The notes under the pieces were generated by a model. The model saw only the letters and a program-made list of their open reading frames with translations. It searched no databases and was not told the DNA's origin. From Okamejei kenojei (taxonomy: Eukaryota), in the NCBI GenBank assembly GCA_035221665.1, contig JAVHYY010000297.1:186001-250000 (forward strand): a stretch of DNA of 64,000 bases, given 5' to 3'. Of the stretch, positions 1-64,000 are shown piece by piece; position 1 is the first letter of the stretch, and every line of letters begins with the position of its first letter. A program made the translations under genes and the position numbers.

Positions 1-360
1 AAGGCGTTGGCGAGACGGCATTTAGAGGATTATGTTCCATTCTTGGCACCAAGTTATTGGAATGATGTTGTCAAGCTCGAAAGGGTACAGCGATGATTTA
101 CGAGGATATTGCCAGAACCAGAGGGTCTGAGCTGCAGGGATGGGTTGAGAAGACTGGGATTCCATTCCCTGGCGCTCATGGTACATGAGGGGTAATCTTA
201 TAGAGGTCTATAAAATCATGAGAGGAATAGATCGGGTAGATGCACATAGTCATTTGTCCAGAGTAGGTGAATCGAGAACCAGAGGAAATAGGTTTAAGTC
301 GAAGGGGAAAATATTTAATAGAAATCTGAGGGAGAACGTTTTCACACAAATGGTGGTCAG
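1..360 (+). mobile_element. Old CR1 3' fragment
   Basis: MRGNLIEVYKIMRGIDRVD..TRGNRFK motif. Confidence 0.8.
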
Positions 361-1609
361 AGTCTTTGGTTGCAATCATTTTATTTATTTCATTTGTATT
401 GTGATAATTACATTATTGGTTGTTTGCTTAATTGATATCATCTATTAGCGTATAGCTTGCACATCTGTTATGCTTCTGCAAAATCGACTTTCATTATTCC
501 ATTGACTGTACATACGACAGTTAAATCCATGTGATTCTTGATTCCTCATATCGGTGACGCTTTTCAATCAATCGTATCTCACCTTCTCCTGGAATCGAAA
601 CAGAAAGAGAAAAGCTACTGTTGATAAATTCGGGATTTAATGTGTTGTGCTTGGATGGAAAATTCCACTTGCAATTGATGTCATAAGCTATTGACACGGA
701 AAGGTCGAACGCTACGAGTTTGGGAACAGGACACGGTGTTCGAGACAGTCTTGGCAACGGCGCTGACTGATTGCGTGCCTTCTGAATATTTACCAATGCC
801 CGCTGCACGTCAATGGGTTGCACTCTTGCTCTCTTGTTCGCTTGCCAATATCCCTGACGCGTTCTCGCTCAATCCCAATCTATTTATTTCTACATTTTGT
901 TTACTGACATCTCGCTGTCTCTCTCCCCCTCCCTCTCACCCTCCCTCTCTCCCCCCCCCCCTCTTTATCCCTGTCCCCCTCCCTTGCTCTCTCCCTATCT
1001 CTCTTCCTCCCTCCCGTTTAGAGTACAAACTATGCGAGGAATAGACCGGTGTACAAAATCAGGACAGTAAATGTTCGGGTAGAGGCACAGAGTCTCTTAC
1101 TTCAAGTGCTTGAATCCAGTACCAGAGGACAGAGGTTTAAGGTGAGGGGGGGGGGGGGAGATGTAATAGTAACCCGAGTAACTTTCTCACACAACGGGTT
1201 GTGTGTGGGTGTATGGGACGAGCTGCCGGAGGATGTTGTTGAGGCAGGTATATAGTATTTGGAACATTTAGACAAATGCATACTTTGGACAGGTTTAAAG
1301 GGATACGCGTCAAATGCAGGTAGCTGTGCATAGTATATGACGCCATGACTCTCAGACCGTCATCACTATCGGCAGTACTGAAGGATCTTTGCGCTGACAA
1401 TCCACTTATTTGAATCTCCTCCACCTTGCAGTAACTCCTGAAGTTGCTAGGACAATCGCATCGTTATTAAAGTTATTTAACGTTGTAGAATCAAATAAAA
1501 CGAGTGCGGGTCCTCGCTCTCTCCCGCCGTCCCTACCCCTGCCCCCTCCACCTACAGATAATCACCAGTATAAAGAATCATCCACGGGTCTCTGGTGCTG
1601 GCAGTAACT

Positions 1610-1830
1610 NNNNNNNNNNNNNNNNNNNNNNNNNNNNNNNNNNNNNNNNNNNNNNNNNNNNNNNNNNNNNNNNNNNNNNNNNNNNNNNNNNNNNNNNNNN
1701 NNNNNNNNNNNNNNNNNNNNNNNNNNNNNNNNNNNNNNNNNNNNNNNNNNNNNNNNNNNNNNNNNNNNNNNNNNNNNNNNNNNNNNNNNNNNNNNNNNNN
1801 NNNNNNNNNNNNNNNNNNNNNNNNNNNNNN
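1610..1830. other. Assembly gap
   Basis: N run. Confidence 1.
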
Positions 1831-2289
1831 GCCTCTCCCCCCCCCCCCCCCCCCACATATAGAAAATCATGTGTTCAGGACTCAGACAACAATCCCCCGT
1901 TGATACATGTCCACCACTAATTCCAGGTTATTCTTTCCACATTCCCATCCCAGCAGGTCCGGCAACTCAACCCCACACACACCAGGAGCGATTAACAGTA
2001 TCCAATTAACCCAACAACCTAGTATGTCGTAGGATGTTTGTACCTGAAAAGAGGGAGGATATGAAGATTGTAAGACGCCTCTTCCATCGCACTAAGCCAT
2101 TTCTAATGTTTACATAGTTTGTACTTTAGCAGACTTGAGAGATTATTTGAACTTAGAATCTTCACCGATCATTTTCTTGTTACTTGCGCCCGGTTCAGCG
2201 GTCTGTAATATTGTAATTTATCTCTTCCTACCTTCATTTACATAAATAGAACAGTGGGTGCTCTATCATTCTCTAGTTTCTCACAAATG

Positions 2290-3130
2290 GAGACACGTTT
2301 GTTGTGAAAAATGCAGCAGGATCTTGATCGAATGGCCAGGTGGTCTCAGTAATGTTTGATGGAATTTAATACAGATGAATGTGAGGTGTAGCATTTTGGG
2401 ATGTCTAACATTGTAGGGCCTACACTTGCATGGTCGTGCGCAGGGGAGTGTTGTAGGGCAGAGGGATCTAGGAGTGCATGTGCATGGTTCCTTGAAGGTT
2501 GAGTTGCAGGTACATAAAGTGGGCAAAAAGGCTTTTGGTTCATTAGCCTTCATCGGTATTGAGTATGGAAATTGGGAGGTTATGTTGCAGTTGTATAAGA
2601 CGTTAGTGAGACCGCATTTAGAGTATTGTCTTCAGTTATTGGCACCAAATTATTTGAAATATGTTGTCAAGCTGGAAAGGAGACAGAGAAGATTTACGAG
2701 GATATTGCCAGAACTAGAGGGTCTGCGCTACAGGGAGAGGTTGAGAAGATTTACATTCTATTCCCTGCCGCGCATGTAGGTTGAGGGGTGATCTTATGGA
2801 GGTCTATAAAATCACGAGAGGAATAGATCGGGTAGATGCACAGAGTGTCTTGCCCAGACTAGGCGAATCGAGAGCCAGAGGAGATAGGTTTAAGTTGAAG
2901 GGGGAAATATTTTTTAGGGGTTTGATGGAGAACGTTTTCACACAAATTGTGGTGGCTGCATGGAACAAGCTGCCAGAGGAGGATGTTACACAGTCAGACA
3001 GATACGTGAATAGGACAGGTTTGGTGGGATATGGACCAAAGATAAGCAGGTGGGGCTAGTGTACCTGGGACATGTTTGACGGTGTGGGACGCAGGGCCTG
3101 TTTTCACGCGTTATCACTCTACGACTCTGT
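2290..3130 (+). mobile_element. Old CR1 3' fragment
   Basis: QRDLGVHVH..LYKTLVRPHLEYC..RGDLMEVYKI. Confidence 0.85.
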
Positions 3131-3679
3131 GACATACTCTGCCAGCTGGCGGTAATCGCGTAATTTCCTTCCCACAATATCTTGGTATAGATCTCATCAG
3201 ACCTTGCAACACATCCAGCTTAATATTCTTGCAAAATAATACCACATCTTTCCAAATATGATCATTCATTAGAATACCGCCTTAGATTGACACCTTACCC
3301 TTCTTAAATATCTACACAACCTACTCTTATGTTACGTCGCCTATTACCTCTGGCTCTAGGCGTACATTTCCTCCATTGTCTTCAGTGGTCCTATCGCTCC
3401 TCTGTTACCCTACTGTTTATAACGTATGTGTACCACCTAGGCCCATTTAAAGGTCTGTGAAGTAACCTGTGCACGGAACCACGGGAAATTGGAGAGGTCT
3501 TAAATGCATACCACCCTTCTGTATTAGCGGTAAAGAAGAAACTGACAGAAGAGTGGCCAGTGCTATCCACAAAAAATATCAACATTGCAAAAGTCAGAGC
3601 TTTGGAAAACACGTCTGATCAATTTTGTCAGTGTCTCAGCTCTATAGCACCGAACCTGGCCGTTATGCGCAGTGGGGAA

Positions 3680-4090
3680 GGGTATGTCACGCAGGAAGTC
3701 TTCGTGGCAGGAAACTCGTTAGTTATGGGGGGTGAACAGGGGATTCTATGGAGGAAATTCATACTCCGGATGAGTTGCCTCCCTGCGGCCAGGATTCCGG
3801 ATCTCTCAGTACGGCTACGGCTACGTATGTTTCTCAAGGGAGTGGATGGGCACCCAGAATTAGTTGCCCAGGCTAGCACACACGAACTGGATCGGAAAAG
3901 TGATGAGGTGCTGCGAAATGCATATCGGGAGTTAGGCAAAATGTTAAAATCAAGACATACAGCGTAATTTTCGGTTTACTCCCAGTGCTATGTGCTTGTG
4001 GGGGTGGGAACAGAAATATCTGAAAGATGAATGCATGGCTGAGAAATTGGTGCACATGGCTGGGATTCTGGAGTTCGGTCAATTAAGATT
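3680..4090 (+). mobile_element. CR1 ORF1 SGNH-esterase-like remnant
   Basis: VAGNSLV..CLPAARIPD..PELVAQASTHEL..DEVLRNAYRELGKMLKSR resembles the GDS / CLPGA / HxGTND pattern of CR1 ORF1. Confidence 0.65.
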
Positions 4091-4099
4091 CTTTCTCAT

Positions 4100-4690
4100 A
4101 TTGTCATGGGGTCATAAGTAATGGAGTAGAATTGGGCCATTCGGCCTATCCAGTCTACTACGCCATTCAATCATAGCTGATCTATCTTTCTTTCCTGCCC
4201 CATTCACCTGCCTGCCCTCTGACATCTGTACTAATCAAATTTCCAGCAAGTACAGGCCCAGTGCCGACAAACGCACATCTTAGGTTAACCTACTGGTATC
4301 ATTATTGTAAACCTCACCAGGACCCTCTCCGCAGCCAACACGTCCTTCCTCAGAAATGTTGCCCACAATTGGTCAGAATATTTCAAATGCGGCCTTCCCT
4401 GCGCCTTACAGGGCATCAGCAATCCATTCCTTTGTACCTCAGATTTCTGGTTTCTCCCTAATTTAGAAAAAAACGTCAATGCACTTATGCCTGCCACCAA
4501 GATGCTACTCTCCACAATTTGCCACACAATATTCCATCTGCCACTTCGCTGCCCGCTCTCCCGACTTGCCCAGGTACTTCTGCAGAATCCCTGCTTTCTC
4601 CACCCTACCTGCCTTTCCACCAATTTTAGTATCATCCGCAAACTTGCCCACAAACCCTTCATTCCCCTCGTCCAATCACTAACATACAAG
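4100..4690 (-). mobile_element. Degraded, internally deleted CR1 fragment
   Basis: Minus strand KFADDTKIGG and RPHLKY motifs plus 3' UTR. Confidence 0.7.
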
Positions 4691-5059
4691 ATATTCATAT
4701 TTATTTCTGGGATGTTATTTCATCAAGTGAGGAGTTGCACTTGAACCAAAATCATGATATGTAGGCTAACTAATGCTACATCGGAGGGTTTAATGTAGAT
4801 GGACAGGATTCAGGATGCAATGCAGGACAGTTTCAGGTGAGAGGCTGCAGGTCGGCTTGTATGATAATGAGTGAAATTTAAGTCGACAGCACAGGCAGCA
4901 GAACGGAAAATAGCGGGGAAGGACTGTTGGATTGAGTTGGATTCATTTAAGTCAAGGGATCTGACGCGGAAGGTGGACAAACAGGGCACGTGGATAGGTA
5001 CGAGTGACTGGGATGTGGGAGCCATTACGAACATTTTGTAACGGGAATGCTCCAACTTT

Positions 5060-5810
5060 AGAGGTACTTCTGGAGATATTGATGAAGAGTGAAAGAGGAG
5101 GGAGCGTTACTTTACATCTAGGAGTGCATGTACATAGTTCCATTAACGCAACGTCACAGGTAGATACGTGGACAAAAGGGATTTTGGAACCTCGACTTAC
5201 ATTAGGCACAGTATTGAGCATATAAGTTGGGACGTCTTGTAGCAGTTTTATAGGTTGTTGGGAGACCTGATTCGGAGTATCTTGTTCAGTTCTGTGCACC
5301 ATGCTACAGTAAATATGTTGTCAATTTGGAAATGGTACGGATAAGGTTGACGCGGATGTTGCCAGGACTCGAGGGTCAGAATACAGACATAGGTTAAGCA
5401 GGCTGTGACTCTATTCCTTTGAGAGCAGCAGGAAGCGAAATGATCTAATACATGCGTATGAAATCTTGAGATGAATAGATCGGATAGATTTATTGCCCAG
5501 AATACGGGAATCGAGAACCAGAGAATCTAGATTTAAAGTGAAGAGGGAATGAATTAATAAGATTTTGAAATAGAAAAGTCACTAACTTTTTCACACGAAG
5601 GTTTATAGGTATATGGAACGAGCTGCCAGAGGAAGGAGCTGAGGCAGGGACTATTGCCAATTGAAGAAACGTTTAGACAGTTACATGGATAGGACAAGTT
5701 TAGAGTGACATGGTCCAAACGTAAACAGATGGGATTAGTGTTGATGGGACATGTTGGAAGCTGTGCGCAAATTGGGTCGAAGGTCCTGTTTGCACGCTGC
5801 ATATCATTAT
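5060..5810 (+). mobile_element. Degraded CR1 3' fragment
   Basis: LGVHVHSS and 3' region collinear with 2290-3130. Confidence 0.75.
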
Positions 5811-6949
5811 TCCTCGTATGTTGCAAAACATACTTCGCGAATAAAGTGTGCTTCTGATTCTGATATGTGTTTCTATGTCTATGGGAAAGATTATGGCAGT
5901 AGTCCGAGGTGGCAATATTAACGCTTCGTCCAGCGCTATTGTAAGGGTGGAATTCGAAACAAATGGTTTGGAAGATTGCAACCTTCACGTTGTCCACCCT
6001 GTTTCGACTAATGCAATCAACTCAGCGTGCACAAACGGAAGATCAAATAGGACAAGCTGTCCAAGAAGAAGAAACAAATAAGTGAACGATCACATTGTTG
6101 CGAGTGCAGCAAGGCCCCCAAAATAGTCAACGGGAATTACAAGAACACATATCCCAGGAGGTCGCAGGCAGTTCCAGGGTTCAATAGGATTGTCATTGTT
6201 GGTAATTTCGAATTTTCCAATGTAGACTGGGACTATCATAATACGTTTGACTGCGCTGAGTGGAATTTGTCAAATGTTTTCATGATTGCTTCCTCGGGTA
6301 GTATGTAGAAAATCAAGTTTTGTCCAATCCTTTGCAGGATTTTCTACATACTACCCGGAGGACTAAGTGACTGAAGTGTCCGTGGGCGAGCTGTGTGACA
6401 CCAGCGATCGCTCTTCAATCAGCTTTAGAACACATATGAATGACGACATTTAACGTATCCACAAGATAAAATTGCGAATTTTGGCAACGGCATATTTTAT
6501 GATATTCAACAGAAACTTGGTAAAATTTACTCGAGTGGGTTGTTTGCGATCAATGGAACGTCCAGGTAGTGTGATGCGTTTTATAGTGTGATGGCAAAAA
6601 ATGTTATGACATGTATGTTCCTGTTGGAGTGATGGTCAAGGTCGGTCCGAGTGTGGAAGCTTGGAAGACGAGAGAAATTGAATCCTTTCTCAGGAAAACT
6701 AAGCAGCCGTGGGGCAGAGATAAGACTTTGCCTTCCATCACAGTGAGGAGGCCATCCGCTGTGATGGATGTCTGTGTAAATTGTGTGTCTTGGCTCTTTT
6801 TTTCTTGTTATTGTTTGTACGACTGCAGAAACCAAATTTCGTTTGAACGTGTGAGGCTCAAATGGCAATACATATATTGTATCATATAATTGTATCATTG
6901 TATTGTATCAGTGTAGGCAGCTGGAAGGAATTTCGAGGACTGAGGTGCA

Positions 6950-7490
6950 TAGTTTGTTTAGGTTAGAGAAACAGGCCGTTCGACCAACCGAGTCCGCGCC
7001 GACCAGCGATCACCCCGTACTCAAATACTATCCTACATTTTTACTGAAGCTAATTAATCAACAATCACTCACGTCTTTGGAGTGATGGAGGAAACCCAGA
7101 GCACCCTGAAATAAACGCTCGCAGGTCACAGGGAGAACGTCCGAATTCCGTACATATATGCACCCGTGGTCAGGATCCAACCTGGGTCTCGCCGCAACTC
7201 TACCGCTGCGCCACTGTACCTCCAGAGTTAAGAAGGAAATCAGGAGGGCAATAAGATGCAGGAGAGCTCGACCATGAAGGACGATCTCCGCACAGTAACA
7301 CTATCCTACACGTTAGGGACAATTTACATTTATACCAAGCTAATTCACTTACAAACCTCTGGCGTGTGGGAGGAAACCGCAGCTCCCTAGAGAAAACATA
7401 CACAGGCAACGGGGAGAACATGCAGAGAGCGCCCGTATCAAAACCGGTTGATGGCGCCGTAAGACTGTAGCTCTACCGCTGCACCACCTA
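6950..7490 (-). mobile_element. Two adjacent tRNA-derived SINE copies
   Basis: Both end in CTCTACCGCTGC(G/A)CCAC, the reverse complement of the SINE head. Confidence 0.7.
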
Positions 7491-8814
7491 TACCTCCCTC
7501 TTTCTCACTACAAGTTAGGCGCGATCGTCTAGATAAAATGTAGAAGATTCACTGCTATATTACCCGAAATGAATGACTTGAGTGGATAGGCTACTGTTTC
7601 CCCTCTCCTCGATAAGCCACCCCTCTGTTTCCCACACTCCCTAATGATTCCCACCCAATGCGCATTACTCATCCGCATTACCCTAGGATCATAAATTCAG
7701 GTAACACCCTGATAAATCTAATCGATAGATTTCCTACCGTAACCCTAACAATAGCCCGAATGATTTATCTACTTGCCTCTTCTAATCTAAAGAAACAGGC
7801 TCTCATCTAACCAACCTGTTCCATCACAGGCTCTTGCCAATTTCTGTCTCTTACCAGCTTCAACATATGCACTATAGAAACATCATATACGCTGCATCGT
7901 AACTTGATTTGCCAACTATTCCGTCCACGACAGCAAGAAACTACAGGGAGATATGGATGTTGCTCATTTCATCACACATATCAACATCGTCACCATGGAC
8001 ACCTTCTTGGTTCTTAAGCCATGGTAGCAAAATTGGCCCAACGAGTCTACTCCGTCATTCAATAATGGCTGATCTGTCACGTAATTTTATATTCTGTCCT
8101 GGACTCTTCCAGCAGTTGCTACATCTTTCCCGTATCCACTGTATTCATGCTCTTCATTATTCGGCAAGTTTCAATTAGGTCCCCCCTAGTCCTAATGTGC
8201 ATCGAGTACAGGCCCACGGCCGTCGAACGCTCGTCATATTTTACACCAATCATCCTCAACATCATTTTCGTAAACCTATGGAACTTGTGCGAAGTAAGCG
8301 CATCTCCCCGCAGATGAGGGGCCCGAAACTGCTCACAATACTACAAATGCTGTCTGGCCAGTGTCTTATCAAGCCTCAACATACCAACGTGTTTTGGGGA
8401 AAGAAAATGAGTCCTCTCAAAATAAATGAGAACATTGCATTGCCTTGCTTACTACGGATTCGTTTTGAAAATTAACAACTTGGAAATCCTGCACCAGCTC
8501 TCCCAAGTCCCTTTACACCTGCGGTTTCCGAATCCTCTCCTCGTTTAGAAAATAGTCTACGACTATATTCCCACTCGGAAAGTGCATGACCGCGCACTTT
8601 GCTGCGATGTATTCAATCTCGCACCCAGTCACACGGAGAACTCCACACAGACAACGGCGGAGATCGGAACTAACCCGGAACTCTCGAGCCGCAAGGCGGA
8701 GGCGTTGCCCGCTGTGCTGGAATGCCTGGTGCTGCTCCAATTTGCCACATTTTCCTGGCGCCAACTACAACCTATTCCAATTCCGTCGCATTGATCTTTA
8801 CACTCAGTTCTTAC

Positions 8815-9136
8815 CGTCGCCCATCTCATTGTCAATCCGAACCTCCAGCTCCGCCCGCAAAGGGACCAGCCATAGTGGGTTGGATGCCGAGAAGTTCACA
8901 GTCTCCACCATTTGGTTTACCCCCGCTGACTACCAGTGTGATGAACACCAGCGAACCGACGCGAAGGCAATCTGTCCGGATGTCCCCGGCCGTGTCCGTC
9001 ATCGTGATCGTCCGGTTCAGGAATCCCCATGTGACGTTGACGGCTGAGATGGATTGCACAACGCAGCGGCAGGTCACGTTGGTGGGATACATCGCGCATC
9101 GCGCCCAGGACAGAACGACCGCTTTATCTTCAATGT
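8815..9136 (-). pseudogene. Siglec/MAG-like gene, membrane-proximal Ig exon with frameshift
   Basis: RCAMYPTNVTCRCVVQS resembles MAG domain 5 (HCAAARDTVQCLCVVKS). After a +1 shift at the G5 run (~8920) the frame reads VETVNFSASNPL...NEMGD and ends at phase-1 donor GACG|GTAAG. Exon length is 322 nt (3n+1). An alternative acceptor would start the exon at 9127. Confidence 0.65.
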
Positions 9137-10586
9137 CTCGCGGGCAAAAAACAGTTAGTACATTCGTCTTGCATCAATGCAAATGTCCTTTCGTTGATTG
9201 GTACAGAAACTATGAGATGCATCCATCGTGTCAAATTAAGGACTGCTTCGCAAAGAGGAAATGTCAAACACGAGAGAACATATGTTTCGGGTTCGGAGCC
9301 TTCAATGTTCCAGTAAACAAAAACCATGTTTGTCCTTGGACGTAAGTGTAGGTAAATAAGTGTGTACGTTAGTAAATGTCGCAAAAATTGTGGCGCTTTG
9401 GAAACTGATAATGCGGGAGAAGGAGACAAACCATTTCCGTATCCTACTGACAGAGACTGTAGATGCTGACCAATCAATGTGATTTCCTTACCACCCGCTC
9501 CCCCCTCCTCAACTATCGTCTAGATTTCTCCACCGTACTATAATCAATCTTAATTGGTCAAGATGTATTTGTTCGCGCAGCATCTATGCGGCAGCATCAA
9601 TCTGACTCGTTCTGCCTCGCCTCTTTTCCAGCTTTCTCTCCCATTTACTCAATACAATGACATGTCTCGACACGAAACGTCGGTTATCCATTCTCCAAAT
9701 ATACTGCCGGATCTGTGAAGTTACATCAACCCATAAACGTGTTGTTTGATAGCTCAATTAGACGATGTAAGTTGTCTCCGGTGCATAGATGAGTGGTGTT
9801 ATCTGGGCATAATTGTGCAATAGGGATATGGAACAATGAACCAAGCCATTGGGCCGAGCAAGCGCATGCCGACCATCACTTGCCCATGTTCGCGAATTAC
9901 AATTTAATGTGCTCACATTTTCATCAAAGGCCCAGATCCGGCTACTCATTGATCATCTAGTGGAAACCTCAGCGTTGATGGGAATGTGGAATAAAATGAA
10001 TTGACCATTGATGAGTGTACAATTCGAGGTTTGATGTTAGGTGTGGTGCGCCAAAGGGCCTGCATCTGTGATGTATTGGTCCATGCCAATCCTGGTCTAT
10101 AACCCATACCTCTTCTCCACAGATGTTCCCTGACCCATTGATTTACTCTTGCATGTTGTGACTATTTGCTGGACGATCAGAATGGCATTAAGGAATAGAG
10201 GTCATGCGCAATCATGGGTATGACATCGTAAACTAAAGGGTCCTAATGATATCGCCCTATGTCTAAGTATTGTTACGAATCGATGCGGTTTGCTTGAGTT
10301 TTAGTGACAGTTAATCTCCATGGTAGGGGGAGCAATGTGTGGAGTTGGATCTCAAATCAGAACCAGTATCCGGCGGAATAATTCAAAAGGTTCCAGTGAA
10401 CGTTTGGGTTCCTTCTGTACTTGCGTCAAGTTTTTCCATGGCACTTACTGTAAGGAATTAGTGGATAGGCTGCGTCAAACAGGTAGATGTTTAGCAAACG
10501 CGGCAATAGACATTTATCGGAGGAAGTCCTCAGCTCAGATACTAAGCAGCCAAAGGCTCTGTCAGCCGTTCACAACAAATACTCAC

Positions 10587-10844
10587 TTTGACTGGGGACT
10601 CGCACGGGCGCGGAACGTGAGCTCCCAAGAGCGTTTGTCGCCGTGCAGCTGTAGGATGTAGGATTTTCCGACTCAAGGTGAACGGTGATATTTTGACTTT
10701 CCCGCCTTAGATAAGTCTCAGCGTCACGGGTGACCTTGAACCAGGAGAAACTAGTGACACTGGGGTTCGCGTCACTGGAACAATGCAGGGAAATCGTCTT
10801 GGCTTCTTTGAATATCCACTCGACCACCGTGTTGTGGGGGGCAT
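10587..10844 (-). CDS. Siglec/MAG-like gene, Ig domain 3 exon
   Basis: Acceptor tttccaag|AT, donor CAAA|GTGAGT, 258 nt, phase 1-1. YAP...LHCSSDANP...FSWFK...YSCTATNALG is a CD22/Siglec-type Ig domain. Confidence 0.88.
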
Positions 10845-11469
10845 CTTGGAAACACAACATCGTCAGCATGTTAGCGGGATAGAAATGGAAACCTTTCGTC
10901 TCCTGCGTGTCTGGCAAACGCCAAACAACGAGGACAAGCAGCTCAGTTAACTGCCACAATATCCACCAGCCAAACACCTTCACTGCCTCGGACAACAGTC
11001 ATTCATATCCACACAAACAACCTCTTCTAGCATATAAGCTGTTACCTACTGAGGCCGCAAGTTACATCTTCTACCGGCAATATTGACCGAGGATTCGGAC
11101 GCAGGAGAGGGGAGCTCCCACATTTTATTTGCGTCCCCACATCACTTTGGAAATATATCATCAGCTCCGTAGCCTTATGGAAGGACCGTGGCCGCAAAGC
11201 TTTGACCTGTTCACGGGGTAACTATGTCATAATCGCAAGGGCATTTTCCAATCAATAAAGCGTACCAGAAAATTCCAATTGTCCAAAATCAGCACACTCT
11301 GAGAAAGAGTATGTTGCCCCTCAGGTTCTAAATCTAATTATTGTTAACTTGCTGCGCTCCAAAACAGTAAAGTTCTAGCAGGCCTGTAACGCAGGCCCTC
11401 AAATCTTGGATCATTCTCGTAATTCCATCCTGTACTCTTTCCAGCATAACGGCACAATGACACGTGAAC

Positions 11470-13130
11470 TCTGATCTAAACAGCGTTTTTCCATCTGAAG
11501 GGAATATACGAGGTATGATCAGTAAGTTTGGGGATATCACTGTACCATGGTTATGTCACAGATAACGAAGATATAAATAAACAACTAGATCAAGTGGGAC
11601 CCGTTCCCCCAACGCAATATTCCACCACTCACGCATAGCCCCAAGATGCGCAGGCGCGGCACATTTCCTCTCTTCCCCCAACACTACCCACCTCCTTTTC
11701 AACCTTCCTCTTCTATGCCCTCTCCTCATCTCCTGCTCCACTCCATCTCCTCTATCTCCCACTCATTTCACCTACCCTCGTTCACTCTCTCCCTCCATCC
11801 CTCCATTATCCCCCTCCTCATTCCTATTCTCCTCCTCTCCCTATATCACTGCGCCCCCACTCATCACCTCTCCTGTATCTCACTCCACCGCGAAGCACAA
11901 TGTTTAAATAACATTTCTCCTCCCCTCCCACAATCCCTCCGTCTCCATGCAACAATGTCACAAATCTCTCACTGCACTGGGTGGAACACTAATGATGGGC
12001 AGTTCTGTAAATTATATCCCATTGTGATGTAATTGTCCGGTGATGGCGTCATAGCTCCTAACTGCCACTGCAACTGCCATAACAAGTTCAAGTGATTCTT
12101 TCCCAAACTGGATTTTGTGGTTAAAAAATGTGAATAACTTGTAAAATATATCATAACTCTGAACGAAACTAGATGGGAAAAAAACACACTACAAGACAAT
12201 TGTGAGTAACGTGGTACAAAAATTACAGCGCTATTGTGTACCATTTTAGCGTAGTTCCGGGAGCACATTGACACGCACAGAGAATTACAAACAAGATGGG
12301 TGTTTTAGTAATATATAGGCTACAGCTGAAACTTGACCATTTGGGCAAGGGGGCAGACGACTCATTAATGATAAATGCGAGGTGTTGCATTTTGGTGAAT
12401 CAAACCACGGCAAGGCCTACACAGTAAACGGCAGGGTGTTGGGCAATGTCTTATGGCAAAGGAGTGCAGGTATATAGTTAAATTAATATGCCGTCACAGG
12501 TATTTAGGGTGGTCAATAAGGCGTTCGGTACTTTGGCCTTCATCAGTTTTTGTTATGACTCTAGATTGTCATACATAAATGTCATAAATGTCATACATTT
12601 GCAAAATATTGATGCGGCCGCATTTCCGACACTGTTTAGTTACGGTCACACTGCTAAAGGAAGATGTTGTGAATTTAGAATGAATGCAGAGACGACTTAC
12701 AAGTATATTGCCAGTACTATATTGCCTGTGCGTAAAGGTTGGGCAAGTTACTTTAGTTGGTGCAAAGGAGAACGAGGAATGATCTTACACCTGTGAGAAC
12801 GATCATGTGGGGAATAGATAGAGTAAATGCACTGAGTCCCTTCTCCTAAGTAAGGGTACACGAACCAGAGAACATACGTTTAATGTGAAAGGGGAAGGAA
12901 ATAATAGGAACCTGAGGGACAACTGTTTATGTGGCGGATGGTAGGGGTAATGAACGAGCGACCGCAATAATTCGTTGAGGCAGAAATTAGAACAATGTAT
13001 AAAATACATTTTGACAAGTAGATAGATAGGAAAGGTTTAGAGGATGAATGGGGTAAATGCAGGCAGGTGGAACTAGGATAGGTGAACATTCATTGCAGAC
13101 GTGGGTAAGTTGTGCCGACTGTGCTGTATG
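11470..13130 (+). mobile_element. Degraded CR1 RT fragment interrupted by a Helitron-like insertion
   Basis: ISKF(G)D at ~11520 resumes at ~12320 with LDHLG..DKCEV. Confidence 0.65.
11585..12319 (-). mobile_element. Non-autonomous Helitron-like element
   Basis: Minus strand starts (C)CTATATATTACTAAAA and ends CTAG|T. Splits a CR1 fragment with no evident TSD; internal pyrimidine-rich tract. Confidence 0.5.
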
Positions 13131-13314
13131 CATCTAGCTTCATCCACCACAATCCGTGTACTCTATCCATGCCCGGTACTTTGGTGTGGTCTAGCCATGA
13201 TATATGACATAAAAAAATAAAATGTAATGAGTTGACTATGATCTAATCAAAGACCACAATGAGGGGAGATGTGCACATTCTTCCAAGAGCAGTCGTATAA
13301 TCACAGGGTAGAAA

Positions 13315-13710
13315 GGAACAGCAGATGCTGGTTTAAGCAGATTATGGACATAAATGTTTGAGCAGCTCAGTGGGACGCCAAGCATCACTGGAGAGGAGGA
13401 ATGGGTGCCGTTTCGGGTCGAGGCCCTTCTTCAGACTAGTTAGGGGAAAGGGAAACGAGAGATATAGGCAATTATATAGATGATGTAAAGTTATATTGTT
13501 CAAATGAATGAAATGTATTTTTAAAAGGTCACAATGTTAAAGGAAACAGGCCATTGTTAGCCGCTTGCTCAGTGACAACGGGAACCTTATGCGACTTGAG
13601 TGGGCGAGGGATGGAGAGAGAGGGAGTGCAAGGGTTTCTTGCAGTTAATTAAATCAATATTCATACCACTGGGCTGCAAGCTGCCCAAGCGAAATATGAA
13701 ATGCAGTTAC
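13315..13710 (-). mobile_element. Penelope 3' fragment with hammerhead-like motif (13407-13435)
   Basis: Reverse complement reads ATTTCGCTTGGGCAGCTTGCAGCCC...CTGAAGAAGGGCCTCGACCCGAAAC. Confidence 0.75.
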
Positions 13711-14069
13711 TCAAATGGATATCAATTTTAGCCAACGGATTTATTTTTTCATCAACTGTGCCATATGTACGTAACTTGTGATGCCTACTTCGAAGGAATA
13801 AGTTTCGCAATACAGATAAAACTCTGGCAAGTGTTAGCTGTTTTAATTTCATATGCAAACCAGGGCTGGATTTACAGATTATCGGATATGGTAACAAAAC
13901 AGAGAGTTCTAGGACAAGATGTGGTGCGCACGCGTCCCTGTATAGGAATTAGAGCGCAGTTTTTTGGAAAGTGTTTTTTTTTAAAATGTGGATAGAATGG
14001 CAAGAGGCATTTGGCGTGATTGATCGCATTTGGAATGGTATTGACGACAACATGTGGGATACCACGATA

Positions 14070-15550
14070 GAAACATAGAGACTTAGAAAAATAGGTGCAG
14101 GAGTAGGCCTTTCGGCCCTTCGGGCCTGCACCGCCATTCAATATGATCATGGCTGATCATCCAACGCAGTATCCCGTACCTGCCTTCTCTCCATACGCCC
14201 TGATCCATTTAGCCACAAGAGCCACAACCAACACCTTCTTGAATATAGCCAATGAACTGGCCTCAACGACCTTCTGTGGCAGAGAATTCCAGAGACTCAC
14301 CACTGTCTGTATAAAGAATGTTTTCCTCATCTCGGTCCTAAAGGAATTCCCCCTTATCCTTAGACCGTGACCCCTTGTTCTGGACTCCCCCAACATCGGG
14401 AACAATCTTCCTGCATCTAGCTTGTCCAACCCCTTAAGAATTTTGTAAGTCTCTATAACATCCCCCCGCAATCTTCTAAATTCAAGTGAGTACAAGCCGA
14501 GTCTATCCAGTCTTTCTTCATAAGAGATTCCCGACATCCCACGAATCAGTCTGGTGAACCTTCTCTGAACCCCCTCTATGGCAAGAATGTCTTTCCTCAG
14601 ATTTGGAGACCAAAACTGTACGCAATACTCCAGGTGTGGTCTCACCAAAACCCTGTACAACTGCAGTAGAACCTCCCTGCTCCTATACTCAAATCCTTTC
14701 GCTATGAATGGTAACATACCATTTGCTTTCTTCACTGCCTGCTGCACCTGCATGCCTACTTTCAATGACTGGTGCACCATGACACCCAGGTCTCGTTGCA
14801 TCTCCCCCTTTCCTAATCTGCCACCATTCAGATAATAGTCTACCCTTATGTTTTCGCCACCAATGTGGATAACCTCACATTTATCCACATTATACTGCAT
14901 CTGCCATGCATTTGCCCACTCACCCAAGTCACCTTGCAGCCTCCTGGCATCCTCCTCACAGCTAACACTGCCCCCCAGCTTCGTGTCATCTGCAAATTTG
15001 GAGATTTTGCATTCAATTCCCTCGTCCAAATCATTAATGTATATTGTAAATAGCTGGGGTCCCAGCACTTGCGGTACCCCACTACTCACTGCCTGCCATT
15101 CTGAAAAGGACCCGTTTACTCCTACCCATTGCTTCCTGTCTGCCAGCCAGTTCTCTATCCACATCATTATTGAACCACCGATACCGTGTGCTTTAAGTTT
15201 ATGTACTAATCTCTTACGTGTGACCTTGTCGAAAGCCTTCTGAAAGTCCAGATATAACACATCCACTGGTTCTCCCTTATCCACTCTACTAGGTACATCC
15301 TCGAAAAATTCTATACGATTCGTCAGACATGATTTATCTTTTGTAAATCCATGCTGACTTTGTCCAATGATTTCACCACTTTCCAAATGCGCTGCTATCC
15401 CATCTTTAATAACTGACTCTAGCAGTTTCCCCACTACCGATGTTAGACTAACTGGTCTGTAATTCTCCACTTTCTCCCTCCCTCCTTTTTTAAAAAGTGG
15501 GGTTACATTAGCTATCCTCCAATCCTCAGGAACTACTCCAGAATCTAAGG
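14070..15550 (-). mobile_element. CR1-clade LINE, 5'-truncated, relatively young (437-aa open RT fragment)
   Basis: NYRPVSLT, LDFQKAFD, FADD, RPHLEYCVQFWSP; conserved 3' UTR hairpin. Confidence 0.92.
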
Positions 15551-15589
15551 GGATTCGATGTAGCTGTTAGTGTGATAAGTGCACATGTT

Positions 15590-16170
15590 ATAAGATTACA
15601 ATTAGGCCATTCGGCCCATCGAATCTACTCCGTCATTCAATCATGGCTGATCTAATCCCATTGCCCTGCCTCCTCCCCATAACCCTGTATACCCGTTCTA
15701 ATCAATATTATCTACCTCTGCCTCACAAATATCAACTGACTTGGCCTCCACAGCCCTTTACTACGTTCTAACTGAAGAAGTTCCTCCTCACGTCATTTCT
15801 AAAAGAACGCCATTAATTCTGAGGCTATGACCTCTGGTCTTGCACTCTCCCACCAGTGCAACATCCTGTCCACAATCACTCTGTGCATGTCTTCCATTAT
15901 TCTGTAAGTTCCAATGAGGTGCCCCTCAACCTTCTAAATTCCAGAGTGTAGAGGCCCAATGCTGTCAAACGCTGATCACATGCTAACCCAACCATTCCAG
16001 GAATCATTCTTGTAAACCTCCTCTGGACCCTCTAGCGCCAGCACATCCTTTTTAGATAAGGGGCTCAAATGTTCTCTCAATACTCCAAATGCGACCTGAA
16101 CACCGCCTTATGAAGCCTCGGCGTTACATATCTCTTTTTTTATTCCAATCCTCTTAATATAAATGCTCAT
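15590..16170 (-). mobile_element. Degraded CR1 3' fragment
   Basis: Collinear with other CR1 3' ends. Confidence 0.7.
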
Positions 16171-16669
16171 CCCGAGTGAATCCGTTGAGGTGCCCCAGCT
16201 AGAGTTTTCGCCCACAAATTGAAGGATATAATTACGAAGGAAAATATGCAGAACGGATTCATTCGTGATGTCAATATCGTGTAAAGTGTTGGATTATGGA
16301 GGGAGCCTGGGCATACTTGGCCATTTTGTCTTCAGAAAGCAGGACGCTGACGGGTGATTTTATCGTTCCTGTACAAGCTCACGCATAAATTGAACCTCTG
16401 GAAGAAGATTCTAAAGCTGGAGGATCGCAGATTGTATCTGAAACTCTTTGCTAGGGGAAGCTATGAAGTACAATTATAACTTTCCAAAGACGGATTTGCA
16501 GATATATGGATGGCGAATATTTCGATGGATAGGGCCCAAATGCAGGCAGATGCGACGCCCAAAGAAAGCCAAACTAGATCCCATGGAAAAGGTGGAAGGA
16601 ATGTTCCGTTTCCCTGCTGTACGGATCGGTGAATCATTGACTATAATAATTTATTAAAAGTATACTTAC

Positions 16670-16960
16670 ATGTTACATTCAGGGTAACGGAGTTTGCCAG
16701 TCTGTGACTCGTATCAAAGTAGTCAACCGTACAGTGAACCGTTTGCCCGTGATGAGCGGCGGAAGGAGTAAAAGTCAAGACAGAGGATATTTCTCCGCTC
16801 GTTTTCTTGGCAATCTCAATGATGTTGGAATCTGGCAGCTGACTCCAGGTGAGAGATGGGCGTTCATCGGGACAGGTGTAGAGGGCTTTGCAGATGATGT
16901 TCACCGGGGTCCCTTCGGTGAGAATTTCCGGGATTAAAATCTCGGGTTTATCAGGTACAT
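16670..16960 (-). CDS. Siglec/MAG-like gene, Ig C2-set domain 2 exon
   Basis: Acceptor ctccag|AT, donor ACAT|GTAAG, 291 nt, phase 1-1. DKPEILIP..CKALYTCPDERPSLTW..SVLTFTPSAAHHGQTVHC includes the extra Cys used for the Siglec D1-D2 disulfide. Confidence 0.9.
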
Positions 16961-17317
16961 CTGGAGATTGGAAAGATTTAGTGAAACAACATGTAGGGAG
17001 GGGCTGGGACTGGTGATGCGAGTTATATTTTAGACTCAAACTGTTGTTAGTCCAGAACGCACTGCCTTGGAGGGTGCAAAGAACAAACTGATGAAGGAAC
17101 ACCACCCGCTGAGCAGCATTTGTGGAGGGAAAGCGATGGTCTGGAAGGCACAATCTCAACCCAAATTGTCCACCATCATTTTGACTCCATTGATGTTGCT
17201 CGCTGAGTCACTCCAGCTATCTGTTGTTCTTTTGGTCCGGAATCAACCATCTGTAGGCTCTTCTCTGCCCAAGAGAGTGGGGCATGCTATGATTCTACGA
17301 TAATTAAAAAAAAATCA

Positions 17318-17465
17318 CCTGTCCATCCACCTTTCCACCCATCTGTCCACCACCTGACCACCATCCGTGCACCATCTGACCACCACCTCTCCACCCATCC
17401 GTCTATCTATCCATCTACCGAAACATCTACCCACCCATCCATCCATCGATCTATTCATCTACCTA
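17318..17465. repeat. Degenerate (TCCA)n microsatellite
   Basis: Directly visible. Confidence 0.75.
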
Positions 17466-17656
17466 TTCGCTATACGTACTAATCCCACTTGTTAAAAGTG
17501 TCGCCGAGGACAAATCGCCATTACTCCAGTAATCCAGAGTGTAAGGTCCTAGGAATCACCGCAGTTCCACCGATGAATTTCACCAGGGGGCTTTCACAGT
17601 TGTTTTACGTCCCTGTCTATTCGGCCAATTAACCTACAAATATGTACGTCTGAGGA

Positions 17657-19283
17657 GTGCTCCCCGATGACTACCAGCCCCTCACACTCAACCCCGACGA
17701 CGTGCATGTGGCACTGAGTAGAATCAATCTACGTAAGGCTGCCGGCCCTGACGGCATCCCCGGGCGCGTCCTCAGGACCTGTGCTGCACAGCTGACAGAC
17801 GTCTGGACTGACATCTTCAACCTGTCACTTGCCCAGGCAGTTGTCCCCACGTGCCTAAAAACTACCTCTATCGTGCCAGTGCCAAAACACTCCACTGCGG
17901 CGAGACTCAACGACTTCCGCCCAGTTCACTCTCCCCTATCATCGCCAAGTGCTTTGAAAGGCTGGTCATGGCACACCTCAAATGCTGCCTTCGTCCCAGT
18001 CTGGACCCCTACCAGTTTGCGTACCGCAAGAACAGGAGCACGGAGGATGCCATCTCAACGGCACTCCACTTCACCCTCTCCCATCTCGACAACAGAAACA
18101 CTTATGTGAGAATGCTGTTCCGCGACTACAGCTCAGCATTCAACACCATTATCCCCTCGAAATTGATCGCCAAACTCGATGACCTGGGCATCAACCCCTC
18201 CCTCTGCTATTGGTTAATTGGACTTTCTAACCAACAGACCACAGTCTGTTAGGTTGGTTAACCACTCCTCTTCTACGCTCACCCTGAACACTGGCGTACC
18301 CCAGGGCTGCGGCTGAGCCCCCTCCTCTACTCCCTCATCACCTACGACTGCATACCTGTATATGGTACCAACACCATCATCAAGTATGCAGATGACACGA
18401 CGGTGATTGGCCTCATCAGCGACAACGATGAGTCGGCCTACAGGGAGGAGGTTCAGCTCCTAACAGCATGGTGTGCCGAAAATAACCCGGCCCTCAACTC
18501 CAAGAAGACCAAGGAGCTCAATGTTGACTTCAGGAGATCGAGAGGCTGCTCGCACAACCCCATCCATATCAACGGGATGGAGGTGGAACGTGTCTCCAGC
18601 TTCAGGTTCCTGGGGGTCAACGTTCCGATGACCTCTCATTGGACCCACAACACATCTTCGCTGATCAAGAAGGCTCACCAACGTCTCTTCTTCCTGAGGA
18701 GACTTGAGCAGGTCCACCTGTCTCCCCAGATTCTGGTGAACTTCTACCGCTGCACCATCGAGAGCATCCTTACCAACTGCATCACAGTATGGTATGGTAA
18801 CTGCTCTGTTGCCGACCGGAAAGCTCTGCAGAGGGTGGTGAAGATCGCCCGACGCATCACAAGCTCCTCACTCCCCTCCATTGAGTCTGCCCATAGAAAA
18901 CGATACCTGCGTAGGGCGCACAGCATCGTCAGGGACAGCTCACATCCCAACCACAGACTGTTTACCCTCCTCCCATCCGGTCCCTCCGCTGCCGGCCCAG
19001 CAGGCTCAAGAACAACTTCTTCCCTGCGGCTGTCGCACTTCTCAACGCTGCACCTCAATGCCTGCCTGTCTCCACCCCTCAACTCCCGCCCCCCGGACTA
19101 TCCAATGACCAGGATATTGCACGGACACCACTGCTTATGTATATGTATTACTTGTTTATTCGTAAGTTCGCCCTTCGGAGATACCAATTGAATTCCGTTG
19201 TCTCTGTATTGTACACTGCACAATGACAATAAAGATTGAATTGAATTGAATTGAATTGGATTGAATTGAATTGAATTGAATTG
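17657..19283 (+). mobile_element. Rex1/Babar-type LINE, 5'-truncated, with (ATTGA)n tail
   Basis: [53 protein letters not shown]; ends CAATGACAATAAAG(ATTGA)n. Confidence 0.85.
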
Positions 19284-19658
19284 AAAACCGTGGCACCCCG
19301 AGAAATCCCACGTACTCCCAGGGAGAACGTGAAAAGATCACGTAGAAAACACCCGTAGACTAGATGGAACCCCCGTCTTTGGCGCTGTGGGGCAGCATCT
19401 CTACCACTCGCTAGAACCACGCTTGTTGGACGCCAAGCCGTTACTAGCACCACTCTCTCCTTGAACATTTCGCCCTCTGTACTGTCGCTGTCCCAAATAC
19501 GCATTCCCATTGCTGTGCAATTCCCCAAGCTGCAAACCTCCTGCGCTCGCTCTAAAGCGCGGGACTGAGAAAGGACATAGAAAATAAATTTCAAAACGGA
19601 GCAAAACCAACTCTGAAGTACGTGTGCACAGCGGACGCAAATTTTGAATGGGCCTCAC

Positions 19659-20015
19659 CCAGAACGTGCAGTTGGACGGGGGTTGTGAAGGTGTAGGTAT
19701 CAAAGCCGTCCACTTCCACGTAGAAGTAGTACACATCAGAGTCTTCGGATCTGAGGTGATTGATCTGCAGCGAGCAGTCTTTCTCTCGCAGGTTACCAAC
19801 GATTTTAGCCCGCCCCTTGAACCCGGCCATTCCGTAGTTGGGATCTCTGGAGTAAAACACTGTGTACTTCCAGTGGTACCAGTACTTGAACCACGCTCCG
19901 TGGATAGCGGTGTAAGGATGCGAGGGGAAGTTGAGCGTACAGGGTATCACCACGCAAGACTTCCTGATGGCACGATGGGACCGAGCCCGCATGGTCCATT
20001 CACCCGACTGCACGC
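19659..20015 (-). CDS. Siglec/MAG-like gene, Ig V-set exon
   Basis: Acceptor tccag|GC, donor CTGG|GTGAG, 357 nt, phase 1-1. Siglec-type features: SCVVIPC, GAW, GRAKIVGNL-x-x-x-DCSL (E-strand Cys), D-x-x-x-YYF, YTF. Resembles MAG domain 1. Confidence 0.9.
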
Positions 20016-20479
20016 CTGGAATGGTGGAGCAGATAAGTTGACGGGAGTGTTAAATGGTGCGGCAGGAAAACTAAAACAGCAATAGACAATCTACTGAAAT
20101 GATTAAGGTTAAGTCATTGGTACCTTCAACAGAAAAAATAATATTCTGACTTGCTGCACATTTTATGCAATTACATAGCTACAGTATGCCATAATACAAA
20201 ACAATCAGAACATAACCTTTCTACTGTCATAGAGTTAAGGTGAAGGGGGAACTTTTAATATGAATCTGGGGGGTATCTTTTTCGCAACAAATGTTTAGTT
20301 TAGTTTAGTTTAGTTTAGTTTAGTTTAGTTTAGATACAGAGTGGAAACAGGCCTTTCTGCCATCCATATCCGCGCCGACCACCGATTCCCGCACACTAAC
20401 ATTATCCTACACAGTAGGGACAGCAAGTGTACGAAACGACAGAGGAAGTAGTCGACGCAGGGACTATTGCAACAAAGAA

Positions 20480-21143
20480 ACATGGAAAATAGGTGCAGGA
20501 GTAGGTCATTCTGCCCTTCGTGCCTGCACCGCCATTCAATATGACCATGGCTGATCATTCAACTCAGTATCCTGTACCTGCCTTCTCTCCATACCGCCTG
20601 ATCCTTTTAGCCACAAGAGCCACATCTAACTCCCTCTTAAATATAGCCAATGAACTGGCCTCAACTACCTTCTGTGGCAGAGAATTCCAGTGACTCACCA
20701 CTCTCTGTGTAAAAATCTTTTATCCGCATCTCGGTCCTTAAAGAATTCCCCCTTATCCTTAAACAGTGACCCCTTGTTCTGGACCTCACGAACATCGGGA
20801 ACAACCTTCCTGCATCTAGCCTGTCCTTAAGAATGTTGTAAGTTTCTATAAGATCCCCCCTCAATCTTCTAAATTCTAGCGAGTGCAAGCCGAGTCTATC
20901 CATTCTTCCTCATATGAAAGTTCTGACATCCCAGGAATCAGTCTGGTGAACATTCTATGTACCCCCTCTCTGGCAAGAATGTCTTTCCTCAGATTTGGAG
21001 ACCAAAACTGTACGCAATGCTCCAGGTGTGGTCTCACCAAAACCCTGTATAACTGCAGTAGAATCTCCCTGCTTCTATACTCAAATCCTTTTGCTATGAA
21101 TGCTACCATACCATTCCCTTTCCTCACTGCCTGCTGCACCTGC
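20480..21143 (-). mobile_element. CR1-clade LINE 3' fragment
   Basis: Closely matches 14090-14750. Confidence 0.88.
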
Positions 21144-21738
21144 ACAATGGTTGCCTGATCCGCAGGGAAACTCAGAAGATTGTTTGTTTATCCACAACAT
21201 TGTCCACTGCAAATATTCGAGATCGCTGCCCCAATGATAGGCTCCTTTGGATTTCGTATTTCTCATCCATATCACCGCCAACATAGAACCGTACACCAGA
21301 GGACCAGTTCCCCTGGGTCACCATTCTTGTGCCGAAGGTGATGTCACATCAATCTCCTCCGCCTACACATAAACCATATCACGCCATTCGCTGCGCATCT
21401 ATGGACCTATATAAAATAGTTTTATATGACACTATCGTATCTCCCTCCACCACTACCCCCAGCTGTGCATTCCCGGCACCCGCCATTCTCTGTGCACAAA
21501 GCGTGTCCCGCGCAACTGCTGTTGGCGAAGTGGCAGGAAGGAGGAATGATCACAGGATGGATGTTAGACGATGATTCCGACAATTGAGATGTTGAACTAA
21601 TAGGCTCCATGGCCTCAACAGTGGTGGCCGACTCGTGTGCTCATTACATTGCGTCCATGCTGAACATTAGCCCCATCGTATCACTATTATAATTTGCAAG
21701 GGATGTAAGCAATACGTGCGAAACGTTGCCGATTTTAC

Positions 21739-21778
21739 CTTGGAGAAGTAACAAGGGGAAGCAATATTGCCAGATCAT
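21739..21778 (-). CDS. Siglec/MAG-like gene, signal-peptide exon (MIWQYCFPLLLLQ-G); exon extends 5' to an acceptor at 21820
   Basis: ATG at 21778, hydrophobic leader, phase-1 donor CAAG|GTAAAA. Upstream acceptor ttttttacag| implies a further 5' non-coding exon. Splices in frame to the V-set exon giving ...LLLLQGVQSGEW. Confidence 0.8.
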
Positions 21779-21854
21779 TGTGCCTTCTTGAATATATCGT
21801 CCGTTTGCGGTTATCCGGATCTGTAAAAAAAGAACACTCAAATAATATTACTAT

Positions 21855-22140
21855 GGGCGGCACGGTGGCACAGCGGACAGAGTTACTGCCTTACACTGTG
21901 GAGAGACCCGCGTTCCGTCCTGCCTCCGGGGACTGTCTGTCAGGATTTTGTACGTTCTCCACATCACCTGCGTGGGTTTACGGCTGGTGCTGCGCTTTCC
22001 TCTCACACACCAAAGACGTTGTGGTTTGTAGGTCAATTGGCATCGATAACATTGTAAATTGTATCTAGTGTGTGTCGGGTTATGTTCGTGTGCAGGAATC
22101 GTTGGTCGGCGCGGACTCCGCAGTCCGAAGGGCATATAGC
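21855..22140 (+). mobile_element. tRNA-derived SINE
   Basis: GGGCGGCACGGTGGCACAGCGG (A-box-like head), body shared with other copies, CR1-like 3' tail. Confidence 0.75.
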
Positions 22141-22289
22141 TAATCCTTTGTAAATATATTCTCGCTTCGCGGTTTTGCGCCTCATAAATCCGAACGACAA
22201 ATATTAATAACATAATCGATATAGCAACAGATCGCAGGAGATCCTGGAGAAAATCTACGCAGTTCACTGCGAGAACGTACGCATTCCGT

Positions 22290-23940
22290 ACAGACCCCAC
22301 CGAACACATTTCCACATACCTTGACGCCATCCTATCCCCCTTTGTTAAATCCCTCCCCACCTATGTTCCAGACACCTCAGACACTCACCGTCGGCTCCGT
22401 GCATTCCATTCTCCAGGCCCCCATCCTCTCATCTTTACCATGGACGTCCAGTCACTCTACACCTCCATCCCCCACCAGGACGGTCTCAAAGCCCTCCGGT
22501 TCTTCCTCGACCAGAGGAGCAACCCATACCCGTCCACTGACACCCTCCTCCGCCTAGCGGAGTTGGTCCTTACCCTCAATAACTTCTCTTTCGATTCCTC
22601 CCATTTCCTCCAAACACAAGGCGTAGCTATGGGCACACGCATGGGCCCCAGCTACGCTTGCCTCTTTGTTGGGTACGTCGAACAATCCTTGTTCTCGGCG
22701 TACCAGGGCCCCATCCCGACCTCTACCTCCGTTACATCGATGACTGCTTTGGTGTCACCTCCTGCACCCACACACAACTGACTGACTTCATTCATTTCAC
22801 CACCAACTTCCATCAGGCACTCAAATACACTTGGACCATTTCCGACATTTCCCTACCATTCCTTGACCTCACCATCTCTATTGCAGGTGATACACTCCTG
22901 ACCGACATCCACTACAAACCCACCGACTCCCACAGCTACCTGGACTATACCCCGCAACACTGCCCTCTCTCCCCATTCCCCCACTCGCAAACAGGGCAGA
23001 GTCCCCCTGGTTCTCACCTTTCACCCCACCAGCCGGCAAATACAACAGATAGTCCTCCGCCAGTTTCGCCACCTCCAACGTGACCCCTCCACCCGCCACA
23101 TCTTCCCATCTCCCCCCCTGTCTGCCTTCCGCAAAGACCGCTCCCTCCGCGACTCCCTTGTCAATTCTTCCCTCCCCTCCCGCTCTACCCCTTCCCCGGG
23201 CACTTTCCCTTGCAACCGCAAGAAATGCAACACTTGTCCCTTCACCTCCCCCCTCCACTCCTTTCAGGGACTCAAGCAGTCCTTCCACGTCCGACAGAGG
23301 TTCACCTGCACCTCCTCCAACCTCATCTACTGCATCCGCTGCTCCAGATACCAGATGATCTATATCGGTGAGACCAAGCGGAGGCTTGGCGATCGTTTCG
23401 CCGAACACCTCCGCTCGGTCCGCAAAAACCAACCCGACCTCCCGGTCACTCTGCACTTCAACTCCCCATCCCATTCCGTATCCGACCTCTCGGTCCTGGG
23501 CCTCCTCCATGGCCAGAGTGAGCAACACCGCAAGTTGGAGGAACAGCACCTCATATTCCGCTTGGGGAGTTTGCATCCTTTGGGCTTGAACATTGAATTT
23601 TCTCAATTCTGTTAACCCCTGCTGTCTCCTCCCCCTCCCACCTCTCCCTCAGCCCTCGGGCCCTGGCATTCCCTCTATCTCTATCTCCCTCCCCCACCTT
23701 AGTCGCACTAGCTTCTCATTTTCACACCACAAACAGCTTACAATGGCTTGTTCCCTTTATCATCGATACTTTTTTGCATAGCTTTCATTCATTGTTCTTT
23801 ATCTCTCATCACCGTCTATATCTCTCGTTTCCCTGATCCCTGACCAGTCTGAAGAAGGGTCTCGACCCGAAACGTCGCCTATCTCCTTCGCTCCTTAGAT
23901 GCTGCTGCACCCGCTGAGTTTCTCCAGCTTTTTGTGTAAC
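22290..23940 (+). mobile_element. Penelope-like retroelement (RT plus GIY-YIG endonuclease), 5'-truncated and internally deleted
   Basis: MDVQSLYTSIP, GVAMGTRMGPSYA, YIDD, FLD, YKPTD, YIGETKRRL..RFAEH..HF. 3' repeat carries a hammerhead-like motif. Confidence 0.9.
23845..23880 (+). ncRNA. Minimal hammerhead-ribozyme-like motif of Penelope element
   Basis: CTGAAGA-A-GGGTC/TC/GACCC-GAAAC-GTC: conserved core, stem II and GUC cleavage triplet. Stem I is very short. Confidence 0.6.
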
Positions 23941-25124
23941 CCCCGTACAGATAGCACCCGTAGTCGGGAGCGGACATGAGTAAAGCAGCAATTCTAACGC
24001 AGCGCCACCGTGCCACCTTGCCACCGTATTGTTATGTGAAGAGGAAAGATGCATGGAAGTTAAGTTTCTCAGATCGGGTAACAGGAGAGCATAGAAAATA
24101 AAATTGCACGTTAACAGGCTTTTGGACCCATAATGTTTGTGCCGAATACGATGCTGAGCTAAAATACTCTCACCCCGGCTACACGAGGCACAATCTTCCA
24201 TATCCTGCTTAATACCACTATCGATCTGCTTCAAGTACTGCCATTGGCAGTGCGTTCCAGACGCCGCCACACTCTTTTAAGTTGGGACTAGATGTATGAG
24301 TCAATGATTATATTAAATTTAGCCTTGTTTCAGATAATATCAATGGACCACAGTGGGCTTCAACTTTCCTTGATCATCGTTACATTTTGCAAATGTTGCA
24401 TTCATATGTTCTATATCTCTCCCTATCTCCTGCTATATATCTCGTTTCTCTTCATGATGTTTCTCAGTCTGAAGAAGTCTCCACACGAAACATCACCAAT
24501 TCATTTTCTCCAAAGATGTTGCCTTATTCGCTCAGTTACTCCAGCCTTTTGTGTCTATCTTAAGTCTCAATTGGGTAGCCCGTTCGGCACGAACCAGAGG
24601 GGCTGAATGGCCTGTTCCTGTTATGTATAGCTCGACGATTTTAATCATCGTTCTAGTTCTGTAAGCTCAGAAAAACTCCAGAATCAGACAAAACAATCAA
24701 GGATCTTGTTTCAAAAAGGAACATATTTTAATTGCGTTATAAGCTGTCAACTCGCTCATCCCCCCCAATTAAATGGCTTAATTGCGCAGGGCAAAACCGT
24801 TAGTTTCCCCTCCCAGCATGAAATTCACCATCCATGTGACTCCTGGGACATTCAGCAGTGATGAATTTGCATTTCAGTTCTGTTCTGGGATTTGTAGCCA
24901 AATTATTTTGGCTCCAAAACCGTATTGCCACATCTGCGTTAGGCCCCGTTACAACACACCAGAAACAAAGTCCAAAGCAGGCTTTACAACGAAAAGTACA
25001 TGTCATTTGACATTCGGAGGTTACTATAACTTCACATAAAATGGGAGCAAAAAGTTTACATTTCACAATGTATTTCAGAGAAGCCAAACGGGCATTTTAT
25101 TTTGGCCAGGAGGCAAGAATGCAA

Positions 25125-25463
25125 AGCACACATACAGACTTGCACCAACACACACACATACAAACACACAAACCGACAAACACACACACGCACACTTACA
25201 AACACACACACTTGTAGACACACACACACACAAACAAACACACACACACACACGATGACACGGCGAGCGGCCACCGAGGTCGAAGGGGGAAATGAAGGGG
25301 TTTGTGAGAACACATAGAACACGTCAAATACATAACACACACAGATACACAGGCGCTTTCGCAGAAAAAACACATGCACGCCTTCCATAAACACAGAGCT
25401 CGAAGGTGTAAGCGCATACACACAGACCCACACAGCAGCAGCGCAGGTATCTAATCAAATGTA

Positions 25464-25527
<64 letters not shown>

Positions 25528-25610
25528 ATCACGCACCCACGCTCTCTCTCGGGTTCTCACATAACCGTACTCACACAACAAGCCCACAACACCCCCCCCC
25601 CCCCCCCTCA
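25125..25610. repeat. (CA)n-rich region with poly-C runs
   Basis: Pure (CA)n at 25480-25526, degenerate at 25140-25255. Confidence 0.9.
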
Positions 25611-26419
25611 TTCTTTTGTCATATGAATAGAGAGCACTTTCGGGAAAGTCGAGCCAAAGTCCTACATACGTTCAAACCTGTCGGTGTTTCAGCTGGCACG
25701 GAGTCCGCAGGTAATTGCTGAAGCACTGTTTATTGCAAACTACTGGTCCTGGAAAAGAACTGGCCAACGATTCACCTGATGGTACAGTAAATAGTGTGGT
25801 TTTCGGTCTTCTTTCTGTATGCTTGGTCGTTTACCTATGGAGGTTCGCGCTGTAGCCTTGCTCTGCAGTTATGTTCAGTAGGATCGTCTCTCTGATTCTG
25901 CAGGTTTGGTTACCACGATTCGAAAACCGTGGCACCTGTAAATTGCAGACGAAGCCTCGTTAAAACCTGCCACGGGGCCAGCGCTTTGGACTGATCTCTC
26001 CACAGAACCGATCTTGATTTTGAAATGTCGAAATGAGCCGGATCGATCGGCTTCTGCACCAGCAGAGCCAGTTGAAAGGAATCGAAAGTGGGACGACTAC
26101 TAGCCGCGTGAGAGGCGGCGATTGGACGTCCTGTTAGAGGCTGTTTCCGGGTCCATATTTGAGACAGTTGCCGGAATGATTGAAAACCTGTGAAACCTAA
26201 GACATGCTCTTATGTTGATATTGTCGAGTTAGACGACATAAACCACAACCATTTCGAGACCATACTGGAAATGCAAATACAATCTTCTATTACAATCGCT
26301 TTGCCAACTCACTGAATTATCATACAGTGTCGCTGGTGTAGATGGTCATTTATAATGATGCCTGCTTGGAAAATAAGAAGCGAGGAGAATCTTGAGATAG
26401 TAATGTGGCAAGGGATGAA

Positions 26420-26550
26420 TTTAGTTTAGTTCAGTTTGGATTGGTTTAGTTTAGTTTAGGCTTGTTTTGTTTTGTTTAGTTGAGTTAAATTGAGTTTGGT
26501 TGAGTTTGGGTGAGTTTAGTTCCTTCAGTTCAGTTTGTTCAGTTTAGTTT
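26420..26550. repeat. (TTTAG)n degenerate pentamer, SINE tail
   Basis: Directly visible; also at 20294-20333 and 34536-34640. Confidence 0.85.
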
Positions 26551-26839
26551 ACTGATACAGCGGGAACCGACAATTGTTCTTTCACGCTAGTTATATGTTA
26601 CCCCGCGTTTACGCCTATTTCCTTCACATTACCACATTTCAGCCAGTAGCAAACGATGGAAACCCACTCGGTGACCAGGAGAACGAGCAGTTCCCAACTC
26701 CGGGCAATTACCTGCCCATCCCCCACCCACTAAGCTTCACCGCCCTGGGCGCTGTCCCACTAACTCCTTAATATAAAGGTATCTGTCCTCATTGCCAGGA
26801 TCCTCTCTAGTCGGCAATGGTTTATCACGTATCCGCTGG

Positions 26840-27150
26840 GCCATACTAGGGGCCACAGTTTAAGGATAAGGAGTAAGTCATTTAGAACGGAGACGAGGAA
26901 ACACGTTTTCTCACAGAGAGTGGTGAGTCTGTGGAATTCTCTGCCTCACATGGGGGTGGAGGCAGATTCTCTGGATGCTTTCAAGAGAGAGCTAGATATG
27001 GCGTTTGGAAATAGCGGAGTCAGGGGATATGGGGAGAAGGAAGGAACCGGGTACTGATTGGGGATGATCAGCCATGATCACAATGAATGGCAGTGATGGC
27101 TCGAAGTGCCAAATGGTCTACTCCTGCGCCTATTGTCTATTCTCTATTAA
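26840..27150 (+). mobile_element. CR1 3' terminal fragment
   Basis: ACTAGGGGCCACAGTTTAAGGATAAGG... and 3' UTR. Confidence 0.8.
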
Positions 27151-27333
27151 CATTATCCTACACACAACAGAGACTATTTACAATTTTACCACGCCAATTA
27201 CCTGACAGACCTGTACGTCTATAGAGTGCAGGGGGAAACCGGAGATATGGGAGAACACCTACGAATAGAACGCACGTCCAGATAATCACTAGTAGCAAGG
27301 ATCAAAACACGGGTCTCTGGTGCTGTCAGTAAA

Positions 27334-27598
27334 NNNNNNNNNNNNNNNNNNNNNNNNNNNNNNNNNNNNNNNNNNNNNNNNNNNNNNNNNNNNNNNNNNN
27401 NNNNNNNNNNNNNNNNNNNNNNNNNNNNNNNNNNNNNNNNNNNNNNNNNNNNNNNNNNNNNNNNNNNNNNNNNNNNNNNNNNNNNNNNNNNNNNNNNNNN
27501 NNNNNNNNNNNNNNNNNNNNNNNNNNNNNNNNNNNNNNNNNNNNNNNNNNNNNNNNNNNNNNNNNNNNNNNNNNNNNNNNNNNNNNNNNNNNNNNNNN
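27334..27598. other. Assembly gap
   Basis: N run. Confidence 1.
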
Positions 27599-27689
27599 CT
27601 CTCTCCTCCTGTATCTCCCTATCTATCCCTGTCTCTCGCTCTCGTTCTCCATCACTCTCTGCCTGAGCGTTGGAGTAGTGTTGCTGGTT

Positions 27690-30390
27690 AGAGAGAGATT
27701 AATGCAATAGAAAGGAAGGACATTAGCTTGGAGGATGTGGGATCGATATGGGTAGAGCTGCGAGACACTAAGGGTCAGAAAACGCTAGTGGGAGTTGTGT
27801 GCAGGCCACCTAACAGTGGTAGTGGAGTTGGGGATGGTATCACACATGAAATTAGAAATGCGTGCAACAAGGGTAAAACAGTTATAATGGGTGACTTCAA
27901 TCTACATATAGATTGGGTGAATCAAATTGGCAGGGGTGCTGAGGAAGAGGCTTTATTGGAATGTATGCGCGATAGTTTTCTAAACCAACATGTAGAGGAA
28001 GCAACGAGAGAGCAGGCTATTCTAGACTGGGTACTGAGTAGTGAGGATAGGGTTAGTTGTGTTCTGTCTTGTTGTGCGTGGACCCTTGGGCAAGAGTGAC
28101 CATAATATGGTTCAGTTCTTCATTAGGATGGAAGTGACATGGCTAATTCAAAAACAAGGGTACTGAACTTCCAGAAAGGTAACTTTGAGGGTATGAGACG
28201 TGAATTGGCCAAGATGGACCGGCAAGTGATTCTTAAAGGGTTGACGGTGGATTTGCAATGGAAGGTATTTAAAGACTGCATGGATGAACTACAACAATTG
28301 TTCAGCCCAGTTTGGCAAAATAATAAATCAGGGAAGGTTGTGCATCCGTGGATAACAAGGGAAATCAGGGATAGTATCAAAACAAAAGATGCATACACAT
28401 TAGCCAGAAAAAGCAGCCTACCAGAGGACTGGGAGAAATTAAGAGTCCAGCAGAGGAGGACAAAGTGCATAATTAGGAAAGGGAAAATAGATTATTAAGG
28501 AAAACTGGCACAGAACATAAAAACGGTCTGCAAACGTTTTTATAGATATGTGAAGAGAAAAAGGTTAGTTAAAACAAATGTAGGTCCGTTGCAGTCAGAA
28601 ACTAGTGAATTGATCATGGGGAACACGGACATGGCAGACCAATTGAATAACTACTTTGGTTCTGTCTTCACAAAGGAAGACATAAATAATTTGCCGGAAA
28701 TAGAAGGGGACCGGGGGTCACATGAGATGGAGGAACTGAGTGACATCCAGGTTAGCCGGGGAGTGATGTTAGGTATATTGAATGGATTAAAGACCGATAA
28801 ATCCCCAGGGCCAGATAGGCTGCACCCCAGAGTACTTAAGGAAGTAGCCCCAGAAATAGTGGATGCATTAGTGATAATTTTTCAAAACTATTTAGATTCT
28901 GGAGTATTGGAGGTTCTTTAGGTTCCTGAGGATTGTAGGGTAGCTAATGTAAACCTACTTTTTAAAAAGGAGGGCGAGATAAAACGGGGAATTACAGACC
29001 AGTTAGCCTTAATCGGTAGTGGGGAAAATGCTAGAGTCAGTTATTAAAGACAGGATAGCAGCACATTTGGAAAGCGGTGAAATCATTGGACAAGGTCAGC
29101 ATGGATTTATGAAAGGTAAATCATGTCTGACGAATCTTATAGAATTGTTTGAGGATGTAACTAGTAGAGTGGATAAGGGAGAAGCTGTGGATGTGTTATA
29201 TTTGGACTTTCAAAAGGCTTTCGACAAGGTCCCACATAAGATATTAGCATACAAACTTAAAGCACACGGTTTTGGGGGTTGAGTATTGATATGGATAGAG
29301 AACTGGCTGGCAGACAGGAAGCAAAGAGTAGGAGTAAACGGGTCGTTTTCTGAATGGCAGGCAGTGACTAGTGGGGTACCGCAAGGCTCAGTGCTGGGAC
29401 CCCAGCTATTTACAATATATATTAATGATCTGGAAGAGGGAATTGAATGCAACATCTCCATGTTCGCGGATTACACGAAGCTGGGGGGCAGTGTTAGCTG
29501 TGCAGAGGATGCTAGGAGGCTGCAAGGTGACTTGGGTGAGTGGTCAAATGCATGGCAGATGCAGTATAATGTGGATAAATGAAAGGTTATCCACTTTGGC
29601 GGCAAAACAGGAGTGTAGATTATTATCTGAATGTTGACCGATTAGGAAAAGGAGAGATGCAACGAGACCTGGGTGTCATGGTACACCAGTCATTGAAAGT
29701 AGGCATGCAGGTGCAGCAGGCTGTGAAGAAAGCGAATAGTATGTTGGCATTCATAGCAAAAGGATTTGAGTACAAGAGCAGGGAGGTTCTACTGCAGTTA
29801 TACAGGGTCTTGGTGAGGCCAAACCTGGAGTATTGCGTACAGTTTTGTTCTCCTAATCTGAGGAAAGACATTCTTGCCATAGAGGGAGTACAGATAAGGT
29901 TCACCAGACTGATTCCTGGGGTGGCAGGACTTCCATATGAAGAAAGACTGGATAGACTCGGCTTGTACTCGCTGGAATTTAGGAGATTGAGGGGGGATCT
30001 TATAGAGACTTACACAATTCTTAAGGGGTTGGGCAGGCTAGATGCAGGAAGATTGTTCCCGATGTTCGGGAACTCCAGAACAAGGGGTAGCAGTTTAAGG
30101 ATAAGGGGGAAGTCTTTTAGGACCGAGATGAGAAGATCTTTTTTCACACAGAGAGTGGTAAGTCTGTGGAAGCCTCTGGCACAGAAGGTAGTTGTGGCCA
30201 GTTCATTGGCTATATTTAAGATGGAGTTAGATGTGGTACTTGTGGCTAAAGGGATCAGGGGGTATGGAGATAAGGCAGGTACAGGATACTGAGTTGGATG
30301 ATCAGCCATGATCACATTGAATGGCGGTGCAGGCTCGAAGGACCGAATGGCCTACTCCTGCACATATTTCTATGATTCTGCGATTCTATG
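27690..30390 (+). mobile_element. CR1-clade LINE (endonuclease C-half plus RT), same family as the 14.1-15.5 kb copy
   Basis: MGDFN, ILDWV, SDH, KSPGPD, GVPQGSVLGP, FADY; same 3' UTR. Confidence 0.92.
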
Positions 30391-30497
30391 ATTTCCCCTT
30401 GCAAGTCTATAACTCATCTCCGGACCTTATCTCGTTCTGCTAACCTTGTGCTCTGAACCTTGCGAGGTGCATAGCACCGAGGAACATCTTCACACGC

Positions 30498-30850
30498 NNN
30501 NNNNNNNNNNNNNNNNNNNNNNNNNNNNNNNNNNNNNNNNNNNNNNNNNNNNNNNNNNNNNNNNNNNNNNNNNNNNNNNNNNNNNNNNNNNNNNNNNNNN
30601 NNNNNNNNNNNNNNNNNNNNNNNNNNNNNNNNNNNNNNNNNNNNNNNNNNNNNNNNNNNNNNNNNNNNNNNNNNNNNNNNNNNNNNNNNNNNNNNNNNNN
30701 NNNNNNNNNNNNNNNNNNNNNNNNNNNNNNNNNNNNNNNNNNNNNNNNNNNNNNNNNNNNNNNNNNNNNNNNNNNNNNNNNNNNNNNNNNNNNNNNNNNN
30801 NNNNNNNNNNNNNNNNNNNNNNNNNNNNNNNNNNNNNNNNNNNNNNNNNN
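30498..30850. other. Assembly gap
   Basis: N run. Confidence 1.
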
Positions 30851-30974
30851 AACATACTACAAATATCAGCCTCCCCTCGGATCACTCTACAGTTTTCCCA
30901 TCTCTCTGGTGAAGTCCAATGATTTTAATTTTATTTAGCTCCGTCATCGCTCACTTACCCTCGCTCACGCATGG

Positions 30975-31370
30975 TGGTGCTGGAATTTAGAAGGATGAGC
31001 GGGTAACTTATAGAAAAACATATAGCATTATACAAAGACTGGACAAGCTAGATGCAGGAACCATGTTACCAATGTTGCAAGAGTCCAGAACCAGGGAGCA
31101 CAGTCTAAGAATAAAGTGGAGGCCATTTGAAACTGAGATGAGTTCTCGCCCAGAGATTTGTGAATCCGTGGAATTTTCTGCCACAGAAGGCAGTGGGGGC
31201 CAATTCACTGGATGGATTTAAAAGAGAACTCGATAGAGCTCAAGCGGACAGCTGGCAGCGGAATCAATGGGTACGGGTTATTGATTGTGCATGATCAGCC
31301 ATGATCACAATGAATGGCTGTTCTGGCTCCAAGGGCCAAATGGCGTCCTCCTGCACCTATTTGGTATGCT
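30975..31370 (+). mobile_element. CR1 3' terminal fragment
   Basis: Similarity to 29970-30370. Confidence 0.75.
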
Positions 31371-31583
31371 TCTGCGAACTATTAATTCCATGTAAACTCT
31401 TTCTTCTACAGAAGAGCTGAGTAATTCACCTCACCCCTACCTGTCAAAATAACGGCGAAGCCCCCTTTGCCATTCCAGTTTATTTTTACATTCCCTCCAA
31501 CATTCCCAGGAATAAGTCAAGAGTTTCGTTCATTAAAATTTCTAACGCCTGATATATGTTGTTGTCGGGAGTTCTAACTATTA

Positions 31584-32837
31584 CTAGACCAAGTACTGAA
31601 CCGTTGGGTCTAGAGAGAGGGGGAGAGAGTGGGAGAGAGGGGGCTGAAAGGGGGGAAAGCGGAGAGGTGGGGGAAGGGAGGAGGAGGGATTGTGTGGAGG
31701 AGATGCGGTGGAGGGAAGGGGGTAGGGGAGAGCAGGAGGGAGCTGGGGCAGGGGAGAGAGAGGGAGAAGTGTGGACGGAGGGGAAGAGGGGTACGGGGGA
31801 GAGAGGGGGAAGTGTGGGGAGAGAGGAGGAGTGGGGAAGAGTGGGGAGGGAGGGTGGGAGAGGTAGGGGAGAGAGGGGGAACAGTAGGGAGGGAGTGGGA
31901 GAGGGGGAGAGGAGTGGGGGCAGTCCATCTATTCCCCACTCCATATCACCCCCACTCCTCTCCCTCTATTCCCAAACTCACCCTCCTCACCTCCCCATTC
32001 CCCCATCTCCCTCCCTCCTCTCCCTCAATCCCCCCACTCCCCCGCTTCACCTCCCCTGGATCTCGCCTGTCCTCCGGATCTGCAGAAGCTGCTCGTTGAC
32101 AGAGAGGAACACAGAACAGGGGGGGGTCAGAGATCCAAATGCCACCGCGCGACGGGGAGTGGGGGGTGGACATAACTCGGCCTCGCGCCGGCCGCAGCCG
32201 TTGATAATAGCCAGCTGAGGGGGCGAGGGAGGGAGGGAGTGGGGGGGGGGGGTGTGGGCGGGCGGGCGTGATACCGATTGAGGCATCAGCTGCGGGCCAG
32301 GCGTACGCCGCCATGATGCTGCGTACGCCGTCGACACGCTGCGTACGACTTCGAGACGCTGCGTAAGCCCGTCGAGACGCTGCGTATGCCCGTCGAGACG
32401 CTGTGTACGCCCTCAATGCGCCTGCGGGCCGACAGGCCGTTGACGCGCCATTGTCACGGACAGAGGACGGCGAAAAGCAGCGTGGGAACAGCCAATCCTT
32501 GGCTTCCGTGGGGGGGGGGGGGGGGGGGGGGGGCAAGTGTAGGAAGTAAGATCGCCAACGAAATGTTAAAAATGTCGGCTTTTTTGGAGGAGAGCCGGTC
32601 GTCAGCAGCCGTTATGATCGCTGGCCTGCAGGAGGCGACAAAATGAGTGAGTGGGGGGGGGAGTGTTTTATTAAAAGTGTACATAAAAATGTCTAAATGT
32701 AATGAGGAGTGGATTTGCGAATGCAATTGTGAAATCGCTAGCGAAATGGAAAACATCTCGGAGTTTTTGCGTGTGGTTTTGGCGGACCAACAAATCAAAG
32801 GCCAAATATCTAACCTGAATGTAATCTGGCATACACC
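31584..32837 (-). mobile_element. Non-autonomous Helitron-like element (5' end probably in the gap)
   Basis: Minus-strand 3' end GACCC-AAC-GGTTC hairpin, 10 nt, then CTAG|T. Terminus shared with 11585. Carries GA-rich and CT-rich tracts and a minisatellite. Confidence 0.5.
32300..32412. repeat. ~20-21 bp CpG-rich minisatellite, about 5-6 units
   Basis: Recurrent CGCTGCGTA(C/A/T)GCC(C)GTCGAGA. Confidence 0.8.
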
Positions 32838-33009
32838 NNNNNNNNNNNNNNNNNNNNNNNNNNNNNNNNNNNNNNNNNNNNNNNNNNNNNNNNNNNNNNN
32901 NNNNNNNNNNNNNNNNNNNNNNNNNNNNNNNNNNNNNNNNNNNNNNNNNNNNNNNNNNNNNNNNNNNNNNNNNNNNNNNNNNNNNNNNNNNNNNNNNNNN
33001 NNNNNNNNN
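32838..33009. other. Assembly gap
   Basis: N run. Confidence 1.
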
Positions 33010-34947
33010 GGGAATGGCCTCGATACAATATAGTTAAACTAGTTAAAGCTGAAGCGTTCTGCTGAGAAGCAGGCTTTGTTATCAGTAGGGGGAGGTTGGT
33101 CCTTGGTAGTTCTGTCTAAATTCTTATTTGTTTTAATCTTGCATTACACCAGCTTTTGGTCACTTTTTAGAAGACAAGTCTCCCAATGGTTAACAAAATG
33201 CGTATTTTACGAGGGGACTCAATTTGGCGATCAGCATCTGGACATTCATGCTATCTACATGTTAGATATATGGGAGGGTGATTTCTAACCAAAAGGATAC
33301 GCAATATTAAAGTTAATTTTGGGGAGACATTAGTTAATGATGGTTTATTTCAACTACATAAGTAACCATTGTGTCATGAGGGGGTAAACGTCCTAAAGTT
33401 ACTGTAAGATTTCGAAGCAGCTTGAGCATGCTCACACTGTTTCCCCACGTATATCGCAAAGCCTTTATTAACCCGACTTATCCAATGGACTCACCACCAA
33501 TCAATGAGCTGTTTTATTTTCTGGCTGTGCCTATCGAAATGAAGTGAGATATAGGATATGACTAAAGTGCAAAATTCCCTCCGACATATGATTATTTTCC
33601 CTGATTCATACCTCTAACATACTTGGGGTCCCGAAATTAAGCATTAGCCGCATTGTTGTAACTCATTTGGCAACCTGCCCGAATCTCTGTTCTCGCAAAT
33701 ACGCTAGTTATTGGATGGACTCTAGTACATCTACCATCAAGGAAATGGCTCATTTCATATTCTTTGTATCTGCCATTAGTCAAGTCACGTTTATTTGTCA
33801 AATACACATAAAAAATGGCGAATCTCACTGAGATATTAAATAGGCCATGGTTGGAGATTCGTCTAGTGAGCCTATATGGGCATAAAGTTGAAACAGGAGG
33901 AAATGATCAATTAACTGAGAGTGTATTTGCTTCCGCATTGACAAGTGAAAATAATGGGGATAATAGGAACCGACAAATAGGGAGATTGCAGATAAAGCAA
34001 CGCAACAACTTAGAATTAGTGGACATTTTCATTATCCCGAATAGTGATTGCGTTTCTGATGCTATAAACGATATGGACGGGATAGAAGTAGTCAAATGTA
34101 TTCCAGAGAACTTCCTTCGCCAATATATAGAGCGCCCAATACTGGACCGCGTCTTGGAAAATGAGGTGAGGCACGTAACTGAAGAAAAAGTTGATAGAGA
34201 TTCCTCTAAACCTTTCCCATCCATATATCTGTCCAAATGTTGGTTCAATTGTGTTATACTACCTGCCTCAACCACCTTATCTGGTATCCCTTTTTATATA
34301 CTGAGCACCCTATACGTGTTCCGCTTTCCTCCCACATTCCAGTCATGCGGTTTTGAATGTTAATTGGTCTTTGTAAATCCTTCCCAATGTGTGGAGAGTG
34401 AGTTAAGGCGTGTAATCGCTGAAAACTTGTTAGAACGCATGGTCGATCGACGGCGTGGAATAGGTGGGCCGAAGAGCCTCATTCCATGCTGTTTTCTCAA
34501 ATCCAATTTCAACCCAATCCACAATGCATATCCTCTTTAGTTTAGTTTAGTTTAGTTTAGTTTCGTGTAGCTTATATGAGCTTAGATTTGCTTAGTTTAC
34601 CTTAGCTTAGTTTAGTTTAGTTTAATTAAAAGTAGTTTAGTTGACAGATACAGCATTGAAACAGGCTCATCGGCCCATCGTCCGTGCCGACCAGAAATTA
34701 CCAGGAAACCAGCGCTCTCCAGCACACGGGAGACAATTTTCACAAGCTAATCAACATAAAGAGGCTGCAGGTTTGTCATGTGAGAGGAATCTGGAACACA
34801 CAGCGAAAACGCGTTTAATATATATCATTTTTCGTTAAATATCTATGTACAGGATAACATGAAGATACTTTCAATACATTTACCTCCTCTGTCAGTTAAA
34901 TACAATACTAAACTTTTGAACATTTAACACAGAATCATTCATGGAAC

Positions 34948-35861
34948 TCATGACTTACGCAACTTAATTAACGAATGCAATTGGTTGAATGGATATTTCA
35001 CCATTGCCTTCACCTGCTCCCTGAATTTATTTTGTGTCACTGCATAAAGGAACGTGTTTGTGCAGCAGCTCAACAATTGAAACAAATTACCACTTTCCAT
35101 CAATATAAACCTGGGGTCACTGTAGCCATTAATTTTATAACCAACTTGAAACTGCTCTACAAAAAAACGGATAACATACGGCATCCACAGCAGGATGAAA
35201 CATCCCGAGATGGCAAAAAGGAGGATAATGGACTTCCTGCGGTTTTCAATTTCCGGGTCGCTCTGTTTCTCACCCGTGGAGCCAGAACGCAGTCTCTTCC
35301 GTACTCGACTGGCCACCAGTATATACCGGACGGTCAGTGCATTGAACACGATGACAAGAATGAATGGGAGACAAGGGGTTAAAATCCGATCACCCCAATC
35401 AAATATTATCCACAAAAGGAAAGAATAACTGATATCCCTCCGTTTGCAAAACCACGGGACATTGTCAGTGATATAGATGGGTTCGTGCAGGAAGTACCAG
35501 GGAACATTGATCAGACAGCCCAACGCACAGACGGTTGAGACAACAATGCCCGCCGTTCTGTGGGTGCAATATCTTGCTTTGAGCTTTTGGCAACAGATGG
35601 CTACAAATCGATCAAATGTGAACGTGACTGTGAGCCACACCGAACTGTCTCTCGCTGCATAAATCAACGCAATGCTGAAACTACATATGGGCGTTATGGC
35701 GAGGAAGCTACCCGGAAAATAAATAGCGGGTATCCGATTTAACATCACTGCAGTGAGAATGACCAAAAGATCCGTCACCGCCATAGACAGGAGATACCGG
35801 CTGATACATTTGGACAGGCCGCAGTTTCCTCGGGACAGTATCACAATCGCCACTAAATTAA
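34948..35861 (-). CDS. GPR139/GPR142-like class A GPCR, coding exon 2 (TM1b-TM7 and C-tail); intact, 327 aa in total
   Basis: Acceptor tttctcttgcag|TT. Seven-TM pattern with AVTDLL (TM2), TFDRFVAIC (DRY variant), FILLWMP (TM6), NTFLY (NPxxY variant). Stop TGA at 34950-34948. Confidence 0.9.
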
Positions 35862-36417
35862 CTGCAAGAGAAACACGAGGAGTTAGTATCAAAATATATC
35901 CGCAGCAGAAGTTCTGACATAGCCAGAATTACAATGAAAAAACATACAACACTAAAATACAGGAACAGCCCCATTCGCCCAGAATATTTGTACCGAACCT
36001 TATGCCAAGACAAAATAATCTCATTAGGGTGCACATTAGGGCGATCAATTCCCTGCATATCCCTGTGCCAGTCGAAGCACTCTTAAATGCCACTGCTATA
36101 CTTGGATCCATCACCACCACTGAAAACGCGGTCCAGGTGCCCAGCGTTCTCCATGTAAAACTATTTGCCGCATGCGTCTGCACCAAATATGTTCGTTCTC
36201 AGCTTAACTCTATGCCTCCACGTGTTTGTCATTTCCATCGGGGGGAGGGGCGTCACGTGGACGGCGGTGCGAGAACGGGTGGGGGGGTGGTGCTTACTAG
36301 ACAATAGACAATGGACAATAGGTGCAGGAGTAGGTCCTTCCAGCCAGCACCGCCAATCTATGTGATCAGGATAGTCTATCCTGTCGAACCTCATAATTTC
36401 ATATACTTCTGTCAGAA

Positions 36418-36702
36418 TTTAGGTTTTAGTTTTAGAGATACGGCCACGCACCGAGACCGCGCCGACCAGCGATCCCCGCAAATTAACACCATCCTACTCA
36501 CACTAGTAACATCTTAAAAAATAATTTTCTAAGCCCATCAACCTACATACCCGTACGTGGTCGGAGTGTGAGACGAAACCGATGATCTCGGAGAATCCCC
36601 ACACGGTCACGAGGAGAACGTACGAACTCCGTACAGACATGCACCCGGAGATCGAAAGCGCTGTAAGGCAGCAACTCTACCGCTGTGCAACCGTGCTGCC
36701 CG
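36418..36702 (-). mobile_element. tRNA-derived SINE
   Basis: TTTAG tail, shared body, head ending ACTCTACCGCTGTGCAACCGTGCTGCCC. Confidence 0.75.
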
Positions 36703-37174
36703 AGGTCTGAAGAAGTATGAAGCCCCGCGTTTGTTCATTTCAGTTATACCCTCAGTCTTGGTTGCCCAGTGTAGAGGAATAAGAAACATGAGGGCATAGG
36801 CATAAGCTAAGAACAGGGAGCTATAAGAAAGACTTTAAGGGCAACTTCGTTTCACAGCTCAGTCTAGAACCGCAAGGAGCCGTCAGAGGAAGCTATGGAA
36901 GCAGATAAAATTACGACTTTTAAAATACATTCGGTCAGACGTTTAAGCATAGTTTTCGAGAGTATGGGCCAAATGCAGCAAATGGGTGGCGTGTCGCAAG
37001 CATGGCTGGCCTATTTACTGGGATGTTTCCTTTTTCCAACTTTCCACGCCAGGACCTCCCTATCACCTTTCTCTTTGGCGATTATTTTGACTGTTTGACT
37101 CTTTGACTATATGTCCCTCCTTCACAGTATGTCCACCAGACAATCCAGATCATTGAGTTATAGGTTCTTAAAAC

Positions 37175-40100
37175 CTCCGGTGATGGTGGAATAGGGTGAG
37201 TGCCAGTTAGCTCCACGCGAACAAATCGAAAAAAACGTGAATTAAATACAGAACTGACCTGCAGACCTGGAAAATCACCCCGGCAGCCTGCGTGACGTCA
37301 TCAGACCGGGTCTCTGGAGACCTGGTGTCGTTAATGCGCTCCCCCACAAAGGAACCGACTAAACAGCCTACAAAAGTAAAACAACCGCAGGGGGAAGTAG
37401 GCCCGACTGAAGCCTCGGGCTCAGTTATAACATCGTCCCAGGAGGACGTCTCAATGGCCCAGAAGACTAAGACAAAGAAAAATGAAATGGATGAACTTCG
37501 CAACTTCATCACAAGGGAAATTGCCAGTATAAAATAAAAATTCATAAGCTTTAAAAACGAATTGAATGTTAAAGAAATGCTGAAATGTCTTAAAAAAGAG
37601 ATTAAAAAAGACTTCTTAGAGTTTGAAAATAAAATGATTAATCTTGCGCGTTCGAAACTGACTAATATGAAGGATGAAAAGTCAGTAAATTTCGACTCAT
37701 AAATCATTGAAGTAAACTAGAAAATTTAGTCGAATGAAACTAACTTTAATGATAAGCTGGAGTCGACCTTCACTACAATGCAACAGCATTTGGGGCAGCA
37801 AACCGACGCCATAACTCGAAGAAACTACAGAGACACTCCTTGCCGAGAACAAGCGTTTATCAGACTTACTGCATAAAGTAACTGAAAAATGTATTGACTT
37901 GGAGGGCCGTCAGAGACGACAGAACTTAAGAATTCTGGGCGTTCCTGGGGGTAAAGAAGGAAGTAAAGATCTCCGTGACTTTGCCGCAGACTTATTACAA
38001 AAAGTCTTGAATTCAGATCAAAAGCCCTTATTAGTGCGGGCTTGCGGAGATCTTGGACATCGCTCGGACCCAAACGCCCCCCCCCCCCCCCCCCATGGCA
38101 GCTGCAAGCGAAGGTCCAATACGATCATGTTTTGGAAGATATCATGAAAAAAATTGCTGGCACAAGAAATCTGAAGCTTGATGGAGACAAAATAAGCATA
38201 TTTCGAGATTACCCTGCTGAGTTGGTCAGAGGGAGAGCGTTATTCAACGAGACAAGGGGGATTCTAAAGAAGATAGACAAATTGAAATATGGACTGCTGT
38301 ACCCTGCAAGATTGAGAGCCACTTATCTGCAGACGGCACAGTGTTTTACCGATCACAAGAGAGCATTGGCGTATGCCCAGAAGATTGTGGGTTCGAGTGA
38401 GGACTGAATAACATTCATATAATATCGTCATCTTGCTGAGAATAAATGGAATTAGCTTTACTCAAGGAGTAATGAAAGCTGATAACGACAATTGTGCAGT
38501 TCCTCCTGTTATGGGCATGTTATTCTAATATTGTTGTACTAATTCTTACTAACAATAATTAATCACTAAAAATACTTGTTATTATTATTGGAATAATTAG
38601 TTAATAACATGAAATGTAAAACAAAAGGTAAATTTAGTTATCTTATTAACTGGAATTTGTTATGTTCTTCCTTTATTTACATAAGACTAACATTTGACTA
38701 ATAATTAACTAAGAGAGTAATAATCTCTCACTATATGATTACTAGCACTCTGGACCAAAATACTTTAAATGTAATCCCGTAAATCACTCGTATTCAAATC
38801 TTTCTTTAAAAGCGTGGAGCTAGGAATATTTTTTTTAATCTACGGAAGTCATTAGATGGTCAGCCACGTTAGTGTGGCTAGCACCAACTACGCTAAGTTT
38901 AGATGTAGTTTCATTTTTCTTTTTACACTTTATTAAATTTTTATTTTTTTACTTTTTGTATTTTTTACTTAATTACTATTATAAACTTGAACTAATTTAC
39001 AAATATTATTTGTGGAGATGTGTCCGTGAGGAGGATTTATTTGAATTAGATTTACAACTCATCTGTCCTGTGTCCGGGTGGAATGTCGGATTTACGGTGC
39101 TGAGCTATCTGCTCTTTTATAGACCACCCTAACCACAAGATGCAAGACGTAAATAGAAAATATGGGGGACAAGGAATTTATTTTTGTGGTTGGAATGTTA
39201 AGGGAATTGATGAGTCAATCAAGAGAGGTAAAGTATTAGCACACTTACAATCACTTAAAGCAGACATAATATATATATTCTAGAGACTCAGCTTAAAAAA
39301 GACGCACAACATGGATTGAAAGCAAAATGGATCGCTGAAACATATCACTCTTCATTCTCTCATAAGGCCAGAGGTGTTGCAATTTTAATTCGTAAAGGTA
39401 TTCCTTTTAAACACATATCAACTATAGCGGACACCAATGGTAGATATATTATACTAGTGGGTATATTATATTTTAAAAAGTGATTTTTCTCAATGTCTAT
39501 GGACCAAATTTTGATAACCATATGTTTTTTAAGAATATGCTGAATACTATCGCGGAGCTCACACAACATAATTTGATAATCGGTGGAGATTTACATTGCA
39601 CACTAGATTCCTACCTTGATAGATCATCAAGACATATAAAAGCAAAATCCAAGACAAGTGAACTATTAAACTCATACATCAATACTACCAATATCAAAGA
39701 TGTTTGGAGAATTGAAAACCCATCTGGAAGGGAATATTCATTTTACTCATCAGTACATAAATCCTATTCAATGATAGACTATTTCTTAGTAGATTCTAAC
39801 CTTATCCAATTTACTTATAATTCTAAATATCATAATATTATAATTTCGGACCATGCTCCATTAACATGTATGGTCAAACTAAGTGGAATGACTGATAAGC
39901 AGACGCAATGGAGACTTCATCCTCAAATTTTAAATGATTAAGCATGTTACGAATATCTTATCAAACAGATAAATATGTTTTTTTTAGACAAATGACAGCC
40001 CTGAAATTATTGCCTCCCTTCTTTAAGAAACATTTAAAGCATTCATAAGAGGAGCGTTAATCTCCGCACAAGCCTTTCGTAATAAAGAGAACCGGGCCAA

Positions 40101-43100
40101 ACGACGGGTATCGGAAATGGAAATAAGGGAATTAGATATGAAAAACGCAATCGTGCCTTCTATGATAATACATAATAAATTTGATGCACTCAAATATAAT
40201 TTAAATAAAATATACTCAGACCAAATCATAAAATGCTATCAAAAGACTAAACAGTTACACTTTGAATGTGGTGATAAACCACAAAAATTAAACACGCCAA
40301 CTCCGGAAACAGGAAGGGGAAAAAACAATATATAAAATTAAATCAGATACGGGAGAAATATTAACACTACCCAAGGATATTAATGATAGATTCTCCCATT
40401 ACTATCAAACACTTTACTCAACGAAAACGGCAGTGGGTTCTGCAGGAATGGAATTACTCTTACAGAATTGTAACCTTACTGGTTTGGACTTGAAAGAGAG
40501 GAAATTATTAGGGGCCGAAATATCATTAAAAATATTGAAGAATCTATTAGTTCTTTAAAAAATGGAAAGGCCGCTGGCGCAGATGGTTCAAATAGTGACT
40601 TTTATTTAAAAAACCATGATTCGATCTCGCCAGGCTTACAGACATTATATACTCAAGCATTCATGCAACAGAAACGTCCAGAAACTTTAAATGAATCAAC
40701 AATAATACTTATACCAAAAACGGATAAGGACCTCGAAGACCCAGGTTCATATAGAGCAAATGCTCTCATAAATACCGATCAGAAAATATTAACCAACATT
40801 TTAGCACATAGATTAAGCTTAGTGATTCATAAATTAATACACCCCGATCAAACTGGCTTTATACGAAAACGTTATTCATATTATAATCTGAGACGATTAT
40901 TTTACATTATATACTCAAATCGAATAGCTAATGTGGATTTAGCAGTCATCTCGCTAGATGCAGAGAAAGCATTCGATCAAGTTGATTGGCCCTATTTATT
41001 TTCGGTGATGAAACATTTCAATTAGGTGAGAAGTTTTGTACTTGAGTAAAGCTTCTATATACCAAACCAACAGCCAGAATATTGACAAATCAAATGTTAT
41101 CAAAAAAAATTGATTAATCTAAAGGTTGTAGACAAGGATGCCCGTTATACCCGTTACTATTTGCCCTAGTTATTGAACCACTAGCAGAAAGAATTCGACC
41201 ACATCCAGAAATATATGGGTATAATACTAAAAATACAGTTAATAACATTTCTATATATGCAGATGATGTATTACTATATATTACAAATCCAGAAATTAGC
41301 ATATCTAACCAGTTAAATCTTATAACTCAATTTGCTTTATTCTCGGGATACAGAATCAATTGGAATAACAGTGAGATTATGACAATAATGGAACCTAATT
41401 TATATATATTGCAACAATCACCTTTTAAAATAGTGAACGAAAAATTTAAATACTTAGGGATTTATGTGACCAAGAAATATACCTCCTTATTTAAATCAAA
41501 CTTCCTATCTTTACTTAATAAATTGCATAAGAATATTCAATATTGGAAAACACTTCCCATTTCAATGCTCTGTAAAATTAATGCTATTAAAATTATTTTT
41601 CTTCCCCAACTTCTATACCTCTTTCAATCAATTCCGATATATCTCCCTAAAAATGTATTTACAAAAGTCGACTTGATTGTAACAAGTTTTATTTGGGATT
41701 ATAAGAATCACAGGATAAGTAAAAAAAACACGTATGTAAACACAAGACGAATGGAGGATTAGTTTACCAAATCTCTTATTTTATTTCTGGGCAGTCAATG
41801 TCAAAACTTAAATTTCTGGTGGGAAGATATGGATCAACAACCAGACTGGTTAAAGATGGAAAAGGAGGATTGTCTGCCATTTGAAATAGGCCCGATTCTG
41901 TAAACTCCCACAAAATTGAATACAAAAATCTATAGTGAAAATCCAATAATACATAGTGGTATTCGAATTTGGAAACAAATAAAAAAGACATTAACATTGG
42001 ATAATTTATCACTTTTGCTCCACATTGCAAATAACCCTTCATTTAAACCTTCAGTATTGGATAAAGGTTTCGCACAATGGAAATATTATGGAATTATAAA
42101 GATGGGACATCTTTATAGAAAAGGTGTGTTCCTCTCGTTTCAGGAGGTACAACAGAATTATGGATTACATGCAAATATTTATTTTTTAGATATTTACAAT
42201 TTAAAGATGATGTTAAATCACATACACAAGAATACAGAATTTGAGAGCTAGAGATTCTAGATGAATGTTTGAATAATCACCCCAACACAGTCAAATTAAT
42301 ATCTTACATTTATAATATTCTTTTAGATAGTGAGAAACCGTCGACGGAATTACATAGACAAGCATGGGAAAATGAACTAGCTCAACCCATAACGAAAGAT
42401 ATCTGGGATGAAAGTCTACAACATATACATCACTGTTCGTTAAACGCCAGACATTCATTAATATAATTTAAAATATTACATAGATATCATTATTCTAAAA
42501 CAAAATTAAATAGAATTGTTCCTAATATTTCTCCTATCTGCGATAAATGTCAATATTCTGGGACTAATTTAACCCATACCTTTCTAAGTTGCATAAAAAT
42601 TAAAACATTCCGGGTGTATATTTTTAAAATTATTTCCGTAGTCGTTAATACTCAACTGGAATCCGATGCTAAATTAATAACATTGGGCATATCTGAACAA
42701 TACCTAAAACTTACAATAAAGCAAAGAAACTTCCTTGATTATAGTATAATAACTGGGAAAAAATTATATTAAAATTTTGGAAAAACCCTGCATCCCCCAC
42801 AATCAAAATCTGGATTATGGAGATGTCGGAGACCTTAAATCTGGAAAAAAATGGATTTGTCTTAATCGACAAAGCAGAATTATTTACTAGAATATCATCT
42901 CCATTCATAAATTATTTGAAGGGGTAGAATGGACCCGCGCTGATACCTGACGGAAGCTTGAACCCAGAACTAGATGAATAGCTATGCTTTCTTACCTACG
43001 GTCCTATATCCTAAGTTGTATTATGGATAGTTTATTTTATTTTTCTAATTTTCTTTTATTTTTCTTTATTTTTTCTATCTAAACAAAAGGGAAGAAAAAC
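37175..43100 (+). mobile_element. Near full-length degraded L1-clade LINE (ORF1 ~37450-38407, ORF2 ~39140-42930) inside the GPCR intron, antisense to the gene
   Basis: ORF1 motifs (RRQNLRILGVP, LLYPARLR), APE endonuclease (WNVKG, GGD, IDY, SDH), RT (DAEKAFD, RQGCP, YADD), C-terminal Cys region. Many stops and frameshifts. Confidence 0.9.
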
Positions 43101-43164
43101 ACAATCGAGAGCTAATCGGCCCTTATATTTTTTTCTGATTCCTTCATACGCTTCCCGCCCTTCT

Positions 43165-43452
43165 TTAGTTTAGTTTAGTTTAGTTTAAAGACACAGCGCG
43201 AAAAGAGGCCAGTCCATCGAGTCTGTACCGAAAAGCGATCCACGCACAGTAACACTAAACTACACACAGTGAGAACAATTTACAATTTTACCTAGTGTAT
43301 TAACCGCCAAACTTGTACGTCTTTGGAGTGCAGGAAGAAACCGATCCATGAGAAAACCCACGAATAGAACGCACGAACTCCGCACCAATAATCACCTGTA
43401 TTAAGGATCGAACACGAGTCTCTGGCGCTGAGCCAGTAACTACATCGCGGCG

Positions 43453-43458
<6 letters not shown>
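43165..43458 (-). mobile_element. tRNA-derived SINE followed by (TC)n
   Basis: (TTTAG)n tail and shared SINE body. Confidence 0.7.

Positions 43459-43523
<65 letters not shown>
43459..43523. repeat. (TC)n microsatellite
   Basis: Directly visible. Confidence 0.95.
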
Positions 43524-44039
43524 AATGAACGAATATCACTCCGCACAGTGATAAATATAGCTTAACGATGACGGAACAAATCCTAAGAATTGAATAGACC
43601 TAGCTAAATGATTTATTATTTTACTAAACTCTGCCGTAAATTGGTAAGATTCTACTCCATCCTGTGTTAGCTTGTCAAAATTATAACCGCGAAAATAATT
43701 AATTTCTGATTGAAGCCATTATCTTGAGTTGATGTTGCCGCTATTGTGAATATTTCCCCCTTTCATTCATATTATCTGAAAATAATTTGGTTCATTGGTA
43801 AAGCGTTTCAATCGAAATATGATCAGAATTATATTTTCTGATGTGAGCCTTAATGATAGCTCACAGCAGGGAAATAGATTGGGAATTAAAATAACTGCAC
43901 TACATCGTTTCACGAACCTGTCCGATTCTGACTGTCATTGCTCATTGTTGCGCTGCAACGCGTGTTTCAATAAAGCTAATTTCATATAATGCTGTTGTGA
44001 AACAGGTGATGAGAATATCACTGAAATGTCGTAGTGGGA

Positions 44040-44420
44040 ATAGAGAGGGTGCAAAACGCAAATTGGAGGAACAGTATCTCATATTTCGCTTGGGCAGCTT
44101 ACAAACCAGTGGTGTGGATACTGATTTATCTAACTTCAACATTCCCTCTCTCTCCTCCCCCACACTAGCCACACCAGTTTTAGTTCACATCTTGCAAGTA
44201 GCTGACGACGGCATGTTTCCTTTATCGCCGTTACTTTTGTTTTGCATATCTTTCATTCATATGTTCTATATCCCTCCTCGTCACTGTCTATATCTCTCAT
44301 TTCCCTTTCAGCTGACTCCAGTCTGAAGAAGGGTCTCGACCCGAAATGTCATACATTCATTTTCTCCGGAGATGCTGCCCGTCCTGCTGAATTACTCCAG
44401 CATTTTGTGTCTATCTTCAT
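44040..44420 (+). mobile_element. Penelope 3' fragment with hammerhead-like motif (44323-44350)
   Basis: RKLEEQYLIFRLGSLQ matches the C-terminus of the 22.3-23.9 kb element; CTGAAGAAGGGTCTCGACCCGAAATGTC. Confidence 0.8.
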
Positions 44421-44749
44421 GCAAAGGTGTTGCTTGAATGAAAACAATCAACGAAAATAAAACACGCTTCCAATGCAAACTCCCAGTAGTACACAGCTCC
44501 GTTTGTCCAATAATAACACCACTTTCATATTCTCCCCGAATTGCAAATGCAATTGGCAAGCAATTGGTGATGTTGACACTTGTGCTACGACATTCTTTTT
44601 TACAAGATAATATACAGCTTTTAGTATTTTAGCTTGCAGGAGCGAAAACATATTATTTTTTTAAAAGATAAATGTTAAATATAATTAATATTTTACATTG
44701 CGAGTCTGCAACTATCTACCTCTTACCTCCCATTTTAAATAAAAAATAT

Positions 44750-45036
44750 AACGCAGAAACAGACTCTTCATCCCAGCGAGTCTGCGCCGACCAGCAATAT
44801 CCGCACACTAACACTATCCTACCCACACTCGGGACAATTTACAATTTTACCAATCCAATTACCCCATAAACATGTACGTATTTGGACTGTAGGAATTAAC
44901 CGAATCTACCAGAACAATCCCACGTAGGTCTCGGGGAGAAAGTATAAACTCCGTACTGATAGCACCAATAAAAGGATCACACCGGGTGTTTGGCGCTGTA
45001 GGGCAGCAACTCTGCCGCTACGCCGCCGTTCCGCCC
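44750..45036 (-). mobile_element. tRNA-derived SINE
   Basis: Shared body, head ending CTCTGCCGCTACGCCGCCGTTCCGCCC. Confidence 0.75.
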
Positions 45037-45557
45037 TTTACATTTCTTAATTCCATTAAAACAGCCATCGTGTTATTGCAGAATTGTCTTTCGTAGTTGG
45101 AGTTCAACATATTTGCATATTCGTTTATATCACAATAACATGATTACGATAATTGATATTTTCATTTGAAGTAATCACAACAGATTTTAAGAAGGTGTGT
45201 GGCGATGGAGAAGATAACCTTAAATATAACGAGCGTTAATGTGACAAGACTTTTGCTCCGGTCTAGAATCTCCCGCCAGAGCTAATGTTAGTTTATCTCT
45301 CTCCCAATGCTAAATATACAGACTAGTTAATGTTCTGCGCCCTTGAATACTGAGGCTACTCACACCAGGCGTGCTGACATTTTAACCAATTATATAAAAT
45401 GTCAGCGCTGCGTCAGGTCAGGCAACATAAGTGAAGAAGCAAACATGACATTTTGCTCTTGGCATAACTGCAATGGATGGCCTAATGGCAGTTCCTCGCC
45501 ATAACCGTTAATCAGCGGATTAACCAGCGGATCTTGCAATAGATATTGTCTCGGAGA

Positions 45558-45890
45558 GTCATACTGTCATAGAGTGCTGCAGTTTGGAAATAGGTAATTT
45601 GGCCCGACGTGCCCACAGCGGCCAACATATCCCAGCTACACTAGTTTCACCTGCCTGTGTTTGGTCCATATCACACCAATCCTGTCCATGTACCTGTGTC
45701 TTAGACGTTGGGATAGTCCCAGTTAAAACTACCTCCTCTGGCAGCTTGTTCCTGGCACCCACCAGCATGTGTGTGAAAAAGTTCCTCTCAGATTTCTATT
45801 AAATCGTTTCCCCTTCACATTAAACCTGTGTCATCTGGTCCTCGACTCACCTTCTCCGGCATGAGACTCTATGAATCTACTTGATCTATT
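45558..45890 (-). mobile_element. CR1 3' terminal fragment
   Basis: NKLPEEVV motif and 3' UTR. Confidence 0.7.
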
Positions 45891-46236
45891 CCCGTGTGAG
45901 ATGCTGAGTGTTAGTCTGATTTATATATATATTTTAATCTTTCTATCCTCTGTCAAATCTGCGTTGCACGTTTCGAGTTCTATTAAATTCTTAAGAGGCC
46001 ACTGCCAGAACCATTCATTGTCCGATCATATGTATCTAAAGCTAACCCGTGTATATAATGGCAAGTCGGGTTTAGTCGAGTTTACTATCTTATGCACCAG
46101 TATAGTGAAATACAGGTACAATGAAGATCATGTTTGCAGCAGCTTCGCGAGCACATGGATCCAGACAACCACACACAAATATAAATACAACATAATTAGT
46201 ATATTACAGTATTTCATCAAAATTGTAATACTTCAC

Positions 46237-46306
46237 CCGGAATTGCGATCACTGCAAGAGCGGTGTAGCAAATTGCATATACTAAGCCTCTCGGTGGAGC
46301 GTGCAT
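46237..46306 (-). CDS. GPR139/GPR142-like GPCR, coding exon 1 (MHAPPRGLVYAICYTALAVIAIP)
   Basis: ATG at 46306, 70 nt, phase-1 donor CCGG|GTGAAG. Supplies the first half of TM1 and joins exon 2 in frame (IAIP-V-NLVAIVIL). Confidence 0.8.
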
Positions 46307-47153
46307 TATCTTTGCGGAGAAGTGATATCCGTTCCACTCGCCCATTTATCAGTGTTGAATTGAATGGTTATTATACGTGACGTTCAACCCAGGAAGCCAA
46401 CAGCTGGGGAATTCTACAAACGCGCGTGCGGCCATTAATTGTCCTTAGAGTCAGCGAGCAAGCATAATTAATCACGTGACATGCAAGCTTGCTTGCTAAT
46501 GGAGAACCAAACAGATTAAGCTACACAGTCATATCTTTAGTTTCCCTTAATAAGCAACAAGCTGATCTCACCAACCCACTACCCTCTCTGATGAGGTCGT
46601 GTACAATGTGTAATAGTACTAAAACAAGTGGTCTGCTGTTTACCGATCTAACCATGCAGAATAATACGTTGTTAACTCTATATGACTTCAATCCCACGCA
46701 GCACCGGATATATAAAATAGCACCATATTAAACCAATCGGCGCAAATCACGACAATGCAAAATGCGGCGAAAAGCAGGCTGAGGCATTGAACGGAACCGG
46801 GAAAACAAATCGAAGTACACAAAGACATTTCCATCTCTAAATGCCCCCTTGCCGTGGGTTCAGCGCTAAAGAAAGTATCTCCCACTACGTAGAACAGAAG
46901 CAGGCGCATTGCGCAACTGCATTCAAATAATGACACCGCCCACCTCCTCCACGGCCATCAGCACAATCACCAGAAGAAAAGAACCTTCAGAGAGTGAGTC
47001 AAGAGTGTTTTGTTGTCATATGTCCCAGCTAGTGCAATGAAAATCTTTCTTACCGCAGCAGAACATAATACGTAAACATAGTACACTGTAAACATTATAA
47101 TAAACGCGAAAACAGTTCAGTGTGCACACACACGCATATTAATATTGCACTAT

Positions 47154-47343
47154 NNNNNNNNNNNNNNNNNNNNNNNNNNNNNNNNNNNNNNNNNNNNNNN
47201 NNNNNNNNNNNNNNNNNNNNNNNNNNNNNNNNNNNNNNNNNNNNNNNNNNNNNNNNNNNNNNNNNNNNNNNNNNNNNNNNNNNNNNNNNNNNNNNNNNNN
47301 NNNNNNNNNNNNNNNNNNNNNNNNNNNNNNNNNNNNNNNNNNN
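47154..47343. other. Assembly gap
   Basis: N run. Confidence 1.
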
Positions 47344-47769
47344 CACATTAAAACAAACACACAATACTAGTGCAGGGCATAAGCTGTTCCTGAACCTGGA
47401 TGTTACAGATTTCAGTTTAAATAGTTTCGTACAATGGTATCAGTGGCTCTTTAAAGTGGCCTCAGTGGCGTCCTGTTGTTTCAACCGGTTTTCAGGCGTA
47501 CATCCTGAAATAATAGGTGTGCATTGCGCAACATTGAAATTCGCTTCCAGGTATGAATACGGTGGGGTGTTCATGATATGGTTAGTAAAAACGGTTCAAC
47601 TGCTGTTTTTTTCAAGAATAATAACACCAAGATAATACCAAGGGCAGGCGCGATGTGAACGTGATACACTTGCCCATGCTTAACCGGTCGGAGAGAGACC
47701 AGTTCAGCGTTTATATTGAAAACCTTTTCCGTTTCGTTGAATTGCACATCAACATGCAAAATGAAAAAA

Positions 47770-50743
47770 AAACGAGCTTTAAATAATTCCTTGTGTTTCT
47801 TGGTGATCTTAATACCTAAATAAGTAAGACTTTCGGTAGACAGTCTAAATGGAATCTGACTATAATTCAAAATAAGATTATATAATGGTAAAAGGTCACT
47901 CTTACTAAGATTTAGTTTCTAACCAGAAAAACTACTAAATTAATTTAGTAATGCCACTATTGCCGAAATAGATTTCTCAGGGTTAGAAATAAACAATAAC
48001 AGAACATCAGCGTAAAGAGATAGCTGATGTGTCTTCTTGCCGCGGACAATACCAAAAATATTAGGTGATTCCCTAATAGCGGTGGCTAAAGGCTCCAAAG
48101 CAATATCAAATAGTAAAGGATTTAAGGTACAGCCCTGTCTAGTACCACGAAAGAGCCTGAAAAAAGGGGATATCTGATTATTAGTAAATACAGAAGCCTG
48201 AGGTATATGATACATCAGCTTGATCCAAGAAATACATTTTGGACCAATCTTAAATGTTTCAAGTGTATTGAATAAATAATCCCATTTTACTCTATCAAAC
48301 GCTTTCTGAGCATCAGCATTCTGGGGTTTTATTATACGCTGTATATACAATATTCATTAATCTCCTACCGTTAAAGTATGAGTAACGATTTTTAATAAAT
48401 CTGGTCTGATCCTCAGAGATAATTTGCGGTAAAATATTTTCTAAACTCATAGCTAATATTCTGGAAAGAATTTTGAAATGTACAATTAACATTGATATAG
48501 GTCTTTATGATGACACTTCAGTAGGGTCTTTATCTTTATTAAGCATTAAATAAATAGATGCTTCATAAAAAAGATTGTGGAAATCTATTTCTTAAAAGGG
48601 CTTCTTTAAATACCTTACGTAGACATGGAGACAATACATTTGAAAAATATTTTTGAAATTCAACTGTAAACCCATCAAAACCGGGAGCTTTACCAGAATT
48701 CGTTGAAAAGATTGTTTTCTGTATTTCTTCTTCCGTGATGGGTTCATCAAAATACAGAGAGTCATTATATGGTAAATTTGGTAAATGCAGTTTCTTTAAA
48801 AACTCATGCATTATATTGGAATCAGTAGGAAAATCTGATTGGTATAGAAATGTATAAAATTCTTGAAAGGATTTATTAATTTCGTCATGGTCTACAGTTA
48901 CTGTACCACCCCGTTTTCTCAATTTAGCAATCTGATGCTTCGCCGACACCGATTTCAATTGATTAGCAAGTAATTTACCAGATTTTTCGCCATGTATATA
49001 AAATTCACTTTTGGTTTTAAGTAACTGGTTCTCAATCGGTGATACTAATAGCAAATCATGTCTCAATTGAAGTTCAACTCTATTCTTTTGGAGCTTTAAA
49101 CTAGGAGCTTTTGAATATTTTTATCAATATATTTAATCTCGTCAGCCAATGTACATATTTCTTTTTGATTTTGTTTTTTTAATCCCGCGGAGTATGAAAT
49201 AATGTGTCCACGAATATGTGCCTTAAAAGCACCGCAGACTACACCATTGGATATTTCTTCAGTAGAGGTTGTCAAAAAGTAAAAAGCAATCTGATCTTTC
49301 ATAAAATTAATAAAATTTAAGTCTTGAAGAATAGTAGCATTAAAACGCCATTGTTTAGCACTAAACTTGGAAGCAGGTAGATTGATTGATAGTTTCAAAG
49401 GTGCGTGATCAGAGATAGCGATTGCGTCATACTCACATGCAGTGACCGATGGAACTAGCCGAGAATCTAATATAAAATAGTCGATCCTAGAATAACTATG
49501 ATAGACATGAGACAAAAATGAAAATTCTTTGTCATTTGGGTGAAAAAATCTCCAAACTTCTAACATTCCAGAATCAAGTAAAAAATAATTAATCAAATTA
49601 GCTGATTTATTTGGAAGCACATGATCAGATGCAGACCTGTCAATCGCGGGGTTAAAACAACAGTTGAAATCTCCACCCGTTATTAAAAAGTGTTCATTTA
49701 AATTAGGAAAGGAGGTAATTAATTGTTTACATAACTCAGGATGATCAATATTTGGTGGGTAAACATTCACAATAGCAACTTTTTGCATGTAAAGAGCACC
49801 AGTAATAACCAGAAATCTGCAATTAGGATCAGAAATTGTTTCATTGTTAACGAACGGAATTGAGGGGTCAATAAAAAAAGAGACTCCTTTAGCCTGTGAG
49901 ATTGAATGAAACTGCTGACCTCTCCAAAACTTTAAAAATCGTAAATTGTCATCTTGCCTTACATGGGTTTCCTGAGCAAAGATAATGTGAGCATTTAATC
50001 TGTGAATAACTTTAAAACAAATCCATTTAATGGGATGGTTCAAGCCATTCACATTCCATGCAAGAAAATTAATAACTTCATCCATATTGCTTGTAAAAAT
50101 CATGTGGGATGGAATGGGTTAATTTCTTGAAGCTTAAATGTTCACGATACTGGAACAGGAAAAGGCCAGGGCGGAGCCAGATGTGACGACATTTCAGACA
50201 TTTATGTAGTGCAAACTTTGCACAAATGGAAAACACTAAATAGCGAACCAAGGACCCCTCCCCCCACCCCTCTCCCACCCCCGTAAAGCCCCAAACTGAC
50301 CAATATACAGTCAGCAAGCTACCTAATCCCATCCCCGAGTCCATCTTCCTAGCAACTGTGCTCGGCATAGAGATAATAATTTTAACCACCCCTAGTCAAA
50401 ACACATTCCCCATTATCTCTTTGAGAGAGTAGGAAAAAAAACAGACTGGCATGAAGTTAACAAGCGAGGCTACATATTATTATCCAAGGTCAGGATTTGA
50501 AAAACAAAAACTGCATTCTCTTAGTGTGTCTAATGACAGGGAAACACGAAATCAACAAAGACATTCTTAAAAGACTATTTATAAAAAAATACAATTCTTC
50601 GATTTAAATTCTTAATCATTACCAAACGAAATATTGTCAAAATAGGAACAGTAAATCTCCAGTTATAACTTAATCAGCTATCGACTGGTCCGCTTCCTCC
50701 TCGTAGCTCTCCAGAAAGCTAGAGGCGTCTTGAGGATTATTAA
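47770..50743 (-). mobile_element. L1 LINE, inverted 5' segment (ORF1 C-terminus, endonuclease, RT)
   Basis: WNVNGL..QETH..GGDFN..RIDY..SDH at 49096-50103; RT QGC/YADV at 47940-48350; ends at YLGIKITKKHKELFKA. Confidence 0.9.
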
Positions 50744-51333
50744 AAAATAGTAAGATTAAACGAGAACTTACCAGTTCGAAGTTTGATCGTTATTTTATGA
50801 GGAGTAACGATGAGGGATTACGTGAAGAAGCCCCGCCTGGCGCTTGAACGGCATACTTCAAAGCAGCGGCATGAAAAACACAGAACATAATAGCCGGAGT
50901 AAAATAGTACGGCTCAACATAGATTTAGAACTACCAGATGATCATTTATTTTATGAGGGTCGGGAGTGGAGGGCACGTAATCCCTCATCGTCGCTCCTCA
51001 TAAAATAACGATCAAACTTCGAACTGGTAAGTTCTCATTTAATCTTACTATTTTACTTCGGAGTCACGTGAGTGACTACGTGAAGATTTTGAAGCTTCTG
51101 TGTTTTTTATGTCGTAGAGTCATTCCATAAGACAGTCCGGCTAAGTCAACACATAAATGAGTAAATAACCTTTTTACCAGATCAGTTTTAGTTTTTTTTC
51201 ATAAATCTTTTAATGATAAAAGAACAAATAATAACCCCTTTTTTACATCTGGGGAAAATCACTACAAAGTGATAAAAGATATAAGTGATAACATAATGGA
51301 TAATATAAATCGATAGTGAAACAAAGCAGGTGA

Positions 51334-52306
51334 TTATAGTGAACCCAACACCGCGTGTCCAAAGCCTGTCATTGTGAGAACAGGTTTATCGTAGAACTTT
51401 GAAAAAGTTTCTTCTTTACACCACCCTGCGGTTTCTAAAATGTGTTCGTTTAGTACATCCTGTAACTTCGCCGCGGACGTAGCTGCTGCCCTGGTGGAGT
51501 GAGATTTAAACACATCAGTGTCTACACCTGCTAAAAGGAACACCTGTTTTAACCACCTTGAAATTGTTTGTACTGATGCTTTTGTGTGTGGTTTCTTATG
51601 CGTAATCATTAACACTTTTTCATCACCTCGAAAACTCTTGGTAACTTTTATATATTGAGTCAAGTGTCTAACTACACAACGTTGGATCAATAGCGTAAGC
51701 TTGAAACATTACCTTCGCTCCAGTTCTCCCTGGTCTGCTTTGTTTGATCAGATCGTAAACGTAAAACACAATGTTATCTGAAGCCACATGCATACAATCT
51801 AAACCTAGCATTTGCAATGATTGCACTTTTTGTGCTGATACCAACGCCATTAACATTACTAATTGAAATGTTAACTTTTCCAATGATATAACTGTGATTG
51901 GAGTCCATTGCCTAAGCAAAGTAAGTATAATGCTGACATCCCAAATTTCTGTATATCTTGGTTTGGGCGGATTTTGGTTAAAAATTCCTTTCATAAATCT
52001 GCATATTAATGGATGAGATCCAATTGATTCATGGTCAGAAATTTGTCCTAAATAGGATGATAAAGCACTACGCGCACTATTAATGGCACTATAACTCAAG
52101 TGCTGCTCAAAATACAACTCAGCAAGGAACTCCAATATGTTTGAAATGTTCACAGTATGATAAGATATATTTGATTGTCTACAAAAAACTTCCCATTTCT
52201 TTATATGTGTCATATATTGTCTCTGAGTACTATCTCGCCGTGATGAGACTATAACATCCATGGTTCTATCCGACAATCCAAGCGCTTGTAGTGGTCTGGT
52301 CAAAAC
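51334..52306 (-). pseudogene. DIRS-A tyrosine recombinase (frameshifted, catalytic Arg to Lys)
   Basis: Aligns with the DIRS-B YR. SAQKV instead of SAQRV; frameshift near 51680; HSTR, AGW and FY retained. Confidence 0.88.
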
Positions 52307-55300
52307 CTGCAGATTAACACATTCATATAAACATGTAATGGATGAATTTCTTTTGTTACTGGTTTTATTAACAAATCACTGCAGCTAGGAATTGACATAT
52401 ATGGTTCCTTAATCATATTTAACATCAACGGGAACCATGGTTGTGTGGGCCAATTTTGAATCACCAACAGTCCTGTGGCAGAATCTTGTTCTATTTTCTT
52501 CAGACATTGCCGAACCAGAGCAAATGGAGGGAAAGCATAAAATAACATATTTCCCCAATGTAGCGAAAAAGCATCTACTGCTACTGCATCTGGATCGGGT
52601 TCCCAAGACACATATTTAGGCAATTGATGATTTAATCTTGATGCAAACAGATCAATGTCTGATAACCCATACCGAATCACAATTTTACTGAAAACGTCTG
52701 GGTTCAACATCTATTCTGTGTTGTCTTTAAACACCCTTGATTTGTTGTCTGCCACCACATTGTCTTTACCTGGGATATAACTTGCTGAAATCCAAATTTG
52801 GTCCTTAATACACCATTGCCATATATGATTGACCAGACAATCACATGATACCGATCTTACTCCACCCATGTGATTAATATATGCAACAGCTGTCTTATTT
52901 TCTAATTGTATCTGTACATGCAGATTCTTTTTTGTAGAACAATAGGCTTTTAATCCATAAAATGCCCCCAATAAATCCAAATAATTAATACCATATGTTT
53001 GGAGAAACAATTCCTCTTGGGCAGTCCACCTGCTCCCACAGCTGGTAAATGTATCTGTCGCCCCCCATCCGAGAGCACTTGCATCTGTTTGTAAAAATAC
53101 TTCAGGCTGCTGTATTAAAATGTGTTTAGCAGCATGTGGAATATTTTAAATCCACCATTGCAATTCCAATAAAGCTTCTTTTGTTAACTGCATAGGCCTA
53201 TCAAAATGGCCTGCTCGCTTTTTTAAAGCTCGTATTTTGTCCCTTTGAAGGTTTTGGTAATGTAATGGACATTTCCATTGCAGGAAATGCTGCTACTAGT
53301 TTACCAATAACCTTCGCTACTTCTCGGATGGAGGGATAAGGTTTGTGAATGAGGCCCCAACATACCATTGAAATATCAACAATCTTGTCCATTGGCAAAG
53401 TTACTAACATAGTAACTTAATTAATCACAAAACCTAAATAGTTAATTGTCTGTGCTGGCTGCAGCTTGGACTTAATTGGATGAATCAAGAACCCTAATTT
53501 TTCAAATAAAGTTTTAGTTGCTGAAACTGATTTTCCAGCTGATTCCTGATTATTACTGACAATTAAATTGTCATCCAGATAAGCCATAATGATGTGCTGT
53601 TGTGCTCTTAATTGCGCTAAAGCTGGTTTCAACAGTTTTGTGAAGAGCCTGGGAGCTGAACTTAAGCCATTAGGTAATGCTTTAAATTGCCACAGCTGTC
53701 CCAGCCAATTAAACTTTAAATACTTTCGAAAAAATCGATGTATTGGTACTGAATAGTACGCATCCTTTAAATCAATTGTAGCCATATTACAACCTGCTGA
53801 TATCAAATGCCTTGCAGTGTTGAACGTTTCCATCTTGAAATGTTTATACTGGACAAATGTATTAAAGTTTGTAAGGTCCAGAATAATTCTACAACCACCA
53901 TCTTTTTTATTTCTTGGAATGATATTTGACACAAATTGGTGTTGATGCTCAACAGTTATTTCAATAACACCTTTTTTTTAAAACAATTTTCAATTTCCAC
54001 ATTAATTTCTGCTTCCTCAATAGCAGAGAACATGAAACCATAAGTAGGTTTATTTTGTACTGGAGAATCAACACCTTCTTTAAATGTTATTGTAGGTCCT
54101 GAAACTCTTTGTAAAATAAACCGGTCAGATGTGATGGAAAGCCATTCATCATAGAACATTTGTAATCTCCCACCAACTGGAGATTCGTCCACAGTTTCTT
54201 TAAGAACAGAATAACGTTTTTGTACCTCTCCATATGAACGTGGTGGTCTCCTTCTCCCCGTATACGGGTGAACATTAGGCTGTGTTGGATGGTAATATTA
54301 TCTTAACATATTCCTGCCTCTGTTTCCAAAATCAAATCCCCTTCTTGATGATCAAATCCCCTTCTTGATGTATAGTACCTTTTTTGTCCAAAAACGGAAG
54401 GTCACATGTAGCTAATAGATTTACCCTCTTCATCCATCTCTCTTATTTGTTTAACCAGGTTTTCTCCGAATAGATAACCAGGAGATTGAACACCACTTGA
54501 ACGGCACAGACCTGCAAATCTAGGATGAAGTATGGGCCGAATCGCAATTTTCCTCATGCAATTAATTTCATAAAAAGAATTGCACAATAAGCCCAATGTA
54601 TCTCTTTGGATTTTGATCATTTCTGACCCTTCCATTTGCTTTCCAAAAGCAGTAATGGCAGCTGAAATCAGTTTGAGGATTCTTTGAAACCTTATTTCTT
54701 GCCCTCTCATGACTGATGTCATAGGTGTCCATATAGATGGATTAACCGTAGGTACCTTCAATGAGGTGCAATTTTCCGGTGTTTTATATAATTCTGCTGT
54801 TTCAGCCATCACAGAATCTTGACGTTTGGTGAGATACCATATAATTAATACTGGCAGCTAGGTTTTCTTCCACAGCCTCACCACTTCCTTCAGGTATAGC
54901 AAAATCTCTTGCCATATCAGGCACATACGGCCTTTTCTTTTTAATTTGTGGTGTGCACTCATAATCCACATCACCACTTTCAGGGTCTGACTTTTGCAGC
55001 CCTCATATTCCTGGAACTTCATCAAATGGGACTTCCTCCACCCTTAATCCTGGGTCTGGAGTTTCAAATTCCAAATTTGGCACATAGCCATATTCTGGAT
55101 ATTCAAACCCCTCAGGGTCTGTTTGGGAAAGTTCTGGGTACTTTGACCCTTGTCTCATAATATTTTGGAGTACTCTCTCCATATGTTCCATTTTAAGCCA
55201 TATAGCTTTATTATCCGGAGGACTTTCATTATCAGATTCATCATCAGAAACGACGGGCCTCACGAATCTCTTTTTACTTTTCTTAGGAACATTTTCCTCC

Positions 55301-55457
55301 GTGGTTTTTGTTTCTGGAGAAATTATAGTCTCACTAACGGGTGAATCAACAGCCACCGGTATCTGAACCGGCTCCGCACTAGTCTCTTGTCCCGACTATA
55401 GCTTCTCCCCGGGACGATCTTTTTACCCGCGAAATCTTCCTCTGAGACTTCTCCATT
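52300..55457 (-). pseudogene. DIRS-A Gag-RT-RNase H-methylase-like polyprotein, degraded
   Basis: ORF fragments at 55003-55356, 54402-54812, 53417-53932, 52711-53010 and 52300-52710 are collinear with copy B. A 20-bp tandem duplication lies at 54331-54370. Confidence 0.88.
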
Positions 55458-55736
55458 TTCAATTTTTTATTATCTATGCTGGATCAGTACGCCAGCGTGA
55501 CTCTGATTTTTTGAAACATTTTTTACTTTCATTTTTGCTGATTCTACATGCCAGCGTAACGTCTTTTTTAGAACGTCCCCTAAAAAAATAATTGCACTTA
55601 CCTGCGGGCCCGGTCTGACCGCTGAGAGGAGCTGCGCTCTGCAGCTCTTGCTTCTGCCGTCAGCGTCGACGTAATGCCGTTCAAGCGCCAGGCGGGGCTT
55701 CTTCACGTAGTCACTCACGTGCCTCCGAAGTAAAAT

Positions 55737-55850
55737 CGACGATACCATTCAAAAGTCGAATACGCAATCAAGCTGGGTATAATAAAACTGGCATAGCTTT
55801 TTCTGGAAGTTAAAAGTTAAGGGAGCAAACGAATTTGCAACATTTACAGC
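55737..55850 (-). mobile_element. L1 ORF1 remnant, continuation of the inverted segment beyond DIRS-A
   Basis: Minus strand reads PVLLYPA*LRIR and joins FFNNPQDASSFLES (50690-50745) once DIRS-A is removed. Confidence 0.75.
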
Positions 55851-57104
55851 ATGCTGCCACTTGGAGAGTGGTCACCAATGTACTTATCCCTAATTGGCCG
55901 AATCAATGCTATTAAAATGTTCATTTTACCTACATATCTGTATTTATTTCATGTGATACCAATTTGTATTGCCAAATCTTTCTTTGAAATTATAGACTCC
56001 AAAATTTCTTCATATATATGGCAGAATAAAAATCCCAGACTAAGTAAAAAACATTTACAGAAATCAAAACAAAATGGCGGTTTGACGCTGCCGAACCTCA
56101 GATTTTAAGATTGGGCAGTCAATGTTCGTCATTTAACATTTTGGACAAAATATTTTGAAGATACCCAATGCCCAGGATGGATAAACCTTGAACGTGATTC
56201 CTTACAAGGGCTATCATTGGCCTCTCTTCTATGGGCCTCGTAACCATTCACAATTACGAGATTGAATAAATATACGACTAACACAATAATAAGACATACG
56301 CTCCGAATATGGTTTCGATTTCGTAACTTTTTTGGACTAAATGATTTGATTTTATCGAGTCATATTTTACCAATTTTTTATTTCAACCATCTAGTACTGA
56401 TCAAGTATTTTTGTTATGGAAGGGGAAGTGGTTAGTAGCTTTCCGTGATTTGTTCTTGCAGGGTTGTTTTATGTCTTTCGAACAACTCTCCAATAAATAT
56501 AACTTACCTAATTCACACTTTTTTAGATATTTACAAATTAGACACATTTTGAAGGCTACTCTACCACTTTTTCCGCTACCACATCAAACCGAAATGTTGG
56601 ATAATGTTTTACAGTTGAACAAGTATCAGAAAGGATTAATAACGACTATTTATGAGTTGATTTTGAAATTACAAATAGACACATTTGATAAAATTAAGAA
56701 TGACTGATAAAGAGAACTCCAAACTTGTTTATCGATAGAGAAATGTGAGAGGATTCTTCAATAAGTCAATACCTCTTCAATGTGTGCAAGACACGCTTTG
56801 ATACAATTGGTGATTCACAGAGCTCATATGTCAAAATATATGTTGGCTCGTTTATATGGTCATATAAACCCTACCTGTGACAGATGTAACTCTGAAGTGG
56901 CCTCACTGACCAATATGTTTTGGTCCTGCCCATTTTTAGAAAAATATTGGAAATACATTTTAGATACTATTTATGTAGTCTTGGGTATTAATTTACAACC
57001 TCATCCTATTACTGCAATGCTTGGGCTACCAAGGTTAGATTCTATTCATTTGTCCCGCTCCGCTCATCGGTTGATTGCTTTTCCCACATTAATCGCTAGA
57101 AGAT
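55851..57104 (+). mobile_element. L1 LINE, non-inverted 3' segment of ORF2
   Basis: WSPMYLSLIGRINAIKMFILP..GGLTLPNL..CDRC..MFWSC, the post-RT and Cys-rich region of L1 ORF2. Confidence 0.9.
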
Positions 57105-57364
57105 CTATTTTATTTCGGAGTCACGTGAGTGACTACGTGAAGAACCCGCCTCACGCTGGCAACGGCATGACGTCAACGCTGACGGCGCGAGGAGGAGCTG
57201 CAGTAAGGAGCAGCTCCTCGGCAGCGGTCGGAAACGGCCCGCAGGTAAGTGCAGTTAGACCGGGGCGTTTTTTAGGTTACGCTGGGTGGCTCCAGCAAAC
57301 GAAACCAAAAGTAAAATTTATAGCCACGTTAACGTGCTGATTGAGCACTGATTATTAAAGAAAA

Positions 57365-60312
57365 ATGGAGAAATCGGGAAAGAAGTTTTCGCGGGTAAAA
57401 AGATGTTCCCGTGGTGAAAGTAAAAATACGGGACGCGAAGTTAGTGCGGACCCGGTTCCGATACCGTTGGCCGCCGATTTACCCGATAGTGAGTTTCCAG
57501 ATTCTCCAGAAATAATAACCACGGAGGAAAATGTTCCTAAAAAAGGCTGTGGGCCAAGTTGGGAATATGATACTCCGGACCCAGGATTTGGGCTGGAAGA
57601 AGTCTCATGGGATGATATCCCAATTGATTTAGGGCTGCAGAAGGCAGACCCTGCTGGTGCCTGTATGGCTTTTGAAAGCACACCACAAAGTAAAAAGAAA
57701 AGGCCTAATGTGCCTGGGATAGCACAAGATTTTGCTATACCTGAAGGAAGTGGTGAGGCTATGGAAGAAATCCTAGCTGCAAACATAAATTATATGGTAT
57801 CTCACCAACTTCACAATTCTGTGATGAATGAAACATCAGAATTATATAAAGCTCCAAGAAATTGTGCCTCATTGGAAGTACCTACGGTGAATCCGATGAT
57901 ATGGACGTCTATGACTCCAAGTATGAGAGCCCTAGAAGTGAAGTTTCAAAAGGTGCTCAAATTAATTTCTGCTGCCATTACGGCCTATGGCAGGCAAATG
58001 GAGAATCTGGAAATGGAAAAGATTCAAAAGGATACTTTGGGCTTATTATGTAATTCATTCTATGAAATTAATTGCACGAGGAAAAATGGCGATTCGGCCC
58101 ATATTTCACCCTAGATTTGCAAGCCTGTGTCAAGAAAGTGGAGTTCAAGCTCCTGGGTATTTGTTTGGAGAAAATCTGCCGAAACAGCTGAAAGAGTTGG
58201 ATGAAGAAGCTAAATATTTTAGCAATGTTAAACCTTTTGTTTTTGGACAAAGAAGGGGTTTTTCGACCCGAAGGGGTTTCGATTTCCGTTATAGAAGCAG
58301 AAGTTTGTCACGAAAATACTATCGTGCTGTGCAGGCAAGTGCTTCCCTGTATTCGGGAAGAAGAAGACCACCACGCTCATACGGAGAGGTATTAAAGACT
58401 TATATACTTAAAGAAACTGTGGATGACTCTCCAGTTGGAGGGAGATTGCAAAAATTTTATAATGCCTGGCTTAACATTACTTCTGATCGATATGTATTAC
58501 AAGCAGTTTCGGGAGCCATTATTATTTTTAAAGAAGGGGTTAATCCTCCTGTACAGAATAGACCTGCTTATGCTTATGTGTTTTCTGCAGAGGAAAGAAT
58601 GGAGATTAATGTGGAAATTGACAAATTATCTGGAAAAGGCGTAATTGAAAAGACTTATGAACATAAGCATCAATTTGTCTCTAATATATTTCGAAGAGAT
58701 AAAAAAGATGGTGGTTGCAGAATTATTCTGGACCTTACAGATCTGAATAAGTTTGTAGAATACAATCATTTTAAGATGGAGACATTCAGTACTGCAAAAT
58801 ATCTTATCTCAGCAGGGTGTTAGATGGCTAAGATTGATTTGAAGGATGCCTATTATTCTGTAGCAATTCATCAATGCTTCAGGAGGTATTTAAAATTTAA
58901 TTGGCTGGGACAATTATGGCAGTTTAAAGCTTTACCAAATGGATTGAGTTCGGCTCCTAGACTCTTTACAAAACTGTTGAAACCAGTTTTAGCCCAATTA
59001 AGAGCACAGAAACACATTGTTATGGCTTATCTGGATGATATTCTGATCATTAGTGATACTCAAGAGTCAGCTGAGCACTCAGTTTCAGTTACTAAAGCTT
59101 TGTTTGAAAAGCTAGGGTTTTTGATTCATCCAATTAAGTCCCAGCTGCAGCCAGCACAATCAATTAACTTTTGGGGGTTTGTAATTAACTCAGTGACTAT
59201 GTTAGTTACTTTGCCAACAGAGAAGGCCAATGACATCTTGATGACTTGTAATTACCTCATTCACAAACCTTATCCCTCCATCCGAGAAGTGGCGAAAACC
59301 ATTGGGAAACTGGTAGCAGCATTTCCGGCAGTGGAATTTGGTCCATTACATTATCAAAATCTTCAAAGGGACAAAATAAGGGCTCTTAAAGAGAAGGCAG
59401 GTCACTTTGACAGGCCTATGCAATTAACAAAAGAAGCCGTGTTGGAATTACAATGGTGGGTTGAAAATGTCCCACAAGCTGCTAAGAATATCATGATTAA
59501 ACAACCTGAAATGGTTTTACAAACGGATGCTAGTGCTCTCGGATGGGGGGCTACAGATTCGTCCTCCAGTTGTGGAGGTAGATGGAAAGCTCAAGAAGAA
59601 GCGTTTCTTCAAGTTTATGGTATTAACTATTTGGAGTTATTGGGTGCTTTTTATGGACTTAAAGCATATTGTTGTGCTAAACAAGGTCTACATGTGTTAA
59701 TACAGTTAGACAATAAAACGGCTGTTGCATACATTAATCACATGGGGGGAGTTAGGTCAGTATCATGTGATTGTCTGGCCAATGAGATATGGCAATGGTG
59801 TATTGGTCGCCAAATATGGATTTCAGCAAGCTACATTCCGGGTAAGGACAATGTGGTAGCAGATGAAAGGTCCAGGATTTTTAAAGATAATACGGAATGG
59901 ATGCTTAAGCCAGCAATATTTAAGAATATTGTAAAACCAATTTGGGTTGCCAGAAATAGATTTGTTTGCATCTAGGCTTAATCATCAGTTGCCTACTTAT
60001 GTGTCTTGGGAACACGATCCAGATGCAGTAGCAGTAGATGCTTTTTCATTACACTGGGGAAAGATGTTCTTTTATGCTTTTCCACCATTTGCTTTGATTC
60101 AGAGATGCCTGAAGAAGATAGAACAAGATTCTGCTTCTGGATTGTTGGTAGTTCCAAATTGGCCAACTCAACCTTGGTTCCCAGTAATGCTGAATATGAT
60201 TAAAGAACCATATATGTCGATTCCTAACTGTAGTGATATCTTGACTAATCCGGTAACTAAAGAGATTTACCCATTGTATGCATATATGAATTTGTTAATC
60301 TGCAGGTTTTGA
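57365..60312 (+). pseudogene. DIRS-B Gag-RT-RNase H-adenine-methylase-like polyprotein
   Basis: VGGRL, IILDL, DLKDAY, LPNGLSSAP, YLDD, TDAS, INYLEL, DN, IDLFAS, YAFPPF. Lesions: frameshifts near 58085 and 59940, in-frame TAG at 58821. Confidence 0.9.
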
Positions 60313-61278
60313 CCAGACCACTACAGGAGCTGGGATTGTCGGACCAAACTATGGAAGTTATGGTTGCATCATGGCGCAATAGCACACAAAAGCAATATAT
60401 GACACATATTAAGAAATGGGAAGACTTTTGCACACAGTCAAATATTTCTTATGATACTGTAAATATTGCACATGTTTTGGAATTCCTTGCCAATTTGCAT
60501 TTTCAGCAACATTTAAGTTACAGTGCCATTAACACTGCACGCAGTGCCTTGTCGTCCTATTTAGGGCTTATGACTGATCAGAGATCAATTGGGTCGCATC
60601 CATTAATATCTAGATTCATGAAAGGAATCTTTAATATTAATCCACCCAAACCAAGATACACAGAGATTTGGGATGTGAGCATTGTACTTACGCTACTTAG
60701 ACAATGGACTCCAATTGAAGGGTTGACATTGGAAAAATTGACATTGAAATTAGTCATGTTAATGTCACTGGTCTCAGCTCAAAGAGTGCAAACTTTACAA
60801 ATGTTGCGTTTAGACTGTATGCATGTGACTACAGATAATGTTGTGTTCTATGTTTACGAGTTGATCAAACAAAACAGACCAGGGAGATCTGGAACAAAGG
60901 TAACCTTTCAAGCTTATCATATTGATCCTACTTTGTGTGTGGTTAAACATTTGAACGAATATATTAAAGTTACTGACACCCTTCGAGGAAATGAAAAAGC
61001 GTTAATGGTTACGCACAAAAAACCACACACAAAAGCTTCAGTTCAAACTATCTCAAAATGGTTGAAACAGGTGTTGGTTTTAGCGGGAGTAGACACTGAT
61101 GTGTTCAAATCTCACTCCACCAGGGCGGCAGCTACGTCCGCGGCGAAGGGGCGGGACGTACCTCTCGAGCATATTTTAAAAGTCGCAGGGTGGAGTAAAG
61201 ACGAAACTTTTTCAAAGTTCTACAATAAACCTGTTCACCTATGACAAGCTTTGGACACGCGGTGTTGGGAGCACTATA
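60306..61278 (+). CDS. DIRS-B tyrosine recombinase
   Basis: Catalytic set R (SAQRV), K (KQNRP), HxxR (HSTR), W (AGW), Y (FSKFY) all present. A 1-nt frameshift near 61235 truncates the short C-tail relative to copy A. Confidence 0.9.
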
Positions 61279-61862
61279 ATCACCTGCTTTGTTTACTATT
61301 AATTGCTATAATCAATGGTGTAGTCACTTCTATCTTTTATCACTTGTAATCATTTTCCCTCAGATATAAGGAGGGTTATTATATGGTCTTTAAACCATTA
61401 AAAAGTTAATTGTGAAATGATCTAACATTAGTCTGGTTTCTCATGTATGTGTTTACTTAGCCGGACTGTCGTACGGATTGATTCTACGACATAAAAAACA
61501 CAGAAAGCTTTAAAATCTTCACGTAGTCACTCACGTGACTCCGAAGTAAAATAGTAAGATTAAACAAGAACTTACCAGTTCGAAGTTTGATCGTTATTTT
61601 ATGAGGAGTTACGATGAGGGATTACGTGCCCTCCGCTCCCACCCTCATAAAATAAATGATCAAATGGTAGTTCTGAGTCTTTTATGAGCCTTACTATGTT
61701 ACTCCGGCTGTTGGTGTTCTGTGTTTTTCATGCCGCTGCTTTGAAGTATGCCGTTGCCAGCGTGAGGCGGGTTCTTCACGTAATCCCTCATCGTAACTCC
61801 TCATAAAATAACGATCAAACTTCGAACTGGTAAGTTCTTGTTTAATCTTACTATTTTATTTC

Positions 61863-62508
61863 AATGGAAAGACTCCAACCCTCCGACCATACTCCAGTGC
61901 TATTCTGAAACAATATCATGTTTAAATTTAGAAAACAATAGGAGTGACATTGTTCAACCCTTGGTTAAATTTGATATGATTTGGGGAAAATTTATTCATC
62001 ACTTTCATACAATATAATTTGCTCCCTTTTTATCCGTTATAAAAACGATTTCATTTCCATATGGTGGAACGGACTTGTCGTTATACAGACTTATATTGTT
62101 GAAACTTTTAGTTCAGATTTTGTTTGGCTTTGTTTCGTTTTTATTTCGTTATTTTATGTTTAGTTTTATTTTATTATTATTAACTTTTTTTTTTAGTTTA
62201 GGGTGATTTTGCTTTTTCCATTTTTCTTTTTCTTTTTGTCTTTTTCTTTTTGTCTTTTTTTCAACATTTATTATTTTCTTTTAAAGATTTAACTATATTT
62301 ACATAGAGACCGGGAGGTGTATACTCAATGTGTATTTTGACATTGGTCGCATATCAGGTTATACCTGTTATTAATGTAATCCTGATCCCTATGTTTCAAT
62401 ATCATTGTTATGTGTATCACTATTTGTTTCTTGCACTTTTTTAAAAATGTTTTATTTTTTGTTTCTTTGGAAAAAAAAACAATAAACAGATTTTAAAAGA
62501 AAAAAAAA
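61863..62508 (+). mobile_element. L1 ORF2 end, 3' UTR and A-rich tail
   Basis: RRSILF|QWKDSNPPT is continuous across DIRS-B. T-rich UTR, AATAAA at ~62481, A-rich tail. Confidence 0.85.
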
Positions 62509-63759
62509 GTCGAGCGAACCCAGAATCCTGAAGAGCGGCACCGATGACGAAATTCTCGCAAGGATCCTGACCAAATTCACCGGAATATGTGACACGACAG
62601 CCCTGTGCATTCAACACAGGAGAGTCCGTGCCTTTTTTCATACAGGATTGTTGAAGAGTTAACCAGAGGTGCTATTTCCTTTGGTTGCAACCTTTGTGCA
62701 ATTTCCAATGATACTCCCAGCTTGTGGAAATACAACAGGGCAATCCATTTCCGTCAACATAAGAACATTGTGACAGGATTTAAACTGGTGAGTCCCGACC
62801 ACCTCCGTGATGTGAAACAAATCAGAGCATTAATGTAAAGTCGATCCGAATTAGCAGTTCAAGTCGGAGATTCCTGGTTAGAAATGGGAAACAGAGATAA
62901 AACCGGCGATTCTAATCAACAAGAAATGTGATGTCGACTATGAAAAGGGAACAACCCAGGGTAAATGGTGAAATATAGGAAATCAGAGTGGGGAGGGAAG
63001 GGGGTTGAGGAGTAGCCTGAGAGGGGCGTATAGAATGTTGGTTATATATAATAGGTATAAATTAGGTTGGCAGATAGAAAGAAACATATTCCCATTGTGT
63101 GGGTTGTCTGAATCAAGCGGGCAAGCAAATTGATCAAATGCGACGGAGAAGGGTTAGATAAGGCATGCGGGGAAAGTTGATATTCCAAACGCCAGCCACA
63201 CGGGGATGATCGAATCAGATCCAATCAAAACAGTTAAGCGACCTCAACGGATGAGTGTCGACATCACAGACGTTTCTGACCGAACGAGGGCAAATCTACG
63301 AATATTGTTGAGTACTACGGTCAACAAGAACATGGTCCCTTTTTCTTCTTAATGGTGCACTGAATCCATTAGCATACGTCGCTTCTGTAAGTCACTGACA
63401 AGAGGTAGTGTGGAAAGATATATTGTCTAGATAATTGTGTGAGACGTTAAATGAAATCGCGTTGCGCGTGCCTATATAGTCATAACGTTATTGAGTAATA
63501 AATCACATAAACTATTATTTTTGTCCAACTTGCCCAGTCGGACCAAGATTCCCCATCCACACTAGTCCCACCGGCCGCGTTTGGCCCATATGCCTCTAAG
63601 CAGTTCATATTCATGTCCATTGCAACCCCACAACCCCACGACCAATTGACAATGATGATGCTGCAATTTGACATCCATCTTCGCCATCTACAGTAAAACA
63701 CCACCCAGCAGTGTCATACAGTACCCACAGTCGTTCACAAGTTCACAATTTGCAGAAGG

Positions 63760-64000
63760 AAAATTAGCCCCATGGAGTCTACGGCATTCAATCATGGTTC
63801 ATCTATACCTCCGCGCACAATTTTCCTGCCTTCTACCCATAACCCTTGAAACCCTTTCAATTCAGGAATATGCCTATCTCTGCTTTAACATTATCCACTG
63901 ACATGGCCTACACCATGCTCTGTGGCAATGAGTTTCAAAGATGAGTCCCTCTGACTACAGAAGTTCCTCCTCACCTCTTTTCTAAGAGAGGACCCTTTAA
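63760..64000 (-). mobile_element. CR1 3' fragment running off the window end
   Basis: Similarity to 15600-15830. Confidence 0.65.

Follow-up and report, generated by a model that had tools for sequence, protein, structure and literature searches.

The 64-kb window, that is, the whole stretch of DNA analysed here, contains two DIRS1-like retrotransposons, copies A and B, in divergent orientation. Their main parts are located as follows:

57107..61855, + strand: DIRS1-like retrotransposon copy B, with ATT...ATT termini
50746..55736, - strand: copy A, ~80% identical to copy B
57107..57179, + strand: left inverted terminal repeat (ITR) of B, complementary to 61516-61554 and 61738-61810
57365..58388, + strand: gag of B up to an internal donor, ~341 codons, running in frame into pol
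58389..60305, + strand: predicted intron between Gag and recombinase, holding RT, RNase H and methyltransferase
60306..61244, + strand: predicted tyrosine recombinase (YR) exon, 312 codons, Pfam PF00589 and PF13495
61516..61628, + strand: internal complementary region (ICR) of B, with the AAT circular junction at 61550-2
61738..61855, + strand: right ITR and right extension of B

Using the definition of DIRS1-like elements by their ITRs, ICR and NTT ends (PMC3266345), we found ITRs, an ICR complementary to both termini, NTT ends and a 3-bp circular junction. The gag of B had no Pfam match; it is an ORF at the expected place with tblastn likeness to ORF1 of related elements. In pol, RT matched RVT_1 (E 9e-19, with YLDD at 59028), the RNase H of B was recognised from the translation only, and the methyltransferase segment of B gave a weak Pfam match (E 0.007) and, in tblastn, matched most relatives where a methyltransferase is expected. 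The YR of B matched PF00589 (E 1e-8) and has the catalytic residues R160, H270-x-x-R273, W296 and Y306. Its closest named match, at 49% identity, is from a skate, and a cartilaginous fish is the probable host; no solved structure was matched by sequence. Copy B is broken by frameshifts near 58082 and 59937 and by a stop at 58821-3, and copy A has decayed through stops, frameshifts and a 20-nt duplication inside gag. Barring the extra base of B near 58082 and the duplication in A, gag and pol form one frame in this family. A and B are two decayed members of a known DIRS1-like retrotransposon family. With the DIRS1-like YR retrotransposons, including Dictyostelium DIRS-1, as described in excerpts of PMC3266345 and PMC7192593, they have in common a gag-like ORF, RT-RNase H and a putative methyltransferase, an overlapping YR, ITRs, an ICR, ATT termini and the AAT circular junction. 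In contrast to those elements, A and B have gag and pol in a single frame, and YR overlaps pol over a short stretch.

An L1-like ORF2 is interrupted near its end by copy B. An identical 10-base sequence is found at the left end of B (57107-57116) and across its right junction (61853-61862), with a one-base difference from the element's own ICR-encoded junction; heteroduplex repair, or homology with the target that extended past the 3-bp ATT, may account for it. Besides a 33-nt run considered below, A and B share identical runs of 33-36 nt at 59255-59290, 57727-57760 and 60015-60047, and the four runs of this length compare with 0.26 expected. Cis-acting elements or gene conversion are possible explanations. 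Elsewhere in the window, a single-exon rhodopsin-family GPCR ORF (34948-35928, - strand) matched 7tm_1 (E 2e-21). Exons at 10570-20049 (- strand) resemble what we take to be an Ig-domain, Siglec/CD22-like gene, and gave no Pfam match in the two frames tested. From their translations, the fragments at 14157-15566, 22188-23615, 28499-30292, 39477-41762 and 47940-50118 are presumably CR1-like, Penelope-like and L1-like.

The expression scheme proposed below addresses how DIRS elements translate their last gene, which encodes the recombinase enzyme for insertion into the genome. A stop closes the YR frame 24 codons (A) or 16 codons (B) upstream of a candidate acceptor (60304-5 in B), and no ATG lies ahead of this acceptor, in agreement with the initial annotation, which had noted the lack of an ATG before the YR start. 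The pol frame ends just past the acceptor, at a stop at 60310-2 in B, and a Met of the YR frame at 60351 (Met16) is common to both copies. The initial annotation had proposed that YR is made from an env-like, gag-free mRNA spliced from a leader donor to this acceptor, and had placed the donors at 57245-6 and 55601-0, the acceptors at 60304-5 and 52308-7, the leader ATG at 57167 and the conserved Met at 60351, all of which are correct. Two further sites were found, a donor with its GT at 58389-90 and, downstream of the others, an acceptor with its AG at 61122-3. The candidate signals are:

57167..57244, + strand: ATG and 26-codon leader of B, starting within the left ITR
57242..57250, + strand: leader donor D1 of B, GT 57245-6 in CAG/GTAAGT, perfect consensus, top-scoring of the 140 GT sites shared by A and B
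55600..55601, - strand: leader donor D1 of A, perfect consensus
58386..58394, + strand: gag-end donor D2 of B, GT 58389-90, phase 0, weak in A and B and strong in relatives
54224..54225, - strand: gag-end donor D2 of A
60290..60305, + strand: YR acceptor A1 of B, AG 60304-5, phase 0
52307..52308, - strand: YR acceptor A1 of A
61105..61123, + strand: acceptor A3 of B, AG 61122-3, at the HSTR codons of YR, linked to D2 by a single contig of public run X2
51491..51492, - strand: acceptor A3 of A
61124..61198, + strand: predicted basic Gag tail and TAA, 24 codons, of equal length in copy A

Sites were scored with approximate frequency tables, and the scores are valid only against controls scored alike. 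The comparison set consisted of the best 80 of at least 310 related loci from metagenome contigs. These are 39-49% identical to the YR of B and fall into 48 families at 85% DNA identity, or 50 with A and B. A search of viral contigs found no relative.

A1 scores 4.2-6.1 bits in A and B and ranks 9 of the 159 AG sites that the copies share. The initial annotation had relied on the identity of this site in A and B; the site is indeed present in both, but identity alone is weak evidence. Its AG is part of a methyltransferase Arg codon, of the 15 Arg codons that the two pol genes share, 11 are AGR in each copy, and three other identical runs are as long as the 33-nt one at A1. The D1 motif, likewise, is at chance level in the window (MAGGTRAGT, 3 occurrences compared with 2.2 expected), and D1 is notable for where it lies and for having been kept in A as well as B. 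The signals of A and B might thus be by-products of coding and shared ancestry, and the join in the contig of run X2 a microhomology deletion. Against this stand the phase locking of the sites, a test on synonymous Ser codons, the conservation of the D2 nucleotides while the encoded residues vary and the position of the X2 join on a site predicted from relatives. We consider it the least probable of the readings.

An AG at exactly the A1 position of B was found in five of the 50 families (best 80 of at least 310 relatives), namely A, B, L060, L067 and L040. In A, B, L060 and L067 the YR frame is closed within 7-23 codons upstream, without an ATG; in L060 and L067, where the acceptor is placed exactly as in A and B, the first Met is at codon 20 and codon 50, respectively. 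Most other families have a YR frame that is open for ~66-100 codons, to or just past the methyltransferase FPPF codons. The FPPF motif was found in 46 of the 50 families and is followed by an AG in 31 (again for the best 80 of at least 310), and this AG is in YR phase 0 in every copy that is not frameshifted. Among the 46 families, 27 had the AG and an open frame, 4 the AG and a closed frame, 4 an open frame without the AG and 11 neither (Fisher p 9e-5); on a quick tree the link comes down to two independent pairs (p 0.5). Ser at the common upstream site is encoded by AGY in 30 families and by TCN in 3, compared with 194:638 in pol, and all three TCN families have a closed YR frame. A 72-codon window in the YR frame was open by chance in 1 of 132 cases.

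Families lacking the AG after FPPF mostly have another strong in-phase acceptor at the edge of a shorter open frame, and several of these alternative acceptors are the very TAG that closes the YR frame. An in-phase acceptor of at least 8 bits with an open YR frame was present in 36 of 44 families compared with 2 of 115 control positions, and these acceptors sit 0-74 codons ahead of the YR core (44 families, best 80 of at least 310 relatives). This count omits six families (three with frameshifts, a misplaced one, a short one and one that gave no methyltransferase match) and includes A and B, which score 4.2 and 6.1. We conclude that A1 is this family's form of a site that shifts in position but stays locked in phase. 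That in-phase acceptors follow the limit of the open YR frame in distantly related families supports the earlier assignment of a YR acceptor at 60304-5, and YR is very likely made from spliced RNA through this site.

Alternatively, YR would need no splicing if ribosomes shifted frame by -1 or re-initiated where pol ends, a route that has been put forward for Ngaro. In A and B, YR lies in the -1 frame relative to pol, which it overlaps, as in Ngaro-like elements; the latter differ in having split direct repeats and no methyltransferase. Frameshifting is called probable for Ngaro by a review quoted in an excerpt of PMC13003380, the one published suggestion for YR translation that we found. In both copies a TTG overlaps the pol stop, and many relatives have an ATG two codons ahead of the core. 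However, the open YR segment of A or B contains no in-phase slippery heptamer, and 8 of 44 families have one. The ATG before the core arises from a methyltransferase Cys codon and is missing in many families, and the phase-locked donor and acceptors would be left unexplained. We consider translation of YR by this route very unlikely.

If YR is made from spliced RNA, D1 and D2 are the candidate donors for A1. Retroviral and gypsy env proteins are made from a subgenomic mRNA that uses a strong donor upstream of gag and a weak acceptor at the end of pol. By analogy, splicing from D1 to 60304-5 would give a gag-free mRNA from which free YR is translated, starting at Met16 or at the leader ATG. D1 has the perfect consensus in both copies and, at 12.8 bits, is the top shared donor. 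Three contigs of diverged copies align through D1 and then break off (joints 57251-57254), no good conserved acceptor lies ahead of the gag ATG, D2 is weak in the A/B family, and Met16 is in a good context and is the start of several homologues' gene calls. In contrast, relatives show no enrichment of leader donors (6 of 23 compared with 3.6 expected; best 80 of at least 310), and L067 has the same acceptor but no leader donor and no early Met. YR codons 1-15, ahead of the first Met, look translated, with 4 synonymous and 2 replacement changes between A and B. They are predicted to be helical (helices at residues 4-8 and 13-20, before or across Met16), which would place Met16 inside a helix. 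The 26 codons from the ATG at 57167 are in frame with YR in B, as had been claimed; copy A has ATT for ATG and lacks 4 nt between this point and the donor, which breaks the frame there, and on the sequences compared the leader is specific to B. The region around the donor had been described as diverged between the copies. Instead, the sequence upstream of the donor is well conserved and divergence lies mainly downstream. Indel differences were also found in two public runs, at contig ends that hang loose at 57220. In B a CRE-like palindrome, TGACGTCA (57168-57175), overlaps the leader ATG, and copy A has a variant of it. A 5' UTR intron from D1 was considered and is unlikely, as none of the candidate acceptors before gag was both conserved and preceded by a pyrimidine tract.

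The env-like route is unlikely in our view, and it stays a rival because D2 is weak in both copies. D1 is probably not the main partner of A1. Since D1 is perfect and D2 weak in both copies, splicing from the leader donor is possible as a family-specific extra, and D1 may be the source of a minor RNA, either non-coding or for free YR, or may act only through U1 binding.

A GAG/GTA is present in both A and B at the same place and in the same phase as the gag-end donor of relatives. This site, D2, scores 4.2-4.5 bits in the two copies and ranks 10 of the 140 shared GT sites. For the relatives, a protein landmark in the first part of pol served as anchor; it was located in 36 of the 50 families (best 80 of at least 310 relatives), and the best donor in the 120 nt ahead of it was taken. 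The gag-end donor reached at least 8 bits in 31 of 34 relative families, in 29 of them in pol phase 0 (same best 80 of at least 310), compared with 3.8% of control windows in pol (n=476), 4.9% in gag (n=226) and 10.3% in antisense (n=476). The residues encoded around this donor vary, and the constraint therefore acts on the nucleotides. Relatives keep a donor after gag and not one in the leader, which argues against the gag-free mRNA as the main route. A strong acceptor near 58590 in B was set aside, as it is outside the top sites shared with A.

D2 joins A1 in frame, which creates a Gag-YR fusion reading frame. In most relatives gag and pol are in different frames, and an in-phase -1 slippery heptamer upstream, with the frame open to the donor, was found in 21 of 29 families compared with 48 of 176 control windows. 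L067 combines the acceptor position of B with a strong gag-end donor and a slippery site, and its best leader donor scores 1.2 bits; with its first Met at codon 50, this arrangement fits only a fusion. The single-ORF relatives L024 and L046 have pairs of strong donors that differ in phase and are separated by 5 nt, at ~70 and 115 nt ahead of the pol landmark. The off-phase donor meets a stop within one codon and would give Gag alone, and these two relatives thus seem to solve the free-Gag problem with tandem donors. Among 176 fetched proteins, five of at least 430 residues contain gag and YR without RT, all of them predicted gene models. In the predicted NCBI gene model P0130, Gag is joined to YR exactly 72 codons upstream and RT is absent. 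No Gag-YR ORF was found among the raw-contig gene calls of these 176 proteins.

A contig of public run X2 joins 58388 to 61124 and skips 2735 nt (58389-61123) with GT..AG ends. The join is seen in one contig (depth 45.6), with a short side of 30 nt, an ambiguity of 3 nt, a permissive likeness of 80 and an alignment that covers the two sides but not the letters between them; of random comparable joins, 601 of 75,208 (0.8%) read GT..AG. It links D2 to A3, not A1, and its 3-nt microhomology also permits a template-switch deletion. The run is probably DNA, and the join may therefore be a retrotransposed spliced copy; the RT of DIRS-1 acts in trans, according to an excerpt of PMC7192593. The product of the D2-to-A3 join would be Gag with 24 basic residues followed by a stop, much as a Copia-type gag-end donor creates a stop. 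Because gag and pol share one frame in the A/B family, free Gag needs another route. At the A3 position, relatives have AG in 23 cases and CG in 11, and the position was not found in 16, which gives no clear sign of conservation of A3. None of the 14 joints listed from four of seven public runs connects D1 or D2 to A1; these are fragmented contigs, which show presence and not absence. Contig depth is higher over 61083-61231, a measure that cannot rank parts. An all-against-all blastn of the best 80 of at least 310 loci returned only non-GT-AG deletions and no spliced contig. A further well-scoring acceptor in the 3' untranslated region (61344-61363) is kept in both copies.

The sequences show where the sites lie, in which phase and frame they stand, how relatives conserve them, and that one contig joins D2 to 61122. 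On this basis we propose that three proteins are made by alternative splicing from one gag-end donor (58389-90), which we regard as fairly likely. Unspliced RNA would give Gag-Pol, splicing from D2 to A1 (60304-5) an in-frame Gag-recombinase fusion, and splicing from D2 to A3 (61122-3) Gag with a short basic tail. In relatives with gag and pol in different frames, the -1 slippery site before the donor would yield Gag-Pol from unspliced RNA and Gag-YR from spliced RNA. Among the mechanisms considered, production of Gag-YR through the gag-end donor is the probable one, and the scheme is well supported by the comparison with relatives. We infer that A1 is used with D2, that the products are translated and that Gag carries the recombinase into the particle.

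The closest parallel to the D2-to-A3 product is the spliced shGAG RNA of Ty1/Copia elements. In Arabidopsis EVD, a conserved gag-end donor within a single gag-pol ORF leads to a stop and a Gag-only mRNA, and this donor was shown to act through U1 binding (excerpt of PMC5580714). No enzyme comes from the EVD splice, which goes together with early termination. The DIRS donor would in addition attach the integration enzyme to Gag, in an RNA that would retain the ICR and both ends. In contrast to retroviral and gypsy env, the conserved DIRS donor lies after gag and its product would be a Gag fusion rather than a free protein. We found no description of native splicing in DIRS elements in the papers covered by our searches; an earlier mention may exist in the Goodwin/Poulter papers or Repbase notes. 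Excerpts of PMC3266345, PMC9210276 and PMC8547959 contain no mention of 'splic', those of PMC6681497, PMC4157794, PMC5633606, PMC9341512 and PMC7192593 only unrelated uses of it, and neither splicing nor a route for YR translation is described in the excerpts of PMC3266345 and PMC7192593. An acceptor in DIRS gag is inferred upon co-option into host genes in an excerpt of PMC4495291, and PMC8226300 merely names DIRS. The expression scheme thus appears undescribed in the literature.

With slightly less confidence than in the scheme for A and B, we favour a rule for DIRS1-like elements across animals, in which a donor at the gag/pol boundary swaps Pol for YR and the integration enzyme is made as a co-assembling Gag fusion. 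The acceptor would have slid repeatedly along the methyltransferase gene, and the pol/YR overlap would vary as a result; families that lost the gag-pol frameshift would have regained free Gag by a second donor or acceptor. If true, this would account both for the missing start codon of the YR frame and for the differing extent to which YR overlaps pol from one family to another. Intron-less, non-autonomous copies would be expected in genomes. The DIRS recombinase would then have to be studied as a Gag fusion, which is relevant to enzyme assays.
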